From contig JBATDG010000075.1 in the NCBI GenBank assembly GCA_049663345.1, positions 11,793 to 75,792 on the forward strand: a DNA stretch of 64,000 bases, in the 5' to 3' direction. The position numbers were made by a program, and so were the translations under genes. Below, piece after piece: positions 1 through 64,000 of this stretch. Within the stretch, counting starts at the first letter, position 1; each line of letters begins with the position of its first letter. The DNA comes from Bacteroidota bacterium. GTDB taxonomy: Bacteria > Bacteroidota > Ignavibacteria > SZUA-365. A model generated the notes under the pieces. The model searched no databases and was not told where the DNA came from. It saw nothing but the letters and a program-made list of their open reading frames with translations.

Positions 1-305
1 CGAAGCTCGATGTGCTCAGCGGTCTTGAGGAAATCAAGGTTTGCGTCGGCTACGAGTACGACGGCAAGCGCACAGAGCATTTCCAGACCAATCTTCGCAC
101 ACTCGAACGCATGCGTCCTGTGTACGAGACCTTCCCCGGATGGGAAGATGATCTCACAGGTATGACCTCATATGAGCAGCTGCCGGCGAATGCAAAATCC
201 TATGTGACGGCGCTGGAAGAAATGATTGGCGCGCGTGTCGCTTGCGTCAGTGTCGGACCCAAGCGGACACAGATCCTGTTTCCGGGAGACGAAGCTGCGT
301 GGTAA
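1..305 (+). CDS. purA: adenylosuccinate synthetase, C-terminal fragment (5' end outside window)
   Basis: Translation VCVGYEYDGKRTEHFQTNLRTLERMRPVYETFPGWEDDLTGMTSYEQLPANAKSYV...VGPKRTQ matches the conserved C-terminus of PurA. The ORF runs to the window edge and stops at TAA 303-305. Confidence 0.85.
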   Translation, partial: KLDVLSGLEEIKVCVGYEYDGKRTEHFQTNLRTLERMRPVYETFPGWEDDLTGMTSYEQLPANAKSYVTALEEMIGARVACVSVGPKRTQILFPGDEAAW

Positions 306-1408
306 TGCTGGAGCGCCATAGCGAACGCATGGTGCTGCTGGCCGAGGGCCGTTTAAGCTCGATAGGCCTGCGCATGGTGATCGCCGCGCTGCTGTACATT
401 CCCGACCGCATTGTTGCCGTTATTGACAGCACCAAGGAGCGGGGCACCACCCAGGGAGTAATCGGTTTCGGCGGCGAGACTCCCATAGTGCCGACGCTCG
501 AAGAAGCGATGAAGTTCAAGCCCGATTCGATGCTTATCGGAATCACCCCGATGGGGGGACAACTTCCCGAGAGCTGGAGACATATCATTCGCAACGCTCT
601 GGATTCAGGACTGCATATTGTCAGCGGGCTCAAACAGTCGCTGAGGAAAGATCCGGAATTCGCTGTCATCGCTGACGAAAAGGGACTCAGAATCCACGAC
701 CTGCATCAGGTTTCGAAAAGTCACCTTATCCGTGCGCAGGGAAGCTGGCGCCGCCGAAATATCAACACCATTCTCACAGTCGGAACTGATTCCAATACTG
801 GTAAAATGACTACCGCGCTGATGCTGCATCGCGAGATGCTGCGGAGGGGAATGAACGTTGCGCTTATTGGTACGGGACCGACGGGCATTCTCATCAGCGG
901 ACGCGGCGTTTCCATCGAAGATATTCCCGCCGATTTCATCAACGGCGCGATCGAATTCGAGATCGACAAGGCCGCGAACGAAGGATACGAGTACGTGATT
1001 GTTGAAGGGCAGGGAGCGCTGTCGAATTGCGGGAATTCACCGATTGCTCTGGGATTGCTGCATGGCGCCATGCCGGACGCGATGATCCTGTGTCATCAGC
1101 CCTCGCGCGAAACCGACGGCTACGGACTTCCCATGCCCGATCTCGCCGATACGATTTCTCTCCATGAGCGCATGATTCGGGTGTTCAAGAAAGCGGATGT
1201 GATCGGTGTCGGACTCAATTCGATGGACCTCAACAAAGAAGACTATCGGTTGACCATCGCTGAGATAGAGCGAGCGACCGGATTGATGGCTGTCGACTCG
1301 CTGCGTGAATCAGCCGCTCCGCTGGTCGATGCGCTGTTGGATTATTTCTCCAAATACAATAAGGTTGTGCTTCCGCACGAAGTGAGTGAGATCCGGGACA
1401 GGGTGTAA
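305..1408 (+). CDS. DUF1611-family protein (Rossmann-like N-terminal domain plus P-loop-like C-terminal domain)
   Basis: ATG at 305 overlaps the purA stop (TAATG). Motifs GTDSNTGKMTTALML and VIVEGQGALSNCGNS are typical of DUF1611 proteins. Start chosen as the first in-frame ATG after the overlap. Confidence 0.6.
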   Translation: MLERHSERMVLLAEGRLSSIGLRMVIAALLYIPDRIVAVIDSTKERGTTQGVIGFGGETPIVPTLEEAMKFKPDSMLIGITPMGGQLPESWRHIIRNALDSGLHIVSGLKQSLRKDPEFAVIADEKGLRIHDLHQVSKSHLIRAQGSWRRRNINTILTVGTDSNTGKMTTALMLHREMLRRGMNVALIGTGPTGILISGRGVSIEDIPADFINGAIEFEIDKAANEGYEYVIVEGQGALSNCGNSPIALGLLHGAMPDAMILCHQPSRETDGYGLPMPDLADTISLHERMIRVFKKADVIGVGLNSMDLNKEDYRLTIAEIERATGLMAVDSLRESAAPLVDALLDYFSKYNKVVLPHEVSEIRDRV

Positions 1409-1535
1409 GGGACGCGTTGGGGGGACCCAACACAATTGGTGAATAAGAATCGGGACAGGTTGTGAGGGACGCGTAGGGGTGAGCTGCGCAATGAGCGTGT
1501 GGAATTCGGGATACGGTGCGTAGGGGCGAGCCAAC
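1394..1535. repeat. degenerate direct repeats with ~57-bp period (cgggacaggNtgtRagggacgcgtNgggg), three copies
   Basis: Copies begin at 1394, 1451 and 1508. The first 29 bp are near-identical between copies 1 and 2. Copy 1 overlaps the DUF1611 stop codon. Confidence 0.6.
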
Positions 1536-1607
1536 GTGGGATACACTCGGGGAGAGATTCGCCGCCACGAACATTAAAATCAGGCTTACATAACTTTCGG
1601 CATTGTA

Positions 1608-1718
1608 TACGCTCCGCCCGGGTTGGACGACTTCCGTCACGCTCTACGCTCCGCCCGGGTTGGACGATTCCCGTTGCGCTATAGCTCCGCCCGGGTTGGA
1701 CGATTGCCGTTGCGCTGC
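1608..1718. repeat. 37-bp tandem repeat x3 (tacgctccgcccgggttggacgaNtNccgtYRcgctN)
   Basis: Three head-to-tail units at 1608-1644, 1645-1681 and 1682-1718 with 3-4 mismatches between units. Confidence 0.85.
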
Positions 1719-1892
1719 ACCGCAAGGCAGCGGTGGGACGCGGGTGGGAGAGTTGAATTTTCGTTTTCGAAGGGAAAAACAGCCAACCCATCGGCATCCG
1801 GCAAAAAAATCGTGTCGGTAACCTCAATAAAACCATCGATTCCAGCGTGTTTTCCGCGCTTCAAAAATATTTTTTTCTGTGGGAGAAAAGTG

Positions 1893-1927
1893 CTTGACTC
1901 TGAGTTTCAAATGCGTAATTTTGGGTG
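1893..1927 (+). promoter_or_regulatory. candidate Bacteroidetes-type promoter (TTG ... TAATTTTG) for the dcw operon
   Basis: cTTGactctgagtttcaaatgcgTAATTTTGggtg: the -7-like box TAnnTTTG lies ~19 nt after a TTG, ~50 nt upstream of the mraZ ATG. Assignment is by eye only. Confidence 0.3.
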
Positions 1928-1966
1928 AAAGTGGGTAGAAGTGGGAGGAAATGGAATAACGTGGCG
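1921..1966 (+). promoter_or_regulatory. MraZ-box-like array: GTGG(G) direct repeats at exact 10-bp spacing in the mraZ leader
   Basis: tTGGGTgaaaGTGGGtagaaGTGGGaggaaaTGGAataacGTGGCgg: repeat cores at 1922, 1931, 1941, 1951 and 1961. MraZ proteins bind spaced direct TGGG/GTGG repeats upstream of mraZ. Confidence 0.55.
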
Positions 1967-1975
1967 GCTGAGTAA

Positions 1976-2428
1976 ATGGCAGGTTTTAAAGGCAAATACG
2001 ATCATTCTGTGGACGACAAAGGGCGAGTAAGTCTCCCTTCCAAGATCCGCAAGGCCCTCACCCCGGAGGCGAAGGATTCTTTTGTCATTACCCGCGGCTA
2101 CGAAAACAGTCTTGTTCTCTATCCGCTTGATGCGTGGAACCGCTACGAAGCCCAGATGACCGCGGAACTGAACACGCACAGGGAGGAAGATCGTCTGTTT
2201 GTGCGCATGATCATGATGTGGGCGCAGGAAGTCACATTGGACAAACAGTCGCGCATCATGGTACCGCAGGAGCTGATGGAAATCTCCGGGATCACATCCC
2301 AGGTAGTGATCATCGGCGCATTGGAAAAAATTGAAATCTGGAGTCCGGAATACTTCCGTGCCTACAACGAGCGTTTTGCTGACACGACCTATGAGGCCGT
2401 GGCTGCGCGCGTCATGGGAGGAGTGTGA
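1976..2428 (+). CDS. mraZ: transcriptional regulator MraZ
   Basis: MAGFKGKYDHSVDDKGRVSLPSKIRKAL... shows the duplicated MraZ/SpoVT-AbrB-like fold signature. It is the first gene of the dcw cluster. Confidence 0.9.
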   Translation: MAGFKGKYDHSVDDKGRVSLPSKIRKALTPEAKDSFVITRGYENSLVLYPLDAWNRYEAQMTAELNTHREEDRLFVRMIMMWAQEVTLDKQSRIMVPQELMEISGITSQVVIIGALEKIEIWSPEYFRAYNERFADTTYEAVAARVMGGV

Positions 2429-3369
2429 TGCAGCATGAAGATGCGGGCTATCACATACCGGTACTTCTCGAGCGTTCGATCGAGCTTCTCGTCACCGATC
2501 CGGCTGGGGTCTATGTAGACGGGACGCTCGGAGGCGGCGGTCATAGCCGTCTTTTGCTGAGTAAACTCGGAGAGAATAGTCGCGTCCTTGGTTTTGACCA
2601 GGACGAAGACGCAGTACAACACGCACAGAAGCTGTTCGCCGACGATCGCCGTATGACTGTCGTTCACAGCAATGTGGTCCATCTGAGCAACGTTCTCCAA
2701 CAAAACGAAATCCCTTTGATCGATGGCATCCTGCTTGACCTGGGCGTGTCGTCGCATCAGATAGATATACCGCAGAGAGGCTTCAGTATCCGATTTGAAG
2801 GCCCTCTCGACATGAGAATGGACCGCGAGAATACAGTGACTGCAGCAGACATCATAGCGCAAAGCTCGGAAGAGGAACTGGCGGACATTTTCTTCACCTA
2901 TGGTGAGGAGAGAAACAGCCGGCGCATCGCCCGTGCAGTCGTTCAGGCGCGAAGAATTCAGCCGCTGAAGGACACTGCGCGGCTGGTTGAAGTTATCAGC
3001 GCTGCCACCTCGCCGGTGCATCGGAGCAAGTCGCTTGCCCGCATTTTTCAGTCCCTGCGCATAGCCGTCAATGACGAACTGCAGGTTCTGAAAGACACCC
3101 TCGCGCAAGCAATGGAAGTGATGAAGGTCGGTGGCCACATCGTGGTCATTTCCTACCATTCGCTCGAAGACCGCATCGTCAAGCATTTTCTGCGGCACGA
3201 GGTTTCTTCATGTGTATGTCCGCCTCAGACGCCGATATGCGTCTGCGGCAAAATCAAACGAATCAAATTGCTTCACAGCAAGCATATAGAGGCAGATGAG
3301 AACGAAATACGTCGAAATCAACGAGCCCGCAGTGCCCGCCTTCGCGCAGGTGAAAAGATTCACGCGTAA
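2425..3369 (+). CDS. rsmH: 16S rRNA (cytosine1402-N4)-methyltransferase RsmH/MraW
   Basis: Start overlaps the mraZ stop (GTGATG). HIPVLLERSIELL...GTLGGGGHS SAM-binding motif. Conserved position after mraZ. Confidence 0.9.
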   Translation: MMQHEDAGYHIPVLLERSIELLVTDPAGVYVDGTLGGGGHSRLLLSKLGENSRVLGFDQDEDAVQHAQKLFADDRRMTVVHSNVVHLSNVLQQNEIPLIDGILLDLGVSSHQIDIPQRGFSIRFEGPLDMRMDRENTVTAADIIAQSSEEELADIFFTYGEERNSRRIARAVVQARRIQPLKDTARLVEVISAATSPVHRSKSLARIFQSLRIAVNDELQVLKDTLAQAMEVMKVGGHIVVISYHSLEDRIVKHFLRHEVSSCVCPPQTPICVCGKIKRIKLLHSKHIEADENEIRRNQRARSARLRAGEKIHA

Positions 3370-3373
3370 GCGG

Positions 3374-3763
3374 ATGCAGCCGGTCCTCAGCGGTCTTTCG
3401 CAGGGTGCTTCATCTACGGGCATCCCGCTCGACTACGAACAGGCAGCGCCCGTGCGTGCACGCAGGATCAAAGGTCTGACGACCTTCAATATCGTGCTTG
3501 TGCTCATAGTGTTCGCGGTGCTGGTGGTTGTCTACATCTCGAACGTTGTAGCTGTTGACGGACTCATGACGGAGCAGATCGGACTGGAACGAGAGGAGCA
3601 GCTTCTGCTGCAGGAGCGAGAAACCCTGCGTGCGGAGATTAACATGCTTTCCAGCTACAATCGCATTCAGGCGATCGCCACCGAAAAATTGGGCCTCGTG
3701 CATGCAAATCAGCAGCCGTATTCGTTGACCGTGTTCGGAATGTCCCCGAACACCACGAAGTAA
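3374..3763 (+). CDS. ftsL: cell division protein FtsL-like (single TM helix plus coiled coil)
   Basis: Short bitopic protein with TM helix LTTFNIVLVLIVFAVLVVVYI followed by coiled coil EQLLLQERETLRAEINML, sitting between rsmH and ftsI. I moved the ORF-track start (3296) to the ATG at 3374 just after the rsmH stop. Confidence 0.7.
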   Translation: MQPVLSGLSQGASSTGIPLDYEQAAPVRARRIKGLTTFNIVLVLIVFAVLVVVYISNVVAVDGLMTEQIGLEREEQLLLQERETLRAEINMLSSYNRIQAIATEKLGLVHANQQPYSLTVFGMSPNTTK

Positions 3764-3773
3764 TCAGAGACAG

Positions 3774-5945
3774 GTGCCGTTGGAACCCTACGATTATAGA
3801 CCAGGACGAAATGAGGATCTCCGGATTCTGCAGAGACAGCAGAGTTCGGTGCGCATGTATATGCTCATTACCATTTTTCTGACCGGATTCTTCGCCATTC
3901 TGGTCAAGCTTTTTGTTATTCAGGTCCGCGATGCGGAAAAGCTGCAGGAAATGGCGCGCATCCAGTACGAGAGCCGGGAGATCATCAGGCCCGTCCGCGG
4001 TCTGATCCTTGATCGCAATCTTTCCATTCTTGCCTCCAACGTGACCGAATACACGCTTTCTGTCGATCCCTCTGTTATTGATTGCCCCGACACCGTCGCA
4101 CGCTTCATCTCCAGGGCTCTTGGCATACCGTACCAGAGCATGTTGAAGCATTTCCGCGATACCACTGTCCAGTACGACATCATCCAAAAACACATTCCGG
4201 AAGAAATCGCCGATAAATTCGACGGTTGGTCCTGCTATGGTGTGCGTATGCGGTCTTTCCCGCGGCGGCGCTACAATTTCAACGCACTCGCGGGTCCGGT
4301 GATCGGCTACACGAACATCGACAATAGCGGACAGAGTGGAATGGAACTGGAGATGAACAGCGAGCTATCCGGCAAGGAAGGGTTCATCGTCTATCAGCGC
4401 AATGCACGCGGCACGCGCCGGCCTGAGGTAGACTATCCGAAAGTGGAACCGGTGAACGGCCGCAGCGTAGTGCTCACGATCAGTCAGGTGTATCAGTCCA
4501 TCGCTGAAGAGGAACTCGCCCGCGGCGTCACGCTGCACGAGGCGGAGTCCGGCCGCTGCATCATCCTGCAGCCGAAGACCGGGGAAATTCTCGCCATGGC
4601 AAACGTGCCAAGCATCGATCCCAACAAGCTTTCCGAATATACTCCGGAAAAAGCGCGTAACCGCGCAGTGACGGATCTCTACGAGCCGGGCTCCACGTTT
4701 AAAATCGTTGCCATGAGCGGTGCACTCAATGAAGGATTGCACAAACCGCAGGACCGCATCAACGCCGAAGGCGGCAAGTGGCTGTACAACGCAAAACTTA
4801 AACCGATCGTAGACGATCATCCCTATGCTTCGCTCACCCTGCGCGGCGCCTTCGAGCACAGCTCTAACATCGTTTCTGCGAAACTCGCCAATGAACTGGG
4901 CGACGAACGCTTCTACAAATATGCACGGAATTTCGGCTTTGGAGTGAAGACCGGTATCGAGATGCCGGGCGAGCTCAACGGAGACCTTCGCAAGCCTCTT
5001 GATTGGGACGGCACGACGCTCAACTACCTGGCATTCGGCTACGGCCTCGCCGTGACGCCGCTGCAGATCGCCTGCGCTTACGCAGCGATCGCGAACGACG
5101 GAGTGCTGATGCGGCCGTTCATTCGCAAATGGATGCTTGATGCGGACCGCAACATCGTCGACGAAACCGTGCCGCAGGTCGTCCGCCGCGTCGTCTCCTC
5201 CGAGACCTCCCGCATCATGCGCGGCTTCATGCAGGGTGTGGTCGACAGCGGTACCGCGAAACTGGCGAAGATCGAAGGAATGAATATCGGCGGAAAAACC
5301 GGTACCTCTCAGCGGCTCGTCAACGGCTCCTACTCCAATAAATCGCATGTGGCGTCGTTTGTTGGATTCTTCCCTGTTGAAGATCCGGAAGTCCTTATCC
5401 TCGTGATCCTTGATGCGCCGAAGCGCGGGTATTACGGCGGAACCACAGCCGGACCGATTTTCCGCACGATTGCGATGCGCATCATCAACTCGTCGAGCGA
5501 TTTTGCGAAAAAGCCGGAACCTCTGTATGCGTCTTTCAAAGGCTCCGACCGGGTGCGCGTACCTAATGTCCGCGGCATGCGGGCCGACATGGCCAGCCAG
5601 GTGCTCAAGGCACATGGCTTCAACATGGAAACCGTCGGCAGCGGTGAACTCGTGGCCGAGCAGCTTCCGGCCGAAAACGCATTCTCCGAACGCCGCACTC
5701 CCGTCACTGTGCGGCTCATTGGCGCGAATCGGGCAGGGAAGGACGATCTGGTGCGGGTACCCGACGTTGTGGGAATGTCGCTGCGCCAGGCAATGAATTT
5801 TATCAAAGGCATGAATCTCGAACCGAGTCCGATAGGCAGCGGTGTCGTCGGCTCCCAATATCCTGCTGCGGGAGAGCTTGTCCCCCGCGGAACGCGCTGC
5901 ACGCTCGATGGCGAGGCGCGCACGGTCACGGCAAACCTGTACTAG
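3774..5945 (+). CDS. ftsI: peptidoglycan D,D-transpeptidase FtsI (class B PBP) with two C-terminal PASTA domains
   Basis: PBP dimerisation and transpeptidase motifs (STFK, SSN, KTGT at ...GGKTGTSQ). Two PASTA-like repeats (VPNVRGMRADMASQVLKAHGF..., VPDVVGMSLRQAMNFIKGMNL...). The GTG start at 3774 is uncertain; an alternative is ATG 3855. Confidence 0.85.
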   Translation: MPLEPYDYRPGRNEDLRILQRQQSSVRMYMLITIFLTGFFAILVKLFVIQVRDAEKLQEMARIQYESREIIRPVRGLILDRNLSILASNVTEYTLSVDPSVIDCPDTVARFISRALGIPYQSMLKHFRDTTVQYDIIQKHIPEEIADKFDGWSCYGVRMRSFPRRRYNFNALAGPVIGYTNIDNSGQSGMELEMNSELSGKEGFIVYQRNARGTRRPEVDYPKVEPVNGRSVVLTISQVYQSIAEEELARGVTLHEAESGRCIILQPKTGEILAMANVPSIDPNKLSEYTPEKARNRAVTDLYEPGSTFKIVAMSGALNEGLHKPQDRINAEGGKWLYNAKLKPIVDDHPYASLTLRGAFEHSSNIVSAKLANELGDERFYKYARNFGFGVKTGIEMPGELNGDLRKPLDWDGTTLNYLAFGYGLAVTPLQIACAYAAIANDGVLMRPFIRKWMLDADRNIVDETVPQVVRRVVSSETSRIMRGFMQGVVDSGTAKLAKIEGMNIGGKTGTSQRLVNGSYSNKSHVASFVGFFPVEDPEVLILVILDAPKRGYYGGTTAGPIFRTIAMRIINSSSDFAKKPEPLYASFKGSDRVRVPNVRGMRADMASQVLKAHGFNMETVGSGELVAEQLPAENAFSERRTPVTVRLIGANRAGKDDLVRVPDVVGMSLRQAMNFIKGMNLEPSPIGSGVVGSQYPAAGELVPRGTRCTLDGEARTVTANLY

Positions 5946-5969
5946 ACCGAAATCCTGAATCAGAGTGAA

Positions 5970-7526
5970 ATGATGTTTAACCAGGTCGCAACAAATCTTC
6001 TCGCTTTTCCTGCCAGTGCGCGGCTGTCCGAGATCATCAACGATCTCCCGGTTGTCACGCTGATTGGTCCGTGGGATGCCAGCATCGCCGGTATCACTAC
6101 GGATTCGCGCCAGGTAAAGCAGGGCTGGATGTTTGTAGCCACCCAGGGTGAACATACCGATGGCCACCATTTCGCACAGTCCGCCATGGAACGGGGTGCC
6201 AGTTGTGTCGTCGTATCCCTGCTTCATTACCAGACACACCTCCATCACCTGCTCACACCCGCTTTCTGCCAGCATACCGGAACTACCGTCGTTGTTGTGC
6301 AAGACACCCGCGCCGCGGTGGCGCTGCTCGCCGACCGGTTCTACCATTCGCCTTCGCGCGACCTCAAGCTGGTCGGCATAACGGGTACCAACGGGAAGAC
6401 GACGGTTTCGTATCTCATTTCCTCCATTCTCGAGGCCGCTGGCATCCGTTCCGGCCTTCTCGGTACTGTCGCATATCGCATTGGCAATACAGTTCGTCCG
6501 GCGCCGTATACCACGCCGCCTGCTGAGGACCTTCATGCGCTATTCGCAGAAATGCGTTCCGCCGGCTGCAGCACCGCCATCATGGAAGTATCGTCGCATG
6601 CACTTGTGCTCGACCGTGTTCAGGGCATTGAGTTCGACGTTTCGGTGTTCACCAATCTCACGCAGGACCATCTCGATTTTCATCGCAGCATGGCAGCCTA
6701 TCGCGACGCGAAAGCATTGCTTTTCGGCAGCCACACCCGGGGCATCGGATTGATCAACAGTGACGATCCGCATGCAGCCGACATGAAAGGACTGCCCGCA
6801 CGGCGGCGTAAAACTTATGGAATGAAGGGACGTCCTTCATTTCACATGCGCGATCTGCAGCTAAGTTCGAAAGGGAGCAAACTGACCGTCGATTATCGGG
6901 GCGAATCCTATGTCATCACCTCGCCCCTGCTGGGCGGATTCAATGCCTACAACCTGACTGCCGCTTTTGCTACGGGAGTCCTGTTGGGAATTGATCCGGC
7001 GATTGCGATTAAAGGACTCCGGCGTATGAAAAACGTGCCGGGCCGCTTCGAACGGATCGTTTCCGCAGACGGTGTGACCGCTATCGTGGATTATTCGCAT
7101 ACGCCTGACGCTCTTACCAAAGCGCTGCAGACATCGCGCGACCTGCTTGGCGACGGACGGCTTATCGCTGTGTTCGGCTGCGGCGGAGATCGCGATCAGG
7201 TCAAGCGTCCGCTGATGGGAGCCGCAGCGGCAACGCTCAGCGACGTGACCGTCATTACTTCTGACAATCCCCGTACAGAAGATCCGGATGCCATTATCCG
7301 CGATATCCTTGCGGGCGTTCCCGAGGGACTGCCGGTGCAGGTAAAGCCGAACCGGAAAACCGCGATTCACCATGCGCTGCGGATGGCTCGTCCCGGAGAC
7401 ATTGTGCTCGTCGCCGGGAAGGGACATGAGAATTACCAGATCATCGGCACGACGCGCCGTCATTTTGATGACCGTGAAGTCGTGCGGGCGTTCTTCGAAA
7501 GCAAGCGCGGAGGAGTGAAGGCATGA
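5970..7526 (+). CDS. murE: UDP-N-acetylmuramoyl-L-alanyl-D-glutamate--2,6-diaminopimelate ligase
   Basis: GITGTNGKTT P-loop of the Mur ligase family. The DNPR motif (SDNPRTEDP) is diagnostic for meso-DAP-adding MurE. Confidence 0.9.
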   Translation: MMFNQVATNLLAFPASARLSEIINDLPVVTLIGPWDASIAGITTDSRQVKQGWMFVATQGEHTDGHHFAQSAMERGASCVVVSLLHYQTHLHHLLTPAFCQHTGTTVVVVQDTRAAVALLADRFYHSPSRDLKLVGITGTNGKTTVSYLISSILEAAGIRSGLLGTVAYRIGNTVRPAPYTTPPAEDLHALFAEMRSAGCSTAIMEVSSHALVLDRVQGIEFDVSVFTNLTQDHLDFHRSMAAYRDAKALLFGSHTRGIGLINSDDPHAADMKGLPARRRKTYGMKGRPSFHMRDLQLSSKGSKLTVDYRGESYVITSPLLGGFNAYNLTAAFATGVLLGIDPAIAIKGLRRMKNVPGRFERIVSADGVTAIVDYSHTPDALTKALQTSRDLLGDGRLIAVFGCGGDRDQVKRPLMGAAAATLSDVTVITSDNPRTEDPDAIIRDILAGVPEGLPVQVKPNRKTAIHHALRMARPGDIVLVAGKGHENYQIIGTTRRHFDDREVVRAFFESKRGGVKA

Positions 7527-8938
7527 CACTCCGCATTTCAAATCTACTGACCATTTCCCATGTGCGCGCCATCAATCTTGAGGCGGTATCCGATGCCGCA
7601 ATCGGATCCGTCGCAACCGATTCCCGCACGGCCGGCCGGGGTGATGTGTTCGTCGCATTCCGGGGAAGCCGGGTCGATGCGCATGATTTCGTTGCAGACG
7701 TCTGCAAACGCGGCGCGCTATGCTGCGTCGTCGAGCAGCGCTGGTACCGGCGCAACGCCGCCGCGGTGAGCGGGCTGCCTCTGTTCGTGGTTAAGGACAG
7801 CATGCTTGCCTACGGCGCAATCGCGCAGCTGCACCGCGCACAATTCAATGTTCCGGTTTTAGCCATCACCGGCAGCAACGGCAAGACCAGCACGAGGGAA
7901 ATGGTAGCGGCGGTGCTTCGCAGCAAATTCCGCGTGCTCGCCACAGATGGAAATTTCAACAATCATATCGGACTCCCCGCGACGCTGCTGCGTCTGACGC
8001 CCGAGCATCAGATTGTCGTCACAGAAATGGGTACCAACCAGCCGGGCGACATTGCGTATCTATGCGGGATTGCGAATCCCACTCACGGATTGATCACCAA
8101 CATCGGCCGTGCGCATATCGAAAAACTGATTTCCCGCGAAGGCATCGCCGAAGAAAAGGGAGTTTTGTATTCTTCTCTGCCTGCGGACGGAGTCGCCCTG
8201 ATCAATGCCGATGAGCCGCTGCTGCGAATCAAACTTCCGCGCCGCGTACGCAGCATTCGCTACGGCACCCGCAAAGGCAGCGACGTGCGGATCGCCGATG
8301 TAAAGCTTGATCGTTCCGGCCGCGTGCAGCTTCGCATCGAAGCGCCGGAGTTCACTGCGAAGCCCATCACGATTCGTCTGAAGGCGGTCGGCCGTCATTC
8401 CGCATACAATGCCGCAGCTGCGGTTGCCGCAGGATTCGCTTTCGGCTGCGGCGTATCGAAAATCAAAGCTGCGCTGGAATCGGTAGAGAGCTTCGACAAA
8501 CGGCTGCAGATTGGAAGCGCGCGAGAGATTACCGTTATCAACGATACCTACAACGCCAACCCGGATTCGATGCTGGCCGCCATAGATCTTCTGCAGCAGA
8601 TCAAGATCGACGGAGCACGCTGTGTGGTTCTGGGCGACATGCTCGAACTGGGAAAGGCCACCCGCAGTGAGCATGAAGCACTTGGCGCGGCGCTCGCTGC
8701 AACAGGTATTCCCTATGTGTTGACGTATGGCCGTCATGCCCGCGCCATCAGCCGGGCGGTGCTCGGTGTGGCGAAAGTGGCGATGCATTTCACCGACAAA
8801 GCAGCACTGTGCGAAACGCTGGATGCATTACTTGCTCCCGGCGACGCAGTGCTCATCAAAGGATCACGCAGCATGCGGATGGAAGACGTCGCTGCACATC
8901 TGCTTCAAAGTGATACCATCGAGGAGGCGCACGCATAA
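7523..8938 (+). CDS. murF: UDP-N-acetylmuramoyl-tripeptide--D-alanyl-D-alanine ligase
   Basis: ATGA start/stop overlap with murE. ITGSNGKTSTREM P-loop and Mur ligase C-terminal domain. Confidence 0.88.
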   Translation: MTLRISNLLTISHVRAINLEAVSDAAIGSVATDSRTAGRGDVFVAFRGSRVDAHDFVADVCKRGALCCVVEQRWYRRNAAAVSGLPLFVVKDSMLAYGAIAQLHRAQFNVPVLAITGSNGKTSTREMVAAVLRSKFRVLATDGNFNNHIGLPATLLRLTPEHQIVVTEMGTNQPGDIAYLCGIANPTHGLITNIGRAHIEKLISREGIAEEKGVLYSSLPADGVALINADEPLLRIKLPRRVRSIRYGTRKGSDVRIADVKLDRSGRVQLRIEAPEFTAKPITIRLKAVGRHSAYNAAAAVAAGFAFGCGVSKIKAALESVESFDKRLQIGSAREITVINDTYNANPDSMLAAIDLLQQIKIDGARCVVLGDMLELGKATRSEHEALGAALAATGIPYVLTYGRHARAISRAVLGVAKVAMHFTDKAALCETLDALLAPGDAVLIKGSRSMRMEDVAAHLLQSDTIEEAHA

Positions 8939-8941
8939 GTT

Positions 8942-10051
8942 ATGTTCTACGAACTGTTCGAATACATCAATTCTGTATTCAGCCCTCCGGGCTTCGATGT
9001 TTTCCGCTTCATCACGTTCCGTGCCGCGGCGGCTGCGATTACTGCTCTGCTGATCAGCTGGTTTATCGGTCCCCGCATCATCGCGTTTCTCCGCAAACGG
9101 CAGATCGGCGAATCAGCCAAGCTGGAAGCCCCCGAAACGCATCTGGTCAAGGCCGGTACGCCGACAATGGGCGGACTCATCGTGCTGACTTCGATCATTG
9201 TGCCTGTACTGCTTTGGGGACAGCTGACGAACACCTATGTCTGGCTGATTCTCCTTGCCACCGCAATGCTCGGCGGAGTGGGGTTTGTCGATGATTATCT
9301 GAAAGTCGTAAGAAAATTTCCGAAAGGACTGATAGGAGAATACAAGATTGTCGGTCAGATAGTCGTCGGCCTCATCGTCGGCGGCGTGCTGTATTTCTCT
9401 CCGCAGTTTGATGCATATAAATCCGTCACCACTGTTCCATTTTTCAAGAACCTCGTTCTCGATTTCTCATTCTTCTACATTCCGATGATCATCTTCGTCA
9501 TTGTGGCGACATCGAACGCCGTCAATCTCACGGACGGGCTCGACGGCCTGGCCATCGGAACAATCTCCATTGCCTTCATCGCGATCGCCTTCATCAGCTA
9601 TGCCAGCGGCCGCGTTGATTTCTCGAACTACCTCAACATCATCTATCTCCCGGGCAGCGGAGAATTGACGGTATTCAGCGCGGCGGTGCTTGGGGCGGGC
9701 TTGGGCTTCCTCTGGTACAACGCGTATCCCGCCCAGATATTCATGGGCGACACCGGCTCGCTCGCGCTTGGCGGCGCGCTTGGCGTCCTCATGGTGATGA
9801 TCAAAAAAGAACTTCTTCTGCCGATTCTCGGCGGCATCTTTTTCGCGGAAACGGTTTCCGTCCTCATTCAGAAAGCATACTTCAAATACACCAAAAGAAA
9901 ATACGGGCAGGGCAAACGCGTCTTTCGCATGGCGCCCATCCACCACCATTTCGAGCTTCTCGGATGGCCCGAGCCGAAGATCGTTACGCGATTCTACATC
10001 ATAGCGATCATTCTCGCAATCATTAGTCTGGCAACTTTCAAGGTACGATAA
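8942..10051 (+). CDS. mraY: phospho-N-acetylmuramoyl-pentapeptide transferase
   Basis: Polytopic membrane protein with MraY motifs (NAVNLTDGLDGLA, PIHHHFE). Confidence 0.9.
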   Translation: MFYELFEYINSVFSPPGFDVFRFITFRAAAAAITALLISWFIGPRIIAFLRKRQIGESAKLEAPETHLVKAGTPTMGGLIVLTSIIVPVLLWGQLTNTYVWLILLATAMLGGVGFVDDYLKVVRKFPKGLIGEYKIVGQIVVGLIVGGVLYFSPQFDAYKSVTTVPFFKNLVLDFSFFYIPMIIFVIVATSNAVNLTDGLDGLAIGTISIAFIAIAFISYASGRVDFSNYLNIIYLPGSGELTVFSAAVLGAGLGFLWYNAYPAQIFMGDTGSLALGGALGVLMVMIKKELLLPILGGIFFAETVSVLIQKAYFKYTKRKYGQGKRVFRMAPIHHHFELLGWPEPKIVTRFYIIAIILAIISLATFKVR

Positions 10052-10053
10052 GC

Positions 10054-11436
10054 ATGCAGCGCGTTTTTGACATCGCAAGTTTGAATGTCACCGTCATCGG
10101 TGCCGCACGCAGCGGCCTCGCGGCGGCGCGCTTGCTCCATAACAAGGGAGTAAGTGTATTTCTGACAGAACTCTCTCCGGCAGCGAAGTATGAGCAGACC
10201 GCAGGTTCGCTGCGGGAAGAAAAGATTCCTCACGAATTCGGCCAGCACAGCGCCCGCGTGTTTGCCGCCGATCTTATGGTCGTCAGTCCTGGCGTGCCTT
10301 CTGATGCACCGATCATCGTCGAGGCCGAGCGCCGCGGCATCACCGTGATCAGCGAAATCGAGGTCGGGGCAATGTTCCTTGACGGACCGATCATAGCGGT
10401 GACCGGCACCAACGGCAAAACCACAACCACAACCCTCACCGGGGAGATCTGCAAGGCCGCCGGACGCAGTACGCTTGTCGCCGGAAATATCGGCAAAGCG
10501 TTTACCGACGCACTGTACGAGCACGAAGGCGACATCGACATCGCAGTGCTTGAAATCAGCAGCTTCCAGCTCGACACCTGTGTCACTTTTCATCCCACCA
10601 CAGCGGTGATAACCACGATTACCCCGGATCACCTGAATCGCTATCACGGGAATTTTCAGGAATACGTCGCTTCGAAACAGCGCGTCTTCATGAATCAGAA
10701 TGCTCTGGACCATCTCATTTACATCTGCGACGATCCTGTCGTCTCCGGCGCAATCAAGACCGCAAGTGCCGAGTTGTTCCCCGTCAGCTCCATCCAGCGG
10801 CTGAACAAAGGCGGCTGGCGCGAAAACGGTTCACTGGTGATGGATGCAGGCTTCGGAAAGGAATTGCTGGCGCGTGTTGACGATCTGCAGGTGTACGGAC
10901 GCCACAACTACATGAACGTGCTGATGGCCGGGCTCGCTGCGCGGCTTGAGGGTGTGGGTATCGATGTGATCCGCAGTGCAGTCATGCAATTCAAGGGCGT
11001 TGAACACCGCCTCGAATTTGTGTGTGAAATGGACGGCGTGCGCTGGATCAATGACTCCAAAGCCACGAACGTAGACAGTGTGGTCATTGCATTGCAGAGT
11101 TATCGCCAGCCGGTGGTGCTTATCGCAGGTGGACGCGGAAAGGGTGCTTCCTACGATCCGTTGATCGAACTGATACGCGAGAAAGTGCGCGCAATTGTGC
11201 TCATCGGTGAAGCCGCCGAGGAAATGGAGCAGATCTTTGCACCGTTGACAAAAGTATCGCGCGCCCGCGATATGCTCGAAGCAGTGAACATCGCCCGCAT
11301 GGCGGCGCAGCCCGGCGATGTGGGAATGCTTTCCCCCGCCTGCGCGAGTTTCGATATGTACGACAACTTCGAGCACAGGGGAGAAGTGTTCAAGGAATGC
11401 GTGCACACATTCTGCAGGGAGCCGATGGTGGCATGA
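10054..11436 (+). CDS. murD: UDP-N-acetylmuramoylalanine--D-glutamate ligase
   Basis: VTGTNGKTTTTTL P-loop and N-terminal Rossmann fold (VIGAARSGLAAARLL). Confidence 0.9.
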   Translation: MQRVFDIASLNVTVIGAARSGLAAARLLHNKGVSVFLTELSPAAKYEQTAGSLREEKIPHEFGQHSARVFAADLMVVSPGVPSDAPIIVEAERRGITVISEIEVGAMFLDGPIIAVTGTNGKTTTTTLTGEICKAAGRSTLVAGNIGKAFTDALYEHEGDIDIAVLEISSFQLDTCVTFHPTTAVITTITPDHLNRYHGNFQEYVASKQRVFMNQNALDHLIYICDDPVVSGAIKTASAELFPVSSIQRLNKGGWRENGSLVMDAGFGKELLARVDDLQVYGRHNYMNVLMAGLAARLEGVGIDVIRSAVMQFKGVEHRLEFVCEMDGVRWINDSKATNVDSVVIALQSYRQPVVLIAGGRGKGASYDPLIELIREKVRAIVLIGEAAEEMEQIFAPLTKVSRARDMLEAVNIARMAAQPGDVGMLSPACASFDMYDNFEHRGEVFKECVHTFCREPMVA

Positions 11437-12599
11437 AGCAGCGCACCGGACATATCGACCTGTATGTGTTCCTGAGCGTGCTCGCGCTGATGCTGTTCAG
11501 CGTGGGCGTCGTGTACAGTGCCTCAGTGTCCATTTCCGGTATGCGCCATGATGGCGACATCAACTTCCTGTTCCGCAATCATTCGATCCGCGTCGTCCTC
11601 GGCGTTGGCGCTCTCTTTGTCGGCATGTTCGTCGATTATCACATCTACCGGCACTTCAGCAAATATCTTCTGATCATCGGCCTGCTCCTGCTTGCATACA
11701 CCCTCGTCGGCGGTACGGTAGTAAAGGGTGCGCAGCGCTGGGTGAGCTTCGGCCCCATCAGCTTCCAACCGTCTGAATTTGCGAAGTTCGCGCTCGTGAT
11801 GCATCTCGCAGTGCTGCTGGCGGCGAAACAGAAATATATAACGGATTTCAAGGACGGGTTCCTTCCGCTCCTGGTATGGATTATCGCAGTAGTCGGACTG
11901 GTATTCCTTCAGCCGAATTTCAGCACAGGCAGCATCATTCTGGCTATCAGCTTCATGGTGCTGTTCGTCGGAAGGATCAGCATCAAGCACCTGGTCGGCG
12001 TCGCACTGGCTGGTCTTCCCATCATCATGGTGTATGCCGTCTCCGCAACCTATCGGTGGAACCGCATCATGGCGCATTTCACTGATGCAGGAGCCGCCAA
12101 CGCCGGCAACTATCAGGTCGAACAGGCCGTCATCGGACTTGGTAATGGGGGTTTGTTCGGTGTCGGAATGGGAATGAGCAAGCAGCGAGAACTCTTCCTC
12201 CCGGAATCATACACCGATTTCATTTTCGCCATCGTTGGCGAAGAATACGGATTCATCGGCGGCGCGATCATTATCGCACTGTTCGCCGTCATCATGGTGC
12301 GTGGAATGAAAATCGCGAAGCGTGCGACCGACGATCTCGGCCGCTACCTCGCTGTCGGAATCACCTGTACTATTTCTGTGTACGCGATCATCAACGCCAT
12401 GGTCACCACCGGCCTGCTGCCCACGACGGGTTTGCCTATGCCGCTGCTCAGCTATGGCGGCACTACGATTATTTTCACGGCCTATGCCCTCGGGATCCTG
12501 ATCAACATTTCGATGTACACGCGCATTCGTCCGCGAGAAATCAACCATCAGCACCAGGAAGAACCTGCCGGTATGCGGGTTGGAGAAATGTACGAGTGA
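11433..12599 (+). CDS. ftsW: peptidoglycan glycosyltransferase FtsW (SEDS family)
   Basis: ATGA overlap with the murD stop. Ten-TM SEDS-type protein (FQPSEFAKFALV, TDFIFAIVGEE). The ORF-track start 11397 was moved to ATG 11433. Confidence 0.85.
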   Translation: MKQRTGHIDLYVFLSVLALMLFSVGVVYSASVSISGMRHDGDINFLFRNHSIRVVLGVGALFVGMFVDYHIYRHFSKYLLIIGLLLLAYTLVGGTVVKGAQRWVSFGPISFQPSEFAKFALVMHLAVLLAAKQKYITDFKDGFLPLLVWIIAVVGLVFLQPNFSTGSIILAISFMVLFVGRISIKHLVGVALAGLPIIMVYAVSATYRWNRIMAHFTDAGAANAGNYQVEQAVIGLGNGGLFGVGMGMSKQRELFLPESYTDFIFAIVGEEYGFIGGAIIIALFAVIMVRGMKIAKRATDDLGRYLAVGITCTISVYAIINAMVTTGLLPTTGLPMPLLSYGGTTIIFTAYALGILINISMYTRIRPREINHQHQEEPAGMRVGEMYE

Positions 12600-13705
12600 G
12601 CGAAGCACTGCGCGTCATATTCGCCGGAGGCGGCACCGGGGGACATCTCTTCCCGGGCATCGCCATTGCGGAAGCTCTTCGCGAGCTGCGGCCGGATTGC
12701 AGCGTCAGCTTCGTGGGTTCGCGCAATCGCATCGAGGCGCGCATCGTGCCGAAGTACGGCTATCCTTTCGACTCAGTGTGGATCGCCGGACTGCAGCGCA
12801 GATTCTCGCTGCGCACCGCGCTGCTGCCGCTCAAGCTCGTGGTTTCGCTGTTCCAGTCATGGAATATCCTCCGTCGGCGGCGGCCGCATGTCGTGATCGG
12901 AACAGGCGGATACGTGTCAGGACCGCTTCTGTACGTGGCAGCGCGTACCGGTCGGCGCACACTCATTCACGAGCAGAATGAATATCCCGGCATCACCACG
13001 CGTAAGCTCGCGCCGTTGGTCGACGAAGTGCATGTGACCTTCGAATCGAGCGAAAGAATGCTCGGCGATACAAAAAAGCTTGTGTTGAGCGGTAATCCGG
13101 TTCGGCTGAGTCTTTCGCGCAGCGATGCCGGCGACGCCCGCATGCATTTCGGACTGCATCCTTCCCGTCCCACGCTGTTCATTTTCGGCGGAAGTCTCGG
13201 AGCGCGCTCCATCAATCGTGCTGTGCGTCCCCTCGTGCCGCGGCTCGTGCGGGAAGATTATCAGCTGATCTGGCAGACAGGCACTGCGGACTATGAAGAA
13301 CTGAAATCCCTCGGCGCGCTGTACCGCGAGCACGTGATCGTTCGGCCGTTCATTGACGAAATGGACCACGCATACTCAGCATCGGATCTGGTGCTTTGCC
13401 GAGCAGGAGCCACATCCATCGCAGAACTTACAGCGCTTGGAATTCCCTCGCTGCTGGTGCCGTTCCCGAAAGCGGCAGCGGACCATCAGTACAAGAACGC
13501 AGTCGCATTGGCGGAACAGGGTGCCTCGCTGGTGCTGCGCGACGAAGAACTTGGACGTCTGGAGCGTGAATTGTTCGCGCTTCTCGAAGACGGAGCCGCA
13601 TTGGCGCGCATGTCTGCCGCCGCGAAGAGTGCCGGTCATCCGCGTGCCGCATTCGATATCGCCGAAGCGGTTATACGGCTAGCAGAAAAAGGAGCAGGAG
13701 GCTGA
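12596..13705 (+). CDS. murG: UDP-N-acetylglucosamine--N-acetylmuramyl-(pentapeptide) pyrophosphoryl-undecaprenol GlcNAc transferase
   Basis: GTG start overlaps the ftsW stop. GGTGGHLFPGIAIAEAL glycine-rich loop of MurG. Confidence 0.9.
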   Translation: MSEALRVIFAGGGTGGHLFPGIAIAEALRELRPDCSVSFVGSRNRIEARIVPKYGYPFDSVWIAGLQRRFSLRTALLPLKLVVSLFQSWNILRRRRPHVVIGTGGYVSGPLLYVAARTGRRTLIHEQNEYPGITTRKLAPLVDEVHVTFESSERMLGDTKKLVLSGNPVRLSLSRSDAGDARMHFGLHPSRPTLFIFGGSLGARSINRAVRPLVPRLVREDYQLIWQTGTADYEELKSLGALYREHVIVRPFIDEMDHAYSASDLVLCRAGATSIAELTALGIPSLLVPFPKAAADHQYKNAVALAEQGASLVLRDEELGRLERELFALLEDGAALARMSAAAKSAGHPRAAFDIAEAVIRLAEKGAGG

Positions 13706-13706
13706 A

Positions 13707-14186
13707 ATGATCAAGCAGGAATACAGTTTCAAGCATCGCAACGATCTCTACTATGTCACGCTGCTCGTATACGTGGCGTTTGCGGTGCTCTACATCGTCG
13801 TCACCGGAACGATCACCGACGACAGCGTGGAATTCGGATTGAAGGACCCGGTAGTCTACATCATCGCTGCATTCATCTTGCATGCGCTGATCATGCTGCT
13901 GACGAGCGTTGTCCGCAACCGGCGGCTGGTCATCACCGAGGATTCGCTGGTGTTCGCTTCACGCTTCCGCGAGCGCTTCGTTCCCTTCAGCAGCATCGAA
14001 CGCATCACGCTGAAGCACGAACGCCGCCGGCTGAGCAACAGCAAGCTGAGCGATCGAAAATTCGCAGTGATCAAACTGCATGTCGCAGGCCGGCGCCGCG
14101 TCGTTCGCCTTCGCGTCGCCGCCTATGAGCGCGAGAAAGAACTCTATCAGATTCTCAAGAAGCTGAAGCATGATTTGAAGCTGTGA
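13707..14186 (+). CDS. small membrane protein with bacterial PH domain (YdbS/bPH_2-like), embedded in the dcw operon
   Basis: Two predicted TM helices (LYYVTLLVYVAFAVLYIVV, VVYIIAAFILHALIMLLTSVV) followed by an ~80-aa basic domain resembling the bPH_2 fold. ATG lies 1 nt after the murG stop. Confidence 0.5.
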   Translation: MIKQEYSFKHRNDLYYVTLLVYVAFAVLYIVVTGTITDDSVEFGLKDPVVYIIAAFILHALIMLLTSVVRNRRLVITEDSLVFASRFRERFVPFSSIERITLKHERRRLSNSKLSDRKFAVIKLHVAGRRRVVRLRVAAYEREKELYQILKKLKHDLKL

Positions 14187-14264
14187 AGACGTGAGGACGT
14201 GAGGACGTGAAGACGTGAGGACGTGAGTACGTGAGTACGATAGGACGTGAGTACGATAGGACGG
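14183..14264. repeat. 9-bp-unit tandem repeat array (GACGTGAGG / TACGATAGG units) ending ...TAGGACGG
   Basis: gtgaagacgtgaggacgtgaggacgtgaagacgtgaggacgtgagtacgtgagtacgataggacgtgagtacgataggacgg starts at the stop codon of the preceding gene. The same family recurs at 38061-38204. Confidence 0.85.
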
Positions 14265-14287
14265 AAAGAAAGCCAAGGAATGCAACA

Positions 14288-15670
14288 ATGAAATTCGCGA
14301 ACATCAATCACCTTTTCTTCGTCGGTATCGGCGGCATCGGAATGAGCGGCATTGCTGAAATCCTGCTCAATCAGGGCTTCCGTGTTTCGGGTTCCGATCT
14401 GACGATGACGGAAGTGACGCGGCATCTTGTGGACATGGGCGCCACGGTCTACGAGGGACATGACCCGAGTAATCTGCGTGATGTGGATGTACTGGTGTAT
14501 TCCTCGGCGGTCGCGCTGGAAAACCCGGAAGTGATTGCGGCGATCGAGCGAAAAATTCCCGTGATCCGCCGTGCCGAAATGCTCGCGGAAGTAATGCGTC
14601 TGCATCACGGCATCGCAGTCGCAGGCACACACGGAAAGACTACGACCACGTCGATGCTCGGCATGGTCCTGATCGAGGGCGGCAAGGATCCTACAGTAAT
14701 CGTGGGAGGCAAGCTTCACGCTTTCGGAGGAACAAACGCGCGCCTCGGCGGCGGCGAATTCATGGTCGTCGAAGCGGATGAATTCGACCGTTCCTTTCTC
14801 AAGCTCAATCCTTCCATTGCCATTCTCACAACGCTTGAGGAAGAACACCTCGACATCTACAGCAGTCTCGACGATCTGAAAAATGCTTTCGTCGAATTTG
14901 CGAACAAGGTGCCGTTTTATGGATTCGTGACGCTGTGTCTCGACGAGCCCGCGCTGCAGGAAATTCTTCCGTTGATCATGCGCAAGGTCGTGACCTACGG
15001 CTTCAGTTCCCAGGCCGATATTCAGGCAGTGGATCTGGTGCAGAAGGAGAATCGCGCAAGCTTCACCGTGCTGCGGCAGGGTGTGGAAGTCGGCGTGATC
15101 CATCTGGGCGTGCCCGGTGAGCACAACGTGCAGAATGCCCTGGCAGCCATCGCAGTCAGTCTCGAACTCAACATTCCGTTCGAACACATCAAGACCGCAC
15201 TCGATTCCTTCGCAGGTGCGTTCCGCCGCTTCGAAGTCAAGGCGGAAGTCGGCGATATCATGGTGGTCGATGATTACGCACATCACCCGACGGAAGTCAA
15301 AGTCACGCTTCGCGGAATCAAGTCCGGCTGGCGCCGCCGCGTGGTCTGCGTCTTTCAGCCGCATACCTACACGCGCACGCGTGATTTCTACAAGGATTTC
15401 GGTCGGTCGTTCATGAACGCCGATCTCCTGATCGTCACCGACATTTATCCTGCGCGCGAGCGTCCGATACAGGGCGTTACCGGTGAACTCATCGCCGACG
15501 CCGCGCGGAGTTTCGGACACAAAAATGTGATGTATGTCCCTGATAAAAAAGACGTGCCCGCACTGCTGAGCGACGTCGTGCTTCCGGGAGATCTCGTGAT
15601 CACCATGGGCGCCGGCGACATCTACACCTACGGCGCACAATTCATTGCTCAGCTGGAGGCCGCTTCCTGA
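14288..15670 (+). CDS. murC: UDP-N-acetylmuramate--L-alanine ligase
   Basis: HLFFVGIGGIGMSGIAEIL and AGTHGKTTTTSM motifs. The ORF-track start 14231 translates the upstream repeat array, so the start was moved to ATG 14288 (ggaa...ATG). Confidence 0.88.
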   Translation: MKFANINHLFFVGIGGIGMSGIAEILLNQGFRVSGSDLTMTEVTRHLVDMGATVYEGHDPSNLRDVDVLVYSSAVALENPEVIAAIERKIPVIRRAEMLAEVMRLHHGIAVAGTHGKTTTTSMLGMVLIEGGKDPTVIVGGKLHAFGGTNARLGGGEFMVVEADEFDRSFLKLNPSIAILTTLEEEHLDIYSSLDDLKNAFVEFANKVPFYGFVTLCLDEPALQEILPLIMRKVVTYGFSSQADIQAVDLVQKENRASFTVLRQGVEVGVIHLGVPGEHNVQNALAAIAVSLELNIPFEHIKTALDSFAGAFRRFEVKAEVGDIMVVDDYAHHPTEVKVTLRGIKSGWRRRVVCVFQPHTYTRTRDFYKDFGRSFMNADLLIVTDIYPARERPIQGVTGELIADAARSFGHKNVMYVPDKKDVPALLSDVVLPGDLVITMGAGDIYTYGAQFIAQLEAAS

Positions 15671-15672
15671 CC

Positions 15673-16590
15673 ATGCTTTCTCTCGAGCACATACGGAGTA
15701 TCTGCAGCGGCGAGATTCACATCAGTGAACCCCTCGCCCCGCTGACATCCTTCCGCATCGGGGGTCCGGTCGACATTTATATCGAACCGGCATCCTCGGA
15801 AGAACTCGCAGCGCTCGTGCGCTACTTCCGCAGTGCGGATACGTCGTATGTTCTGCTCGGCAATGGCAGCAATGTTCTCATCAGCGACGACGGCATCCGC
15901 GGCGTGGCGATCAACATCGAAAAGCATTTCTCCGAATTATCGATTGCAGACAGCGTGGTAACCGCCGGAGCAGGTGCGCGGCTCAGCAAATTCGTCGACT
16001 TCTGCGTGCGGCATAATCTTGCGGGCAGTGAAATGCTCGCGGGAATTCCCGGAACGCTCGGCGGCGCCGTGATCATGAATGCCGGTGCTTATGGCGGAGA
16101 GATTTCCGACCACATGCTTGATGTCACTGTTCTCCGCAACGGCGAAATCAAGACGTTAAGCAAGGAGAAGGCTGGGTTCCGCTACCGCAACTCCGACCTG
16201 TGGGGCGATATCGTAATTTCTGCGCGCTTCGAATTTCCGGAAGGCGACGAAGAGCAGCTCAGGGCCCGGCGCAAGGAGCTCCTGCTCAAACGCAATGCCG
16301 CGCAGCCGGTCAACTATCCCAATGCCGGAAGCATTTTCAAAAATCCGGAAGGGAAGCACGCCGCCCGTCTCATCGAGGAATGCGGTCTGAAAGGCTACAG
16401 CGTCGGCGGCGCACAGGTCGCAGAGCTGCATGCCAACTTCATCATCAACACCGGCGGCGCCACTGCGGCCGACGTACTCTCCGTGATCGGACATGTGCGT
16501 CGCAGCGTGCAGCAGCAGACCGGCATCACTCTTGAACTTGAAATTCTGCTCCTCGGATTTTCCGGGGAAGCACTCGCTAATCTCAACTGA
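15673..16590 (+). CDS. murB: UDP-N-acetylenolpyruvoylglucosamine reductase
   Basis: FAD-binding PCMH-type domain (FRIGGPVDIYIEP...LGNGSNVL) and MurB C-terminal domain. Confidence 0.88.
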   Translation: MLSLEHIRSICSGEIHISEPLAPLTSFRIGGPVDIYIEPASSEELAALVRYFRSADTSYVLLGNGSNVLISDDGIRGVAINIEKHFSELSIADSVVTAGAGARLSKFVDFCVRHNLAGSEMLAGIPGTLGGAVIMNAGAYGGEISDHMLDVTVLRNGEIKTLSKEKAGFRYRNSDLWGDIVISARFEFPEGDEEQLRARRKELLLKRNAAQPVNYPNAGSIFKNPEGKHAARLIEECGLKGYSVGGAQVAELHANFIINTGGATAADVLSVIGHVRRSVQQQTGITLELEILLLGFSGEALANLN

Positions 16591-16608
16591 GCAGGACGCC
16601 CGCAACTC

Positions 16609-17475
16609 ATGAGACGCAAACGCACAGTCAAGCCCACCCGATTCCGCTCCGCCGCGGTCGCCATGTTTTTCGTGGTGAGCGCGATCGCAGCGATCGCAGT
16701 ACTCGCTGCCGAATGGCGCGAAAGTGCGGTGGGTGTGCTGCTTGATGTACGAGGAATTTCCATCGCGACGAAAGAAAACATCCGCAAGGCGGCGGGCATT
16801 TCCGATACCTCTAACCTGGCGTCTCTGGATCTTCTGGCGATCCGCGGTAAAATACTTGAGAATCCTTTTATAAAAGACGTCGAACTGACCCGCGATCCGC
16901 CGCAGACGCTGCGGGTGGATGTGACAGAGCGCAAGCCGATCGCCATGCTGCTCAACGTTCAGGCCCGCGACTGGCTGCTTGATGAAGACGGCTTCGTCCT
17001 TCCCGCCTCGCACAAACCCGCGGTGCATGACCTTCCTGTGATCACAGGCGTCAACGACGGCGTACATGAGCTGACTCCCGGTGCGAAGGAACTGAAGCCC
17101 GGCTTGCGCGTCGTCAACGTGCAGGTTCAGAAAGGACTTCAGGCGTTGAAAGCGATTCACAGCATCGATCCCGGACTGGCGCAGCTGTTCTCCGAGATCA
17201 ATCTCGACAACAAACGCGATCTCGTGCTTTACACAATGGAAGGCGGAGTGCCTGTCATCCTTGGCTCCCCTGCGCGGCTGCCCGAAAAGATGCGCGCCTT
17301 CCGCGCATTCTGGGAAAACGTTGCGATGAAATATGACCCTTCGTCGCTTGAGTACATCGACCTGCGCTGGAAAGAGCAGGTGGTGACACGCTGGCGGGCG
17401 TCGGGCAACGTGCCGAAGAGTGCAGAAGCGGACTCGCTTCTATCCGACACGACAAACGTGAGAATAATCGAATAA
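16609..17475 (+). CDS. ftsQ: cell division protein FtsQ (POTRA domain)
   Basis: N-terminal TM anchor plus POTRA domain, in the conserved position upstream of ftsA. Confidence 0.75.
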   Translation: MRRKRTVKPTRFRSAAVAMFFVVSAIAAIAVLAAEWRESAVGVLLDVRGISIATKENIRKAAGISDTSNLASLDLLAIRGKILENPFIKDVELTRDPPQTLRVDVTERKPIAMLLNVQARDWLLDEDGFVLPASHKPAVHDLPVITGVNDGVHELTPGAKELKPGLRVVNVQVQKGLQALKAIHSIDPGLAQLFSEINLDNKRDLVLYTMEGGVPVILGSPARLPEKMRAFRAFWENVAMKYDPSSLEYIDLRWKEQVVTRWRASGNVPKSAEADSLLSDTTNVRIIE

Positions 17476-17502
17476 CATTAATACAGTGTTGAAGTACCCA
17501 CT

Positions 17503-18759
17503 ATGAAGAGCAAATTTCAGAATACCGGAATGGCGGACAACATCGTGGTCGGTCTGGACATCGGAACGACGAAAGTCTGCGCGATGATCGCTGCGAAGGA
17601 CGCGGATGACCGCATCAATATTCTGGGCATCGGCAAGGCCGAAAACGAGGGCATGGCCCGCGGCACGGTGACGCATATTGAAAAGACCGTTCGTGCGGTG
17701 CAGAAGGCTGTCGACGACGCCGAAAGGCAATCCGGCATCAAGGTGCGCGCCGTCAATGTGGGCATCGCAGGCGATCATATACAGAGCTTCCAGAGCCGCG
17801 GTGTGATTGCGATAAGCAATCCCGAAAATGAAATTACGCGAAAGGATGTCGAGCGTTTGCTGCAGGACACCAAGCGCGTCGCCCTTCCATCCGACCGCCG
17901 CATCATTCATGTCATACCCCAGGAGTTCATCGTCGACGGCCAGGATGGCATCTACGACCCGGTCGGCATGGCGGGTGTGCGCATGGAAGCAAACGTGCAT
18001 ATCATCACCGGCGGCATCACTGCGGTGCAGAACATTTACAAATGCGTCGAGCGCGCGGGACTCGAGGTCAATGATCTCGTGCTCGAACCGCTGGCCTCGG
18101 CCAATGCCGTGATCGACGACGAAGAAAAGGAAGTGGGAATCGTGCTCGTCGACATCGGCGGCGGCACTACCGACATCGCGATTTTCGAAGAGCGCACCAT
18201 TCGGCATTCAGCCGTTCTCGCCATCGCTGGGAAGAAAGTGACAGAGGACATCCGCAAGGGACTCGGCATTCTCAACGAACAGGCCGAGAAACTCAAGCGA
18301 GATCATGGATATGCATATCTCGCAGAAATAGTGGACGACGCTTCGATACTGCTGCCGCGTCTAGGCAGCCGCGATGAAATGCAGATCAGCCGCAGTCTCC
18401 TTTGCCAGATTATCCAGCCGCGTATGGAAGAAATCCTCGAGATCGTTGCATTAGAGATCAAACGGTCCGGTTATTCAAAGCATCTGCATTCGGGCGTGAT
18501 ACTTACCGGCGGTGGTTCGCTGATCAAGGGCACGGCCGCACTCGCGCGCGAAGTGCTCGGCATGCCTGTGAAAATCGGCATTCCTTCGGGCTTCGCCGGC
18601 GGCTTCGTTGCCGAGGTAGAAAACCCGATGTACAGCACCTGCACCGGACTTGTGCTGCACGGCATGAAAAGCATGGGCTCCGCCAGCTTCGACACTGACG
18701 TGAGCGACGGCAAGCCGAACTTCGTCAAGAAGATCATTGACTGGTTCAACGAACTGTAG
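17503..18759 (+). CDS. ftsA: cell division protein FtsA
   Basis: Actin-like ATPase motifs (VVGLDIGTTKVCAMIA, DIGGGTTDIAIF, VILTGGGSL). Confidence 0.9.
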   Translation: MKSKFQNTGMADNIVVGLDIGTTKVCAMIAAKDADDRINILGIGKAENEGMARGTVTHIEKTVRAVQKAVDDAERQSGIKVRAVNVGIAGDHIQSFQSRGVIAISNPENEITRKDVERLLQDTKRVALPSDRRIIHVIPQEFIVDGQDGIYDPVGMAGVRMEANVHIITGGITAVQNIYKCVERAGLEVNDLVLEPLASANAVIDDEEKEVGIVLVDIGGGTTDIAIFEERTIRHSAVLAIAGKKVTEDIRKGLGILNEQAEKLKRDHGYAYLAEIVDDASILLPRLGSRDEMQISRSLLCQIIQPRMEEILEIVALEIKRSGYSKHLHSGVILTGGGSLIKGTAALAREVLGMPVKIGIPSGFAGGFVAEVENPMYSTCTGLVLHGMKSMGSASFDTDVSDGKPNFVKKIIDWFNEL

Positions 18760-18764
18760 GAGAA

Positions 18765-18810
18765 GAATTAGGAATTACGAATTACGAATTAGGAATTACG
18801 AATTACGACG
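18765..18810. repeat. 9-bp-unit tandem repeat (GAATTAGGA / GAATTACGA)
   Basis: gaattaggaattacgaattacgaattaggaattacgaattacgacg lies 6 nt after the ftsA stop. A second copy sits at 58045-58079. Confidence 0.85.
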
Positions 18811-18913
18811 TAAATAACACGTCCCCGGAAACGGACGATTATATACAGCGAATGCAAAATGAAAAACAGTGAATTACATGCAAACACATCACCCACACAC
18901 TGAGGAGGGCCTT

Positions 18914-20101
18914 ATGGCTATCGTATACGACAACAGCACAGACAGCCGGGCGAAGATCCGGGTCGTCGGTGTCGGCGGCGGAGGCGGCAACGCGGTGGAA
19001 GACATGATCAACCGAGGAATTGATAATGTCGAGTTCATCACAGTCAACACTGACGCACAGGCACTCGATCGAAGCGGTGCCACGTACAAAATCCAGGCAG
19101 GGAAGAATTTGACGCGCGGTCTCGGCGCCGGCGCGGATCCATCAGTTGGATACCGTGCGGTCGAGGAAGACAAGGAAGAGCTGGCCACAGTGCTCGCAGG
19201 CAGCGACATGGTATTTGTGACCGCCGGCATGGGCGGTGGTACCGGTACGGGCGGTGGACCCGTCGTCGCGAATCTCGCCAAGGGCACCGGAGCGTTGGTC
19301 GTCGGCATTGTCACGAAGCCGTTCCATTTCGAAGGCAAGCGCCGCATGGCACAGGCTGAGGAAGGCATCGAAGAACTGCGTAAGCACGTTGACACCCTCA
19401 TCGTGATTCCCAACCAAAAGCTGTTGTCGTTGGTGGACAAAGGTACGCCTTTGTCCGAGGCCTTCATGCTCGCAAACGAAGTACTATATAACGCCACACG
19501 CGGAATTGCGGAGATCATCGCAGTGCCGGGTTTGGTGAACGTCGATTTTGCTGATGTCCGCACGATCATGCGCGACATGGGCGACGCCTTGATGGGCAGC
19601 GGTGTAGCCGAAGGCGAAAACCGCTCTGTCGAAGCAGCGCACAACGCGATCTCGAGTCCTCTGCTTGATGGCATCTCGATCGCCGGAGCGCAGGGCGTGC
19701 TCGTCAACATCACGGGCGGATCGGATCTCTCGCTAGCCGAAATCGACGAAGCGGTTTCCATCATCACCGAAGCCGCTGGCGAAGACGCCAACGTCATCTT
19801 CGGTTCCGTGATCGATCCCACACTCGAAGGCAAGTTGGTGGTCACCGTAATCGCCACGGGCTTCAATCGCGCAAGGGGACGCGGGGCCAACCGTCCTGCC
19901 GCACCGCAGCAGCGTCAGCAGGCTCGCGCCTCGCACATCCCGACCGGCATCCACGAAATCCGCGAGCTCGACGAGCCCACCTTCATTCGCAAGGGCCTCA
20001 CGCTCGCCTCCACTCAGGACATGGACGAAGACACGACCGGTCAGCGCATCGAGAAATCGAATCCCGACCGCCCGGCTTTCCTCCGGAAGATAATGGACTA
20101 G
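18914..20101 (+). CDS. ftsZ: cell division GTPase FtsZ
   Basis: GVGGGGGNAV tubulin signature and GMGGGTGTG T7 loop. Start moved to ATG 18914 behind GGAGGG. Confidence 0.92.
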   Translation: MAIVYDNSTDSRAKIRVVGVGGGGGNAVEDMINRGIDNVEFITVNTDAQALDRSGATYKIQAGKNLTRGLGAGADPSVGYRAVEEDKEELATVLAGSDMVFVTAGMGGGTGTGGGPVVANLAKGTGALVVGIVTKPFHFEGKRRMAQAEEGIEELRKHVDTLIVIPNQKLLSLVDKGTPLSEAFMLANEVLYNATRGIAEIIAVPGLVNVDFADVRTIMRDMGDALMGSGVAEGENRSVEAAHNAISSPLLDGISIAGAQGVLVNITGGSDLSLAEIDEAVSIITEAAGEDANVIFGSVIDPTLEGKLVVTVIATGFNRARGRGANRPAAPQQRQQARASHIPTGIHEIRELDEPTFIRKGLTLASTQDMDEDTTGQRIEKSNPDRPAFLRKIMD

Positions 20102-20200
20102 CGAGCGGCTTCGCCGCTCGCGATGTAGGACGTTGGATGTAGGACTTCGGAGACGCAATATCCGAGGTATCCAACATCCTACATCCTACATCAGTAGGCA
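20102..20200. terminator. GC-rich hairpin (gcgagcggcttcgccgctcgc) plus long imperfect palindrome immediately after ftsZ
   Basis: Stem gcgagcgg/ccgctcgc begins 1 nt after the ftsZ stop. Next comes gatgtaggacgttggatgtagga...tccaacatcctacatcctacatc. No T-tract is present. Confidence 0.45.
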
Positions 20201-20383
20201 GTAAGCCTTCGCCCTGAAAGGGCGGACCATTGCAGCCCAGGGCGTTAGCCCTGGGTTAGCGGTGCGGCCTTAATAAATCCCCTTCGCCCTGAAAGTCGGA
20301 GGTCCAAAGGACCGAAGACTCGCCCGAGGCGAGGGCGAAACACGATTCTCTCCTCCCAATCTCTCCCTTACTCAGCCAACGCA

Positions 20384-20416
20384 CAGCGCCCAGGATCCCC
20401 TCCTGGGCGCTGTGAT
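20384..20416. repeat. REP-like hairpin, family AACGCACAGCGCCC-loop-GGGCGCTGTG (copy 1)
   Basis: caacgcacagcgcccaggatcccctcctgggcgctgtg. Related copies lie at 27166-27205, 30068-30118 (inverted) and 31511-31557. Confidence 0.7.
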
Positions 20417-20771
20417 ATTTTAGGGGAACGGGAAGACTCGCTTGGAAAACATTCGCTGCTGACATTTCTAATGAGTTTTTACACTGAAATTTTCGCTGAG
20501 TCATTCCACCATCGTTTGAAGGATATTCCTCATCGTGAAAAACAATGTCGTCGGTCAGGGTATCCTCCGCAGTGACGGCGGTTTCAAGGCGACCGGCCTT
20601 TGCGTACGCAACCTTGGATCAAATACATGGATACGGAATATCATATCCCAAACCCAGTATTGGTTGCGCACCATTGGCGTGGAGCGGCAGGAATTTCAGT
20701 TTCCAGTTTGACTATCCCATCGTATCCACGGACTGGAAGTGCGGTGGTATCCCGCCTACGAATAGCTTCCC

Positions 20772-22811
20772 TCACTCCTTCATCATCAATCCCGCGGCGA
20801 TGATCTGTTCGTGTTCCGCTACGGTGAAATAATAGATGCCCCGCGGCAGCTGCCCAGTGCGCAGCGTGAAGGTGACGCCGCAAAGATCGCGCTGGTCCAT
20901 CACGACGCCTCCGCGGAAATTATATAGCAGAAGCGTACCGTGACGCACTGGACTGTGCAGCGTGATTGTCGCCGCAGCGCGGCAGGGATTCGGATGCACA
21001 GTGCTTCGGACGGATGGGACGGCGAGGCTACGCACAGCACTGGGACCTGTGTATTCGTACGGACCGATGTCAGGAGCGGCTCCGGAAAACACCGGATTGC
21101 CGTCGAGGTCGTGCGTGATGTCGGGAACGCGTATGCCCGCGTCGATGCAGGGAGAAGACGCCAGGAGATGATAATCGCCGCCGATGTAATCGATGAAGAG
21201 CGGATCTGATTGCAGGTTGCCGGTAAGCACGTTTCCATGGCGTCCGTCCATGCGATTGAAATCCGTGACGCTCATCGCCGTACCGTAGTATTTCACGGCC
21301 GATGATTCCGGAGCGCGCGGACTGAACATGCAATTATTCTGCACTGTATTCCCGAAGACCTCCAGCGTGTCGCGCAGCAGGACGGCGATGCCGGAATCGG
21401 CCGCGCGGGCCGTGGCATAGCCCGCGTCGAAGATCAGATTATTCCGCACGAGATTGTTCCGCACTTTGTGCGGGAATCCATGCGACCAGAGGGCCACCGC
21501 CGCTTCGGAGGTGCGGAGAAACAGATTATTTTCGATGCGGTTGTCATGGCAGACAAGGTGCAGGCCGTACACTGATAACACAACGCCTTGTCCAGACCCA
21601 TCGGTGCTGAAATACTTCGCGGGCGACGTGGTCATTCCATCGAAAATGTTGTTGTGCACCCAATTATCATTGCCGTTGATCTGGCTCCGCACCGTATGGT
21701 CCTTCATCACGTTGTTACGGAACTCGTTGTGATGACATTTCCCCTCCGCGCCATCGGTAGCGAAGGGTCGCGCGTACGAGATATTCGATCCTGTGAATGT
21801 GTTGTCATGGAAGACATTCGCGTACACACCGCTGCGGGTGCTGTCGGGCGCGTAGCAATTGATCGCGACGTGTCCCCATCCGGTGAAGCTGCAGTGCCGC
21901 ACGATGCAATTGCTGACCGCATCGCCGAAGTGAATTCCGTCTTCGCTTCCCCGTTTGGTCGCGTCGACGGTGCCTGATGGTCCGAGAGAACTCAACCCGT
22001 AACGGAAGCGCAATCCTGAATCGAACGTGCAGCGCTCTATGAGCACGTCATGCGCCGAGGCAGACGTATCGGCACTCGTGAGTGTGAGTCCCGAACGCCC
22101 GTATCCGATGCAGCAATCGCGGAAGGTGATGAAGGAGCAGGCTCCGCCGTAAATAGTGGACCAACGCCCACCCCGGAAATCGATGCCGTCGAAAATAATA
22201 TATGCGCTCCTGTACAGGGCCATGACACCCGCGGGACGGTTGCCTTCGACGGATCGGTAGACATGCGCGGGATTCTGCGCGGCATAGAGAAAAAGCAATG
22301 AATCCGCAGTGCTGTAATACCACGATTCGAAACTGCCTTCGCTGTTCGTTGTTCCGACGTCCTCCGCGATCGCGGCGCGCAGCACCTCGACGCCATCGAG
22401 CCACAGCCTGTTGGGTGTCTCGGGGCATCGCATACTCCAGATGTTCCCGGAGCGGCGAATCCAGTTGAGCGAATCACCCGATCCATCCAATAGTGTGATG
22501 TCGCTTATGACAGGCCGGCTGCCCACTCCATAGGCAGCGACGATGATAGGTTGTTCGGCCGTGCCGCTTTCGGTGAAGGAAAGCAGCACACCATCCTTCC
22601 AGATGTCGCCGCGCTTGAAGAGCAGCGAATCCCCTGGCACCAGCCCCGCTGCGTTTACCCGCGCGATGGATTTCCATGGCGTGTGGTCGGCAAGGCCGTC
22701 GTTCGCGTCACTCCCCATCGAGGAGCTGACGTAGTACGTCGCGGGAAGGACGGGCGCCGCCCCGACGATGAGGAGCAGCAGGCTAAGGGACAAACACGGT
22801 GTGAATTTCAC
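20772..22811 (-). CDS. secreted right-handed beta-helix (pectate-lyase-fold) protein with T9SS C-terminal sorting domain
   Basis: Signal peptide MKFTPCLSLSLLLLIVGAAP. Repeated NxxFxG/HNN motifs (NNIFDG, RNNLIFDAGY, HDNTFTG). C-terminus ...VHPNPCRAAATITLH...GIYYFTV resembles a Por_Secre_tail domain. Confidence 0.7.
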   Translation of the reverse strand: MKFTPCLSLSLLLLIVGAAPVLPATYYVSSSMGSDANDGLADHTPWKSIARVNAAGLVPGDSLLFKRGDIWKDGVLLSFTESGTAEQPIIVAAYGVGSRPVISDITLLDGSGDSLNWIRRSGNIWSMRCPETPNRLWLDGVEVLRAAIAEDVGTTNSEGSFESWYYSTADSLLFLYAAQNPAHVYRSVEGNRPAGVMALYRSAYIIFDGIDFRGGRWSTIYGGACSFITFRDCCIGYGRSGLTLTSADTSASAHDVLIERCTFDSGLRFRYGLSSLGPSGTVDATKRGSEDGIHFGDAVSNCIVRHCSFTGWGHVAINCYAPDSTRSGVYANVFHDNTFTGSNISYARPFATDGAEGKCHHNEFRNNVMKDHTVRSQINGNDNWVHNNIFDGMTTSPAKYFSTDGSGQGVVLSVYGLHLVCHDNRIENNLFLRTSEAAVALWSHGFPHKVRNNLVRNNLIFDAGYATARAADSGIAVLLRDTLEVFGNTVQNNCMFSPRAPESSAVKYYGTAMSVTDFNRMDGRHGNVLTGNLQSDPLFIDYIGGDYHLLASSPCIDAGIRVPDITHDLDGNPVFSGAAPDIGPYEYTGPSAVRSLAVPSVRSTVHPNPCRAAATITLHSPVRHGTLLLYNFRGGVVMDQRDLCGVTFTLRTGQLPRGIYYFTVAEHEQIIAAGLMMKE

Positions 22812-23010
22812 GATGACAATTCCTCCATTTTGCAGCAGGGGAAATATGCAAAAAAAATTACTTTCCTGTCTTTTTTGCTCTTGCTAGACCGGAGGGAACT
22901 CGCTACTTTGACTGGATTGTGCCCCGAGACGATCACTCGCGATTTTTGGAGAATGTTTTGCGAGGCGTATGATACAACCACGTCGAATAAAGTGTGTACA
23001 CAGTCCGATC

Positions 23011-24042
23011 ATGTGTATGCTCGTCCTGCTTCCCCTCATTTTGCTGGCATCCTGCGGGGAGAGCAATGATAAGGAGCGCGAAGATTCCCGGCCGGTGCTC
23101 GCGGAAGGGTATCTGGTGCAGCCGGAATATCATGTGGTCAGTATACGCGCGACCGGTGATCTGCTCGCCAATGAGGAAGTGGAAATCAAGGCGCCGGTTG
23201 CCGGCAATGTGCGGAAAATATACTTCCGTGAAAGTCAGTTTGTGAACAGGGGTGAATTGCTGGTTGACATCGACAACCGCTCCTGGGTTGCACAGAAAAA
23301 AGGACTCGAAGCTCGCCTGATTTCTGCGGAGGGTGAACTGCGCAGGAAGACGAAGCTGCTCGAGACCCAGGTAATCAGCGAAGAGGAAGTTGAGCAGTCC
23401 GCTGCAGATGTCGGAAGCCTGAAAGCACAGGTGGAAGGACTTGATGTCATGATCGATCTGGCCGCGGTTCGGGCACCGTTCGCGGGACGCCTGGGCATGC
23501 GCAATTTCAGTCCCGGTGCCTACCTCTCGCAGGGGAGCGTCATTACGCGTCTGGTTCAAACCGACAAGGTGAAGGTGAATTTCACCGTACCTGCGAAGTA
23601 TGCCGCTCAGGCAGCCGCCGGACAGGAAGTGAAAGTCATTTCATCGAGCGGCGATACCGCCTCGGCTGAAGTCTATGCCGTCAATGCCAGGATCAGCCAG
23701 TCGTCGAGAAGCCTGCAGATCCGCGCGATAATGAATAAGAAGCACCCGTCGTTTATTCCCGGAGACTTTGTGCAGGTGCTTCTCGTGGTCGAGCGAAAAA
23801 CCGACGCGCTGCTGATCCCGGCGGAATGCATCGTTCCCGAGCTGAAAAAGCAGGTGGTATTTGTCATAAGCGACGGCAAGGCGATGCGGCGGGAGGTTGA
23901 GACAGGGTCGCGCACTTCAGACAGGGTTGAGATCCTCAAGGGACTCTCGCCAGGCGATACTGTGCTCACCACCGGATTGATGGAGGTGAAAGACGGTGAT
24001 CGGATTGAGCTGCAGAAATTGAATGGGTCGGAGGCGCAGTGA
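23011..24042 (+). CDS. RND efflux membrane fusion protein (periplasmic adaptor subunit), lipoprotein
   Basis: Lipobox LLASC. Biotin-lipoyl-like hairpin and coiled-coil segments. Immediately followed by, and overlapping, the RND permease gene. Start moved from 22969 to ATG 23011. Confidence 0.8.
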   Translation: MCMLVLLPLILLASCGESNDKEREDSRPVLAEGYLVQPEYHVVSIRATGDLLANEEVEIKAPVAGNVRKIYFRESQFVNRGELLVDIDNRSWVAQKKGLEARLISAEGELRRKTKLLETQVISEEEVEQSAADVGSLKAQVEGLDVMIDLAAVRAPFAGRLGMRNFSPGAYLSQGSVITRLVQTDKVKVNFTVPAKYAAQAAAGQEVKVISSSGDTASAEVYAVNARISQSSRSLQIRAIMNKKHPSFIPGDFVQVLLVVERKTDALLIPAECIVPELKKQVVFVISDGKAMRREVETGSRTSDRVEILKGLSPGDTVLTTGLMEVKDGDRIELQKLNGSEAQ

Positions 24043-27000
24043 CCCTCTCCGAATTGAGCATTAAGCGTCCGGTGCTGACAATTGTCCTCGCCATCGCCAT
24101 AGTCATATTCGGTGTCGTATCGTTCATATCCCTCGGGGTAAGGGAATATCCGAGCGTGGACCCTCCGATCATCACTGTCAGAACTGATTACACGGGAGCC
24201 AACGCACAGATCATCGAGGCACAGATCACCGAACCCCTCGAAGTGCAGATCAACAGAATCGACGGCATCAAAACGCTGTCCTCGGTCAGCTCCACCGGAC
24301 GCAGCACCATCCGTGTGGAGTTCGAACTTGGAATGGATCTGGACAATGCAGCGAATGATGTAAGGGACAGAGTGTCTCAGGCCGTGCGCTATCTTCCTCC
24401 GGATACTGATCCGCCGATAGTCTCCAAGGCCGATGCCGATGCCCAGACCATCGTGACCATCACCCTGCAGAGCAGAAAGCGGTCCCTGCTCGCGCTTACC
24501 GATATAGCGCAGAACATTTTCGCTGAACGGCTGCAGACCATACCGGGAGTAAGCCAGGTCTCCATCTGGGGCAGCAAGCAATATGCCATGCGGCTGGTGC
24601 TGGACGTCGAACGAATGAATGCACTCAGTGTCAATCCCGTCGATGTGCGAAATGCACTTTCCGAGCAGAATATCGAACTCCCATCGGGACAGATTGAAGG
24701 CGACAGCCGCTATCTGACGATACAGACCTATGGCCGCCTGAATTCAGAGGAAGAATTCAACAACCTCGTCATTGCAGACAGGAACGGGACCATCATCAGG
24801 CTGAAGGATATCGGCCGCGCGGAGCTGGGTGCGTTGAACGAAAAATCCATCATGCGCGGGAACAAGGGCATTCCCATGGTCGGCGTGGCCATACAGCCGC
24901 AGCCGGGTTCGAACTACATTGAGATCGTGGATGAAGTCTACCGCCGTGTGGAAATGCTGAAGAAGGAAATTCCACCCGATGTCATTATTGGTACCGGTCT
25001 CGATATTACAGGCAGCATCCGTAAATCCATCAAGGACGTGCAGTCTACAATCATTGAGGCGTTCATACTGGTCGTCGGCATTATTTTCCTTTTTCTGCGA
25101 AACGTGCGGACAACACTCATCCCGATTATCGCCATCCCGATATCGCTGATCGGCGGCTTCATCTTCCTGTATGCATCCGGATTCTCGATCAATGTCCTTA
25201 CGCTTCTGGGATTGCTGCTTGCCACCGGCATTGTGGTGGATGACGCCATTGTGATGATGGAGAATATTTATTCCAAGATTGAACAGGGAATGAATCCCAT
25301 ACAGGCGGCATTCAAGGGCTCCCGCCAGGTGTTCTTTGCGATCATTTCCACAACGATCACATTGATCTGCGTATTTCTTCCGATATTTTTCATGTTCGGA
25401 CTCACTGGAAGGCTGTTCAGAGAATTCGCCATGGTCGTGGCAGGTGCGATCATCATCTCCATGTTCATATCGCTGACGCTGACCGTAACGATGTGTTCCC
25501 GCATGCTGAAGCCGAACGACAGGGAATACCCCTGGCTGCGGCAGGTCCACAAGCCCATCGATTACATCATCGCCAGATATCCGGCTTGGCTGACTTCATT
25601 CATGAGGGTCCGGCATCTGGCAATCCCGATCGTTATTGCCTCGGCAGTCATCATCGGGGTGCTGATGGTCACGATGCAGACGGAACTGGCTCCCCTCGAT
25701 GACAAGAGTGCCATACGCCTGATGTCGACCGCGCCCGAGGGAACTTCATTTTCGATGATGGACGAGTATCACAGAAAAATCATTCAGCTTGTCGACTCCT
25801 TGCCGGAAAAGGAAAATCTCGTTGCGGTGACTGCGCCGGGCTTCGGCGCCGCCGGTTCTACCAATTCGGGCTTCATACGCATCATGATGAAATCACCCGG
25901 GCAGAGAGACAAGACGCAAATGGATCTGGCGGTGGAGCTGAATCAAAGGTTCAAAGTTTACAGCATGGCGCAGACCTACGCTATCCAGGATCCAACCATC
26001 GCCGGGTCCGGCGGAGGCAGAGCCGGATTGCCTGTACAGTATGTGCTTCAGGCGACCGATTTGAAAAAGCTGGAACGGTATATACCTGAATTCATGCAGG
26101 CGGCGAAAGATAATCCCGCCTTCGATGTTGTCGATATCGATCTTCGCTTTACGAGACCTGAACTGATCATCGACATCGATCGCGACAAGGCCTTCGATCT
26201 GGGCATCAGCGTCAAGGACATTGCCGAAATTCTCCAGACCTATTTCAGTGAACAGAGAATCGGCTACTTCATAAAGGATGGGAAGCAGTATTTCGTGCTC
26301 GCGCTTGCGGAGGAGGCTCAGCGACGCAAGCCGGAGGATATTACCAACATACAGATCAGATCCTCCTCCGGAGAAATGATCTCACTCGGTAATCTGGTGA
26401 CTCTCAAGCATGAGAGCCTCCCTCCGCAGCTGCTTCGCTATAACAGATATTCCTCCGCCACGATATCCGCTTCTCCCGCTCCCGGGTATACCCTGGGCGA
26501 CGGTATTGCCGCCATGGATGAAATAGCGGCCAAGGTTCTGGACGAGACCTTCCTCACATCGCTTGCCGGTACTTCCGCCGATTTCGCTGAAAGTTCATCC
26601 AACCTGCTGCTGGTTTTTCTCTTTGCCCTGGTACTCATTTATCTCACCCTGGCTGCACAGTTCGAAAGTTTCCGGGATCCGCTCACCGTCATGATCACCG
26701 TACCGCTCGCGCTTGCCGGCGCCCTGCTGTCGCTCTGGCTATTCGGACAGACGCTGAACATCTTCAGCGAAATCGGAATTATTGTGCTGGTGGGCATCGT
26801 CACCAAGAACGGAATTCTGATCGTGGAATTTGCCAATCAGAAGCGGCTGGAGGGAGAAGATGTCATGTCCGCGGCGATCAATGCCTCCGTCGACCGCATC
26901 CGTCCAATCCTGATGACGAGCCTGGCCACAGTGCTCGGCGCGGTACCGGTCGCGATTTCATTCGACGGTACGGCGAACAGCCGCGTACCCATGGGCATCG

Positions 27001-27113
27001 TTATCATCGGCGGCCTGTTGTTTTCGCTTGTGCTGACGCTCTTCGTCATTCCCGCATTGTATACATACATCGCGAGAAAGAGTGCACCGGTGACTATTGT
27101 TGAAGAGATGTAG
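24039..27113 (+). CDS. RND multidrug efflux permease (HAE1/AcrB family)
   Basis: 1024 aa with 12 TM helices and two large periplasmic loops. Conserved AcrB motifs (GVAIQPQPGSN, ATGIVVDDAIV). Confidence 0.9.
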   Translation: MTLSELSIKRPVLTIVLAIAIVIFGVVSFISLGVREYPSVDPPIITVRTDYTGANAQIIEAQITEPLEVQINRIDGIKTLSSVSSTGRSTIRVEFELGMDLDNAANDVRDRVSQAVRYLPPDTDPPIVSKADADAQTIVTITLQSRKRSLLALTDIAQNIFAERLQTIPGVSQVSIWGSKQYAMRLVLDVERMNALSVNPVDVRNALSEQNIELPSGQIEGDSRYLTIQTYGRLNSEEEFNNLVIADRNGTIIRLKDIGRAELGALNEKSIMRGNKGIPMVGVAIQPQPGSNYIEIVDEVYRRVEMLKKEIPPDVIIGTGLDITGSIRKSIKDVQSTIIEAFILVVGIIFLFLRNVRTTLIPIIAIPISLIGGFIFLYASGFSINVLTLLGLLLATGIVVDDAIVMMENIYSKIEQGMNPIQAAFKGSRQVFFAIISTTITLICVFLPIFFMFGLTGRLFREFAMVVAGAIIISMFISLTLTVTMCSRMLKPNDREYPWLRQVHKPIDYIIARYPAWLTSFMRVRHLAIPIVIASAVIIGVLMVTMQTELAPLDDKSAIRLMSTAPEGTSFSMMDEYHRKIIQLVDSLPEKENLVAVTAPGFGAAGSTNSGFIRIMMKSPGQRDKTQMDLAVELNQRFKVYSMAQTYAIQDPTIAGSGGGRAGLPVQYVLQATDLKKLERYIPEFMQAAKDNPAFDVVDIDLRFTRPELIIDIDRDKAFDLGISVKDIAEILQTYFSEQRIGYFIKDGKQYFVLALAEEAQRRKPEDITNIQIRSSSGEMISLGNLVTLKHESLPPQLLRYNRYSSATISASPAPGYTLGDGIAAMDEIAAKVLDETFLTSLAGTSADFAESSSNLLLVFLFALVLIYLTLAAQFESFRDPLTVMITVPLALAGALLSLWLFGQTLNIFSEIGIIVLVGIVTKNGILIVEFANQKRLEGEDVMSAAINASVDRIRPILMTSLATVLGAVPVAISFDGTANSRVPMGIVIIGGLLFSLVLTLFVIPALYTYIARKSAPVTIVEEM

Positions 27114-27165
27114 ATAGCTGGCGGCAATTACTTCGCGGACTTCCACTCCGGCTATGAAGAATCAC

Positions 27166-27205
27166 GTACCAACGCACAGCGCCCCAGACGATATCCGGGG
27201 CGCTG
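27166..27205. repeat. REP-like hairpin (copy 2) downstream of the RND permease gene
   Basis: accaacgcacagcgccccagacgatatccggggcgctgtgg. Confidence 0.7.
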
Positions 27206-27230
27206 TGGTATTCGGGATAGCCGTGCAGTT

Positions 27231-28031
27231 CTAATGCCGTATAAGCACCTTCCCGGATTTTCGGCCGCTCTTGTTCTCCGCGACCAGGAAATACAGCCCC
27301 GACGGTACCTCCGCAATTCTCACCCGCATGCTGTGATTACCTGTTTGCAGCATGAGGTCCTGTGCGATGATCATCACTACGCGTCCGGAAATGTCAAAGA
27401 GCCTGAGACTGGTCGCGCTGGCCTCACCAAGCATGAGACGAATCGTGAATGATTCATCAGCCGGAGAGGGGTAGCCCTCCACCGAAAATAAGGGCAGGGG
27501 TTGTTCAAGCAGAACCTCTACTTCGGGAGAGTACTCGTGCTTGCCGTCGAGATCGATTTGCTTGAGCCGGTACCGAAGCCGACGACAAGATGCAGCGAGC
27601 CCTTCGAGAACGTCGGTGAATGCATAGGATTTCGTCCCTGTCGTGCTGCCGCTGCCCGGTGTGAAACCGAGGGTTGACCAGGTACCGCTTTCCGCCTTCC
27701 GCTGTACTTCGAAGCCGTAATTGCGCGTCTCGGTCTCCGTTGTCCACGAGAGGACAACGACGTCATTCTGCAGCGCGGCGGAGAACAACATCAGCTCGAC
27801 GGGAGTCACCGCTGTTCCAGCACAGATGCCTGCAGGATCGGCGAGCGTGAGTGTGCCGTAGCCGGGATTGTTTGCGAAAATGCGGTCAGCGCATATCTGT
27901 GCATTTAAGGGCACGCTTATCGAAGCAGTTGTCGGAATGGCGATGTCGCCCCGCTGCGCGGAAAGCAAAGCGGGGAGGAGCATTCCGATCAGGAGGAAAT
28001 GAAAACCCGGAAGCATGATGCGCGGTTTCAA
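27231..28031 (-). CDS. secreted Fn3-like domain protein with T9SS C-terminal sorting domain
   Basis: Signal peptide MKPRIMLPGFHFLLIGMLLPALLSAQ. Fn3-like segment (VVLSWTTETETRNYGFEVQRK). C-terminus SLRLFDISGRVVMII...GLYFLVAENKSGRKSGKVLIRH is a typical T9SS sorting domain. Its ATG overlaps the stop of the upstream tail-fibre-like gene (ATGA). Confidence 0.65.
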   Translation of the reverse strand: MKPRIMLPGFHFLLIGMLLPALLSAQRGDIAIPTTASISVPLNAQICADRIFANNPGYGTLTLADPAGICAGTAVTPVELMLFSAALQNDVVVLSWTTETETRNYGFEVQRKAESGTWSTLGFTPGSGSTTGTKSYAFTDVLEGLAASCRRLRYRLKQIDLDGKHEYSPEVEVLLEQPLPLFSVEGYPSPADESFTIRLMLGEASATSLRLFDISGRVVMIIAQDLMLQTGNHSMRVRIAEVPSGLYFLVAENKSGRKSGKVLIRH

Positions 28032-29770
28032 TGATTTCCCTCCGGCGTTTGCAGCTGTGCCTGACGCAGCTCGGTTGTCGGCGTTTGCTGCAGATCGCGA
28101 ACAAGCTTCGCGAGATCGGTGTAGCGGCGATCGTTCTCGCGCTGCAACTGAGTGAGACGATCCTCATTTACTGCTTGCTGGGCGGCGAGCTGTGTACGGT
28201 ACTCGGCGACCTGATCGCGCAGGTCAGTGATTTGTCCTTTCAGATCCGCATTGGATTCGCGTTCGGTCTTCAATTGTACGTTCAATTCCTGCACGGCATT
28301 GACCATGGCCACATTGATCGCATGCATGTTGAATTCCAGGTAGCCGTCTGTCCCTTCAGAGACGCATTCCGGGAAGACCGTCTGCACTTCCTGTGCGACG
28401 AAGCCGATTTCCTGTGTGGTGTAAGGAAGCCTGCGAGGGTTGTCCTTCTTATAGTGAAAACGGATGCTGCGGAGTTGGATAATATCCGACAATCCCTTCG
28501 CGTAGCTGCCATCGACGTTTTTCAGACGGGCGTCCGAGGAGTTGGTCCATGACCCGCCGCCCGGCTTGTAGGCCTGCCCGGTGATCTCCAGATTTCCATT
28601 TCGCGCTACGGAAAACACTTCGGTGGTAGAACTGCTGCCGGATGCAGCGGTAATGATCTTGGCTGTCGAGGAAACGCTTGTGTTGTATGCCCGAATTGTC
28701 GGGTTCGAACTGCCCGAAGAATTCGCCTCGACGGCATTGCCGTTGTTCGCCGTAACGACCAGGGCGTCGCTGGAATTGCTGATGCTGGAAGTGACGGCAC
28801 GAATGCAATCCTTGGTAGAGCTGGTATTGTCAATATGGAAATATGCGGCATCATCGCTGCCAACTTCCTGTATCTCCAGTCCTGCAGTGGGGGTGGCAGT
28901 ACCGATACCGACATTCCCGTTTTTGAGCACCGTCATTGCATTCACTCGAGCGCTACTACTTGTTCCAATGCCGATTTCAAATATCGGCTCAGTGCCCACC
29001 CAGCTTCCGGCTGTACCGCCGCCGACATTGTACTGACCGAGTGCGAAGCATGAGTGGGATTCCGCGCGAGCGTGATTTCCGGTGGCGGTTGAACCTACGC
29101 CACTGGCGAGCGCAGATAGTCCCATAGCATTAGAACCTGCCCCAGAGGCGACAGAATATTCTCCAACTGCGAACGTGTAGTATCCGCTGGCTTTTGTATC
29201 TCTTCCCATCGCGACAGAATTGAGGCCAATGTAGGCATCATCCCATTCCCAATATTCGATGGAGCCAGCTCTAAACGCTGCCTTCCCAGGGTAGAACATC
29301 ATACGCGTGCCGTTCCCCGAGGCCGGGATGGTAGGGGAACCAGGGAGGCCTCCCTCCACAACAAACCCGCCGTTGCCCTGTACCACAACCGCGCCTGCGT
29401 CGGCGGTGATCGTGCGACCGGCTCCCGCGCCTCCCTGATCGTATGCCTGATCAAGGGTCACTCCTCCTGTTGAGGGAGTTGTCCATGTCGCCAGCCCGTT
29501 CGCATCGGAAGTAAGCACCTTCCCGAGTCCGGGCGTACCACCGCTCATCTTCAGTTGGCCGTTCACATCCAGCACTGTACTCGGGGTAACTGTTCCTATG
29601 CCGACTTTCCCGTCCCCGCGTATGGTGAAGATCGGCGTCCCCGCAGCGGTCTTCACAGTAAAGCCCTGTGCTGCGCTGCTGCCGGAGAGAGTGGATTCAA
29701 TGTCCTGCGAAAGGGTCTGAACCGTGGTTAACAGACTGAGGATGAAAACGAACAATGTATTTCGCATCAT
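28028..29770 (-). CDS. secreted tail-fibre-like protein with C-terminal peptidase S74 / intramolecular chaperone domain and coiled-coil tail
   Basis: Signal peptide MMRNTLFVFILSLLTTVQTLSQ. Gly/Ser/Thr/Asn-rich beta-rich body. SDARLKNV...LRSIRFHYKK...GFVAQEVQTVFPE matches the SD-R-LK motif of the endosialidase/tail-spike autoproteolytic chaperone domain. C-terminal ~80 aa are coiled coil. Confidence 0.65.
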   Translation of the reverse strand: MMRNTLFVFILSLLTTVQTLSQDIESTLSGSSAAQGFTVKTAAGTPIFTIRGDGKVGIGTVTPSTVLDVNGQLKMSGGTPGLGKVLTSDANGLATWTTPSTGGVTLDQAYDQGGAGAGRTITADAGAVVVQGNGGFVVEGGLPGSPTIPASGNGTRMMFYPGKAAFRAGSIEYWEWDDAYIGLNSVAMGRDTKASGYYTFAVGEYSVASGAGSNAMGLSALASGVGSTATGNHARAESHSCFALGQYNVGGGTAGSWVGTEPIFEIGIGTSSSARVNAMTVLKNGNVGIGTATPTAGLEIQEVGSDDAAYFHIDNTSSTKDCIRAVTSSISNSSDALVVTANNGNAVEANSSGSSNPTIRAYNTSVSSTAKIITAASGSSSTTEVFSVARNGNLEITGQAYKPGGGSWTNSSDARLKNVDGSYAKGLSDIIQLRSIRFHYKKDNPRRLPYTTQEIGFVAQEVQTVFPECVSEGTDGYLEFNMHAINVAMVNAVQELNVQLKTERESNADLKGQITDLRDQVAEYRTQLAAQQAVNEDRLTQLQRENDRRYTDLAKLVRDLQQTPTTELRQAQLQTPEGNH

Positions 29771-30067
29771 AGCCGATCTCCATGAAATGATGACAAGACG
29801 GATAAAGTATGGGGTAATTATGATATAGGATAAAATATTGCGCGGGAGATACTAAGTCAAATCCGGTCAGGTTGTTCAGGGAGCTGCGTAATTGCAGTAC
29901 AAGGAAGGAAGCACTGGCCACATCGCATTGATTCATACCCCGTCTCAGGATTGCGCTCGCTCGGATGGAAGTGGTCAGTTACGCACACGGGATACTCCAC
30001 GCCCCGGAGATCTGTGCGCCAGCATCGGTTTCATTTCCCTGATCCTTGCAATCTGGCGTCGTCGAGG

Positions 30068-30118
30068 CATCACATTACGCACAACGCCCGGTCCCTCACG
30101 TGGAGAACGGGCGCTGTG
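30068..30118. repeat. REP-like hairpin (copy 3, inverted orientation) downstream of lipoprotein paralog 1
   Basis: cacaacgcccggtccctcacgtggagaacgggcgctgtgcgtt is the reverse complement of the family AACGCACAGCGCCCGTTC... Confidence 0.65.
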
Positions 30119-30153
30119 CGTTATGTGCGCAATCGTTTTTGAGAATGCAGCTG

Positions 30154-31155
30154 CTATTGGTTATCCTGAATACAACGAACGGACAACCCCATCCATTTAG
30201 GAAGTTGGTTTTGGTAGGTGTTAGCGTAATAACTGACTACCATTCGCATCCATCCCCTGGTATTGTCGTATTCGGATTCCGTCGAAGCCCACCAGGTGCC
30301 AGCGCTGCGGTAGCCATACATATTGCCGTCGGTTCCTATGTAGCCGCCCGGGAGCGCGGTGAACCCGGTTGAATTTGTCGCTCCGAGATTCGGGCTTCCC
30401 CAGAGACTTGTCCCCTGCTCTTTCAGTTTTCCACCTTCATCGGTACCGAAGTATGCATAGCCGTATCCGTCTGCAGCGGTCGGCGACATGCCGAGGAAAA
30501 TAAAGAGCTGTTTCCATTCGGGATTGCTTGCAACATGCCAGCCATCAGGCGCCAATCCTCGCGTATCGTTGACCGCGTACCAGTTGTACAGCTTTCCATA
30601 AATGGTGCCCAGAACGGGGTCATTGTTTGGGTACCGCCATGCGCCCGTTGATAAATTTGCCCACGTAGTCGGATCCGTCACCTGCGGAATCTGATCGTTG
30701 TTACGGTAATGGTCAACGTTGAGATTGGCGCCAGCCCATACCTGCGTTCCGATCGTCACTGGAGTGCAGGGTGACAGTGTGAAGTTCACCGCGTTGCTGG
30801 ACTTATTCTTCAGCTTTACGGTCACTGTGCCCGCACCGGCTGCGGCACCTGAAGGCACAAGTACGGTGATCACAGTATTCGACCAGCTGATATATACGGA
30901 AGCAGTGATCCCCTTGATGATCACGCTGCTGGTTGAAAGTTTTGAAGTCCCAAACCCTGTACCGGTGATGGTCAGTACATCACCAATTTCTGCCGCCGTA
31001 GGAGCAATTGAGGAGATGTCAGCCCGGCTGGCGGCCGCAGCTTTCATCAATCCATCACCCTCAGCGTCAGGTCCGCTCACTTGCTCCTGCTCACTGCAGG
31101 AGATGAGTGCCACGGCAAATACTAATGCCATCAGTAGTCGAAAAGAATTCTTCAC
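30154..31155 (-). CDS. lipoprotein with IPT/TIG domain and Fibrobacter succinogenes major paralogous (Fib_succ_major) domain, paralog 1
   Basis: Proposed GTG start at 31155 behind GGAGGA gives the signal peptide MKNSFRLLMALVFAVALISC (lipobox). TIG domain (VLTITGTGFGT...VTVKL). C-terminal motifs TIGTQVWAGANL, LYNWYAV, GWHVAS, SVRC characteristic of TIGR02145. ORF-track start 31221 is probably too far upstream. Confidence 0.65.
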   Translation of the reverse strand: MKNSFRLLMALVFAVALISCSEQEQVSGPDAEGDGLMKAAAASRADISSIAPTAAEIGDVLTITGTGFGTSKLSTSSVIIKGITASVYISWSNTVITVLVPSGAAAGAGTVTVKLKNKSSNAVNFTLSPCTPVTIGTQVWAGANLNVDHYRNNDQIPQVTDPTTWANLSTGAWRYPNNDPVLGTIYGKLYNWYAVNDTRGLAPDGWHVASNPEWKQLFIFLGMSPTAADGYGYAYFGTDEGGKLKEQGTSLWGSPNLGATNSTGFTALPGGYIGTDGNMYGYRSAGTWWASTESEYDNTRGWMRMVVSYYANTYQNQLPKWMGLSVRCIQDNQ

Positions 31156-31510
31156 GATGTCCTCCGGTGTTTGTATAGGATAGGAAGCGTTTGAATCAGA
31201 CAGTTTGATTGAAGGATTCAATACTTCGGGTGCTGCATGGTGGCGGCGACGTCAAGGAACAACGCAGTGGCATAGTGTGCGTCCGGGGTCGGGGATGAAT
31301 TCCTGCCAGCTTTTCTGCGTTCACACAGGGGAGGCAGGTGTAAGGGCCTGGAAAGCGTTTGTTGATTGATGCTGACCCTTGTGAGTACCTACGTCAAACA
31401 TCATCTGCAGAAATAACGGCGTTGTTTAGCCGAATAAATATAAATGCAGGGAATGAGCCAGTGCTCTGCAGCGTGCAGAGAGCCAGAAAGCTCCTTCGAG
31501 CTGAATTGCT

Positions 31511-31557
31511 CAAACGCACAGCGCCCGTTCCCTCACGTGGGGAACGGGCGCTGTCGT
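31511..31557. repeat. REP-like hairpin (copy 4) downstream of lipoprotein paralog 2
   Basis: caaacgcacagcgcccgttccctcacgtggggaacgggcgctgtcgtg. Confidence 0.7.
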
Positions 31558-31588
31558 GAATTTTATTCAGCATGGCGGCAGGGGAGAA

Positions 31589-32581
31589 TTACTGATTCTG
31601 CACACAGCGGACAGACATACCTCTTTCTTTGCCGATAGCCATTCTCAGAATTTGGGAACTGGCGTAGTGAACACCCCGATACCAGGCTGCACCCCCGGAA
31701 ACATCATCTGTTGAAGTCCACCAGCCAGCATAGCTTCCAACGAAGTCGAAGATAGCACCAACTTTTCGAATCCCTCCTGGGAGCGCTGTAAAACCGGACG
31801 AATTCGTTGCACTTGCGTACGCCCATTGCCAGAGGCTCGTCCCCATCTCTTTCAGTTTGCTTCCTTCCGTCGTTCCAAAGTAACCTCCAGACATATCCGC
31901 CTCCGCTTGCGACATTCCCAGGTAAATGGAAAGCGCCTTATAGTCATTGTCCGAGGCAACGTGCCAGCCGGTAGGTGCGAGACCACGCCCATCATTGACC
32001 GCATACCAGTTATACAATCGCCCGTACAGCGGTTCCGTCGAAGCGTCATTGTTGTAATAACACCACGCGCCTGTAGTAAGACTGCCCCAGACCGTCGGGT
32101 CTGTCACTTCGGGAATATCGTCGCCATTGAGGTATTTGGTGACGCTCAGATTCGCGCCCATCCATATTTGTGTCCCGATTGTGACGGGCGTGGATTCGAG
32201 CACTGTGAAACTGACGGCATTGCTGGCGCTGGTTCCGGCGTTCACGATCAGCTGGCCGGAAGTGTTCGGGATCCCTCCCGAGGGCACGATCACCTCAATC
32301 GCATTTGGTTTCCAACTCGGGTATACGGTTGCCTGAATGCCATTGATCGTGACATAGTAGCTCGATCCTTTTTTTGTGCCAAACGAATTCCCTGTGATGG
32401 TGATCAGATCTCCGATTTCTGCGGCGTTCGAGGAGATACTCGTGATGGCAGGACTAGATGCACCCTTTTGCAGTATGGTTGACTGATTGGCGTCCGGATC
32501 CGTGGGTGCATTCTGCTCACTGCATGAGATAAGCGCTACGGCAAATACCAATGCCGTCAGTAGTCGAAAATAATTCTTCAC
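31589..32581 (-). CDS. lipoprotein with IPT/TIG domain and Fib_succ_major domain, paralog 2
   Basis: Same architecture as 30154-31155. Conserved GTG start context (ggaggatatcGTG) gives MKNYFRLLTALVFAVALISC, and no in-frame ATG is conserved. ORF-track start 32698 is probably too far upstream. Confidence 0.65.
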   Translation of the reverse strand: MKNYFRLLTALVFAVALISCSEQNAPTDPDANQSTILQKGASSPAITSISSNAAEIGDLITITGNSFGTKKGSSYYVTINGIQATVYPSWKPNAIEVIVPSGGIPNTSGQLIVNAGTSASNAVSFTVLESTPVTIGTQIWMGANLSVTKYLNGDDIPEVTDPTVWGSLTTGAWCYYNNDASTEPLYGRLYNWYAVNDGRGLAPTGWHVASDNDYKALSIYLGMSQAEADMSGGYFGTTEGSKLKEMGTSLWQWAYASATNSSGFTALPGGIRKVGAIFDFVGSYAGWWTSTDDVSGGAAWYRGVHYASSQILRMAIGKERGMSVRCVQNQ

Positions 32582-32913
32582 GATATCCTCCGTGATTGTA
32601 TGGAACAGGAGGCAATTGAACCAGGTCGTTGGTCCGCTTGATTCAATGCTGTTGATGGTTCGATGGTAACTCCTGAGAATACCAACGCCGATCATCAACT
32701 GCAGAAAAAAAAGTGTTGTGTAGCCGAAAAACCTTAAATAAAGTCAGGTGGGACGCAATTATTGACAATAATTCGGATTTGTAACGCTGATATTACTGCA
32801 GATCAGCTCCGGTGGAGGTACTCCTTCAATATGAGTCATCCACATACGTCACGGCTGCCCTGCTGATTTTTGCGGGCGCTGCGGGATTTATGAACACATT
32901 CAAGGAGCACCCT

Positions 32914-34968
32914 ATGAAAACGAAGTACCGTGTTCTGCTGATTTTCGCGCTGATAGCAACTGTCAGTCAGGCGCAAGCGCAATGGGAAACATGCAATGAG
33001 GGATTGTCAAAAGCGAAAATCGTCTATAAAATCGCTCTTGATGGAACGAATATCTTTGTCAGCTCGCCCGACGGACTCTTCCTCTCCTCCGATCGCGGAG
33101 ACAACTGGGAGAAGAGGACCTCAGGACTTACCAATGATTCGGTTGTGGCGATGGTCGTCAATGGCGGCACCATGCTGGCAGGGACGAGAAGCGGCGTCTG
33201 TTCTTCATCAGACAAAGGTGTAACCTGGACCGAATCGAATTCAGGCCTGGAACCGAATGTTGTCCGCTGCTTTGCCATAGACGGAAATAATATCTTTGCC
33301 GGAACACTAAAGGGGGGCTTGTTCGTCTCAACGGATAATGGTGCGAGCTGGACCGCAAAAAACACCGGTCTGACAAACATGAATGTGACGTCAATCGCTT
33401 TCATCGGAAATAATATTTACGCGGGTACATCTGCGGGCGTGTTTCTGTCCACGGACAACGGCGAAAATTGGGAAACCCGGAATGAGGGACTGTCGAACTG
33501 GAATGTGAACCGCATTCTCGTCGACGGAACAAAACTCTACGTCGGTACCTCCGGGAGCGGAGTGTTTCTCTCTACGGACAATGGCGACCACTGGGTCCAG
33601 AAAAAATCGGGTTTTGAGAACCCCACAGTCTATGCTCTCGCCGCCTGTGAAGGCAAGCTGTTTGCCGGGACTCTGCAGGGTGGATTTTTTCTGTCTGATG
33701 ACAACGCAGAGAACTGGATACCGAAGTCGAAAGGGCTGCTCATCAACGTTGTCAATGATATTGGTATCTGCGGCGGAGATATCTTTGCCTGCACCGACGG
33801 TGGTGTGTATCTGTCCACGGACTTCGGTGAGAATTGGGTCAGAAAGAACAATAATCTCCCCGAAATTGTCCCAACCCTCTTTTCACTCACGGCCTGCGGA
33901 GATACACTTCTGCTCGGCGCGACAGGCGTGTTTATGTCGACCGACGGCGGGGACAGTTGGATCAACCGCAGTACGGGAATGTCAGGATCACAGTTCAGGG
34001 GTATGGCCGTCAGCGGAAATCGTATTTTTGCGGGGGCATGGACGACAGGCATCTTTGTATCAACGAATAGCGGTATAGACTGGGTTCAGAAAAAATCCGG
34101 AATGACAAATACGAATATCATGAGCATTGTTGTCGACGGCGATAAAATATATGCAGGCACGTGGGGCGGTGTCTATCTGTCAACTGATAACGGCGAGAGC
34201 TGGACGGAAAAGAATTCCGGACTCGCGGAAATACGAATCTATAGATTGCTAGTGGTCGGCAACAGGCTGTTCGCCGCCACCCGTGGTGGTGGAGTGTATG
34301 TTTCAACCGATAGCGGAGACACCTGGATTGAAAAAAATACAGGATTGATGAATCCCCTGGTGTATTCTCTGGCCATGAACGGGAACATGCTTCTTGCCGG
34401 GACGCTGAGCAGTGGAGTGTTTACATCGACGGACTTCGGCGAAACCTGGAACGAAAGCATGCCCGGAATGACAGGTGTGTATATCAATGGGATGGCGATT
34501 CGCGGCAATTATATTTTCGCGGCGACATTCGACGGGGTGCTCCTTTCGGTGGATAACTGCGAAAGCTGGCAGTCGCTGAATACAGGACTAAGGAGTTCCA
34601 CAGTCGAGTCTATAGCTGCATGCGGCGATAATATTTTCGTCTCCTCGCCGGCGGGCGTTTCCCGCATACGAATCGACGATATTACAGCGGTTGAATCGAA
34701 TTCAACGCCAGCCGATTTCCAGATCACACTGTCGCCCAATCCCGTTTCCGATGTAGTCACCGTAACATCCCAGGGCCCCGATTTCACGAACCGGAGCATA
34801 TCAATCTACAATTCCCTCGGAGTGGAGATGATGCGGTATTCAGGAATGGATCTCTCCGGTCGCAGGCAGGTGAGTCTCTCTACCAGCGGGTTTCCTCCGG
34901 CAGCGTATTACGTCGTGATCACTTCCGGCAAGCAGATCAGTACAGCTGGATTTGTGATCGTGCGATAA
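32914..34968 (+). CDS. secreted BNR/sortilin-like repeat (YCF48/xyloglucanase-like beta-propeller) protein with T9SS C-terminal sorting domain
   Basis: Signal peptide MKTKYRVLLIFALIATVSQAQA after aaggag. About 13 repeats of S-[ST]-D-x-G-x-[NS]-W (STDNGENW, STDNGDHW, STDFGETW). C-terminal ...ISIYNSLGVEMMRY...YYVVITSGKQISTAGFVIVR is T9SS-sorting-domain-like. Confidence 0.7.
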   Translation: MKTKYRVLLIFALIATVSQAQAQWETCNEGLSKAKIVYKIALDGTNIFVSSPDGLFLSSDRGDNWEKRTSGLTNDSVVAMVVNGGTMLAGTRSGVCSSSDKGVTWTESNSGLEPNVVRCFAIDGNNIFAGTLKGGLFVSTDNGASWTAKNTGLTNMNVTSIAFIGNNIYAGTSAGVFLSTDNGENWETRNEGLSNWNVNRILVDGTKLYVGTSGSGVFLSTDNGDHWVQKKSGFENPTVYALAACEGKLFAGTLQGGFFLSDDNAENWIPKSKGLLINVVNDIGICGGDIFACTDGGVYLSTDFGENWVRKNNNLPEIVPTLFSLTACGDTLLLGATGVFMSTDGGDSWINRSTGMSGSQFRGMAVSGNRIFAGAWTTGIFVSTNSGIDWVQKKSGMTNTNIMSIVVDGDKIYAGTWGGVYLSTDNGESWTEKNSGLAEIRIYRLLVVGNRLFAATRGGGVYVSTDSGDTWIEKNTGLMNPLVYSLAMNGNMLLAGTLSSGVFTSTDFGETWNESMPGMTGVYINGMAIRGNYIFAATFDGVLLSVDNCESWQSLNTGLRSSTVESIAACGDNIFVSSPAGVSRIRIDDITAVESNSTPADFQITLSPNPVSDVVTVTSQGPDFTNRSISIYNSLGVEMMRYSGMDLSGRRQVSLSTSGFPPAAYYVVITSGKQISTAGFVIVR

Positions 34969-35081
34969 AGTAAAAGTGAGTTCCGAAGCCTGTCGGTGCA
35001 GCGAAAAGCATTCGTGCAAATCTGCAGAATCTCAAAGCTGACGAGGTAGCCCGGCTACTATTCGCGTTTTGCGAAGGGAGC

Positions 35082-35109
35082 GGTCATTGGCCGCTCTCAC
35101 TTTTTTAAG
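35082..35109 (+). terminator. candidate rho-independent terminator (gagcgg-tcattgg-ccgctc + ACTTTTTTAAG)
   Basis: 6-bp GC stem, 7-nt loop and a T6 run ~115 nt downstream of the BNR-protein stop. Confidence 0.45.
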
Positions 35110-35317
35110 ACCCTGGAAAGCCGCGAAGCAGAGCCAGTGCTCAATAGGGCGATAGCGGATGAAAATACTGATAGGCACTGTGACGCTCTTTTTCGCATAT
35201 TTAGGAATATCACCTTTTGATGGAATGAGTATGCAATTGTACCCCGGTTTTCTCGTGATAAATTATCCTCAACCTCTCTGCAGTGACCTGCGAAAAAAAG
35301 ATGCTGCGACGATATCC

Positions 35318-35965
35318 ATGTCCATCGGCCTGGCTTTCGCGCTTCTTCTCCTTCTCAATTCCATGGGCGCGGCCTTCGCCCAAATCCCGGTATCGCCGAA
35401 TAAGCTCGACAGCAAGGGCGAGCGGGTGGGAACGTGGACGATCCTTTTCGATAAGGACATGAAGACTATTGAGAATCCCGACTCCGCTGCCTTTTATTCC
35501 GTCATGACATTCAAGGGCGGGAAGATCGTCGGGACTTCACGGAGCTTTTTCCGCAGCGGGAAGAAGATGTCAGAAATCAGCTACGAGAACGGTCTCGTCG
35601 TTGGGACCGTCGTCGGATGGTATGAATCCGGTGGAAAGGAATTCGAGACGCCGTATAAAAACGGCCTCCCGGACGGAAAGGAAACAATCTGGTTCCCTTC
35701 CGGCAAGAAGAGGACCGAGGTGAACTACAAGCAAGGCAGGGAAGAGGGCGTGCAGACGGAATGGTACCCGGGCGGGTCAAAGAAATCTGAAATCTCTTAC
35801 AAAAAGGGAGTAATCGACGGCAAGGCGGTCCGCTGGTACGAATCCGGCGCCCTGCAGACGGAAATGTCGTACAAGGCCGGCAAGCTGCATGGGAAGCGCA
35901 TCGACTGGCTTGAAAACGGAGAGATAAAATCGGAAACACGCTACGAAAACGGAAAGAAGCTTTGA
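35318..35965 (+). CDS. MORN-repeat-variant protein (YwqK-like), secreted
   Basis: Signal peptide MSIGLAFALLLLLNSMGAAFAQ. About 7 degenerate repeats of the type W(Y/F)xxGxKxxExxYKNGxxxG. Start moved from 35159 to ATG 35318. Confidence 0.6.
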   Translation: MSIGLAFALLLLLNSMGAAFAQIPVSPNKLDSKGERVGTWTILFDKDMKTIENPDSAAFYSVMTFKGGKIVGTSRSFFRSGKKMSEISYENGLVVGTVVGWYESGGKEFETPYKNGLPDGKETIWFPSGKKRTEVNYKQGREEGVQTEWYPGGSKKSEISYKKGVIDGKAVRWYESGALQTEMSYKAGKLHGKRIDWLENGEIKSETRYENGKKL

Positions 35966-35971
35966 GGCATC

Positions 35972-38056
35972 ATGAAAACGCATCACCTGCATCTTGTCGC
36001 ATTGCTGTTATACATGCCTTCACTGATGGCACTCGGTCAAAATGGAGAGGATCCCAATATGTGGCTTGAGGAAGTGAATTCCGGGCGTTCGCTCGAATGG
36101 GTGAAGGCGCAGAACAGCGCCACGACCGCGGTGCTCGAACAGCATCCGGAATTCTGGAAGTTGAATAAAAAAATCCTGGACATCCTTGATTCGAAAGAAC
36201 GCATCGCCTACCCATCGATCAGGGGAAAGTATATATATAATTTCTGGCAGGATGCACAGAACCCCCGGGGCCTCTGGCGGCGCGTTCCGGTTGAAGGATA
36301 TTTTGAGAAATCGCCCGCATGGGAGACCGTGCTCGATGTCGATGCGCTCTGTGCAGCAGAAGGGGAAATCTGGTCCTTCTCCGGAGCGGAATACCTCCGG
36401 CCGGATTTCGATCGCTGTCTGCTCATGCTCTCAAGGGGAGGCAGCGATGCGGTAGTTATCCGTGAATTCGATCTGCAGACAAAGAGCTTCGTGGAGGACG
36501 GATTCTACCTGCCCGAAGCGAAAAGCAGCGCGGCGTGGATGGACCGCAACACCGTACTCATCTCAAGCAGTCTCGGCGAAGGAATGGCGACCAGCTCCGG
36601 TTATGCCCGGCAGACGAAGCTCTGGAAGCGCGGTACTCCGCCCAGCGCCGCGGCGATATTCTTCGGCGGTGAAGAAACCGATGTTGCCGTGACCGGAGTC
36701 GTGGATAACACACCGGAGCGGCAGTATATCATGGCCTACCGCGCCATCACATTTTTTACTTCTTCCGTGCATGTGCTCGAAGGGAAGGATTTCTATAAGC
36801 TTGATATTCCGGAGGACGCACAATTCCAGGGCTTCTTCAAAGGCCAGATGCTGGTGGAACTGAAATCAGAGTGGACCGTCGGCGTAATTTCATATCCTCA
36901 AGGTGCTCTATTAGGCATCGATTATGAGAAGTTCCGCGCCGGAGACCGCGAATTCACCATGCTGTTCGTTCCGGATGACCGATCAAGCCTCGCATCCGTC
37001 TCTACGACGAAGAATCTGCTGCTGCTCGCTGTTCTCAACAACGTCAAGAGCGAACTGTGGCAGGCAAGATTTGAAAACGGAACCTGGAAGTTTGATGGCG
37101 TGCAGGTACCGGACAACGGCACGATCACCATCATGGCGCTCGATGAATATTCGGACCAGTACTTCTTCAGTTTCGAAAACTTCCTTCAACCGAGGACACT
37201 CTATTACGTCTCGGATACCGATCAGCGGGTATCTGAGGTCCGCAGCATGCCTCGATATTTCAACAGCGATGGCATGAAGGTGTGGCAGTACGAAGCCGTT
37301 TCCGCTGATGGCGAGCGCATTCCGTATTTCGTCGTCGGCCGTGAGAATATGCCGCTCGATGGATCGAACCCAACGAAACTCATGGCCTACGGTGGTTTCG
37401 AGGTTTCCATGCAGCCGAATTACAGTGCCGTCACCGGTGCGACATGGCTGGATTATGGCGGCGTCTACGTCGTTGCGAATATTCGCGGGGGCGGGGAGTT
37501 CGGTCCCCGGTGGCATCAGGCAGCACTGAAGGAAAAGCGGCAGGTTGCCTTTAACGACCTGTTCGCAGTCTCGGAGGATCTGATCCGCCGCGGTATTACC
37601 TCCAGCAGGCATCTCGGCATCATTGGCGGCAGCAACGGCGGACTGCTCGTCGGCGTGGCATTCACGCAGCGTCCGGAATTGTATAATGCGGTGGTGTGCG
37701 CCGTTCCGCTGCTCGACATGCAGCGATATAATAAACTCCTTGCTGGTGCAAGTTGGATGGCCGAATACGGCGATCCTGACATCCCGGAGCAATGGGATTA
37801 TATAAAAAAATACTCGCCGTACCATAATCTGCATGCTGAAAAACAATACCCTGCGGTACTGTTCACCACAACCACGCATGATGATCGCGTTCATCCCGCC
37901 CATGCCCGCAAGATGGCGGCGAAAATGAAAGAACAGGGCCACCCGTTTTTCTATTTCGAAAACACAGAAGGCGGACATGGCTCCGGCGTCACAAGCGAGC
38001 AGCGCGCCTACATGCAAAGCATCGAAGCCGCGTACATGCTGAAAATGCTTTTTTGA
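35972..38056 (+). CDS. prolyl oligopeptidase family serine peptidase (S9)
   Basis: Signal peptide, N-terminal beta-propeller region, C-terminal alpha/beta hydrolase domain with nucleophile elbow GGSNGG and catalytic Asp/His (THDDRVHP). 694 aa. Confidence 0.85.
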   Translation: MKTHHLHLVALLLYMPSLMALGQNGEDPNMWLEEVNSGRSLEWVKAQNSATTAVLEQHPEFWKLNKKILDILDSKERIAYPSIRGKYIYNFWQDAQNPRGLWRRVPVEGYFEKSPAWETVLDVDALCAAEGEIWSFSGAEYLRPDFDRCLLMLSRGGSDAVVIREFDLQTKSFVEDGFYLPEAKSSAAWMDRNTVLISSSLGEGMATSSGYARQTKLWKRGTPPSAAAIFFGGEETDVAVTGVVDNTPERQYIMAYRAITFFTSSVHVLEGKDFYKLDIPEDAQFQGFFKGQMLVELKSEWTVGVISYPQGALLGIDYEKFRAGDREFTMLFVPDDRSSLASVSTTKNLLLLAVLNNVKSELWQARFENGTWKFDGVQVPDNGTITIMALDEYSDQYFFSFENFLQPRTLYYVSDTDQRVSEVRSMPRYFNSDGMKVWQYEAVSADGERIPYFVVGRENMPLDGSNPTKLMAYGGFEVSMQPNYSAVTGATWLDYGGVYVVANIRGGGEFGPRWHQAALKEKRQVAFNDLFAVSEDLIRRGITSSRHLGIIGGSNGGLLVGVAFTQRPELYNAVVCAVPLLDMQRYNKLLAGASWMAEYGDPDIPEQWDYIKKYSPYHNLHAEKQYPAVLFTTTTHDDRVHPAHARKMAAKMKEQGHPFFYFENTEGGHGSGVTSEQRAYMQSIEAAYMLKMLF

Positions 38057-38060
38057 AAAC

Positions 38061-38204
38061 GTTAGGACGTGAGGACGTGAGGACGTGAGGATCGTTAGGA
38101 CGTGAGGATCGTTAGGACGTGAGGACGTGAGGATCGTGAGGACGTGAGGATCGTGAGGACGTGAGGATCGTTAGGATCGTTAGGATGTGAGGATCGTTAG
38201 GACG
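38061..38204. repeat. 9-bp-unit tandem repeat array (GACGTGAGG / ATCGTTAGG units) ending ...TTAGGACGG
   Basis: gttaggacgtgaggacgtgaggacgtgaggatcgttaggacgtgaggatcgttagg... starts 5 nt after the S9 peptidase stop. Same family as 14183-14264. Confidence 0.85.
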
Positions 38205-38289
38205 GACATTTGATCAGCTCGATATGATGCCGTTATATTCCATGGAACAAAAAATATCGTACACTTTATTTTTATCCGGAGAGTACACC

Positions 38290-38622
38290 ATGACCGCAAA
38301 ACGCGAGCAATATATAGCATTAATGGATCCGAAAGAACGCATTGAGCGCAATCCAATTCTCATTCCAAGGCAAAAGGAAGCCCTGCGGCATGTAATGAAA
38401 AAAGGTGAAATCAGCAGCAAGATATATGCTGAACGCTTCAAGGTATCGGAATCCACTGCGCGGCGTGACCTGCAGGAACTCATCCTCGGCGGCTGGCTGC
38501 GCCGCGAGGGAGCCGGACGCAGCATCGAATATCTCCCGGGCGATCTGCTCTATGCGGGCGGCGGCGAGCAGCGGGTCCCTTCTGCCGACGGTTCCGGCGA
38601 CGGCTGCTTCAATTGCGGATAG
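38290..38622 (+). CDS. putative winged-helix (DeoR-like HTH) DNA-binding protein
   Basis: ISSKIYAERFKVSESTARRDLQELILGGWLRREGAGRSIEY resembles a DeoR-type HTH. Local GC is lower (~48%). Start chosen at ATG 38290, which is uncertain. Confidence 0.4.
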   Translation: MTAKREQYIALMDPKERIERNPILIPRQKEALRHVMKKGEISSKIYAERFKVSESTARRDLQELILGGWLRREGAGRSIEYLPGDLLYAGGGEQRVPSADGSGDGCFNCG

Positions 38623-38721
38623 TCCTCGGTATGAAGCCCTCGGATACGGAATATTACGATATGATATTCAGAAGTATGGTTTTATATTACGGGAAATATT
38701 TCCTGTAAATAAGAGCTCATT

Positions 38722-41700
38722 ATGACAATAATGCTGCGGTGCTCAAGGTGCAAGGTCGTTCTCGTTTCAGCCTTCATGTTCTTCCTCAGTCCCGCAGCAA
38801 CCTTCGCCTCGATTGCCATCGATGTCGAGGGAATCGAAGGGCTGACGCTCGAGGTGCGAGGGAATGATTACCTCGTCAGCGTCACTGACACTTTTCATCT
38901 GCACGGTATGAAAGTCAATCCTTCGGGATTGACTTTGCAGTATACAGCAGCTGACACCTCCTTCCATATCTACGGCGCGGCAGAGTTTATTCTTGGAACG
39001 GATACGCTATCGATCTCGCTCGGGGCATCTGCGAATCCGGGAATCATCATCGACGACGGGAAGCTTGTGCTGGTCGAAGTCTCCATTACCGGTGATTTCC
39101 GTTTGCGCAAGCTGCACATCATTCCCGTTGATCTTTCCTTCGACTGGATCGCCGGAAGTCATGCCTATTCCATGTACGGCGACATCACGGTAATGATCGA
39201 AACGGACAGCCTCTTCGCTACACTGGGTGATGCCGCCCATCCGGGCATCGTAATCACGGATGGCGTCATAGACACGATCGACGTCAGCATCAGCGGCAAA
39301 TTCTCACTGAAAAGCCTGGCGATCAAACCGGATTCCCTCACCTTTGTCTATGACCGTGCTGCCTCTCAATACAAGATATTCGGCAGCGTGGAGGTCGATA
39401 TCGAAAAGGATACGATTGACGCGATGCTTGGAACGGCGAAGGACCCCGGGATCACCATCACGAACGGGGCACTCGACCATATTTTCATCCTGGTCTCGAG
39501 CAAATTCGAGTTGAAGAAGCTCACCATCAAGACGGATTCGCTGGGGATTGCCTGGCAGAAAGGCCTGGCAGGGAATGTGTTTCATCTATTCGGCAAGGTG
39601 AAAATTGAAATCGAATCCGATACCATCGCCTTCGATTTCGGAACTCCGGTAAAACCAGGGCTGGTTTATAAAGACGGGAAAATTGACTCGCTGAAAATCT
39701 CGACGACCGACGATCTGCACTTCGCGGGTTTCAAAGCCGGGACGAAAAACCTGACGCTCGAATACAGCGATTCAGTATATCATATATGGGGACAGCTGTT
39801 TTTAAAGAAATTCTGGAGTGCGCTTATCGATCTGGGTACCGGACCGGGTTCCGGCGTCACAATCGATGCATCGCAGAAGCCAGCGAAGATTACCATCAAT
39901 CATGCGAAATTCGATCTGGCGGATATTGATCTGGGGCCGATAACACTGAAAGACATCGATCTCGTGCTGGATAAGAATCGCGTCCAGAGCGCTTCGATTT
40001 CACTCGAACTTCCTCCGGGCTGGGAAATCGATGCCGGCGTCGCATTCAAGCTGGTGAACAATGCCCTCGAAGTTGATTCCATCGGCATCACATGGGAAAC
40101 CGACAAGATCTCCGAAGCAATCGAAATTCCTGGGACCGGCGCATTCATCGTGCGGCTCGACGGCGGTGTCTCCGGGCTTGAAAATCCCCATGATTTCAAA
40201 CTCAACGGCGGCATCGACATCGTGTTCGGCGGCCCCTTCACTATCAAGGGGGTCGGCGAAGTATCCCTGCTTTATCTCAATGCCGGGGTAATCATCTCAC
40301 GCTCCGAATTCAAGCTCACTGCCGGCGCAATGATGGGGGCATACAAGAAAAGTGGAACATGGACTCCGGTGCTCGGTGATGGCTTCCTCACATTTGATTT
40401 CCTCTGGGGGAATTCCTACTCCATTGTCGGCGACCTGAATATTCCTTCGGATCCGTATACAATGATCGCAGCCGCTCTGTCAGCAAAGCTTTCCAGCACA
40501 GGCGCCTTCAATGCAAGTGTCAGCGTGGCGCTGCAGCTGCCGGAAGTTGTGCCGGTGATCGGGGGACATAAGTTCGCGGAGGCCGACGGCCTTGTCCACT
40601 ACGATAAGAATGATCCGAGCAGCTTCGCGGCGGGCTGGGCCAGTCTTGATCTCGGATTCTACACTGTCAGAGGCGGCATCAAATACATTTTTCAGCAAAA
40701 AGATTTCGTTACGATCGGTTCTGACGGCATCGACGACCTGAAGACTGAAAATCAAACGCTACCGGATTCCGATCCCAGATACTGGGATTTTCTTCACATC
40801 AATGTCGATAATGCCAATCCGCTCCTCATTCAGGTGAAAGTGAAATTCAAGCAGGTTTTGCCGAAATTCTACTTCGATACCTTCTATCCGATAGCCGTCG
40901 GGAAAGTGAATTATTCTCCGATGTACATCGTCTCCGGCGCTGATCTTATCAGCAGTTCGGGCATGAATCTCACAACCATTCCGACCTATACGTGTAAGTG
41001 GATTCCTCAATCCGACAGCGTTCTTTTTTATATCATGGCGCCAGGGTATGCATCGAGTTCCAGGGCCACGCTTCCCACAGGACAATACACTATCGAGTTT
41101 GCCAACAACGTCGGCGCAGATATGATCGAGAGTTACGCGGTACATAAAATATACGATGCACCGTGGGCGGTGTGGACCTACCTCTATAGCTACTTCACCG
41201 ATGCTTCCGGACCGCTCGCCAATGCGATGATCACGCCCAAACTTGGGTATCACACGCGTTCCGAAGTCTATGATATTGATTCATCAACCGTGCGCATGTT
41301 TTTCACAAAACACAGCACGGATAACGGGACTCTTCTCAAGACCGTGAACTATGCCGATTATTGGGGGACGTATCCCCCCGACGGCGAATATCTCAAGATC
41401 GAAGGCGTCGATTTCCCGACGACGCTTGCCCGGGGCGACAGCCTGTTGCTTTACCTGACCATAGACGACGGCATTAATGCGATGTACAAGTCGCCGGTGC
41501 AGCTTGCGGCTTTCCGGCCCCCGTTCAATGCGAATGTCAGCATTACCGGATTTCCTGCTTCCGCGGCATCCGGGATTGAGACTATGCTGTATATTCAGAA
41601 TCCCGCAGATAATGCATGGTACCCTGCGGACACACTGAAGCACTTCACCAATGCGGCAGGGGATGTGTCCTTTCCCTACTGTCTCAAGATCAATACAAAC

Positions 41701-41844
41701 GTCAAGTTCCAGTTTGACATCCCGATGGGATATGAAGTGGACCCGGCATCAACATATCAAAACGGGCAGGCGCTGCCGGTGAGCAATATCAATGCCGACT
41801 GCGGAAAATATGTAACGATTCAGCTGCGGAAAACGCAGAAATAG
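38722..41844 (+). CDS. large secreted protein with five ~60-aa tandem modules (hypothetical)
   Basis: Signal peptide MTIMLRCSRCKVVLVSAFMFFLSPAATFA. Repeated module G(x)A(x)(N/H/D)PGI(I/V)ITDG(x)(I/L)D(x)(I/V)xVS(I/V)SG(K/D)F(x)LK(x)L(x)IK(P/T)DSL(T/G)... five times in the first 350 aa. 1040 aa. Confidence 0.5.
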   Translation: MTIMLRCSRCKVVLVSAFMFFLSPAATFASIAIDVEGIEGLTLEVRGNDYLVSVTDTFHLHGMKVNPSGLTLQYTAADTSFHIYGAAEFILGTDTLSISLGASANPGIIIDDGKLVLVEVSITGDFRLRKLHIIPVDLSFDWIAGSHAYSMYGDITVMIETDSLFATLGDAAHPGIVITDGVIDTIDVSISGKFSLKSLAIKPDSLTFVYDRAASQYKIFGSVEVDIEKDTIDAMLGTAKDPGITITNGALDHIFILVSSKFELKKLTIKTDSLGIAWQKGLAGNVFHLFGKVKIEIESDTIAFDFGTPVKPGLVYKDGKIDSLKISTTDDLHFAGFKAGTKNLTLEYSDSVYHIWGQLFLKKFWSALIDLGTGPGSGVTIDASQKPAKITINHAKFDLADIDLGPITLKDIDLVLDKNRVQSASISLELPPGWEIDAGVAFKLVNNALEVDSIGITWETDKISEAIEIPGTGAFIVRLDGGVSGLENPHDFKLNGGIDIVFGGPFTIKGVGEVSLLYLNAGVIISRSEFKLTAGAMMGAYKKSGTWTPVLGDGFLTFDFLWGNSYSIVGDLNIPSDPYTMIAAALSAKLSSTGAFNASVSVALQLPEVVPVIGGHKFAEADGLVHYDKNDPSSFAAGWASLDLGFYTVRGGIKYIFQQKDFVTIGSDGIDDLKTENQTLPDSDPRYWDFLHINVDNANPLLIQVKVKFKQVLPKFYFDTFYPIAVGKVNYSPMYIVSGADLISSSGMNLTTIPTYTCKWIPQSDSVLFYIMAPGYASSSRATLPTGQYTIEFANNVGADMIESYAVHKIYDAPWAVWTYLYSYFTDASGPLANAMITPKLGYHTRSEVYDIDSSTVRMFFTKHSTDNGTLLKTVNYADYWGTYPPDGEYLKIEGVDFPTTLARGDSLLLYLTIDDGINAMYKSPVQLAAFRPPFNANVSITGFPASAASGIETMLYIQNPADNAWYPADTLKHFTNAAGDVSFPYCLKINTNVKFQFDIPMGYEVDPASTYQNGQALPVSNINADCGKYVTIQLRKTQK

Positions 41845-41854
41845 AGGAATTGTC

Positions 41855-43390
41855 ATGATAGCCAAGATTTCACTGTATATAACCTTGTTCCTCTGCGCTT
41901 CGCTCCGCCTGGATGCGGGCGGTCACGTTTCGGGCTCCTCCGATGCGGCGCTGCCGCCGCACAGCCTTTTCGGCTGGGCCGTTTCCGTGCAGGGCGAATT
42001 CGCTGCCATCTCTGCTCCCGGTGAGCGCGATAACAACCTCACGTCAGCAGGTGCGGTATATATCTATCGCATCCATTCAGGGAACTGGGAATTCATGCAG
42101 CGAATTGCTCCCTCCGATCCGTCGATGATGAAGCTCTTCGGCGCTTCGATCAAGATCGAAGGCCACACGCTGATCGTCGGCGCTCCCGGCGACAATGCCA
42201 AGACTGGCGCCGTCTATACCTACGCTTACAGCGGCGAATCCTGGGAAGCAGTGCAAAAGCTGGCTCCCCGCACTCCCGTGATGTTCCAGGGCTTCGGTTC
42301 GAATGTGGATGCCGCACAGGGTATCGTGCTGATCAGTTCCGTGGCGTCCGGACGCAACGACTCTGCCTCGGGGTCCGTGGCCATATACAATCCTGAATCC
42401 ATTCCATGGAAAGAAGAGGCCGTTCTGACGGCTCCGATAAAGGACGTTAACGATCTTTTCGGTTCTGCTGCCGCGATTCTCTCATCGGATCATATCCTTA
42501 TCAGTGCCCCGAGAGCCGATGGGGCGGTGGAGCATAGCGGAGCTGTGTACGCATTCCGGCGCATTGATCAAGATTGGAAGCTGACAGGATCTTTCGCATC
42601 TCCTTATGCACGTACAGACGGCCTGTTCGGCTGCGCACTCAGCGCTTCCTCCGGACGGGTGCTGGTCGGCGCGATGCAGGAACATGTAACGGACATGAAT
42701 TCCGGATCCGCATATATTTATTCGCAGAACAGCGACGGACAGTGGACCGTGGAATCCCGCATCGTACCGGATACGGTGCGCAATCAGGATTATTTCGGGA
42801 CGGCAGTTTCACTCGACGGCGAAATCGCGATTGTGGGGAGTCCGAAATGGGATATTAATAAACTTCGGCGCAACGGCGACATGGGCCGTGTGGCTGTATA
42901 TGCACGGTCCGACAGCGGCTGGATGCACACGGGGAGCGTCATTCCCGAGGATGGAAATAGTGACGATCATTTCGGAATGGCGATCGGCATGAGCGGCAAC
43001 GAACTCATCGTCGGTTCGCGATTGCATGACAATGCCGCCTCCAACGACGGGTCTGCCTACTTCTACCGGCTGGGTGAACTCTTCCCTGCGCTCACAGAAA
43101 AAGTGATACCTGCCTCGTTTGAACTGAGCCAGAATTTTCCGAATCCATTCATCTCCTCGACCACGATTCACTACGATCTACCAGAGCGCACTCATGTCAC
43201 AATCGAAATCTTTGATGCGGATGGCCGGCTGATTCGCCAGCTTGTCGATCAGGATCAGGAGGCCGGTCATCGGCAGGTCACCTGGAACGGACGCAATCGG
43301 TGGTTCGGTGTTGCGCAGTCCGGCGTCTACGTCTACCGCATCACCACACCGAATTTCACTGCTTCGCGGAAAATGGTGTTTGTGAAATAG
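41855..43390 (+). CDS. FG-GAP repeat (integrin-alpha-like beta-propeller) protein with T9SS C-terminal sorting domain
   Basis: Signal peptide. Recurring LFG(W/A/S)(A/S)(V/I)...(I/L)(I/V)GAP(G)...GAVY(I/T)Y motifs. C-terminal LSQNFPNPFISSTTIHYDLPERTHVTIEIFDADGRLIRQL...GVYVYRITTPNFTASRKMVFVK is a canonical T9SS sorting domain. Confidence 0.75.
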   Translation: MIAKISLYITLFLCASLRLDAGGHVSGSSDAALPPHSLFGWAVSVQGEFAAISAPGERDNNLTSAGAVYIYRIHSGNWEFMQRIAPSDPSMMKLFGASIKIEGHTLIVGAPGDNAKTGAVYTYAYSGESWEAVQKLAPRTPVMFQGFGSNVDAAQGIVLISSVASGRNDSASGSVAIYNPESIPWKEEAVLTAPIKDVNDLFGSAAAILSSDHILISAPRADGAVEHSGAVYAFRRIDQDWKLTGSFASPYARTDGLFGCALSASSGRVLVGAMQEHVTDMNSGSAYIYSQNSDGQWTVESRIVPDTVRNQDYFGTAVSLDGEIAIVGSPKWDINKLRRNGDMGRVAVYARSDSGWMHTGSVIPEDGNSDDHFGMAIGMSGNELIVGSRLHDNAASNDGSAYFYRLGELFPALTEKVIPASFELSQNFPNPFISSTTIHYDLPERTHVTIEIFDADGRLIRQLVDQDQEAGHRQVTWNGRNRWFGVAQSGVYVYRITTPNFTASRKMVFVK

Positions 43391-43598
43391 AGGCGCTCAA
43401 GCCGTTGGAGAAGCATGCAGTATACCGGCATCTTCGCTTGCATTAAAATCCAGAACCGCCGATATTCCATTTCAACATTTCTGAAATATTCCTTCTTCCG
43501 GCGGATCAGATGACGGGATACGTTGACGGCGTGTGCTACAGAACAGCCGCGAGATCCGGTATCCGATGCAGACGGAACAAGCAAGAGGAGAGCAGATC

Positions 43599-43997
43599 AT
43601 GAGCAATCGCATTGTGCATTTCGAAATCCATGCGGCCGATATTGAGCGGGCGAAAACGTTTTACGGCGCTGTATTTGGATGGGATTTCCCATTGTGGATG
43701 GAGGAGCCACCGTACTGGGGCGTGATGTCCGCTCCCCCCGACAGTGCGGAACCGGGCATTAACGGCGGACTCCTGCAGCGCATGGGCAGCGCTCCGGTCG
43801 AGGGGGCGGCGGTGAACGCCTATGTATGCACCGTGCAGGTAGACAGCTACGACGAGACGCATGACAAGATCCTCGCCGCGGGCGGTACGGTCGCACTCCC
43901 GAAAATGCCGATTCCCGGTATGGCCTGGCAGGGCTATTACAAGGACCTCGAAGGAAACATCTTCGGGCTGCATCAGGCAGATCCGGAAGCCAAATAA
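43599..43997 (+). CDS. VOC-family (glyoxalase/bleomycin-resistance fold) protein
   Basis: IVHFEIHAADIERAKTFYGAVFGW and GGTVALPKMPIPGMAWQGYYKDLEGNIFGL motifs of the VOC fold. Start moved to ATG 43599 behind gaggag. Confidence 0.7.
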   Translation: MSNRIVHFEIHAADIERAKTFYGAVFGWDFPLWMEEPPYWGVMSAPPDSAEPGINGGLLQRMGSAPVEGAAVNAYVCTVQVDSYDETHDKILAAGGTVALPKMPIPGMAWQGYYKDLEGNIFGLHQADPEAK

Positions 43998-44014
43998 CAC
44001 TGCAGACAGCTCGT

Positions 44015-44425
44015 GTGAATCAGAAAGACGAAGCGGAGCATGACGTGAAATCGGATACACCGAACATCAACAGCATCGACGAGTATATCGACGGATTTCC
44101 TGAAGATATCCGGAACAAGTTGTCGGAAATGCGGGCTGCCATCGGGGAGACCGCACCCGATGCCGTCGAGGTCATCAGCTACCGGATGCCGGCCTTCCAC
44201 CACAATGGCGTACTGGTGTATTTCGCGGCATATAAAAACCATATCGGATTCTATCCCACCGCAAGCGGAATTGCACATTTCGTAGACGAATTCCAGGGTT
44301 ATACCTTCTCGAAGGGCGCGGTGCAGTTTCCTCTCGACAAACCGCTGCCTCTCGCTCTTATTCGCAAAATCGTCCGTTTCCGCCTGGAGGAGAACAAAAG
44401 CGCGAAAGCAACGCCGAAAGTCTGA
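44015..44425 (+). CDS. DUF1801 (YdhG-like) domain protein
   Basis: IDEYIDGFPEDIRNKLSEMRAAI...YRMPAFHHNGVLVYFAAYKNHIGFYP is the typical DUF1801 pattern. The GTG start at 44015 is uncertain. Confidence 0.55.
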   Translation: MNQKDEAEHDVKSDTPNINSIDEYIDGFPEDIRNKLSEMRAAIGETAPDAVEVISYRMPAFHHNGVLVYFAAYKNHIGFYPTASGIAHFVDEFQGYTFSKGAVQFPLDKPLPLALIRKIVRFRLEENKSAKATPKV

Positions 44426-44481
44426 TATTCCGAATATTGAGCATCCGTCATTCCGGATTGCTGAACAGAAAGTAGGGCAAT

Positions 44482-46050
44482 ATGTGTTTCCATACGTTTG
44501 CGATGGGGTCTTCATTCGCGCGATATGAGAGCGGCGTGATTGTGCACGACTGCGTTGTGCCATCGGCACGGCCTGTCGTGGGCACGACAAATTCCTTGTA
44601 TGAAATTGACGTACGTGAATTTCTCACCAGCGAGAAAAATGCCGTAGTGAAGCAGGTACTTCGGCGTGACATGCGGCGAATGCTGGATGACGCCTCGCGC
44701 ATCCCTGCGGAGGCTCCGCTTTTCGGTGTATACAGGAGCGCGTGGGAATTCTTCCAATCCAGTGATCAGGGGTCGTTTGATTTCCGGGCCCGCGCGGTGC
44801 AGCAATTTGTCGCTCAAGCGGTCCGCTACCGCCGCGACCCCCGGCGTGATACCTGGCAATTCCCGGACGAGACTCTGAGACTTGGCCGCGGCGACTGCGA
44901 AGACATTGCCTTTCTCGTGGCGTCTCTATTGCTCGGCAGCGGCATCAGCGGTTACAATATTCGTGTCTGCCTGGGGACCGTCGAGATGAGCACGCCCCGC
45001 AGCAGGAAATCGTTCGATCACATGTGGGTGATGTACAAGGATGAGCAGGGGCAATGGAATGTCATAGAACCGCTTTCCTTAAGCGCCACCGGGGAAGCGT
45101 CTCAAAAGACGAAAGCACCAGGAAAGGGTGCAGCCGCTGCTCCCATACTTTCATATATCCCCGAGTTCGGATTCAATGTCGATCATCTCTGGCAGTACGG
45201 GACGGCGCAGAAAGCCTCCTTTCAGGAGCGGGCGGAGCTGCGGAAGGAGTGGGTGCGTTTCGAGCCGCGCTTTGCCGGCTTCGTCCATCAAAGCCTCATT
45301 CACGACGCCCTCGCAGCGCGAGCGGCTGCGCATCCGCTCCTGCTGAACTTGCTGAACCAGGAATTCACTGTATTCCTCGGTGATCCGGCGAACACCGTCG
45401 CTGAGATCGATCTGCCTTGGAAATACCATCCGTTCGATCATTTCGATAATGGATACATCTCCGAAAGCTGGTCCCGGGCGCGTCAGCGTTTGGAGAGATG
45501 CATGGACCCGGCGAATCGCGAGATGGTGCGGGACTTCTCCCGCGCTGCGCACGCCATCGCCGATTACTATGCGCACACCTCCTATGCGCATTTCGCACAA
45601 CGGGATGCACAGGGTGCGCTCCTGCTTGCGAAGGACGATCTCTGGAGCGACACGGCGCTCGCCCGCTGGCCGGATTACAGCAACGGATCCGATTTCCCGA
45701 TCAATGATTTCCGTCCCGCAACTCCATGGCAGGGACGGGACTCGCAGCGGGTAGCGGTGTGGAATGGCGCCTTGCTCAGCGGGCGCTGGCGGCTTCCCGG
45801 AGATTTCGGCACCCCGCCCGAGGCTTCGCTCTGGGCTACAGAGCAGCGTGACAGGAGAATGCGCTACAGGATGGCTCTCCCGCATCACGATGAAATCGCA
45901 GTGGACAAACCGTCTGCCAATGGCGGCAGCAACGGACTTTACGATTCAGCGACCTTTGACGCGCAATACACTCTCCGCTACGATGCCGCCGTTCGCCACG
46001 TCCGCTGGGCCTTCGCACATTACGGAAGCGAACTGGAGAAGCTGGGGTAG
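44482..46050 (+). CDS. fusion protein: N-terminal transglutaminase-like cysteine-protease core plus C-terminal zinc phospholipase C / S1-P1 nuclease-like domain (hypothetical)
   Basis: N-terminal half: RLGRGDCEDIAFLVASLLLGSG (Cys), HMWVMYKDEQGQW (His), Asp downstream. C-terminal half: His/Asp-rich motifs HPFDHFDNGY, AHAIADYYAHTSYAH and LPHHDEIAVDKPS, reminiscent of Zn-PLC/P1-nuclease metal ligands. No signal peptide seen, and the start is uncertain. Confidence 0.45.
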   Translation: MCFHTFAMGSSFARYESGVIVHDCVVPSARPVVGTTNSLYEIDVREFLTSEKNAVVKQVLRRDMRRMLDDASRIPAEAPLFGVYRSAWEFFQSSDQGSFDFRARAVQQFVAQAVRYRRDPRRDTWQFPDETLRLGRGDCEDIAFLVASLLLGSGISGYNIRVCLGTVEMSTPRSRKSFDHMWVMYKDEQGQWNVIEPLSLSATGEASQKTKAPGKGAAAAPILSYIPEFGFNVDHLWQYGTAQKASFQERAELRKEWVRFEPRFAGFVHQSLIHDALAARAAAHPLLLNLLNQEFTVFLGDPANTVAEIDLPWKYHPFDHFDNGYISESWSRARQRLERCMDPANREMVRDFSRAAHAIADYYAHTSYAHFAQRDAQGALLLAKDDLWSDTALARWPDYSNGSDFPINDFRPATPWQGRDSQRVAVWNGALLSGRWRLPGDFGTPPEASLWATEQRDRRMRYRMALPHHDEIAVDKPSANGGSNGLYDSATFDAQYTLRYDAAVRHVRWAFAHYGSELEKLG

Positions 46051-46124
46051 TGGAGCTGCGGCTTTCCGGTATCGCCGGCAGGACGGCCTTTCCCATTTCA
46101 CGCATTCAATTGTTCGAGGGATAT

Positions 46125-46514
46125 ATGCAGATAAAATTCGTCAGCGTCATGGTCGAGGATCAGGCGCATGCACTGGAGTTCTATACAACCATTCTTGGTT
46201 TCGAGAAGATGGCGGATATCCCGATGGGCGAGTATCGCTGGCTGACGGTCATGTCTCCCGACGGAGTCGCCGGCGTGGAACTGGCGCTCGAACCCGTGGC
46301 CTTCCCTCCGGCTCGAATATTTCAGAAAGAACTGTACGAAGCGGGTATTCCTGCCACTGCCCTCATCACAACGGATATCAGCGCGGAAGTTGCACTGCTC
46401 AAATCCCGCGGCGTCGTTTTTCGCGGCGAGCCGGTGAACATGGGACCAATAATCGCCGTGATGTTCGAAGATACCTGCGGCAACCTCATACATCTGGTTC
46501 AGTCGCTGATGTGA
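46125..46514 (+). CDS. VOC-family (glyoxalase-fold) protein
   Basis: MQIKFVSVMVEDQAHALEFYTTILGF...VMFEDTCGNLIHLVQ. Start moved to ATG 46125. Confidence 0.65.
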   Translation: MQIKFVSVMVEDQAHALEFYTTILGFEKMADIPMGEYRWLTVMSPDGVAGVELALEPVAFPPARIFQKELYEAGIPATALITTDISAEVALLKSRGVVFRGEPVNMGPIIAVMFEDTCGNLIHLVQSLM

Positions 46515-46639
46515 TGTACTAAACTCGCAGCTTGCCTGCTGCAGCAGCAATGATATGAGAAATCTTGGCCGCATTGTGAAGCTGAAGATCTCAGCACATT
46601 TTCGATGGGAAAATTGTTCTGCAAATCGCATTTTCGTGT

Positions 46640-47722
46640 ATGGCACGGAAGCTTCCATTCGCACTCATTATTGTCCTTGGATTCGCATGCGCATCCCTGC
46701 ATGCTCAGGTGAAAAGCGTCGCTGCAGAATGGCTGCAGACGGAGAATGCGTCGGTAGAGAGTGCGCAAATTGGCAGTGCTCAAAACGACCGCGTGCAGCC
46801 AGGCAGTACACCAAAGGAAGGTACCCAAACGTACAGTGCACAGGGGAGCGTGCGCACAGCTTCGATCGGATTGGATAGCACGTCCGTCGATTCCAGCGCA
46901 ATCAGTTCCACCATGCTGTACACGGCGATAGGACTCGAGGCCGGGTATTATCTCACCGCGATGACAGTGCTGCGGAATACCTGGTACCGCGGCCGGAACG
47001 TTGTTCCGTTTCATTTCTACGACGATACTAAGGGCTATCTGCAGGTCGACAAGTTCGGCCATGCCTTCGGCGCCTACATCGAAAGCTACATAGGATACCA
47101 TCTGCTGCGTGATGCAGGGCTTTCCAAAAGCAATGCGCTGATTTTCGGCGGCTCGCTCGGACTCATCATGCAGACGCCGATAGAAATCATGGACGGCATT
47201 CACGAAGGCTGGGGATTTTCCTGGGGAGACATGGCCGCCAACACTCTCGGATCGGCGATAGTCGTCGGACAGGAACTGCTCTTCGATCAGCAGCTGATGA
47301 AGTGCAAATTCAGCTATTGGGAATCGAGCTATTCGCGCCAAGCTAACGGTTATCTCGGACAAACATCCCTCAACAGAATTCTCAAGGATTACAATGCACA
47401 CACGTATTGGCTTTCTGTTCCGGTGAAAAGTCTGCTGCCGACAAGTGCGCTCCCGCCCTGGCTCTGTGTTTCTGTCGGCTACGGCGCGAATGGGATGTTC
47501 GGGGAATACGAGAATCTGCGGGAGTATGAAGGCGTCACCATTCCCGAAACCAGGCGCTACCGGCAGTACCTGTTTTCGCTTGATATCGACTGGACGCAGA
47601 TCCAAACGGATTCGCCCGTCCTGAAAGCGATACTGACTGGTCTGACTTTCATCAAACTGCCGTTCCCTACCGTCGAATTTACTTCGACGGGCGATGCGCG
47701 GGGACACTGGATATATTATTAA
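46640..47722 (+). CDS. DUF2279-like lipoprotein (hypothetical)
   Basis: Signal peptide MARKLPFALIIVLGFACASLHAQ. DKFGHAFGAY motif as in DUF2279 proteins. The DUF assignment is from memory and not verified. Confidence 0.45.
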   Translation: MARKLPFALIIVLGFACASLHAQVKSVAAEWLQTENASVESAQIGSAQNDRVQPGSTPKEGTQTYSAQGSVRTASIGLDSTSVDSSAISSTMLYTAIGLEAGYYLTAMTVLRNTWYRGRNVVPFHFYDDTKGYLQVDKFGHAFGAYIESYIGYHLLRDAGLSKSNALIFGGSLGLIMQTPIEIMDGIHEGWGFSWGDMAANTLGSAIVVGQELLFDQQLMKCKFSYWESSYSRQANGYLGQTSLNRILKDYNAHTYWLSVPVKSLLPTSALPPWLCVSVGYGANGMFGEYENLREYEGVTIPETRRYRQYLFSLDIDWTQIQTDSPVLKAILTGLTFIKLPFPTVEFTSTGDARGHWIYY

Positions 47723-47799
47723 ATTCCTGCAGTGTTATTGTACCACCCTCGTATGAAAATCCGCGAAAGCCGCCGTGGCAGTTGCCCTGAAAGGAAATA

Positions 47800-48735
47800 A
47801 TGCAATCTTCCATAGAGAAACCAGCCTCGGCCGGGACCAGCCAGACGACAAAAATCATTCTGGCTTTCGCGGCAGTGTATATAATCTGGGGATCGACTTA
47901 TCTCGGCATCCGCTTCGCCGTCGAAACCATCCCGCCCTTTCTCATGGCGGGCACACGCTTCTTTATTGCGGGAGCAGGACTCTATCTCTGGCTGCGGATG
48001 CGCGGCGTCGCGGGTCCCACCCGGCCTCAATTGAAGTCCGCCGCCATCATCGGCTTTCTTCTCATAGGCGGCGGTAACGGCGCAGTGTCATGGGCCGAAC
48101 AGACGCTTCCGTCCGGACTCACCGCGCTGCTCATCGCGCTTATCCCGCTCTGGTTCGTGGCCATCGAGTGGGTGCAGGACGGGATTCGTCCTTCACTCAA
48201 AGTCGTGCTTGGACTTGCCCTAGGACTCACCGGCATGATCGTGCTCATCGATCCCGCGCGGATCACCGGCAGCGGACATGTCGATCTGATCGGAGCGGCC
48301 GCCGTTGTGGGCGGGACCATCGCCTGGGCCATCGGTTCGATGTATTCACGCGGAGCCGAGCATCCTTCGCGTCCTTTGCTCGGCACGGCCATGCAGATGA
48401 TGATCGGCGGTGCTCTGCTGCTCGTCACATCGGTTGTCACCGGGGAAACCGCCTCCTTCGACTTCCATCAGGTAAGCGCCATCTCACTCGCGTCGCTGGC
48501 CTACCTGATTGTGTTCGGTTCCCTGATCGCATTCACGTCCTACATTTGGCTGCTGCAGGCTGTTGCTCCCGCACGGGTAGCAACCTACGCCTACGTCAAT
48601 CCGGTCATCGCCGTGTTCCTCGGCTGGCTGCTTGCCGATGAACTTATCAACGGTCGGATTTTTATCGCCGCCGGCATTATCGTTGCCGGCGTTGCACTGA
48701 TCACTTCCGTAAGAATACGGCAGGCGGCGAAGTGA
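47800..48735 (+). CDS. EamA/DMT-family transporter
   Basis: Ten TM helices with duplicated EamA domains (IWGSTYLGIRFAV..., LIAFTSYIWLLQAV...). Confidence 0.8.
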   Translation: MQSSIEKPASAGTSQTTKIILAFAAVYIIWGSTYLGIRFAVETIPPFLMAGTRFFIAGAGLYLWLRMRGVAGPTRPQLKSAAIIGFLLIGGGNGAVSWAEQTLPSGLTALLIALIPLWFVAIEWVQDGIRPSLKVVLGLALGLTGMIVLIDPARITGSGHVDLIGAAAVVGGTIAWAIGSMYSRGAEHPSRPLLGTAMQMMIGGALLLVTSVVTGETASFDFHQVSAISLASLAYLIVFGSLIAFTSYIWLLQAVAPARVATYAYVNPVIAVFLGWLLADELINGRIFIAAGIIVAGVALITSVRIRQAAK

Positions 48736-48789
48736 AATGGACCTGATACAGGACCGGTATCTCCGATATTATCACAGGAGAATGGACGA

Positions 48790-49710
48790 ATGAACGATGT
48801 CACAGCATGGCTGCTAAAAGGGGATATCTCAATTCGGTATCAGACGAAGCGCGATCTTCTTGGCGAGGACGACGAACGGCTGCGCCGGCGGATTCTGAAG
48901 GAAGGGTGGGGGAAACAGTATATGGATTGCCGGAATGAGGATGGAAGCTGGGGACAAGGATATTATCGTCCGAAATGGACATCCTCGCATTACACGCTGC
49001 TTGAGCTGAAGAATCTGTGTGCGCCGCAGGACTCACGGCTTCTGCGTGAGAGCGTTGCGAAAATCCTGCGAGAGAACAAAGGTGCCGACGGAGGGATAAA
49101 TCCGTCGATTACCCGTCCACAAAGCGATGTCTGTGTGAACGGCATGCTGCTCAACTTCGGAAGCTATTTCGGAGCGGAAGAAAGCGCGTTGAGAAGCATT
49201 ATTGATTTTCTGATCGACAGCCGCTTGCCGGACGGCGGCTTCAACTGCGAATCCAACCGGAGTGAGGGGGTCCGCCACAGCTCCCTCCACACCACGCTCT
49301 CCGTGCTGGAGGGCTTCCATGAATACCGGATGAACGGCTATGCGTACCGGCTCGGCGAGATCGCAGAAATTGAGCAGCAGGCGATCGAATTCATACTGCT
49401 GCATCAATTGTTCATTTCCGATCGCAGCGGCGAGATCATCGACCGGAAGCTTCTTCGCTTCACATACCCCTTCCGCTGGAAATACACCATCCTCCGTGCG
49501 ATGGATTTCTTCCGCAACATCGATCATCCTTACGATGCGCGCATGGAGAGGGCAGTAGATGCGATCATCCGTAAGCGCGGGGCCGACGGCCGCTGGAAGC
49601 TGCAATCGAAATTCACGGGTGCCGAGTATTTTGCGATGGAGCCAGTCGGTGAACCGAGCCGCTGGATTACGCTTCTGGCATTGCGGGTGCTCGGCTGCGC
49701 AAACAGCTGA
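48790..49710 (+). CDS. hypothetical protein, possibly an alpha/alpha-toroid (prenyltransferase/terpene-cyclase-like) repeat protein
   Basis: Repeated DGGF/DGSW/DGRW-containing segments (NEDGSWGQGYY, LPDGGFNCESN, GADGRWKLQ). Weak assignment. Confidence 0.3.
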   Translation: MNDVTAWLLKGDISIRYQTKRDLLGEDDERLRRRILKEGWGKQYMDCRNEDGSWGQGYYRPKWTSSHYTLLELKNLCAPQDSRLLRESVAKILRENKGADGGINPSITRPQSDVCVNGMLLNFGSYFGAEESALRSIIDFLIDSRLPDGGFNCESNRSEGVRHSSLHTTLSVLEGFHEYRMNGYAYRLGEIAEIEQQAIEFILLHQLFISDRSGEIIDRKLLRFTYPFRWKYTILRAMDFFRNIDHPYDARMERAVDAIIRKRGADGRWKLQSKFTGAEYFAMEPVGEPSRWITLLALRVLGCANS

Positions 49711-49996
49711 GCTTCGGGGTATACGCCTGCTCGTTGAGATCAAGACGACGACGTGAGCGGAGGGCCTGCCAGTAATCGGGTTCTTATCAGGGCTCTCCAA
49801 ATAGGTCCAAACTGAATCCTGGAACGACAAGTACATTGCGCTGCATGGCCGAGTAGGATAGATCTTCACTCGTTACTGTTTTCGTACCGACCGTCTTTGG
49901 GGAGAAAGCGATGCAACTCATAATTGCAATGCAGCAAGGTATTTTTCAAGCTCGTTTCCAGCTTGCGGAAATATATAAAAACTTGTATGTTTCTCC

Positions 49997-50335
49997 ATGA
50001 GATCGCTCATATTTGTTGGATCCAGTCTAGCGGATCTCAGAGCGTTCCCTGAAGCCGTCCGGAGAGAGGCAGGATTCCAGTTGCACGCTGTGCAATGTGG
50101 TGACGAGCCATCCGATTGGAAGACGTTGCCTTCGATTGCCCATGGTGTGACTGAAATTCGCATACACTCAGCAGGCGAGTGGCGAATTATTTACGTGGCA
50201 AAGTTCAATGATACGCTCTATGTGCTTCATTGCTTCAGGAAGAGGACGAGAAAAATTCCTAAGGTCGATGCAGCAATCGTAAGATCGCGTTACAAGGAAA
50301 TTGGAGACCGAAAATGGCAACAAAACAAAACATAA
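49997..50335 (+). CDS. higB: type II toxin-antitoxin system toxin, HigB/Gp49-like (RelE/ParE superfamily)
   Basis: LADLRAFPEAVRREAGFQLHAVQCGDEPSDWKTLPSIAHGVTEIRIHSAGEWRIIYVAKFNDTLYVLHCFRKRTRKIP matches the Gp49/HigB pattern. Followed by an overlapping XRE antitoxin gene. Confidence 0.75.
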   Translation: MRSLIFVGSSLADLRAFPEAVRREAGFQLHAVQCGDEPSDWKTLPSIAHGVTEIRIHSAGEWRIIYVAKFNDTLYVLHCFRKRTRKIPKVDAAIVRSRYKEIGDRKWQQNKT

Positions 50336-50604
50336 CGGCCTCAAGCGGCAACGTGTTTCTTGATCTCGGGTTCGATTCCAGCGAGGCTGCAGTGCTGCAG
50401 ATGCGTGCGCGCTTGATGAGTGACTTACGTCAATACATCGAGACGAACAGTCTGACGCAGACACAGGCCGCTGAGCTTCTGGGCATCACACAGTCAAGAG
50501 TGTCCGACCTGGTGCGGGGCAAATGGCAGAAATTCAATCTGGAGATGTTGATCACGCTTGAGGCGCGAATCGGACGAACAGTGAAGATGGATTTTGCCGC
50601 CTGA
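50314..50604 (+). CDS. higA: HigA-like antitoxin, XRE-family HTH
   Basis: LTQTQAAELLGITQSRVSDLVRG HTH. Overlaps the toxin 3' end by 22 nt, in toxin-first (HigBA) order. Confidence 0.7.
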   Translation: MATKQNITASSGNVFLDLGFDSSEAAVLQMRARLMSDLRQYIETNSLTQTQAAELLGITQSRVSDLVRGKWQKFNLEMLITLEARIGRTVKMDFAA

Positions 50605-50679
50605 AATCTGCAGAGGTCGCGGATGGGCGGAGAGCGCTGACGAGTAACGAAAATGTTTTTCATACAGAGGTTTCCTATC

Positions 50680-51123
50680 ATGAAGACACTCAACTTTTCA
50701 ATAAGCATCGATGCGCCGCGTGCAGCGGTTTGGGAGGCGATGCTTTCGCCGGAGACCTACAAGATCTGGGCAGAGTACTTTGCGAAGGGGTCTTACTACG
50801 AAGGCTCGTGGGAGAAAGGCGCGCGCATACGTTTTCTCATCCCCGACGGCAGCGGGATGATCGCTGAGATCGCAGAGTGCTTGCCGCACTCCTACACTTC
50901 CATCAAGCATCTTGGGTGGATCAGCAACGGCGTCGAAGATACTGAGAGCGAGGAGGTACGCTTCTGGGCGCCTGCCTATGAGAATTATACTCTCTCGGAG
51001 GCAGGGACGTCCACCGAACTTAGTATAGCCGTTGATATTCTCCCGGAATTCGAAGAATATATGATCGCGTCCTGGCCCCGCGCCCTCGCACGTCTGAAAT
51101 CGCTGTGTGAAGAAGGAAAATAG
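50680..51123 (+). CDS. SRPBCC (START/Bet v1/AHSA1-like) domain protein
   Basis: FSISIDAPRAAVWEAMLSPETYKIWA... is typical of polyketide-cyclase/AHSA1-like proteins. Start moved to ATG 50680. Confidence 0.6.
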   Translation: MKTLNFSISIDAPRAAVWEAMLSPETYKIWAEYFAKGSYYEGSWEKGARIRFLIPDGSGMIAEIAECLPHSYTSIKHLGWISNGVEDTESEEVRFWAPAYENYTLSEAGTSTELSIAVDILPEFEEYMIASWPRALARLKSLCEEGK

Positions 51124-51127
51124 TTGG

Positions 51128-53437
51128 TTACCCCCGAAACCCGAACAATCCCCCAGTTTTCTCAAAAGCCCCCTGGCTTTCCTGTTCGCAGGCTCCTACC
51201 AGATCTTCCATTGTAAGCTTGTCGCCGCGGGAGGCAGCGGTGCGGAGGGCGTTTGCGGCGGCGATGGCGATCTGTCCTCCGGTGAACGTAAAGCGCTCGG
51301 AAAGACGCTCAAAATCGACCTCCGGGGTGCGGGGAACGCTCACGGGAATATGCCCTTTCCACAACGCAACGCGGGCTGCCATGTCGGGCGCGGCGAAAGA
51401 GATCTTGTAATCAAAGCGGCGGCTAAAGGCGTCGTCGAGGGATTCCATGAGATTGGTAGTGGCGATCAGGATTCCCGGGAAGCGCTCGAGCTGTTCGAGC
51501 AGGATGTTCTGCAGCCTGTGCTCGGTCTGGTCGGTAGAACGTCCGCCGCCGCCGCTGGACTCCCGTCTCCCCATTAGCTGGTCGCATTCGTTGAGCAGAA
51601 GCACAGGCGGCTTTTCACTGACGCGCATGAGCCGCGCATAGGAAGAGAACATCCGCTGAAGCTGGCTTTCGCTGCCGCCGTACCATTTCGAAAGGATTTT
51701 CGTGGCATCGGTTATAAGCAGATCGCGTCCGAGAGAGGCGGCGAAGGCCTCGGCGGTGTAAGTCTTACCGGTTCCTGGAGGACCGTGGAACAGCAGCAGC
51801 ACCGAGCCGCTGGGACGCGTTGCCGTGACGTGCTCAATTCCCCAGGCACGCAGGCGTTCGAGCTGTTCGCCGTGAACTGATCCCATTGCGACGTCGAGAC
51901 TCTTCCGCAGCTCAACGGGGAGCACGGCGCTGTCGAGGTTGTGTCCCGGTTGCCGGCGTTCGAATAGCTGCGATCCGTCGAAATCCGCGGCCTCCTTACT
52001 CTCAAGGGAATTTTCTTCCAGAATACGTTGAAGAATGGAGTCGGGGATTGTATAGTCGCTGCTGCCCATGAAGCCCTCCTCGACGTCGATGAGTCCATGT
52101 TTGCGCAGCGGCGAACCATCGCGGAAATAGCGCTGGCAGCGGAAGCCCTTAAAGTAGTCAGTTCCCCCAAGCGCCTCGGTAGCGTTCTGTATACCAACTC
52201 CGCCGCCTTTGAGGCCGGCGTAGAGGGCGAGTCCGAGTATGATGCGCTCGTTGACGTCGAGTTCCATGTCCCGCGCGATCTGCTCGAAGGGATAGACGGT
52301 TCCGCTTTCGCCTATGCGCCGCAGCAGCGACTGCACTTCCGGCAGCTTTTCGGCCGCTTCGCCTTTTCTCGGTCTTCGGCGTCTCCTCCGGAATTGGGGC
52401 GGAAGGTGGGAATTCTCCTCATCGTTCATCAGGAACTTTGCTACGTCGCACCAGGCAGAAAGAAACGCTTCATTGTTTTCGAATGCGCTTTCCGCCGGCT
52501 CCGCTTCGCTGTGCCGGAAATTCCGCGGAGAATCGCCTCCATTGACAAGCCAACTGCTGAGGGATTCGTCAATCACGACATCCTGCCGCATGAGAGGACC
52601 CACTCCATCAAGTTCAATAATTCCGTTTGCGATAAGAGTGCCGTCGCCCTCGAAATAGCCGCGATAGGTATAGCGGTCGAAGAGATCTCCGCTGCCGGCG
52701 ATTTCAATCAGGTCATGCACCTCAGGCAAATCCCCTTCAAGTTCGCCGCGCAATACAAGCAGCAGCATCGTCCAGTCGCTGCGGTCGAGATTGAGTTCCT
52801 GCGCGAGAGCCTCGAGCGGAGGCAGCGGATCAGTGAGAGAGCCCTTTCGACGCAGATAGGCATACTTGCTCTCGGCTGTGTTTCCTTCATCTGTTTTCTC
52901 CGTCGAGGCGCCCAGCTTTTTGCGGGAACGCCCACCTTTCTGAAGATCGCGGTTCTCAAGGAGGAGATCCAAGTAGGAGAAGCAGTCCTGCAGGTACGAT
53001 TTATTGGAAGCATAGCCCATTTGTTCGAGCGCTGGATCGAAGTCGGGGTCCTGCAGCCGCAGAGCGATCCGCAGCTGCCGCTTCTCGCTGCCCCGCAGCG
53101 CGGCGAGCGTATGGACGTCGGAAGGACCTTCATTTCCGCTGCCGTCGAGCACGGCGATATACTCCCTTTCAGCCAATGAAGCAAGCACAACATCCCAACG
53201 CAGGCGGAGGTGATAATCCTTCGCGGCGGCCTGCAGATGGCCGATATCGGTCAGCAGGTTGCCTCGCTGTGTTTCGCGGGAAAGCACGGCCAGCGCCGCC
53301 AGCTCCTCTTCCGAACAGGGGTGCGGCAGCAGTTCCGCACAGTTTCCCATTCCGCCGCGGATCTGCTTCCTGTCGTTGTCTGACAGGGCCTCAGCCAGCG
53401 AATCCAGCGCTTCGAGAATTTCTATTTCTGAACACAT
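51128..53437 (-). CDS. AAA+ ATPase (classic AAA clade) with ~500-aa uncharacterised N-terminal region
   Basis: C-terminal AAA module: Walker A GPPGTGKT, Walker B VLLLNECDQL, second region of homology ATTNLMESLDDAFSRRFD. The N-terminal 500 aa have no motif I recognise. 769 aa. Confidence 0.75.
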   Translation of the reverse strand: MCSEIEILEALDSLAEALSDNDRKQIRGGMGNCAELLPHPCSEEELAALAVLSRETQRGNLLTDIGHLQAAAKDYHLRLRWDVVLASLAEREYIAVLDGSGNEGPSDVHTLAALRGSEKRQLRIALRLQDPDFDPALEQMGYASNKSYLQDCFSYLDLLLENRDLQKGGRSRKKLGASTEKTDEGNTAESKYAYLRRKGSLTDPLPPLEALAQELNLDRSDWTMLLLVLRGELEGDLPEVHDLIEIAGSGDLFDRYTYRGYFEGDGTLIANGIIELDGVGPLMRQDVVIDESLSSWLVNGGDSPRNFRHSEAEPAESAFENNEAFLSAWCDVAKFLMNDEENSHLPPQFRRRRRRPRKGEAAEKLPEVQSLLRRIGESGTVYPFEQIARDMELDVNERIILGLALYAGLKGGGVGIQNATEALGGTDYFKGFRCQRYFRDGSPLRKHGLIDVEEGFMGSSDYTIPDSILQRILEENSLESKEAADFDGSQLFERRQPGHNLDSAVLPVELRKSLDVAMGSVHGEQLERLRAWGIEHVTATRPSGSVLLLFHGPPGTGKTYTAEAFAASLGRDLLITDATKILSKWYGGSESQLQRMFSSYARLMRVSEKPPVLLLNECDQLMGRRESSGGGGRSTDQTEHRLQNILLEQLERFPGILIATTNLMESLDDAFSRRFDYKISFAAPDMAARVALWKGHIPVSVPRTPEVDFERLSERFTFTGGQIAIAAANALRTAASRGDKLTMEDLVGACEQESQGAFEKTGGLFGFRG

Positions 53438-53485
53438 AACGCCTCACTTGTGATTACAGTCTGTAATACAAGTTAAGGTCCAGAA

Positions 53486-53504
53486 TGTCAGATGGTGACA
53501 AACA
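53486..53504. promoter_or_regulatory. palindrome TGTCA-N5-TGACA (+TTCT on the minus strand), ~45 nt upstream of the AAA+ ATPase start
   Basis: Plus strand tgtcagatggtgaca at 53486-53500. Minus-strand reading is TGTCAccatcTGACAttct. A near-identical site lies in the WYL regulator's own upstream region (56800-56818). Confidence 0.45.
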
Positions 53505-53523
53505 GATGAACTACATCCGTACA
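53490..53523. repeat. 34-bp direct repeat, copy B (agatggtgacaaacagatgaactacatccgtaca)
   Basis: 29/34 identical to 55759-55792. The two copies flank the low-GC hybrid histidine kinase gene. Confidence 0.7.
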
Positions 53524-53618
53524 GGCGGTACATTTTTTTTGGTGCTGCGAAAAAAAAGCTGCAGACGGATGCTCTCGCGCTATTTGTCTGCAGCAATTGG
53601 ATAAGGGGAAGAACTTGT

Positions 53619-55469
53619 TCAACGGATCTGCAACTGCTCCCTGAAGTACTTATCGACTAAGGATAGCAGATCATTCTTTTTAATGGGCTTGGAGATATAG
53701 TCGTTGCAGCCTGATTCAAGCGCTTTTTCTCTGTCACCGGTTAATCCGTAAGCTGTTTGTGCAATTATGACAACATCAGGATTAAACTTCCGGATTTGCC
53801 GCGTCGCTTCATATCCGTTCATCTCGGGCATTTGAATGTCCATCAATATCAGGTCGAGATCGGGGTTGTTGCGGCAGGCTTCAACTGTTCCAACTCCTGT
53901 CCTGGCCTTCAAGATATTTTTGCTGAACCTGCTTACCATTATTGATAAATATTTTTCCGATGTTTCATCGTCCTCGGCAATGAGTACTTTCAACCCTAAA
54001 TCTGCAGCTGGGGCGATACTATCTTCAACAGAGCCCGAAGCCGTAATTTCGATACCGGCCCTCTCTTCCTTCTTGACATGATAAGGCAAGGTGAAATAAA
54101 ACGTTGAACCCACGCCGGGTTCGCTTTCCACCCAGATCCTGCCGCCAAGCATTTCTATGTATGATCTGGTAATCGCCAATCCCAGGCCCGCACCTTGTCT
54201 TGCCATTTTATCTTCGATATCGGCCTGAACGAAGCGCTCAAAAATGGCCTCCTGTCTGTCCTTTGGAATTCCAATCCCAGTGTCTTTCACGAAGAACTGC
54301 AGCGACGGAACAGCTTCCGCGGCTGCAAAGCCATATCCGAATTCTATGGAACCTTCGTCGGTATATTTAACTGCATTCTTGATGAGATTGGTAAGAATGG
54401 CAAATAATTTTTCCCTGTCGGTAATAATAGCTGCTTCCTTCGCAGACAATTTGCTGCCAAGGGAAAGTTGTAATCCTTTGGCTTCCGCCTCGGGTTTGAA
54501 AAAGGTGCAAATGTAATCAAGCTGCTCATTTACATTCGATTCGTCCAGATCCAATTTCATCAGGCCGGATTCTATTGTTGAGATGCTGATTATATCGTTG
54601 ATGATATTGAGCATTCGTACGCTGGCATTTTCTATAATACCGATATACTCCTGCTGCTGCTCGCCGGTAAGATCAGCCGCTTTCAGCAATCCTGCAAAGC
54701 CGACGACGCCATTCATGGGAGTTCTGATTTCGTGGCTCATGTTCGCCAAAAAGGCTGACTTAAGGCGGTCGCTTTCTTCGGCCCTTTCCTTGGCCATTTG
54801 CAGCTCGTTGGTCCGCGCTTCTACTGTCTTTTCGAGGTCATTATTAATCGCTTCAACACGTGATTTTTCTCTGTCAAGTTCGTAATTCAGGAAAAAGTTG
54901 TGACGCGCGTAATATTCAATATTGTAGGAAGCGAGCATCCCGATGATATTCGCACTGATAAAGAAGAAGTTGGTGTTAATGAGCACAATATGCGAGGCAT
55001 GTGAGTAGAATATCGCGCCAAGATTAAAAATCAACAGTGTAGTCCATCCCGCAATCGATGCAAGGAAAAACCGGAGTTTAATAAAGAAGTATCCTGCCGC
55101 GAAGATCAGCATCATGCCGGCATAGTAAGCATAATTTTCGGGCACAAACATAGTCATTACAATAACGCCCGATCCGGCTACAATAAAACTTATGAACAAT
55201 AGCCCTTGCCAAATCTTTTGAAATACTCTGGTAAAAGACAGAAGAAATACTATGGTTAGTGTTGGAATGACGAAGACAAATCGGATTATGTGGAAATGGA
55301 CGGCATAATCCGGGAACATTATTGAATCCAGATACCCAAATATTCCGTAAAGCAATACAACTAATACAAAGGAGACTCTGAATTGATTGACAGAGTCAAG
55401 GTAGTATTGTTTCTGGAAGGCCTCTTCCTCCTTTCCGGGAAAGGCCAGGGTCATTTTATTATATTGCAT
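53619..55469 (-). CDS. hybrid sensor histidine kinase / response regulator with N-terminal polytopic membrane sensor
   Basis: About 6 TM helices, coiled coil, HisKA ([16 protein letters not shown]), HATPase_c (G-boxes [14 protein letters not shown]), C-terminal REC (LIAEDDE...LMDIQMP...KP). GC is ~42%, against ~60% for neighbouring genes. Confidence 0.85.
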
Positions 55470-55758
55470 CGTTTTTGGGCAATCGTGTTTCGTTAAGGTA
55501 CTAAGAGCGAAGCTCGCATCCCCGCAAGCTGCAGGCAGAGATGAAACTCTGTGTGTAGTGATGCTGGATAATCCACCGACGCCCCTGTTCGAATAGCTCC
55601 GCCATATCAGTACCAGTAAGAACTAGAAAATGATTTTATTGTAGGAATAGCGGGAAAAATATTGAAATCGATCATCATTAGCAAGAACGCGGTTCTGTTC
55701 ATGACGCATGATTGCTGTTCGGGCGGTAGAAATCACTATACGTGAGGTGCCCGATATA

Positions 55759-55792
55759 AGATGTTGACAACCAGATGAACTGTATCAGTACA
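55759..55792. repeat. 34-bp direct repeat, copy A (agatgttgacaaccagatgaactgtatcagtaca)
   Basis: 29/34 identical to 53490-53523. Overlaps the stop codon of the WYL regulator gene. Confidence 0.7.
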
Positions 55793-56747
55793 GACTGCTC
55801 ATTCTATTTATGGCGCTGCGCATCGAGTCGCGGAGGGAGACGGGTTCGAGCACCTCGGCATATTCGCCCCAGCGGAGAATCCAGGCGATGAGCTCATTCG
55901 ACGGACCCAGACGCATGCGGAGTATGAGGTCGCCGTTTTCGTCGTCGGACATTTTCTGGCTCGGGTGCCACTGGCGGGACTCGATCGACCCGCGCACAGT
56001 TTTCGCGAAGCGGATCACCACATCCTCGGGAGTCTCATACCAGATGCCGAAACTGTCCTTCAGAACTTCGCTGAGCGAATATGCGGGATCGCGTTCGAAA
56101 GTGTCGTCTGTCAGCTCCACCGTTCGGAAGCGCGGGAGGGCGAAATAGATCGAATTGTTATAGGGAGGAACTCGTCCGATAATATAGAGAGCGCCGTTGT
56201 GCAGGAGGAGGGAATAGGGATGCAGCTTGTATTGCTTGCTGCGGTAGCGCACCTTCGCCACGCGGCGGTGCACGATGGCCTCGAAAAGGTCGCGCAGCAT
56301 ATCCGATCGCTCGCTGAGATCCGCCAGGCCGGGCTGGTGGACGTGAAGGAGCCCGCCCGAAAAGGCGTCCGGCACAGCTATGGCATCGTCGGGCAGCAGC
56401 TGAGTGAGTTTGTCGAACACACTGAGCATATCAGTCTCCAAGCGGGTGCCGGCAAACACTTCGCGGAACTGAAGCAGCAGCACGGCGGCCAGCACCTCCT
56501 CAGGCGTCAGCAGCTGGGGAATGAACTGGAAGCTGCGATCGAGGGAGTAATATTTTTCATTGTGTGGGCCCGTCCGCAATCGCAGCGGAATCGACGCGCC
56601 TTCTATATGCCTGATCGTGCGCTGAATCGTCTGCTTCGATTCCTCCTCTCCGAAATAATCATGAAGTTCCTTCACCGTCACGTCGTCGTGCGTACTGAGT
56701 CTCTGCAGAATACGGAGCGCACGGATGAGCATCGTCATTTCGGCCAT
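55785..56747 (-). CDS. WYL-domain transcriptional regulator (wHTH - WYL - WCX architecture)
   Basis: N-terminal winged HTH (LIRALRILQRLSTHDDVTVKELHDYFGEEESKQTIQRTIRHIE). Central domain with ...AKVRYRSKQYKLHPYSLLLHNGALYIIG... resembling the WYL core. C-terminal extension. 320 aa. Confidence 0.55.
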   Translation of the reverse strand: MAEMTMLIRALRILQRLSTHDDVTVKELHDYFGEEESKQTIQRTIRHIEGASIPLRLRTGPHNEKYYSLDRSFQFIPQLLTPEEVLAAVLLLQFREVFAGTRLETDMLSVFDKLTQLLPDDAIAVPDAFSGGLLHVHQPGLADLSERSDMLRDLFEAIVHRRVAKVRYRSKQYKLHPYSLLLHNGALYIIGRVPPYNNSIYFALPRFRTVELTDDTFERDPAYSLSEVLKDSFGIWYETPEDVVIRFAKTVRGSIESRQWHPSQKMSDDENGDLILRMRLGPSNELIAWILRWGEYAEVLEPVSLRDSMRSAINRMSSLY

Positions 56748-56799
56748 GGGGTCCTCACGGTTGCGGTTTAAAACCAGCTCGGAAGGTACGGGTGCAGTC

Positions 56800-56818
56800 T
56801 GTCATCCACTGACATTCT
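56800..56818. promoter_or_regulatory. palindrome TGTCA-N5-TGACA-TTCT, ~50 nt upstream of the WYL regulator start (candidate autoregulatory operator)
   Basis: tgtcatccactgacattct in the divergent intergenic region between the WYL gene and the TMEM175-like gene. Matches 53486-53504 in both half-sites and the TTCT flank. Confidence 0.45.
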
Positions 56819-57057
56819 AACCTAGGATATTTATAACAGAAAACGAACTCCCCTGCCGGTTTCTTTCCCCTCAAGACAATACCCGAGCGATTCACGCACT
56901 GCCTGACCGGGCGCCAGCTTCATCTCGATCGCAGCATCACTGCCTGGATGCGTGCGATGGTGAATGAATAGCGGCTCGTTTAGATTGCGTTGCACAAAAC
57001 CCCATTCGGTGATAGATTATCCCGATCTCATCTCCCGGAAATTGTCAGGAATTGCGA

Positions 57058-57627
57058 ATGAGCAAAAATAGACTCGAGGCCTTCAGCGACGGAGTGCTCG
57101 CGATCATCATCACGATCATGGTACTGGAATTGAAGGTACCGGAGGGAGACACGCTGACGGTTTTGAAACCGATGATGCCGCTGGTGCTCAGCTACATCGT
57201 CAGCTTCATTTATATCGGCATCTACTGGAACAACCATCACCACATGCTGCATACCGTCCATCATGTCAACGGCGGCGTGTTGTGGGCGAATCTCCATCTG
57301 ATGTTCTGGCTTTCGCTCGTCCCGATCACCACGGCGTGGATAGGTGAGAATCACATGGACCCGACGCCGGTTGCGATGTACGGCATCGTACTGCTTATGG
57401 CGGCCATCGCGTACTTCATTCTGCAGCAGGTGATTATACGATCGCAGGGAGCGGACTCCGTTCTCAAGAAAGCCATTGGGACTGATTTGAAAGGCAAGGC
57501 TTCGCCGATTCTCTACGCAGCTGCAATCGTGGCGGTGTATTTTTCGGTGTGGATTGCCATCGCACTTTATGTGGTCGTCGCGCTGATGTGGCTGATTCCC
57601 GACCGCCGCATCGAACGGAATCTGTAG
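57058..57627 (+). CDS. TMEM175-family (DUF1211) potassium channel-like membrane protein
   Basis: RLEAFSDGVLAIIITIMVLEL is the hallmark first-helix motif of the TMEM175/DUF1211 family. Six TM helices. ATG 57058 preferred over TTG 57052. Confidence 0.75.
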   Translation: MSKNRLEAFSDGVLAIIITIMVLELKVPEGDTLTVLKPMMPLVLSYIVSFIYIGIYWNNHHHMLHTVHHVNGGVLWANLHLMFWLSLVPITTAWIGENHMDPTPVAMYGIVLLMAAIAYFILQQVIIRSQGADSVLKKAIGTDLKGKASPILYAAAIVAVYFSVWIAIALYVVVALMWLIPDRRIERNL

Positions 57628-57664
57628 ACTTCCAAAATGTACCCCATTTTTCAGGACAACCCTC

Positions 57665-58036
57665 ATGAACGCGCGCAAGGATCTCATACGCGAATACAAG
57701 GAACGAAAAAAGACGGCCGGGGTTTTTCAGGTGAAAAACACGGAGAATGGAAAAGTGCTCATAGGCGGCAGCCTGAATCTCGAAGGTGTGCTCAACGGAC
57801 AGAAGTTCCGTCTCGATACCGGAACCCACCGCAACGCTGCGCTGCAGGCGGAGTGGAAGTCCTTCGGTGCGGCGGCCTTCACGCTTGAAATTCTCGAGGA
57901 GGTGAAGGAGACGGACGATCCGCATTTCAATGTGGAGGACGAACTCACTCTGCTTGAAGATATCTGGCTCGAGAAACTCGAACCGTACGGGGAGCTGGGT
58001 TATAATACGCGTGGGACGAAATTTCGTCAGGTGTAA
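57665..58036 (+). CDS. GIY-YIG nuclease-family protein (standalone)
   Basis: AGVFQVKNTENGKVLIGGSLNLEGVLNGQKFRL has GIY..YIG spacing with the catalytic Arg. 123 aa. Confidence 0.6.
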   Translation: MNARKDLIREYKERKKTAGVFQVKNTENGKVLIGGSLNLEGVLNGQKFRLDTGTHRNAALQAEWKSFGAAAFTLEILEEVKETDDPHFNVEDELTLLEDIWLEKLEPYGELGYNTRGTKFRQV

Positions 58037-58044
58037 AACCCTGA

Positions 58045-58079
58045 ATAATTAGGAATTACGAATTACGAATTAGGAATTG
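58045..58079. repeat. 9-bp-unit tandem repeat (GAATTAGGA / GAATTACGA), second locus
   Basis: aattaggaattacgaattacgaattaggaattgcg lies 8 nt after the GIY-YIG stop. Same family as 18765-18810. Confidence 0.8.
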
Positions 58080-58087
58080 CGCGGGAG

Positions 58088-59416
58088 TTAGAAATGCAGT
58101 CCGAGGACAAGGCCCCAGCTGGTGCTGGTGAAGTCGATGGTTGAGGAGGAGGTGTTGATGCCGTCGAGGGGACCGAGAGTGAGGGGCGCGACGTAGACGT
58201 ATTCTGCAGTCACTCCGATGGAGAGGGTGCGGTAGAGGTCGGTGCGGAGTTCGGTGAAAATTGTTGCGCCGAAGAGCTCCTTCGAGAGGGATTCCGTGTC
58301 GGAGATGTTAAATGTGGTCGCGCCTGTGCGGTCCACCGTGGTGGCGTTGGCTTCGCCGCTGCTGAACACCACGCCTGCTCCCGCTCCCAGCAGCCAGGAA
58401 TACGGCGAGGTATGCAGCGCTCGCAGAGGTTCGACGGTGACGACCGCAAATCCTGCATCGAGCGCATTCTTCATTACCAGACGGTGCTCGAGATTGCCGG
58501 CATGGGCGGATCCCGTCTGGTATTCCGCCGATTCTGAAAGACTCATATACGCAGCGCCGATTGCGACGGAGGGAAGAATGTCGCAGGTCAGCTGGACTTT
58601 TCTGAGGAGATTGACGGGCGTGCGCTTATGGTCGTTGCCGCCAAAGGGGGAGGGAATTTCCGCAGCGAAACCCGCTGCAGTCAGGATAGAGTAAGCGCGG
58701 TCCTTCAGCAGCGGATGTACGTCGGACATCTGCAGCGTTAGATGCAGACGGGTAGGGGAATGGGTACCGCGGACCAGCGTGAGAAAACGATGCTCCTCTT
58801 CACGACGGAACCCGGGGTCCGCCGCAAAAAGGAAGTTCTCTTCCTCTGCGGTTGTCGACCTCGCGATGACATAGGTGATTCCACCCACTACGGCTGCGAC
58901 GGCAAGGTTGGAAAGTATGAAGCCCGAATAGTCGCCATGCACATCCGCGAAAAATCCCGGTCGGCTGCGCAGCGGCCATAACAAAACGTCCGATACATAA
59001 GCGCTGACAAACATTGCATGCACGGCGGCCACGGACGCCAGCTGCTGCCGCGGCAGCTGCAGCTTCAGGATGTCGGTGAACGGTACGGGGGTGGTTTTTC
59101 CTTCGGATTGCAGGTACACGGAGTCATTCCTGACTTCCCGGAGAAATCCCGATATCGGAATGTCGGTGGTCCGGTAGACGACCGTGGGCGACATGAACAT
59201 GGCAGGTGTGAGTGTGGTTTCATACCAGGCAGCTGCACCTTCTTCACCAACGTCGCTACTGTCTCCGACTGCAGCGGCGCTGATTGCAGAAGCGCTGACT
59301 GCAGCAGCGCTGACTGCGGTACCGCTTGTATCCTGCTGCGCTGCAAGCGGCAGCGTGGACGGCAGCGCAAGTAAAAGGCAGACCGACAGACGATAAATGA
59401 TAGTACGGAAATGCAT
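58088..59416 (-). CDS. hypothetical secreted protein, possibly an outer-membrane beta-barrel (C-terminal ...GLVLGLHF)
   Basis: Signal-peptide-like N-terminus. Amphipathic beta-strand-rich C-terminal half ending in an aromatic residue. Start is uncertain, with several in-frame ATGs between 59416 and 59476. Confidence 0.4.
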   Translation of the reverse strand: MHFRTIIYRLSVCLLLALPSTLPLAAQQDTSGTAVSAAAVSASAISAAAVGDSSDVGEEGAAAWYETTLTPAMFMSPTVVYRTTDIPISGFLREVRNDSVYLQSEGKTTPVPFTDILKLQLPRQQLASVAAVHAMFVSAYVSDVLLWPLRSRPGFFADVHGDYSGFILSNLAVAAVVGGITYVIARSTTAEEENFLFAADPGFRREEEHRFLTLVRGTHSPTRLHLTLQMSDVHPLLKDRAYSILTAAGFAAEIPSPFGGNDHKRTPVNLLRKVQLTCDILPSVAIGAAYMSLSESAEYQTGSAHAGNLEHRLVMKNALDAGFAVVTVEPLRALHTSPYSWLLGAGAGVVFSSGEANATTVDRTGATTFNISDTESLSKELFGATIFTELRTDLYRTLSIGVTAEYVYVAPLTLGPLDGINTSSSTIDFTSTSWGLVLGLHF

Positions 59417-59673
59417 CACACTCATGCAGGCCATCGACAGAATGCGGAGAAGCGCGGTGTTTCGGATGAATTCCATTAAGCAGATAAGAATGTCCGTAAA
59501 TATGTTGCCAAGATTGCATTAATCATGGAGAATAACAAGGGGCCCGTCTTCGTCCCGCTGCGCGGGACTACGGCGCGTTAGAGGGCGGGGCATTGGGTAA
59601 TTCGGAGGACACTGGGTGTCGCGCGTGATTCTATGCGTATCTTGAGGGATTGCGAAAAAACAGGAGGTGCCCC

Positions 59674-61059
59674 ATGCTCGACCAGCTGCTGAAGCCGGAA
59701 ATCGAAGAGCTGATTCTCTCGAAAGATTTTGATGAGCTGCAGGATGTGCTTGAAGTGTTTGAGCCGGCGGAAATCGCCGCCCTGATCGTTGAGCTGGATG
59801 AAGCGGATGCAGCGGTCCTTTTTGCGGCTTTGCCAGGAACGAAATCGCCGCAGGTGTTCGAGTATTTGCCGCACAAGGATCAGGCTGCACTGGTTGAAGA
59901 GCTGTCCGGCGATACCGGGCTTTTGTCGGAACTTCTCAACGATCTTTCCCCTGATGACCGCACCGCATTTCTTGAGGAACTCCCGCCGTCGGCAGTGCAG
60001 AGACTGCTGGGGCTGCTGGATCCGCAGGAGCGGGCCGTCGCAGTGCGCCTTCTCGGTTACGCAGAGGACAGCGTCGGCCGCCTGGTCACGACGGACTTTG
60101 TCGCCCTGCGGCCTGAGTGGACGGTTGAGGACGCGTTCCGCCAGATCCGGCGCTACGGCAGGGACAGCGAAACGATCAACGTCATCTACGTCGTGGATGA
60201 CGCCGGAAAGCTGATTGACGACATCCGCATCCGCGATCTTATTCTCGCCGATCCGCAGACTCCCGTGCGGGAACTGATGGACAACCGCTTCATCGCCCTG
60301 CAGGCTACTGATGATCAGGAAGTTGCCGTGCAGACTTTCCGTACGTATGATCGGGTTGCACTGCCTGTGGTGGATGCCGGAGGATTGCTGATCGGCATCG
60401 TTACGCATGATGACATGCTTGACGTCGCCGATGAAGAGGCGACGGAAGACATTCACAAGCTGGGAGGCAGCGAGGCGCTCGACGAGCCGTATATGAGCAC
60501 GCCGTTGTTCACTCTCGTCAAGAAGCGTGCCCGCTGGCTTGTCGTCCTTTTCCTCGGAGAAATGCTGACCGCCACCGCGATGGGGTATTTCGAAGCTGAA
60601 ATCGCCCGCGCTGTTGTGCTGGCCATGTTTGTGCCGCTGATCATTTCATCCGGGGGCAACTCCGGCAGCCAGGCGGCCAGTCTTATCATTCGCGCTCTCG
60701 CGATCGGCGAGGTCAACCTTCGGGACTGGTGGCGAGTGATGCGGCGCGAGCTGATGTCGGGACTCTCGCTGGGAATCATCCTTGGAGCGGTAGGATTTCT
60801 GCGAATAACCATCTGGGCGCAGGCTTTCGGGATGTATGGTCCCCACTGGATGCTGGTCGCGCTCGTGGTGTCGCTATCCCTCCTCGGCGTTGTGCTCTGG
60901 GGCACGCTTTCCGGCTCAATGCTTCCGCTGCTGCTGAAAAAATTAGGCGCCGATCCCGCAGTGTCATCGGCACCCTTCGTAGCCACACTCGTGGACGTGA
61001 CCGGACTCGTAATATATTTCTCCGTCGCCTCAGCCGTCCTTTCCGGAACCCTGTTGTAG
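59674..61059 (+). CDS. mgtE: magnesium transporter MgtE
   Basis: N-terminal MgtE_N domain, tandem CBS domains, C-terminal five-TM MgtE domain (FVPLIISSGGNSGSQA). ATG 59674 behind aggagg. Confidence 0.88.
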   Translation: MLDQLLKPEIEELILSKDFDELQDVLEVFEPAEIAALIVELDEADAAVLFAALPGTKSPQVFEYLPHKDQAALVEELSGDTGLLSELLNDLSPDDRTAFLEELPPSAVQRLLGLLDPQERAVAVRLLGYAEDSVGRLVTTDFVALRPEWTVEDAFRQIRRYGRDSETINVIYVVDDAGKLIDDIRIRDLILADPQTPVRELMDNRFIALQATDDQEVAVQTFRTYDRVALPVVDAGGLLIGIVTHDDMLDVADEEATEDIHKLGGSEALDEPYMSTPLFTLVKKRARWLVVLFLGEMLTATAMGYFEAEIARAVVLAMFVPLIISSGGNSGSQAASLIIRALAIGEVNLRDWWRVMRRELMSGLSLGIILGAVGFLRITIWAQAFGMYGPHWMLVALVVSLSLLGVVLWGTLSGSMLPLLLKKLGADPAVSSAPFVATLVDVTGLVIYFSVASAVLSGTLL

Positions 61060-61190
61060 TATTTCGATTCTCATCAGCCATCAGCCATCAGCCATACAGA
61101 ATGGGTACTCCCACCCATTGACAATAGCACCGCGAATGCGTTACTTACTGTGTCTCTCGCCTTGAATGAACTTATGCATAGGTGCGTCCA

Positions 61191-61544
61191 ATGAAGATTA
61201 TGGTCGTGGACGACAACGAAGATTTGCGTACGCTGCTTCGCATTCAGCTATCTGCGCTCGGTGCGAGCACGGTTATTTGTCCGGACGGAAGGGAGGCAGT
61301 TGAAATCTACAGCCGTGAGTCTCCGGACGCAGTGTTGATGGATATTGCGATGCCGGATATGAACGGTCTCGACGCGACGCAGCGCATTTGCTCCCTTGAC
61401 GAGCGCGCGTGCGTTTATATAGTGAGCGCTTACAGCGACGAGATGCTGCGCCGTGCTGCGCGTGTGGCTGGCGCGACAGGATATTATTTGAAGGACAATC
61501 TGGAGCCGCTGTTTTCTCGTTTGCGACGAGGAATCGCCCACTGA
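61191..61544 (+). CDS. single-domain response regulator (CheY-like receiver)
   Basis: KIMVVDDNEDLRTLL...VLMDIAMPDMNGLDAT has the phospho-acceptor Asp in MDIAMP context. No output domain. Confidence 0.7.
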   Translation: MKIMVVDDNEDLRTLLRIQLSALGASTVICPDGREAVEIYSRESPDAVLMDIAMPDMNGLDATQRICSLDERACVYIVSAYSDEMLRRAARVAGATGYYLKDNLEPLFSRLRRGIAH

Positions 61545-61578
61545 AATAACCGTCCTGGAAAGGGAGGGATCGTTCTGA

Positions 61579-63015
61579 CTACTGCAGCAGCAGCCAGCGC
61601 GCGGCGGCATTCCGCCCATCCGAAACGCGGCATATATACCAGCCGCGGGGGATATGGCTCAACCACAGATTCACGGCATGAACCCCTGACTGCATTTCAA
61701 CCGTCCCGATGCCATGCATCAGCTTTCCGTTGATATCGTAGAGCTCAACGCGAAGAACTGCACTTTGCGAGATCTCCAGGCTCAGCGTCACAGCATCCGT
61801 GGCGGGATTGGGCCAAATTCCGGCGAGCGAGAAGTTTGCTGGCGGGGTGGTCGCTGAAACAGATACCGGGGGCAGGAATTCCAAGGCACCAATGTCTGGT
61901 AGAAGGGCGAGCGTACGGCTGCGTGAACCGGCGGGGTGGGCGTATTCCATTACGGGGAGAAGGGGCGTTCCCTCCAGCGACCCGGCATCCACCGCGCGAT
62001 CAATCGCAGGAGAATCGAATAGCGGACGGTAATCAAAGGCTGCAGGATCGCTCAGCCGAAAGGTTGCGATGTCGGTGGAGTAAAGGTTCGCCGCAGTGTC
62101 CAGCATAACCGCACTTCCTCCGAGCATACTCGCTCTTCCTGCGAACAGATTATTTTTCACCACTACCGTGTCGATGCCGCTGCCGCTGAACGAAACAAAG
62201 GTGCCAGCCGAACGTGCAGTGGAGAATGTGTTATGCACGACGTAGAGATTGTGAACAGGATTCGTCAGCCCTTCCTGTCCGTAGCCGATCAGGTTGGAGT
62301 TCTGCGTATTCACACCGTGCACGATCACATTGCCCGCGATGACTGCGAGTCCGCCGTTCGGCAGATCGATTTCCCGGCTGGGGTTGCCGTCATCGCCGCT
62401 GGTGATGCCGTTGCAGAGAATGAATGTCCGCAGCGCGCGGCTTTTGATGTTATGGCCGACTTTCGCATGATGGATATAGGAATAGCGGATGGTGAATTCC
62501 GCTATATGGTTGATATACATGTTGTGGGAGAAACCGTCGCCGTATCCGCAGCGCGCGAATTCGGAGTACTCGATGAGAATGCGGCTCTGAGAATTGTCGC
62601 CCGCGAGAATGCCGTCTTCATTGTCATGGAAGAAGCAGCGGCGGATGGTGAGCGTAGTTCCTTCCTGGCGAATGCCAGCGCCGTTCTTGTCAGGCACCGT
62701 TGCGCCGGAAAACTCGATCCATTCCACGGTCGTGTTATTTCCCTGAATCACCCATATCGCTTTCCCTCCATAGCATTTGTCGCGTACATGCGCATAGCCG
62801 CCGATTCCGCGGATGAGGAGGTTGTGCGCGGACCACCGGCAGGCATCCACATATTCACCGGCGTCGATGGAAATTGTGTCGCCGTCCTGCGCCGCCGCCG
62901 CGGCCTGACTCGGGAGCGTCATTGTGCGTCCTGCTCCGACCTCAAGCACACGGGCCGGAAGGAGGAAGGGGATGAGGACAAGGAAAAGGAAAAGCGGCAG
63001 TATTCGAATGGTCAT
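61579..63015 (-). CDS. secreted right-handed beta-helix protein with T9SS C-terminal sorting domain
   Basis: Signal peptide MTIRILPLFLFLVLIPFLLPA. Beta-helix motifs (HDNEDGI, NNLFAG). C-terminal LAGIWPNPATDAVTLSLEI...LYDINGKLM...GWYICRV is a T9SS sorting domain. ORF-track start 63177 translates a repeat array, so the start was moved to ATG 63015. Confidence 0.7.
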   Translation of the reverse strand: MTIRILPLFLFLVLIPFLLPARVLEVGAGRTMTLPSQAAAAAQDGDTISIDAGEYVDACRWSAHNLLIRGIGGYAHVRDKCYGGKAIWVIQGNNTTVEWIEFSGATVPDKNGAGIRQEGTTLTIRRCFFHDNEDGILAGDNSQSRILIEYSEFARCGYGDGFSHNMYINHIAEFTIRYSYIHHAKVGHNIKSRALRTFILCNGITSGDDGNPSREIDLPNGGLAVIAGNVIVHGVNTQNSNLIGYGQEGLTNPVHNLYVVHNTFSTARSAGTFVSFSGSGIDTVVVKNNLFAGRASMLGGSAVMLDTAANLYSTDIATFRLSDPAAFDYRPLFDSPAIDRAVDAGSLEGTPLLPVMEYAHPAGSRSRTLALLPDIGALEFLPPVSVSATTPPANFSLAGIWPNPATDAVTLSLEISQSAVLRVELYDINGKLMHGIGTVEMQSGVHAVNLWLSHIPRGWYICRVSDGRNAAARWLLLQ

Positions 63016-63028
63016 GGGTATATCCGGG

Positions 63029-63108
63029 TTAGGGCGTAAAGAGGTAATGAGGTAAAGAGGTGAAGGGGTAAAGAGGTAAAGAGGTAAAGACGTAAAGGCG
63101 TTAGGGCG
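63029..63108. repeat. 9-bp-unit tandem repeat (GGTAAAGAG) bounded by TTAGGGCG on both sides, in the 5' leader of the T9SS beta-helix gene
   Basis: ttagggcgtaaagaggtaatgaggtaaagaggtgaaggggtaaagaggtaaagaggtaaagacgtaaaggcgttagggcg. Confidence 0.8.
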
Positions 63109-63192
63109 AAAGAACGGCCCGTAGGGGCGAACCACCTTCCAGACCTGTTCAGCTTTCCGCAACGAACGGCCGTTCAAATCGCGATGAACGCT

Positions 63193-63400
63193 CGAATTTC
63201 ACGTCGGTTCGCCCGCGTATCAGGGCACCGCAACGTTCGAATTTCGCGTCGGTTCGCCCGCGTAACGGGTCACCGCAACGTTCGAATTTCACGTCGGTTC
63301 GCCCGCGTATCAGGGCACCGCAACGTTCGAATTTCGCGTCGTTTCGCCCGCGTATCAGGGCACCGCAACGTTCGAATTTCGCGTCGGTTCGCCCGGGAGC
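63193..63400. repeat. 45-bp tandem repeat, ~5 copies (cgaatttcRcgtcggttcgcccgcgtaWcRggNcaccgcaacgtt)
   Basis: Head-to-tail units start at 63193, 63238, 63283, 63328 and 63373 (last one truncated), with 1-4 mismatches per unit and no spacers. Confidence 0.9.
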
Positions 63401-63590
63401 GCAATTTGTCATCAATATGCACGAATTGTGGAAAAAATACACCTCGCCGTTTTCTCATCAACGCTGACATCGGGGCGTCAGAATATATGAGGGTGGATAA
63501 TTTGGAATGATCGAGATTAATCTCGATCTTCAACTTATCATCCCTCACATACATATCGCTTCGGCGGAGAGTCACTAAACGGAGAATCTC

Positions 63591-64000
63591 ATGAGAGCAT
63601 TCTGGATCGTCGTCATCATACTGTTATATACCGCCCCGATTTCTGCACAAACATTGGAGGACTGTCTCGACTGTCACTCGAAGAAAACCCCGGGGATCGT
63701 ATCGGACTGGAAACTCAGCAAGCACAGTGAAAACGGTGTGGGCTGCAACGTCTGTCACGGAACCGGGCATTCTGGTATGAAGGATATTGACAAGGTGCGC
63801 ATCCCCACTCCCGAAGTATGCGCCAAATGTCACCCAACCCAGGTGTCGCAATTCACGTTGGGCAAGCATTCCATGGCATGGGCGGCATCCAGCGCCATGC
63901 CGACCGCGCACGCGCAGCCCGTTGCGATGATGTCGGGTATGAAGGGCTGCAACGGCTGCCACAAGATCGGACTGAAGACAGAAGCCGATATCAGGAAGCT
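63591..64000 (+). CDS. multi-heme c-type cytochrome, N-terminal part (3' end outside window)
   Basis: ATG 63591 behind ggag. Signal peptide MRAFWIVVIILLYTAPISAQ. Four CxxCH heme-binding motifs within 130 aa (CLDCH, CNVCH, CAKCH, CNGCH). Not in the ORF track because no stop falls inside the window. Confidence 0.7.
   Translation, partial: MRAFWIVVIILLYTAPISAQTLEDCLDCHSKKTPGIVSDWKLSKHSENGVGCNVCHGTGHSGMKDIDKVRIPTPEVCAKCHPTQVSQFTLGKHSMAWAASSAMPTAHAQPVAMMSGMKGCNGCHKIGLKTEADIRK

Follow-up and report, generated by a model that had tools for sequence, protein, structure and literature searches.

A PH-like membrane protein encoded directly behind murG in Ignavibacteria and related bacteria, a candidate helper of cell-wall precursor synthesis

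Membrane-anchored bacterial proteins with a PH-like domain are numerous, and we know of almost none for which a function has been defined. Among those described, the bPH_2 (DUF304) proteins, represented by YdbS and YdbT of B. subtilis and by DdE and DdF of enterocin DD14, are small and combine an N-terminal transmembrane (TM) hairpin with an intracellular PH-like domain. Intracellular PH domains, possibly assembling into rings, were predicted for the TM-anchored bPH families (Xu et al., PMC2817789), and the roles known for the YdbS/YdbT-like membrane proteins lie in bacteriocin transport and in the sigma-W envelope-stress regulon, not in peptidoglycan synthesis (PMC8657885, PMC3498285). The bPH_1 (DUF1696, PF08000) proteins lack TM segments; they are soluble and form oligomeric rings (PMC2817789).

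The protein analysed here, ORF-X, is encoded between murG and murC inside a dcw cluster. It shares with the bPH_2/DUF304 proteins its small size, the N-terminal hairpin and the intracellular PH-like domain, and its biochemistry is, like theirs, largely uncharacterised. It differs from them in a conserved β-strand that precedes the hairpin and in its genomic context, which is murG and the dcw cluster, whereas the YdbS/YdbT-like genes belong to bacteriocin or sigma-W loci (PMC8657885, PMC3498285). The best structural match to its domain is found among the bPH_1 proteins (3dcx, 3hsa); these, however, are soluble and only 13-14% identical to ORF-X, which carries a TM hairpin. The dcw products FtsL/DivIC and FtsQ are also small membrane proteins encoded in tight packing with their neighbours, but they are single-pass proteins with periplasmic functional domains, whereas ORF-X is a two-pass hairpin protein with a predicted cytoplasmic PH-like domain; unlike them, moreover, it keeps to murG even outside the dcw cluster. 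Lineage-specific insertions in dcw clusters are not rare.

The gene and its product

The stretch of DNA that was analysed, referred to here as the window, comprises 64,000 nt of the forward strand (positions 11,793 to 75,792 of contig JBATDG010000075.1, assembly GCA_049663345.1). ORF-X occupies positions 13707-14186 of the window on the + strand, stop codon included, and its 159 codons, which start with ATG, specify an inner-membrane protein; the assignment draws on the ORF list, the translation, homologues, dN/dS values and an AlphaFold2 model. The upstream neighbour, murG (12596-13705, +), was identified by the Pfam domains Glyco_transf_28 and Glyco_tran_28_C. Its TGA stop codon (13703-13705) is separated by a single base from the ATG of ORF-X at 13707, so that the ORF list and the sequence both bear out the first-pass annotation, which had placed an extra 159-aa gene 1 nt past the murG stop. 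A Shine-Dalgarno-like GGAGG, read from the sequence at 13697-13701 (+), still belongs to the 3' end of murG and precedes the start codon by 5 nt, a context consistent with translational coupling of ORF-X to murG. The downstream gene, where the dcw cluster is intact, is murC (14288-15670, +), which has three Pfam Mur_ligase domains and at whose ATG the tblastn alignments begin.

According to the ORF list, the gene order in the window is mraZ, rsmH, ftsL/DivIC-like, ftsI, murE, murF, mraY, murD, ftsW, murG, X, murC, murB, ftsQ, ftsA and ftsZ, and Pfam confirmed nine of the flanking genes (those for MraZ, RsmH, the DivIC/FtsL-like protein, FtsI, FtsW, MurG, MurC, MurB and FtsQ). The mraZ/rsmH, murE/murF and ftsW/murG pairs overlap by 4 nt, and gaps of 2-3 nt separate murF from mraY, mraY from murD and murC from murB. 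The canonical order claimed for this cluster thus holds, but the claim that it is tightly coupled throughout does not, since a spacer of 101 nt, consisting mostly of an 8-bp tandem repeat, separates X from the murC ATG at 14288; this is the sole loose junction. A scan restricted to sigma-70-type promoters found none in the murG-murC interval, nor was any terminator-like site present there on the + strand; together with the 1-nt gap to murG, this gives indirect support to co-transcription of ORF-X with its dcw neighbours. No second copy of ORF-X was found within the window.

The AlphaFold2 model of ORF-X, built from a 128-sequence alignment, has a pLDDT of 88.7 and a pTM of 0.76. It superseded a first model built from 33 close sequences (pLDDT 64), and the PH-like picture obtained with Foldseek was the same for both. 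In the model, β-strands cover residues 6-10, 73-76, 80-84, 89-93, 97-104, 120-126 and 133-136, and helices cover residues 13-36, 48-70 and 143-157. The first strand (13722-13736, +), assigned by DSSP on the model, is conserved, falls within an F8..D13.Y15 motif and precedes the TM hairpin. TM helix 1 (residues 13-36; 13743-13814, +) contains the conserved residues Y22, Y29 and G34, and a short acidic periplasmic loop (residues 37-47; 13815-13847, +), recognized by its charge and conservation, runs into a near-invariant D47-P48 at the start of TM helix 2 (residues 48-70; 13848-13916, +). The remainder of the protein is a basic PH-like domain (residues 71-159; 13917-14183, +) with six β-strands followed by the C-terminal helix, as judged from the modelled secondary structure, Foldseek and charge; the strand at residues 6-10 is probably the seventh strand of this cytoplasmic domain. 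Kyte-Doolittle hydropathy peaks at about residues 22-29 and 53-62 agree with the two modelled membrane helices, as the first-pass annotation had proposed, and its description of the C-terminal domain as basic is equally well founded: the last 91 residues contain 26 K+R against 10 D+E, which gives a net charge of +16 and a pI of 11.5.

The charge distribution is a property of the family. Across the 128 sequences the charge of the C-terminal domain averages +13 and is +5 or more in 98% of members, and that of the inter-helix loop, which is only about 11-14 residues long, averages -1.2 (-3 in ORF-X). A basic C-terminal domain and an acidic loop indicate, by the positive-inside rule, an N-in/C-in orientation, and the PH-like domain of ORF-X is therefore predicted to be cytoplasmic. 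Residues conserved in the 128 sequences include F8 (0.76), D13 (0.85), Y15 (0.86), Y22 (0.96), Y29 (0.83), D47 (0.84) and P48 (0.94), and other positions conserved family-wide are G34, R86, I97, I100, an arginine cluster (R129/R131/R134/R136) and L146. Given that Y22, Y29, D47 and P48 are kept at an overall identity of only 20-30%, the hairpin seems to make specific intramembrane contacts, rather than to serve as a passive anchor.

The structure prediction suggested in the first-pass annotation yielded a PH-like fold. The top-listed Foldseek matches in the PDB are PH-like, the best being the bacterial PH structures 3dcx and 3hsa (E 2.9e-3 to 8.5e-3, with no match at E<=1e-3; probability 1.00; target-normalised TM about 0.5 over ~92 aligned columns), and these are followed by Pob3, Rtt106, Spt16 and SSRP1 and then by FERM and PTB domains and the GRK2 PH domain. 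From these matches and from the secondary structure of the model, ORF-X is assigned to the PH-like superfold, which is defined by a seven-stranded β-sandwich or barrel with a C-terminal α-helix. When PDB sequences were searched with a profile of the family alignment, only noise came back (ribosomal eL38 and zinc fingers, E>0.4).

Of the earlier proposal that this is a bPH_2 (YdbS/YdbT-like) domain, the PH-like fold stands, but the assignment to bPH_2 does not: PF03703 was never among the matches listed, and the nearest structures are of the bPH_1/DUF1696 type. The bPH_2 model is absent at E<=10 from the matches of the window protein, of the family consensus and of the isolated C-terminal domain. 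Nor does it figure among the 25 families listed as most frequent in the sets of 33 and 63 members, and its gathering score is not reached. ORF-X does have the bPH_2-type layout, with TM segments N-terminal to an intracellular PH-like domain, and this is an architectural resemblance only. Likewise, no Pfam or NCBIfam model reaches its curated cut-off for ORF-X. The nearest sequence models, all below threshold, are EbsA (PF17255), bPH_6 (PF10756), bPH_4 (PF06713), DUF6585 (PF20226) and STM3941_fam (NF041635), and we know of no link between any of these and murG. The window protein scores 17.8 bits against a cut-off of 25.9 for EbsA, 14.9 against 22 for bPH_6 and 19.1 against 40 for STM3941_fam; the last match (E 9.6e-4) runs over residues 14-103 and takes in the two TM helices together with the first strands of the domain. 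For the family consensus, DUF6585 reaches 20.2 of the required 27.7 bits (E 4e-4) and bPH_4 19.0 of 22.9 (E 1.5e-3). Sub-threshold matches in the close clade of 33 members are to EbsA (27/33), bPH_6 (26/33), DUF6585 (13/33, best E 1.8e-5) and bPH_3 (12/33), with bPH_4, GRAM, bPH_1 (2/33), bPH_10 and bPH_5 as further weak families, and in the wider set of 63 members they are to EbsA (12), bPH_6 (9) and bPH_4 (8). Many of these weak matches thus fall in families that bear the name of bacterial PH or GRAM domains. Two family members carry a precomputed PF20226 tag.

ORF-X is thus best described as the representative of a new family with a PH-like fold. Literature searches on a gene between murG and murC, on a link of MurG to a PH domain and on a link of bPH proteins to cell division gave no description of ORF-X; this, together with the lack of a Pfam or NCBIfam model that claims it, agrees with the earlier view that the gene is undescribed as a dcw member. 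The TM hairpin (13743-13922, residues 13-72) also gave weak matches to the undecaprenyl-diphosphatase models BacA/UppP (Pfam E 0.016; TIGR00753 E 0.02), as did 10 of the 33 close-clade members; these matches lie far below threshold and are probably compositional, although they are curious in view of the lipid-carrier context.

Spread of the family and its linkage to murG

A search of 5.8 billion proteins recovered ORF-X homologues in 46 clusters at 51-100% identity, all from Bacteroidota or Ignavibacteria MAGs and none with a functional name; they are 152-180 aa long, except for a 104-aa fragment (P0046), and the alignment has 28 invariant columns. A profile search of 1.84 billion representatives extended the family to 164 clusters at 50% identity (E<=1e-3), 120 of them with E<=1e-10, of which most are full-length (150-180 aa) and the remainder mainly shorter fragments. 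The profile of an Ignavibacteria-like subgroup found 701 clusters at 90% identity, and a word-indexed homologue search with the 63-sequence alignment mainly recovered the close clade again. A 4223-aa repeat protein (P0190) and a 304-aa protein (P0189), the latter possibly a tandem duplication of the TM and PH parts, were left out of the family evidence. The source names are Ignavibacteria, Ignavibacteriales, Ignavibacteriae, Candidatus Kapabacteria/Kapaibacterium, Chloroherpetonaceae and Bacteroidota, all of them MAGs, and no cultured species is named among the ~35 organism-naming records for the family. The title 'uncultured Chromatiales' on a few of the GTDB-representative records is likely a labelling error, and the public records of three members (P0032, P0210 and P0252) are evidently misannotated as 'DUF4383 domain-containing protein', 'ribosomal protein L39E' and 'cytochrome c biogenesis protein CcdA'.

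ORF-X is a real gene under purifying selection. Its dN/dS values against eight relatives (pairwise Nei-Gojobori) are 0.11-0.24, which are approximate because dS is ~1 and thus near saturation; in the same clusters, comparable values (0.11-0.25) were obtained for murB and ftsQ, and values of 0.04-0.10 for murC and ftsW. In one relative (L022, 5725-6448, corresponding to the fragment P0046) the homologue is split over two reading frames, which match profile positions 3-63 and 74-154. This frameshifted copy is an assembly error or a pseudogene, and in the latter case it may indicate that the gene is dispensable.

The gene directly upstream of X was murG in all 34 contexts examined, which span the branch of the Bacteroidota/FCB group that includes the Ignavibacteria, the Kapabacteria and their relatives; the stop codon of murG and the start codon of X often overlap. 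In the close clade, murG-X-murC lies within a full dcw cluster at 23 of 23 loci, and the same arrangement was found in six loci of the wider family (L024, L027, L029, L030, L031 and L033), whose members are 20-34% identical to the window protein. The distance from murG to X lies between -14 and +85 nt; in four loci the two genes overlap, by 4, 8, 8 and 14 nt. Every locus examined has a single X, that of L022 being the frameshifted copy. The survey of related dcw clusters proposed in the first-pass annotation therefore turned out in its favour: the extra gene occupies the same place in every relative examined, it qualifies as a dcw gene by its conserved position within the cluster, and a general absence from related clusters was not seen.

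The linkage is nevertheless not to the dcw cluster as such. In three Kapabacteria-type loci (L026, L028 and L032, the last from a Kapabacteria MAG), murG-X is kept although the ~5-kb flanks contain no murC, ftsQ, ftsA or ftsZ, which indicates that X is linked to murG itself. The idea of dcw membership is thus upheld as regards position in the murG-X-murC loci, but a tie to the cluster as a whole is not borne out in these three.

As a control, metagenome contigs were scanned with a MurG alignment, which gave 80 loci whose MurG is ~31-47% identical to that of the window. Only one of the 80 (L033) contains a match to X, and there it lies between murG and murC. The murG-murC gap is below 150 nt in 60 of the 62 same-strand loci (median 4 nt), including eleven in which MurC is 47-60% identical to the window's, and L033 is both the only control locus with a gap of at least 400 nt and the only one with an X match. 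Given the tight murG-murC gaps in these 60 loci, we conclude that X is a lineage-specific insertion.

Possible roles of ORF-X

The PH-like membrane family and its robust linkage to murG are the new results of this analysis, and we regard them as solid. Strict adjacency to murG that survives the break-up of the dcw cluster is an unusually clean genomic clue for a protein of this kind. Given that a PH-like membrane protein is encoded directly behind murG, ORF-X is a credible candidate for a lineage-specific helper of cell-wall precursor synthesis. Judged from gene order and topology, X would be made together with MurG, and the two proteins would cooperate where lipid I becomes lipid II, on the cytoplasmic face of the membrane. 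X would most likely be a membrane-embedded adaptor, whose hairpin may sit among integral partners such as MraY and FtsW or at the undecaprenyl-linked substrate, and whose basic PH-like domain, with its R129/R131/R134/R136 patch, may bind either MurG or an anionic molecule, for example a pyrophosphate-lipid or acidic phospholipid. Candidate surfaces for such contacts are the conserved intramembrane tyrosines and the arginine patch, and X would act by positioning or regulating MurG rather than as a catalyst.

The constraint on the coding sequence, the synteny of X with murG, the single copy per locus, the cytoplasmic topology, the PH-like fold and the conserved TM residues all argue for such an adaptor. 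MurG acts on the cytoplasmic side of the membrane, and with a cytoplasmic domain and a short periplasmic loop, X therefore fits a role at that face, with MurG, better than a periplasmic role in the divisome. Against it, gene adjacency can persist without physical partnership, PH-like folds are functionally promiscuous, the roles tied to known membrane bPH proteins lie outside peptidoglycan synthesis, and the frameshifted copy in L022 may point to dispensability. Taking both sides together, we would give the MurG-adaptor explanation as a whole a probability of about one half. We also considered whether X might replace a lost membrane-binding patch of MurG. The MurG proteins of X-carrying genomes, however, retain the amphipathic stretch, basic and hydrophobic, that lines up with residues of about 64-100 of E. 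coli MurG, which we take to be its membrane-association patch; X is therefore not obviously a substitute for a lost surface, and we disfavour this possibility.

A more far-reaching version, which is tentative and which we rather doubt, would make X an unrecognised, ancestral component of the machinery for lipid II synthesis in the branch of Ignavibacteria, Kapabacteria and Chlorobi relatives, a membrane-embedded PH-like adaptor that physically couples MurG, a peripheral protein, either to MraY/FtsW or to the substrate linked to undecaprenyl. If this were true, the coupling adaptor would be the first cell-wall role assigned to a bacterial PH-domain protein, and the conversion of lipid I to lipid II would gain a new point of regulation. 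Even a functional link in general would supply a lineage-specific partner of an essential enzyme that is an antibiotic target, an additional member for one of the most conserved bacterial gene clusters and a concrete biochemical setting for the bacterial PH fold. The importance is limited by the fact that the carriers seen are uncultured MAG lineages and that such insertions in dcw clusters are not rare.

The adjacency to murG could also be no more than a by-product of the dcw cluster, with X acting as an accessory factor of the divisome or elongasome, the role proposed in the first-pass annotation, mainly through contacts of its hairpin with FtsW/FtsI or FtsQLB. In most carriers X is indeed encoded between ftsW-murG and murC...ftsQAZ, its TM residues are conserved, and two of the genomes with dispersed clusters have a divergent SPOR-domain gene on the upstream side of murG-X. 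In the dispersed clusters, however, X goes with murG and not with ftsW, ftsQ, ftsA or ftsZ, and the globular domain is on the cytoplasmic side, with merely a short loop exposed to the periplasm. We consider a divisome role unlikely.

In another reading, X does not bind the MurG protein itself; its target would be the lipid carrier (undecaprenyl phosphate) or the intermediates lipid I and lipid II, which it would bind or handle, for instance by presenting lipid I to MurG or by passing lipid II on. This would accord with the conservation of intramembrane Tyr, Thr and Gly residues, of the D-P motif beside TM helix 2 and of an arginine patch near the membrane, which would be suited to a pyrophosphate, and with the weak hairpin matches to BacA/UppP (E about 0.02, and in 10 of 33 members). 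Small membrane proteins that recognise undecaprenyl phosphate exist, ShfA being an example (PMC13598258). The BacA similarity, however, is far below threshold and probably compositional, as noted above, and a two-helix hairpin offers a small platform for specific lipid binding, which makes this reading distinctly improbable.

We find it very unlikely that X is a generic membrane bPH protein of the YdbS/YdbT-like sort, with a part in envelope stress or in peptide export or immunity, that merely rides in the operon and plays no part in peptidoglycan synthesis or division. Its overall layout, a hairpin followed by an intracellular PH-like domain, is that of the TM-anchored bPH families (PMC2817789), whose known roles include bacteriocin transport and membership in the sigma-W regulon (PMC8657885, PMC3498285); but bPH_2 was never among the matches listed, X is present in a single copy per locus and fixed to murG down to ~20% identity and across rearrangements, and bacteriocin or ABC-transporter genes adjoin it at none of the loci seen. 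Finally, the possibility that ORF-X is spurious, or a relic without function left in the spacer between two genes, for which one could cite the frameshifted copy in L022, is effectively refuted by conservation across hundreds of clusters, dN/dS values of 0.11-0.24, a confidently modelled fold (pLDDT 88.7) and the preservation of length and motifs.

Repeats and neighbouring features

Most of the spacer between X and murC is taken up by about 10 copies of the 8-bp unit GTGAGGAC (14183-14263, without strand assignment), detected by TRF, and this array is probably not part of the function of the gene. The GTGAGGAC unit recurs elsewhere in the window, at 38059-38204, as about 17 copies of ACGTGAGG. 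Other intergenic arrays of 7-8-bp units are located at 18765-18808, 58047-58078 and 63036-63097; between ftsA and ftsZ the unit is GAATTAC (about 6 copies). The X-murC spacers of several relatives contain repeats with different units, namely a GGACATA-like unit in L005, GGAAGCAG in L006 (about 25 copies), AGGATGA in L009, CGTAAAT in L015 (about 11 copies) and GGCTGTA in L022 (about 7 copies), and other relatives have spacers that measure 0-30 nt. The short tandem arrays look like a hypervariable, genome-wide repeat habit of the clade.

In the three dispersed loci, X is followed immediately, at overlapping or nearly overlapping junctions, by a gene for a protein of ~200 aa (L026, 5480-6118; L028, 5502-6140; L032, 4377-4967). 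This protein has no Pfam match and no homologue in the window; those of L026 and L028 are 24% identical (E 2e-13). It begins with a signal-like segment and ends in a conserved tail, 'EP(L/V)..V..A..T..L.(F/Y)TVR(S/T)(Q/K)', that calls to mind a C-terminal signal for sorting or anchoring. The divergent SPOR-domain gene mentioned above lies just upstream of murG-X in two of these three genomes (L026, 2742-3767, -; L032, 1957-2856, -); according to Pfam, SPOR is named for sporulation and cell-division proteins such as FtsN and is said to bind peptidoglycan.

Two further features of the window lie in or near the dcw cluster. A match to the Rfam Acido-Lenti-1 sRNA (20210-20255, -; 48.1 bits against a gathering score of 37) is located ~110 nt downstream of the ftsZ stop codon on the opposite strand. 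PASTA domains are typical of Gram-positive PBP2x-type enzymes and of PASTA kinases, and the FtsI/PBP3 homologue of the window (3774-5945, +) has two C-terminal PASTA matches at residues of about 600-708 (Pfam E 1.2e-18).

What the first reader, a model, noticed from the sequence alone, without database searches (positions are those of the whole stretch)
44482..46050. Unusual two-domain protein: transglutaminase-like cysteine-protease core fused to a Zn-phospholipase-C/P1-nuclease-like His-rich domain
The N-terminal half carries the papain-like transglutaminase catalytic pattern (GDCEDIAF...HMWVMY...D). The C-terminal half carries several His/Asp clusters (HPFDHFDNGY, AHAIADYYAHTSYAH, LPHHDEIAVD) reminiscent of the trinuclear-zinc ligands of PLC and S1-P1 nucleases. 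I do not recognise this fusion as a described family. A dual protease-like/phosphoesterase-like architecture would fit a toxin or effector role, but that is speculation. The ORF-track start shows no signal peptide.
Basis: partly seen in the sequence, partly recalled or inferred. Interest (0 to 1): 0.55.

Follow-up and report, generated by a model that had tools for sequence, protein, structure and literature searches.

The report
LapG-like peptidase fused to Het-C-like hydrolase
This gene encodes a rare but widely scattered bacterial protein that permanently joins a calcium-type cysteine peptidase domain to a previously unannotated, histidine-rich metal-hydrolase domain of the Het-C/VWA7 kind; the architecture is real and undescribed, but its biological role is unknown and nothing points to a classical secreted toxin.

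Summary
The ORF (44482-46050, +, 522 aa) and all quoted motifs are real. The N-terminal half is a transglutaminase-like cysteine peptidase domain. It passes the Pfam PF01841 threshold. Its closest structure is LapG (Foldseek E 4e-5). C139 and H180 are invariant, E196 fills the triad acid position, and the LapG-type D-C-E calcium motif is present.

The C-terminal half has no Pfam hit in this protein. Profile-profile comparison shows it is a divergent Het-C/VWA7_N-type domain: 96.9-98% probability, E 1e-10 to 1e-12, controls below 1%. Every signature His/Asp motif aligns and is invariant.

Het-C has been predicted, not shown, to be related to Zn-phospholipase C and S1-P1 nuclease. My direct tests of that link were not significant.

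The fusion is obligate in about 290 clusters (50% identity). It occurs in at least 175 of 185,579 species genomes across about ten phyla. It has no signal peptide and no conserved neighbour, and I found no plasmid or phage copies.

The toxin/effector idea has no contextual support. Best reading: an intracellular two-headed hydrolase in which the peptidase probably controls the metal-hydrolase. This is a new variant of known kinds and of moderate interest.

The parts
44482..46050 (+). Whole ORF, 522 aa, including the stop codon
   Evidence: identical to NCBI MAG protein P0001; more than 100 full-length homologues
44482..44739 (+). Conserved N-terminal segment (res 1-86). It starts with the fixed 'MC[LF]' and carries the motifs W15, G17, R30, Y40, D43, R45 and EFL. 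It has no signal peptide.
   Evidence: MC present in 115/120 homologues; invariant columns; hydrophobicity; pLDDT below 50 for res 1-9
44740..45201 (+). Transglutaminase-like / LapG-like (BTLCP-fold) cysteine peptidase domain (res 87-240)
   Evidence: Pfam PF01841 E 9.6e-9, 35.9 bits against a cutoff of 23, res 101-197; Foldseek LapG 4fgo/4fgp/4u65 E 4e-5 to 1e-4, probability 1.0; profile vs PDB LapG E 4e-4
44893..44901 (+). D138-C139-E140: nucleophilic Cys flanked by the LapG/DvhG-type calcium-ligand pair
   Evidence: Conserved 118/119/118 of 120; identical GDCED in LapG alignments; DvhG D316A/E318A and C317A abolish activity (PMC13090378)
45019..45021 (+). H180, catalytic His
   Evidence: 120/120 conserved
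45067..45069 (+). E196, in the position of the triad Asp (inferred)
   Evidence: E 114 / D 6 of 120; the Pfam profile ends at residue 197; the His-to-acid spacing of 16 is typical of the fold (my knowledge)
45073..45147 (+). Variable, low-confidence loop inside the peptidase domain (res 198-222)
   Evidence: pLDDT below 50; length 15-44 aa; di-Ala in only 28/120 homologues
45175..45192 (+). N232-x-x-H235-L-W237 strand at the domain junction. N, H and W are invariant. The His is absent from LapG.
45202..45249 (+). Poorly conserved inter-domain linker (res 241-256)
   Evidence: pLDDT 59-65; column composition
45250..46026 (+). Het-C/VWA7_N-type His/Asp-rich, mostly alpha-helical metal-hydrolase-like domain (res 257-515)
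   Evidence: hhalign vs VWA7_N 95.3%, and 96.9% local / 98.0% global; controls below 1%; sub-threshold PF25107 hits in 59/85 members; AF2 pLDDT 88.4, pTM 0.86
45250..45288 (+). W257-x-[RK]-[LFIM]260-x-P262-x-F264-A-G-x-V-H269. Residue 260 aligns with the mature N-terminal Phe of VWA7_N, and H269 aligns with its first conserved His.
45409..45447 (+). D310 and H320-F-D322 (the Het-C '[DE]' and 'HxD' motifs)
   Evidence: D310 in 119/120; H320 and D322 in 120/120; aligned to VWA7_N D116 and H128-F-D130
45550..45591 (+). H357xxxD361xxxH365, followed by S367..H370 in place of Het-C NxxE
   Evidence: H357, D361 and H365 in 120/120; aligned to VWA7_N H168xxxD172xxxH176; Het-C PF07217 touch on this helix
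45778..45786 (+). S433-G434-R435, the '[ST]G' motif
   Evidence: S/T 120/120, G 120/120, R 120/120; pairs with VWA7_N LTSGY in the permissive alignment
45883..45906 (+). H468-H469-x-E471-x-x-x-D475, the last ligand-like cluster
   Evidence: H469 and D475 in 120/120, H468 in 118/120; LPHH pairs with VWA7_N SPHH at low per-column confidence

Best explanation
The gene encodes a soluble protein without a signal peptide, so it is most likely intracellular. It has two hydrolase domains and both appear catalytically competent. Residues ~87-240 form a LapG-like (BTLCP-fold) transglutaminase-superfamily cysteine peptidase with a Cys139-His180-Glu196 triad and the D-C-E calcium motif next to the nucleophile. 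Residues ~257-515 form a divergent Het-C/VWA7_N-type domain whose invariant His/Asp residues (H269, D310, H320, D322, H357, D361, H365, H469, D475) would build a multi-metal centre for phosphoester hydrolysis, acting on a phospholipid head group or a nucleic acid. The rest of this statement is inferred. The two domains are never found apart in this family, and the Het-C-like domain is otherwise known as a secreted, N-terminally exposed module. I therefore infer that the peptidase domain controls the metal-hydrolase domain. The most probable route is calcium-dependent cleavage in the flexible linker just before the conserved W-x-[RK]-[LF]-x-P motif. The protein would then be a latent enzyme switched on by proteolysis. 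What is shown: the domain identities, the conservation of the catalytic residues, the obligate fusion, and the absence of an export signal and of partner genes. What is inferred: metal content, substrates, and the coupling between the domains.
For: Peptidase domain: Pfam PF01841 above threshold; Foldseek LapG E 4e-5, probability 1.0; family profile hits LapG sequences, including the post-core FN..LW strand; C139 in 119/120, H180 in 120/120, position 196 E or D in 120/120, D138 and E140 in 118/120; D-C-E is the experimentally required calcium site and nucleophile in DvhG (PMC13090378). Het-C-like domain: hhalign vs 34 VWA7_N proteins 95.3%, E 2.4e-8; with 179 vs 85 sequences, 96.9% local and 98.0% global, E 1e-10 to 1e-12; reversed-alignment and N-half controls at or below 0.7%; PF25107 sub-threshold hits in 59/85 members, co-linear; motif order H, D, HxD, HxxxDxxxH, [ST]G as listed for Tox-HET-C (PMC3482391). 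Obligate fusion: the C-domain profile finds only 287 clusters in 1.84e9 representatives, and all those inspected are the same architecture or truncated calls. No signal peptide or TM segment. No conserved neighbour. For the coupling idea: VWA7_N domains begin with a conserved Phe directly after a signal peptide, and the equivalent residue 260 is internal here within a conserved motif.
Against: No activity has been measured for any Het-C/VWA7_N domain, so 'phosphoesterase' rests on a predicted relationship to Zn-PLC/P1. I could not confirm that relationship: Foldseek E 2.7, TM 0.27; hhalign below 1%. The window protein itself has no Pfam hit in the C-terminal half. No conserved LapG-type [T/A/P]AAG cleavage motif exists in the variable loop. 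Position 259 is basic in only 134/179 members. A calcium-dependent protease in the low-calcium cytoplasm needs a trigger that has not been identified. The invariant N-terminal 'MC' is not explained by this model.
Confidence: 0.55

Rival explanations
1. It is a secreted or injected toxin/effector. The Het-C-like domain would be the toxic head and the cysteine peptidase a self-releasing processing domain, as in polymorphic toxins or MARTX-type toxins, exported by a non-classical route.
For: Het-C domains occur as toxin heads in polymorphic-toxin-like systems, there associated with a releasing peptidase (PMC3482391). The distribution is patchy, in at least 175 of 185,579 species across many phyla. 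One lineage places it among CHAT, KTSC, Metallophos and SNIPE-nuclease genes; others place it next to patatin or Peptidase_C13.
Against: No signal peptide or N-terminal trafficking domain. No conserved immunity-like gene and no secretion-system gene among neighbours of 80 loci. No recurrent Pfam family among 105 flanking genes. No PADLOC hit. Absent from plasmids and phages. Fixed architecture and strong conservation instead of the cassette-like variability of polymorphic toxins. Hosts are mostly free-living nitrifiers, methanotrophs and soil or freshwater bacteria.
Confidence: 0.12
2. It is a bifunctional housekeeping or salvage enzyme. The two heads would act independently on one composite substrate carrying both an amide/isopeptide bond and a phosphodiester. 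Examples are a lipid- or nucleotide-linked peptide from cell-envelope precursor turnover, or a peptide-modified lipid. No self-processing would be involved.
For: An obligate fusion of two intact active sites is typical of enzymes acting on one substrate. Weaker Foldseek hits of the N-domain include isopeptidases such as PeiW/PeiP and PNGase. The gene is chromosomal, mostly among housekeeping neighbours.
Against: The family is far too rare (about 0.1% of species) for a core pathway. There is no conserved metabolic operon. No substrate can be named from the data.
Confidence: 0.2
3. The C-terminal domain is not an enzyme. It would be a metal-binding regulatory or structural module, for example a metal or redox sensor, that gates a LapG-like peptidase, which would be the only catalyst.
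For: No Het-C/VWA7_N domain has a demonstrated activity. The Het-C NxxE motif is replaced by S..H. Direct similarity to the enzymes PLC and P1 is not significant.
Against: Nine His/Asp positions are 99-100% invariant, in the same order as the PLC ligand set and with similar early spacing: ours H-41-D-10-H-37-HxxxD, PLC H-41-D-14-H-49-HxxxD. That degree of conservation is typical of a catalytic centre.
Confidence: 0.08

Closest known systems
LapG / DvhG, bacterial transglutaminase-like cysteine proteinases (BTLCP, Pfam Peptidase_C93; PDB 4FGO, 4U65)
   Same: Same fold (Foldseek probability 1.0). Same D-x-W-x-x-P-x-E...G-D-C-E-D block around the nucleophile, including the D-C-E calcium pair. Same Cys-His-acid triad order. 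Shared FN..LW strand after the core.
   Different: No signal peptide, whereas LapG is periplasmic. No LapD/LapA/T1SS neighbours. Below the Peptidase_C93 and LapG model thresholds. Glu instead of Asp as the third triad residue in 95% of members. Extra conserved N-terminal segment starting with 'MC'. An invariant His235 in the FN..LW strand. A C-terminal Het-C-like domain that no LapG has.
Het-C / VWA7_N domain (Pfam PF07217, PF25107; Tox-HET-C of Zhang et al. 2012)
   Same: Significant profile-profile homology. Aligned and invariant H, D, HxD, HxxxDxxxH and [ST]G motifs. Mostly alpha-helical.
   Different: Below both Pfam thresholds, and the window protein has no hit at all. NxxE is replaced by S367..H370. 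The domain is internal and without a signal peptide, whereas VWA7_N starts right after one. It is fused to a cysteine peptidase rather than to VWA domains, RHS repeats or a PVC-metallopeptidase.
Zinc-dependent phospholipase C (PF00882; B. cereus PC-PLC 1AH7, C. perfringens alpha-toxin 1QM6) and S1-P1 nucleases (PF02265)
   Same: Same order and type of potential ligands (H, D, H, HxxxD, H, H..D/E) with near-identical early spacing. All-alpha domain. Alpha-toxin and PC-PLC are the best, though non-significant, PDB fold hits. Three of 85 members touch PF00882 at E 0.02 or weaker.
   Different: No significant sequence, profile or fold similarity. HxxxDxxxH instead of HxxxDxxxxxH. About a 100-residue insertion before the last ligand cluster. 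No free N-terminal Trp.

Membership tests
Transglutaminase-like superfamily (Pfam PF01841 Transglut_core) | Scores above the curated Pfam gathering threshold | tested here: met
   35.9 bits against a cutoff of 23, E 9.6e-9, res 101-197; 85/85 family members match
Transglutaminase-like superfamily (Pfam PF01841 Transglut_core) | Cys-His-Asp catalytic triad conserved | tested here: met
   C139 in 119/120 and H180 in 120/120. The third position is E in 114 and D in 6 of 120, an acidic variant. Assignment of E196 to the triad position is by profile register and spacing, so it is an inference.
BTLCP / LapG (Pfam Peptidase_C93; NCBIfam NF045674) | Scores above the family model thresholds | tested here: not met
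   Peptidase_C93 11.5 bits against 27; NCBIfam LapG 19.3 bits against 320
BTLCP / LapG (Pfam Peptidase_C93; NCBIfam NF045674) | BTLCP fold | tested here: met
   Foldseek 4fgo/4fgp/4fgq/4u65 E 4e-5 to 1.3e-4, probability 1.0, TM 0.50-0.54 normalised on LapG
BTLCP / LapG (Pfam Peptidase_C93; NCBIfam NF045674) | [quoted passage not shown] | tested here: met
   D138-C139-E140 conserved at 98-99%; matches LapG GDCED and the DvhG D316/C317/E318 mutagenesis. Actual calcium binding was not tested.
BTLCP / LapG (Pfam Peptidase_C93; NCBIfam NF045674) | Periplasmic location (N-terminal signal peptide or anchor) and association with LapD-type receptor, adhesin and T1SS genes | tested here: not met
   No hydrophobic N-terminus in 120 homologues; no conserved neighbours in 80 loci
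Het-C / VWA7_N (Pfam PF07217, PF25107) | Scores above the Pfam gathering thresholds | tested here: not met
   The window protein has no hit even at E<=10. 59/85 homologues hit PF25107 at best E 1.9e-4, about 19 bits against 27.5. One homologue hits PF07217 at E 0.1.
Het-C / VWA7_N (Pfam PF07217, PF25107) | Homology detectable by profile-profile comparison | tested here: met
   hhalign 95.3%; 96.9% local and 98.0% global, E 1.3e-10 and 1e-12; controls 0.1-0.7%
Het-C / VWA7_N (Pfam PF07217, PF25107) | Signature residues H, [DE], HxD, HxxxDxxxH, [ST]G (Zhang et al. 2012) | tested here: met
   H269, D310, H320xD322, H357xxxD361xxxH365 and S433-G434 are all 99-100% conserved and aligned to the VWA7_N equivalents
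Het-C / VWA7_N (Pfam PF07217, PF25107) | Nxx[DE] motif directly after the HxxxDxxxH helix | tested here: not met
   VWA7_N has HSNWVE; this family has AHSSYxHF, with S367 at 95% and H370 at 91%
Zn-dependent phospholipase C / S1-P1 nuclease superfamily | Significant sequence, profile or fold similarity to members | tested here: inconclusive
   Foldseek best hits are 1qm6 (E 2.7, TM 0.27) and 2ffz (E 7.8, TM 0.29/0.33). hhalign vs PLC is below 1%, both for this family and for VWA7_N. The PDB profile search finds nothing.
Zn-dependent phospholipase C / S1-P1 nuclease superfamily | Nine-ligand trinuclear zinc site: N-terminal Trp plus H, D, H, H, D, H, H, D/E | not testable with these tools
   Eight side-chain positions of matching type and order exist. 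Spatial clustering and metal content could not be examined because no model coordinates were available. There is no free N-terminal aromatic residue.
Polymorphic toxin / toxin-immunity system | N-terminal trafficking or secretion module, adjacent immunity gene, variable C-terminal cassettes | tested here: not met

The most novel reading that the evidence does not exclude
The protein would be a calcium-gated, self-processing zymogen. Zn-PLC and P1 nuclease use the free alpha-amino group of the mature N-terminal aromatic residue as a zinc ligand. VWA7_N domains likewise begin with a conserved Phe directly after the signal peptide. In this family that position (residue 260, in W-x-[RK]-[LF]-x-P) is buried in the chain. 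The fused LapG-like peptidase would cleave there when calcium enters a damaged or infected cell. That would create the missing N-terminal ligand, complete the metal centre and unleash a phospholipase or nuclease inside the cell, making this a one-protein damage-sensing suicide or defence effector. An alternative version has the invariant N-terminal Cys2 of the whole protein supplying the amine/thiolate ligand.
Probability: 0.15. Interest if true: 0.7.

Novelty: new variant of a known kind. Interest (0 to 1): 0.45.

Why it matters
Three things follow if this holds.

- It defines a conserved, unannotated bacterial branch of the Het-C/VWA7 domain. That domain is linked to fungal heterokaryon incompatibility and to a vertebrate MHC class III protein, and its biochemistry has never been measured.
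- This family offers a soluble bacterial version without a signal peptide, present in cultured strains (Nitrosomonas oligotropha, Nitrosovibrio tenuis, Geothrix terrae, Rhodoferax lacus). It could be used to determine what Het-C-type domains actually hydrolyse and which metals they bind.
- It extends LapG-type calcium-dependent peptidases outside the periplasmic adhesin-release paradigm.

If the peptidase really activates the hydrolase, this would be a compact example of proteolytic zymogen control within a single bacterial polypeptide.

Tried and rejected
- **Pfam, NCBIfam and PADLOC on the C-terminal half or the whole protein:** no family for the C-terminal half.
- **Sequence and profile searches of PDB with the whole protein, the family profile and the C-domain profile:** only LapG for the N-domain, nothing for the C-domain.
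- **Foldseek of the isolated C-domain model against PDB and BFVD:** no significant hit.
- **Direct hhalign or HMM comparison with B. cereus PC-PLC and a 17-member PLC family profile:** not significant, and inconsistent about which His matches PLC H14. I do not file the domain under Zn-PLC/S1-P1.
- **Conserved-neighbour hypothesis (immunity gene, secretion system, sensor):** rejected by all-vs-all clustering of 737 flanking ORFs from 80 loci and by Pfam profiling of 105 neighbours.
- **Adjacent cysteine peptidases:** the C1, C13 and CHAT genes seen in three early loci did not generalise.
- **LapG-style [T/A/P]AAG self-cleavage site in the poly-Ala loop 198-222:** rejected. The loop is variable and di-Ala occurs in only 28/120 homologues.
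- **Stand-alone versions of the C-terminal domain:** the short hits are N-truncated gene calls that begin inside the peptidase domain.
- **Mobile-element carriage:** none on plasmids or phages.
- **Ntn-type amidotransferase reading of the 'MC' start:** considered and set aside, because no such Pfam family matches and the N-terminal segment is too short.
Full report
**Observation**

The window holds one + strand ORF at exactly 44482..46050 (522 aa, ATG start). It is a real gene. An identical protein is deposited from a Bacteroidota MAG as 'transglutaminase-like domain-containing protein'. More than 100 full-length homologues (about 500-550 aa, 35-62% identity, 94-100% coverage) exist in public data.

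**N-terminal half**

Pfam Transglut_core matches residues 101-197 above its curated threshold (35.9 against 23 bits, E 9.6e-9). CEP76 peptidase-like also passes its threshold.

The closest characterised relatives are the LapG-type bacterial transglutaminase-like cysteine proteinases:
- The family profile hits LapG sequences in PDB (4fgo E 4e-4), including the strand after the catalytic core (our Y-x-P-x-F-x-F-N-x-x-H-L-W against LapG P-V-Y-S-F-N-A-E-G-L-W).
- An AlphaFold model (mean pLDDT 82.7) finds LapG structures as its only strong PDB matches (E 4e-5 to 1e-4, probability 1.0, TM about 0.5 on LapG length).

Across 120 homologues C139 is present in 119 and H180 in all. Position 196 is Glu in 114 and Asp in 6.

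The residues flanking the nucleophile, D138 and E140, are 98% conserved. In the BTLCP protease DvhG the equivalent D316A/E318A mutant loses calcium-dependent activity (PMC13090378), and LapG shows the same GDCED block. The domain therefore looks like a calcium-type LapG-like peptidase.

It is not a LapG orthologue:
- It falls below the Peptidase_C93 and NCBIfam LapG thresholds.
- It has no signal peptide.
- It has no Lap-type neighbours.

**C-terminal half**

Residues 221-522 have no Pfam hit even at E<=10. There is no PDB sequence hit with a domain profile. An isolated, confident model (pLDDT 88.4, pTM 0.86, mostly helical) finds no significant fold match in PDB or in viral structures. The best PDB hits, far from significance, are C. 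perfringens alpha-toxin (E 2.7) and B. cereus PC-PLC (E 7.8).

The lead came from scanning 85 homologues individually:
- 59 give weak, co-linear hits to PF25107 'VWA7 N-terminal domain' (best E 1.9e-4; protein ~278-374 against profile ~18-120).
- Three touch Zn_dep_PLPC.
- One touches Het-C on the HxxxDxxxH helix.

VWA7 is the vertebrate MHC class III protein that Zhang et al. 2012 named as the animal Het-C domain (PMC3482391).

To test this I wrote down the human VWA7 N-terminus from memory and checked it against Pfam (276.8 bits to PF25107). I used it only as bait to retrieve real database members, including pig VWA7 at 95% identity and rotifer proteins that carry both PF25107 and PF07217.

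Profile-profile comparison of the C-terminal domain with these sequences gave:
- 95.3% probability, E 2.4e-8.
- With deeper alignments (179 against 85 sequences), 96.9% in local mode (E 1.3e-10) and 98.0% in global mode (E 1e-12).
- Controls: a column-reversed VWA7_N alignment gives 0.7%, and our N-terminal half gives 0.1%.

The alignment pairs invariant residues with invariant residues:

| This family | VWA7_N |
|---|---|
| H269 | H45 |
| D310 | D116 |
| H320-F-D322 | H128-F-D130 |
| H357xxxD361xxxH365 | H168xxxD172xxxH176 |

In permissive mode LISGRY also pairs with LTSGY, and LPHH with SPHH. This reproduces the published Tox-HET-C signature 'H, [DE], HxD, HxxxDxxxH..., [ST]G'. The one difference is that NxxE is replaced by S367..H370.

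I conclude that the C-terminal half is a divergent Het-C/VWA7_N-type domain that current Pfam models miss.

**Is it PLC/P1-like?**

Zhang et al. predicted, at borderline significance, that Het-C shares fold and active site with Zn-PLC and S1-P1 nucleases. I verified a B. cereus PC-PLC sequence (identical to 1AH7), built a PLC family profile and compared it.

Neither our domain nor VWA7_N reaches significance (below 1%). A PLC HMM gives only chance-level matches that disagree with one another.

What the sequences do show is the same order of ligand-type residues with similar early spacing:
- PLC: H14-41-D55-14-H69-49-H118xxxD122.
- This family: H269-41-D310-10-H320-37-H357xxxD361.

A new observation points the same way. 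In VWA7_N proteins the conserved Phe lies directly after an 18-28 residue signal peptide. The mature domain therefore starts with an aromatic residue 16 positions before the first His. This resembles Trp1...His14 of PLC, where the free N-terminus is a zinc ligand (that last point is my knowledge of 1AH7 and 1AK0).

'PLC/P1-like' remains a reasonable inference but is not demonstrated here.

**Family and context**

- **Size:** a profile of the C-terminal domain alone finds only 287 clusters (50% identity) among 1.84 billion representatives.
- **Architecture:** all hits inspected are the same two-domain architecture, N-truncated gene calls that begin inside the peptidase domain, or longer versions with insertions or mis-called starts. 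The fusion is obligate.
- **Distribution:** a pattern scan of one genome per species finds it in at least 175 of 185,579 species. These span Bacteroidota, Ignavibacteria/Chlorobiota, Nitrosomonadaceae, methanotrophs, Nitrospirota, Acidobacteriota, Myxococcota, Planctomycetota, Verrucomicrobiota and others. Cultured carriers include Nitrosovibrio tenuis, Nitrosomonas oligotropha, Geothrix terrae and Rhodoferax lacus.
- **Neighbours:** clustering 737 flanking ORFs from 80 loci finds no conserved neighbour. Pfam profiling of 105 neighbours finds nothing recurrent (DEAD helicases in 5, all else in 2 or fewer).
- **Other checks:** there are no PADLOC hits and no plasmid or phage copies. No homologue has a hydrophobic N-terminus or membrane segment.
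- **In this window:** the gene lies between VOC/glyoxalase and DUF1801 genes. That arrangement is not conserved elsewhere.

**Mechanism**

Shown:
- Two domains, each with a fully conserved active-site-type residue set.
- The domains are never found apart.
- The protein has no export signal and no partner genes.

Inferred:
- A calcium-dependent cysteine peptidase and a multi-metal phosphoesterase.
- A link between them. The Het-C-type domain elsewhere starts at a free N-terminus, but here its equivalent start (residue 260, in W257-x-[RK]-[LFIM]-x-P262-x-F264-A-G-x-V-H269) is internal and preceded by a poorly conserved, low-confidence linker. I therefore think the most likely link is proteolytic control of the hydrolase by the peptidase.

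This last step is speculative. Position 259 is basic in only 75% of members. No LapG-type cleavage motif is conserved. Inter-domain geometry could not be examined.

**Rivals**

- A non-classically exported toxin. Context argues against it.
- A bifunctional enzyme acting on one composite substrate.
- A non-catalytic metal-binding C-domain.

**Unexplained**

- The protein starts with 'MC[LF]' in 115 of 120 homologues, with no length variation.
- H235 in the junction strand is invariant but absent from LapG.

**Novelty and verdict**

Both domains belong to known superfamilies. I found no description of this fusion or of this branch of Het-C/VWA7_N, and public annotation names only the transglutaminase-like part.

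I rate it a new variant of known kinds and of moderate interest. It would be most useful as a tractable bacterial model for the still uncharacterised Het-C/VWA7 domain.

Noticed in passing
window 44482-44490 (residues 1-3): The protein begins with Met-Cys-[Leu/Phe] in 115 of 120 homologues, with no N-terminal length variation. The exceptions look like mis-called starts. A residue fixed at the very N-terminus suggests a role for the free amino group or thiol, but AF2 leaves residues 1-9 unplaced.
   Followed up: partly
window 45175-45192 (residues 232-237): The N-x-x-H-L-W strand at the junction of the two domains has invariant N232, H235 and W237. LapG has the same strand (FNAEGLW) without the His. 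A PLC HMM repeatedly, though insignificantly, aligned PLC 'NSH14LWIV' to it.
   Followed up: partly
VWA7_N proteins P0254-P0373: In VWA7_N family proteins the conserved Phe (pig VWA7 F29) lies immediately after an 18-28 residue signal peptide ending in A, G or S. The mature domain therefore starts with a conserved aromatic residue 16 positions before the first conserved His, reminiscent of Trp1..His14 in Zn-phospholipase C.
   Followed up: partly
L005:2018-10076: In one lineage the homologue P0026 sits in a conflict-system-like island. KTSC, Metallophos, CHAT and KTSC genes lie upstream. Two small unknown genes and a SNIPE/T5orf172 nuclease lie downstream, all on the same strand. Other single loci have Peptidase_C13 plus patatin (L009) or Peptidase_C1 (L003) next to it. 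The pattern does not generalise.
   Followed up: partly
window 51128-53437 (-): A 768-aa AAA+ ATPase with a winged-helix domain. PADLOC IetA models hit it at E down to 3.7e-23. No adjacent IetS-like protease was seen; the next gene is a hybrid histidine kinase.
   Followed up: partly
window 53619-56747 (-): A hybrid histidine kinase/response regulator (53619-55469) and a WYL/WCX-domain regulator (55785-56747). They lie around a segment where GC drops to 46%, against about 55% elsewhere (54001-56000).
   Followed up: no
window 38722-43390 (+): A 1040-aa protein with a signal-like N-terminus and no Pfam match. It is followed directly by a FG-GAP-repeat protein with a T9SS C-terminal sorting domain, which fits a Bacteroidota origin.
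   Followed up: no
window 43533-44425 and 46050-46514 (+): The gene is flanked on the same strand by two VOC/glyoxalase-family genes and a DUF1801 gene. The downstream VOC ORF as listed starts at the last base of the stop codon, but its Pfam match begins at residue 28, so the true start is probably a later ATG. This arrangement is not seen in other genomes.
   Followed up: partly
L030:1107-5825 and five other loci: A large DEAD/DEAH (Lhr-like) helicase gene neighbours the family in 5-6 of 80 loci. This is the only flanking family seen more than four times outside obvious close-relative synteny. It may be chance.
   Followed up: no

Follow-up and report, generated by a model that had tools for sequence, protein, structure and literature searches.

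Transcription factors with a WYL domain bind as dimers to palindromes of ~20 bp, which lie both in the promoters of their own genes and in those of their targets (PMC9122588; PMC10853764). A 64,000-nucleotide stretch of a Bacteroidota bacterium genome (contig JBATDG010000075.1; hereafter the window) raises the question of whether one such regulator controls both its own gene and that of a large AAA+ ATPase through a common operator, as a first-pass annotation had proposed. The regulator gene called there (55785..56747, minus strand) is borne out by Pfam: its 320-aa product is a wHTH-WYL-WCX transcription factor that scores 34.4 bits for WYL (cut-off 21.8) and 64 bits for WCX (cut-off 23.9), with a weak match to HTH_11 (E 0.0013) and homologues in 47 clusters at 45-70% identity. 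The ATPase gene (51128..53437, minus strand) encodes 769 aa, in which a single classic-clade AAA+ domain is combined with approximately three domains of the winged-helix type, and the Shine-Dalgarno-like sequence GTGAGG precedes both genes. We consider it likely that the two genes form a module in which the WYL protein acts at 23-bp palindromes in its own and the AAA+ promoter, in response to a signal of the ssDNA or nucleotide type, with an unfoldase as the product.

Exactly two perfect matches of TGTCANNNNNTGACA were detected in the window (53486-53500 and 56800-56814), with 0.04 expected by chance and two or more found in 0 of 100 shuffles; allowing one mismatch added a single match, within the AAA+ ORF. 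The TGTCA-N5-TGACA core is the centre of a 23-bp palindrome, AGwwTGTCA-N5-TGACAwwCT. The TTCT sequence reported earlier as a shared flank is indeed present at both sites, but it constitutes one arm of this longer palindrome, AGAATGTCA-N5-TGACATTCT, rather than a separate flank. The putative operator on the WYL side (56796..56818; AGAATGTCAgtggaTGACAGACT on the gene strand) precedes the WYL start codon (ATG at 56747) by 52 nt, and that on the AAA+ side (53482..53504; TGTTTGTCAccatcTGACATTCT on the gene strand) precedes the AAA+ start codon (ATG at 53437) by 48 nt, close to the ~50 nt and ~45 nt first estimated. The two sites are inverted relative to each other with respect to their own genes and their arms are identical at 16/18 positions, which together with the two perfect cores bears out the observation of a near-identical palindrome upstream of both genes. 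A weight matrix made solely from sites of other genomes, with the window sites left out, ranked the AAA+-side site first (24.4) and the WYL-side site second (21.6), while the third match (13.7) was a shifted overlap and the shuffle maximum was 17.8. No further site occurs in the other 60 kb of the window, housekeeping genes included, nor in 3.6 kb of extra contig. A search for TGTCA-N5-TGACA elsewhere had been suggested with the original claim; run on the window, it found the motif confined to the two promoters.

In all loci found of the 757-794 aa ATPase subfamily, the WYL and AAA+ genes lie side by side (8/8: the window, L001, L004, L007, L009, L010, L016 and L092), with the WYL gene directly upstream on the same strand in seven and downstream in L092; a comparison of other genomes, also suggested earlier, thus found the two genes to co-occur. 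Pairing with WYL extends to AAA+ relatives of 606-627 aa (L013, L019, L020, L023 and L093), and such shorter relatives next to WYL occur in MAGs of Calditrichota, Marinimicrobia and Dojkabacteria. In a metagenome sample, a WYL neighbour was found in 8/29 loci of the ATPase clade with Asn-Glu in Walker B versus 1/38 of the Asp-Glu clade (Fisher p = 0.008); most Asn-Glu loci had no WYL gene in the available flank, and among those with at least 1.5 kb of upstream sequence only 5/13 had one. Because five loci with a WYL orthologue (L008, L011, L012, L014 and L015) have no AAA+ gene, the regulator is not dedicated to the ATPase. A toxin-antitoxin pair (Gp49 and HTH_37) and an SRPBCC/AHSA1 gene are present in the window as first described, but these neighbours are not conserved in the related loci and fall outside the module.

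The architecture of the AAA+ promoter bears on the direction of control. A TAACTTG box (53469..53475, minus strand), a candidate -10/-7 element read from the sequence, lies 6 nt downstream of the AAA+-side operator and resembles the Bacteroidota TAnnTTTG motif; a TAnnTT box, likewise a candidate promoter element, follows the operator at 6-7 nt in 12 loci from several phyla, and the operator spans the putative -35/-33 region. On the WYL side, an A/T-rich box, TATAAATAT (56827..56835, minus strand, again from reading the sequence), lies 8 nt upstream of the operator and has an ATAAA counterpart at equal spacing (+/-1 nt) in L001, L004 and L007; it may serve as a core promoter element or as the -10 of a divergent promoter. 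A scan of both sites for the sigma-70 consensus found nothing. By sequence, the closest solved relative of the WYL protein is DriD (E 6e-15), the likeness being restricted to the WCX region. DriD from Caulobacter, PafBC and SiwR are ssDNA-sensing activators with the same wHTH-WYL-WCX domain order, and ssDNA is the ligand of DriD, PafBC and CapW (PMC9186387; PMC11804915; PMC11662680). DriD binds a pseudo-palindrome of ~21 bp, a copy of which lies at its own promoter too (PMC10853764; PMC13004042), although its motif, ATACGAC-N7-GTCGTAT, differs from AGwwTGTCA-N5-TGACAwwCT and its regulon comprises DNA-repair and division genes, whereas the predicted target here is the adjacent AAA+ gene. DriD sites lie over the -35 position at identical spacing from the -10 element (PMC13004042). 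Because the site covers -35/-33 with a constant spacing of 6-7 nt to a -10-like box, the geometry of the AAA+ promoter would be slightly more in keeping with DriD-like, ligand-dependent activation than with simple occlusion; it is at least as close to the arrangement of the activator DriD as to that of the repressors BrxR and CapW.

It is nonetheless quite conceivable that the WYL protein simply represses both promoters, occluding -35/-33 of the AAA+ promoter and blocking its own until released by a ligand. BrxR and CapW, WYL factors of defence islands that control BREX and CBASS, repress from palindromes in cognate promoters (PMC9122588; PMC11662680), and the window regulator shares with them a palindrome of ~20 bp, putative autoregulation and a position beside the genes it would control (PMC9122588), although its partner belongs to neither BREX nor CBASS. 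Several related loci also sit in a defence-island setting, amid BREX (L004), restriction-modification (L007 and L009), GmrSD (L020) or McrB-EVE (L012 and L015) genes; the operator covers the region of expected -35/-33 contacts; and negative control was predicted by Iyer et al. for the WYL factors of systems centred on ADP-ribosylglycohydrolase (ARG) (PMC9503650). However, CapW sites overlap the -10 whereas the site here stops 6-7 nt before the -10-like box, and spacing that is constant within 1 nt across phyla is the reported hallmark of promoters activated by DriD (PMC13004042). Moreover, a profile search of solved structures with the WYL protein matched DriD and PafBC but, at E <= 0.01, neither BrxR nor CapW.

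The N-terminal ~500 aa of the ATPase had been called unannotatable. This is inaccurate, because residues 137-299 match the winged-helix domain PF22977 (E 1.3e-13), part of a fast-evolving winged-helix array; the remote-homology check proposed at the time recovered both these domains and a relationship to contractile-injection-system (eCIS) ATPases. The classic AAA domain (PF00004, residues 548-681) was correctly recognized, but the protein is no orphan: by sequence comparison it is a diverged relative of, and sister to, the injection-system ATPases. It has a GPPGTGKT Walker A motif, a VLLLNECD Walker B motif, a KWYG pore loop and a C-terminal FGFRG. The family retains Walker A, the catalytic Glu, the sensor-1 Asn, the RR fingers and the KW(Y/V)G pore loop, and its nearest structures are Rpt, p97 and Vps4. 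Asn replaces Asp in Walker B, which may alter or slow hydrolysis.

This relationship raises the alternative that the ATPase acts as loader or assembly factor for a contractile injection system whose other genes lie elsewhere in the genome, with the WYL factor regulating only that system. Like Afp15/Pvc15-type ATPases, it has PF22977 and, C-terminal to it, a classic AAA domain that bears a pore loop and RR fingers (PMC11495950); profile-level homology is clear over ~520 columns (probability 100%, E 1.6e-46, columns 196-747), and proteins combining PF22977 and PF00004 lie beside sheath, tube, eCIS_core and Pvc16 genes in L090 and L091, an eCIS setting seen in 11/80 metagenome loci. We regard this alternative as improbable, as ~15 WYL-linked loci are free of any eCIS marker (blastp), and Pfam searches of a subset of window ORFs also detected none; the window ATPase has no injection-system genes nearby and is linked instead to a WYL regulator. 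Its clade further departs from the Afp15/Pvc15 type in having NE(C/A)D rather than DEAD in Walker B and a conserved C-terminal hGF tail. The stretch from PF22977 to the AAA domain is filled by winged-helix-like folds, predictions show no degenerate D1 ATPase domain, and the long subfamily carries an additional N-terminal winged-helix domain.

Sites equivalent to the WYL-side operator lie 43-82 nt upstream of the WYL genes in L001, L004, L007, L012 and L015. Homologues of the AAA+-side operator, located by script, precede the called start of the AAA+ gene by 12-46 nt in 10 further loci, and those of L001 and L010 were read by eye in addition. Lineage-specific variants shift in parallel at both promoters of one genome: the WYL and AAA+ promoters carry AGTTTGACG-N5-TGTCGATCT and AGTTTGACG-N5-TGTCGTTCT, respectively, in L009, and AGATCGTCA-N5-TGTCGTTCG and AGTACGTCA-N5-TGTCGATCT in L016. 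In parallel, the recognition-helix region of the WYL protein reads SKQT where the genome carries TGTCA sites, and S(A/L)RT or TRRT where the sites are of the CGTCA/TGACG form. The WYL genes of three distant loci (L019, L020 and L023) showed no matching upstream site. Half-sites like TGTCA/TGACA are short, and many helix-turn-helix proteins use them, so that a different, perhaps global, regulator could use the palindromes and the proximity of the WYL gene be incidental. This is very unlikely, given that the site is found with the WYL gene in nine or more lineages (including the AAA+-less L012 and L015, with a variant form in L008), that it varies in step with the WYL recognition helix and that it is missing from the rest of the window. 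Linkage, conserved and covarying sites and uniqueness within the window thus support the proposed module of one WYL regulator with a common operator.

The foreign-GC gene noticed between the two sites encodes a hybrid histidine kinase/receiver (53619..55469, minus strand; HisKA, HATPase_c and Response_reg in Pfam) with a GC content of 0.40-0.48 versus 0.52-0.62 in the flanks; a hairpin (53559-53593) and a T8 run (53550-53557) were read 3' of it. Repeat search and pairwise alignment identified 65-nt direct repeats (74% identity, spacing 2269) bracketing the low-GC insert, from which it follows that the WYL and AAA+ genes were formerly adjacent. The AAA+-proximal copy (53476..53540) holds the intact operator and a relic of the WYL gene 3' end, and the WYL-proximal copy (55745..55809) holds the genuine stop codon of the WYL gene together with a degenerate operator (55759-55781) with its right arm destroyed and a matrix score of only 9.0. 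The kinase gene is thus a secondary insertion of 2269 bp, cargo outside the conserved module; it is missing between WYL and AAA+ in L001, L009, L010 and L016, and other genes lie there in L004 and L007. That the repeated sequence is merely a recombination scar or attachment site of the kinase cassette, as its place inside the direct repeat and the insertions at the equivalent spot in other lineages might suggest, is most improbable, because the WYL-upstream site lies outside the duplicated segment, the four insertion-free loci show the identical two-site layout, and the copy before the AAA+ gene stayed a perfect palindrome while the other decayed, which argues for selection on the promoter-proximal copy.

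Two further known systems invite comparison with the WYL/AAA+ module. ARG-centred anti-ADP-ribosylation conflict systems have been predicted, with a core, a WYL or Nudix factor and variable modules (Iyer, Burroughs, Anantharaman, Aravind 2022; PMC9503650). In agreement with that arrangement, an ADP-ribosylglycohydrolase gene in L001, L004 and L007 is transcribed divergently from the WYL gene, has the operator-bearing intergenic region in common with it and is accompanied by nuclease-fold or helicase genes (DUF2779, or PDDEXK and UvrD); in L008 a homologue of the glycohydrolase gene lies ~2.3 kb upstream of WYL with other genes in between. However, no ARG gene was found in the window, the WYL-AAA+ pair occurs without ARG in L009, L010, L013, L019, L020 and L023, and the chaperones listed for ARG systems include no AAA+ ATPase. 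The best PADLOC and NCBIfam match of the window ATPase is IetA/IteA of the IetAS anti-phage system, via the AAA domain. The match reaches 86 bits against a curated cut-off of 510 and aligns the AAA domain alone, and no IetS protease partner is present.

According to the model that we favour, a dimeric wHTH-WYL-WCX factor would bind AGwwTGTCA-N5-TGACAwwCT at its own promoter, leading to autoregulation, and the identical palindrome in the promoter region of the neighbouring winged-helix AAA+ gene, whose expression would therefore be gated by the signal of the WYL domain. By analogy with DriD, PafBC and CapW, that signal would most likely be ssDNA or nucleotide-derived, arising from DNA damage or phage attack. 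The induced ATPase would form a hexameric unfoldase that threads its substrates; its winged-helix array would choose the target, a protein or a DNA-bound complex, and the hGF tail may provide a docking point for a partner, for instance a peptidase. Thus, the WYL/AAA+ pair looks like an undescribed stress- or phage-inducible module of several bacterial phyla.

In the 64-kb window the palindrome TGTCANNNNNTGACA is matched perfectly at two positions only, 53486-53500 and 56800-56814, against an expected count of 0.04; none of 100 shuffles reached two, and allowing one mismatch added a single match, within the AAA+ coding region. Read on the gene strand, the candidate operator on the WYL side (AGAATGTCAgtggaTGACAGACT, 56796-56818) lies 52 nt before the ATG at 56747 of the WYL gene (55785-56747, minus strand), and that on the AAA+ side (TGTTTGTCAccatcTGACATTCT, 53482-53504) lies 48 nt before the ATG at 53437 of the gene for a 769-aa ATPase (51128-53437, minus strand), the orientation of the two sites being inverted relative to their respective genes. 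The same palindrome thus precedes both genes, as the first-pass annotation had proposed. The TTCT flank that it had described as shared is present at both sites, but turns out to be one of the two arms of an extended palindrome, AGAATGTCA-N5-TGACATTCT. With a symmetrised weight matrix built from non-window sites alone, the two operators ranked first and second in the window (24.4 and 21.6), the third-ranked match (13.7) was a shifted overlap, and the maxima of shuffled sequence had a mean of 10.9 and a top value of 17.8. The 3.6 kb of contig 5′ of the window contained no further operator sites. A direct-repeat reading of the half-sites (TGWCA is nearly self-complementary) was dropped because the AGww/wwCT flanks are clearly inverted; for the operator variant of L009, a related locus from a 5.2-Mb Bacteroidia assembly, direct and inverted readings are ambiguous.

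The WYL gene encodes a protein with a Pfam match to PF13280 (WYL) at residues 150-211 (34.4 bits, cut-off 21.8) followed by PF25583 (WCX, a dimerisation domain) at residues 240-316 (64 bits, cut-off 23.9), the WYL-WCX order of wHTH-WYL-WCX factors. Its N-terminal HTH_11 match is weak (E 0.0013, 19 bits, under the cut-off of 25); several homologues carry PF08279, and residues 1-60 are highly conserved, with R9, I13, L14, T24 and R43 invariant. Homologues were found in 47 clusters at 45-70% identity. A palindrome of ~20 bp at the protein's own promoter, another trait of wHTH-WYL-WCX factors, is also present: the window and the related loci L001, L004, L007, L012 and L015 have the 23-bp palindrome 43-82 nt before the start of the WYL gene, and L009 and L016 have a variant palindrome in front of theirs. 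In factors of this kind, a ligand (ssDNA or nucleotide) that occupies the WYL domain alters DNA binding.

The WYL-side sites of L001, L004, L007, L012 and L015 read AGTTTGTCActtgaTGACATTCT, AGATTATCAcccggTGACATTCT, AGATTGTCGgagtaTGACAATCT, AGAATGTCAaatcgAGACAATCT and AGATTGTCTcgattTGACAATCT, respectively, and the AAA+-side sites of L001, L004, L007 and L010 read AGTTTATCAatatcTGAGATACT, AGTTTGTCAtcatcTGATATACT, AGTTCGTCAtgatcTGACATACT and AGATCATCActatcTGATGTTCT. Lineage-specific operator variants are common to both promoters of one genome, as in L009 (AGTTTGACGgaaatTGTCGATCT and AGTTTGACGtcttcTGTCGTTCT) and L016 (AGATCGTCAggaatTGTCGTTCG and AGTACGTCAcgttcTGTCGATCT). The putative recognition helix of the WYL protein reads SKQT where the half-sites are TGTCA, and S(A/L)RT or TRRT where they are CGTCA or TGACG; this covariation is the pattern expected were the adjacent WYL protein the reader of the sites. 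Additional high-scoring sites at L001 184-206, L015 10779 and L008 3149 and 9894 indicate that the regulon is small but variable. The L001 site (AGATCATCAgtgtcTGACGATCT, score 22.9), a strong copy of the operator and the third in this locus, is located ~8 kb from the WYL gene and upstream of a 580-aa gene running off the locus, and the regulon may therefore include a further gene. L008, which has a WYL orthologue and no AAA+ gene, carries a variant palindrome of the CGTCA-N5-TGACG type at 3149, 7805 and 9894, one of them upstream of a gene for a WG-repeat protein; the same WYL regulator family is apparently wired to other cargo in this locus.

A word-indexed search returned only two close homologue clusters of the AAA+ protein, and in a set of 1.84 billion proteins only 26 representatives, 6 of them full-length, matched its N-terminal 530 residues. 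Repeating the word-indexed search with the family alignment added no new members, because its candidates were saturated with generic AAA words, and a metagenome DNA-pattern scan yielded, among the matches listed, mostly distant AAA relatives instead of close family members. The WYL gene is directly upstream on the same strand in L001 (AAA+ protein 51% identical), upstream with four genes inserted between in L004 (49% identical) and upstream with three intervening genes in L007; the two genes are directly adjacent in L009 and adjacent in L010 and L016, and in L092 two tandem AAA+ paralogues are followed by one WYL gene. A WYL gene adjoins 8/8 loci of the 757-794 aa AAA+ subfamily (with inserts between in the window, L004 and L007), and the pairing put forward from the window therefore holds in other genomes. 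Genes for 606-627 aa WHD-AAA proteins come after more distant WYL genes (33-49% identity) in L013 (a Calditrichota MAG), L023 (a Marinimicrobia MAG), L093, L019 and L020; the last two are separate loci of a single Dojkabacteria MAG, and their AAA+-side operators are nearly identical. Among the metagenome matches listed, a WYL gene was near 8/29 ATPase genes of the clade with an Asn-Glu Walker B, which includes the window protein, versus 1/38 of the Asp-Glu clade (p = 0.008). Five loci with a WYL orthologue have no AAA+ gene (L008, L011, L012, L014 and L015); in L012 (4272-7694) and L015 (2968-6468) the divergent neighbour of the WYL gene encodes a 1140-1166 aa AAA_5 (McrB-like) ATPase, which bears an EVE domain in L012. 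Convergently downstream of the L015 WYL gene is encoded a 375-aa protein with a weak PF22977 match.

Between the WYL and AAA+ genes of the window lies a gene for a hybrid histidine kinase with a receiver domain (Pfam; 53619-55469, minus strand), and its GC content of 0.40-0.48, against 0.52-0.62 around it, agrees with the earlier description of a foreign-GC gene between the two sites. Two direct-repeat copies of 65 nt (53476-53540 and 55745-55809), 74% identical and with a spacing of 2269, bracket the gene; the WYL-proximal copy comprises the true WYL stop codon and a decayed operator (AGTTCATCTGgTTGTCAaCATCTtAtAT, weight-matrix score 9.0) and the AAA+-proximal copy the perfect operator and a relic of a WYL 3′ end. 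Taking out 2269 bp leaves a 78-nt intergenic spacer between the WYL and AAA+ genes. These remnants argue that the two genes were formerly adjacent and that the module was secondarily split by a foreign kinase cassette. With a hairpin and a T8 run at the end of the insert (53550-53593, as seen in the sequence), the AAA+ gene needs a promoter of its own. The WYL-AAA+ interval (53476-55809) looks like an insertion hotspot, holding the kinase cassette here, four genes in L004 and three in L007; the genes inserted in L004 and L007 include one whose conserved 234-aa product gives a weak P-loop (AAA_33) match.

At 12 loci a TAnnTT box, a predicted -10/-7 element only, is located 6-7 nt past the end of the AAA+-side site: TAACTTG (window, L007), TAGATTG (L001, L004), TATCTTG (L009, L010), TAGATTA (L016), TTATCTT (L013, L093) or TTATATT (L019, L020, L023). 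This box resembles TAnnTTTG, the -7 element of Bacteroidota. Were it the -10/-7 element, the operator would span roughly -20 to -42, and the AAA+ promoters of these 12 loci would have a trait of DriD-type activators, an invariant distance from the site to the (predicted) -10 over the -35 position. A scan for sigma-70 and terminator consensus sequences detected nothing at either operator of the window. At the WYL promoter a TATAAATAT-like box precedes the site by 8 nt, a placement that suits a putative autorepression and that, in L001, L004 and L007, would equally fit control of a divergent ADP-ribosylglycohydrolase operon. CapW represses, from sites that overlap the -10 element (PMC9122588), while DriD activates, from sites at an identical distance from the -10 element and over a missing -35 (PMC13004042). 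The analysis leans slightly towards a putative DriD-like activation at the AAA+ promoter. The DriD motif itself, ATACGAC-N7-GTCGTAT (PMC10853764), differs from the AGwwTGTCA-N5-TGACAwwCT consensus found here, and only L009 approaches GAC-N7-GTC.

The 769-aa ATPase has a PF00004 AAA domain at residues 548-681 (Pfam, E 6.8e-26). Its N-terminal region, which the first-pass annotation had called unannotatable, proved otherwise: Pfam places PF22977 (winged helix domain, variant) at residues 137-299 (E 1.3e-13), and a confident AlphaFold2 model (mean pLDDT 85.8) contains winged-helix-like helix-helix-helix-strand-strand units at ~43-97, 207-289 and 383-463, followed by one AAA domain. Between genome pairs the WYL proteins are ~70% and the AAA domains 64-74% identical while the winged-helix region reaches only 42-45%, making the N-terminal region the fast-evolving part of the ATPase. 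Fold comparison places the AAA part nearest to Cdc48/VAT/p97 D2, Rpt subunits and Vps4, and the window protein has these motifs of classic-clade unfoldases: Walker A (GPPGTGKT), the sensor-1 Asn (T660/N662), Arg fingers (R673/R674) and an aromatic pore loop, K-W-(Y/V)-G across the family and K-W-Y-G in the window protein, with W585 and G587 invariant. The canonical Walker B hhhhDE is absent; the window protein reads VLLLNECD, and LLLNE(C/A)D is found throughout the WYL-linked clade, with Asn for Asp and the Glu kept. A second unusual feature, besides this Walker B, is a conserved hydrophobic-Gly-Phe (hGF) motif that follows a low-confidence linker and falls in the last 3-9 residues; it resembles the ClpP-docking tripeptide (L/I/V)-G-(F/L) of ClpX and ClpA and the C-terminal docking tails of proteasomal ATPases.

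No curated family captures this protein, neither NCBIfam nor PADLOC giving a family-level match, and its PADLOC matches are confined to the AAA domain. Membership of the IetA/IteA family was rejected, as the NF042959 score of 86.4 bits falls short of the cut-off of 510 and no gene for an S8 protease (IetS) is adjacent. Membership of the BrxR/CapW repressors was likewise rejected: no BREX or CBASS genes lie beside the window WYL gene, and none recurs in the related loci. BREX genes do occur in L004, not adjacent to the WYL gene, starting ~2.3 kb beyond the AAA+ end on the opposite strand.

With the ATPases of extracellular contractile injection systems (eCIS) the window protein shares a PF22977-type winged-helix N-region and a C-terminal AAA domain. 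PF22977 + AAA proteins are found in the contractile injection loci L090 (Sorangium) and L091, where sheath, gp19 tube, eCIS_core and Pvc16 genes are neighbours, and a contractile injection system context was seen at 11/80 metagenome loci with such proteins, among the matches listed. Profile-profile alignment of WYL-linked with eCIS-linked ATPases (hhalign; probability 100%, E 1.6e-46, columns 196-747) thus places the window ATPase in a sister clade of the Afp15/Pvc15-type ATPases. The eCIS-linked proteins, however, have a canonical FFDEAD Walker B and no hGF tail, in contrast to the NECD and hGF tail of the window ATPase. Pvc15, which loads effectors and whose N domain gives DNA-binding-protein-like matches, has a degenerate D1 ATPase domain (PMC11495950), whereas the model of the window protein instead has winged-helix-like units at 207-289 and 383-463. 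No eCIS genes (sheath, tube, baseplate) were found among the window ORFs tested or at any WYL-linked locus.

Iyer et al. predict systems centred on an ADP-ribosylglycohydrolase (ARG or ARH), with WYL or Nudix factors, nucleases, helicases and chaperones (PMC9503650, section 3.8), and the gene content of the sister loci matches these. The WYL genes of L001, L004 and L007 are transcribed divergently from an ADP-ribosylglycohydrolase + Bflower_2 pair, with the operator-bearing spacer in between; in L008 an ARH homologue (4727-5701) is encoded ~2.3 kb upstream of the WYL gene, and L016 retains an ARH pseudogene remnant (7672-7845). The ARG core gene without a coupled ADP-ribosyltransferase is accordingly present in L001, L004, L007 and L008 and absent from the window, where tblastn with the ARH proteins of related loci detected no homologue. 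The window does have the WYL one-component factor of such systems, but it lacks the ARG gene, and an AAA+ ATPase is not listed for them in PMC9503650. The window has lost the ARH arm found at sister loci.

The window is chromosomal, with a division/cell-wall cluster (mraZ to ftsA), an AcrB pump and type IX secretion substrates; the sister loci sit amid defence genes (BREX, restriction-modification, GmrSD, SieB and toxin-antitoxin pairs). DUF2779 recurs in L001, L007, L020 and L023. A conserved protein of ~133 aa is encoded directly after the AAA+ gene in L009 (11516-11923) and L016 (11745-12125) and near it in L001 (13618-14019) and L007 (13993-14406); the window has no copy, and the protein gives only weak PHROG matches, to a polynucleotide kinase/phosphatase-like region. 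Downstream of and convergent with the window AAA+ gene, Pfam identifies a Gp49/HTH_37 toxin-antitoxin pair and an SRPBCC gene, which were rejected as module members because neither recurs in related loci. A transglutaminase-core protein is encoded 5 kb from the module (44482-46050, plus strand) and another immediately upstream of the L013 WYL gene (2640-4931), a resemblance that may be coincidence. Other features of the window include a 123-aa protein (57665-58036, plus strand) by a TMEM175-like channel gene, with weak matches to GIY-YIG/group I intron homing endonucleases, and an Rfam match to the Acido-Lenti-1 sRNA (20210-20255, minus strand; 48.1 bits with a gathering score of 37), immediately downstream of the last ORF (18869-20101) to follow the division/cell-wall cluster. 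Tandem arrays of 7-8-nt units (GTGAGGAC, ACGTGAGG, GTAAAGAG and GAATTAC; 6-17 copies) are present at 14183-14263, 38059-38204, 63036-63097 and 18765-18808, together with a 45-nt tandem repeat (63187-63395; 4.6 copies, 92% matches) and a 37-nt repeat in 3 copies (1606-1716).

The finding is real, and its most economical reading is an autoregulated WYL factor gating a single winged-helix AAA+ unfoldase gene: the WYL factor would regulate its own gene and gate expression of the ATPase. We infer the binding of the WYL protein to the sites, and likewise the inducing signal, the sign of regulation, the ATPase substrate and the role of the hGF tail. The module works like known WYL-controlled modules, and its output gene and promoter design are undescribed in the literature searched, in which we found no prior description of WYL + AAA+ with an operator, of PF22977, or of WYL with contractile injection. 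A more ambitious reading, which we consider doubtful, is that the WYL factor and the Asn-Glu winged-helix AAA+ protein form a self-contained inducible system, so far undescribed, for defence or damage response. An unfoldase evolved from a contractile-injection loader ATPase would be turned on by a nucleic-acid or ADP-ribose-derived signal, its rapidly diversifying winged-helix array would select a phage or DNA-bound target, and the C-terminal hGF tail would pass this target to a housekeeping peptidase. The variable inserts between the genes and the ADP-ribosylglycohydrolase link at sister loci suggest a modular conflict system missing from defence catalogues.

WYL factors are emerging as common sensors of damage and infection in bacteria, and only a handful of outputs have been described for them: BREX, CBASS and the regulons of DriD and PafBC. 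The output here is one large unfoldase gene within a clean, conserved two-operator design, a compact system in which to ask what WYL factors sense outside model phyla and whether they activate or repress, and what role a contractile-injection-type ATPase has when detached from any injection machine. The gene pair is small enough for transfer and testing against phages or DNA damage, and the Asn-Glu Walker B and conserved C-terminal tail offer direct handles for mutagenesis.
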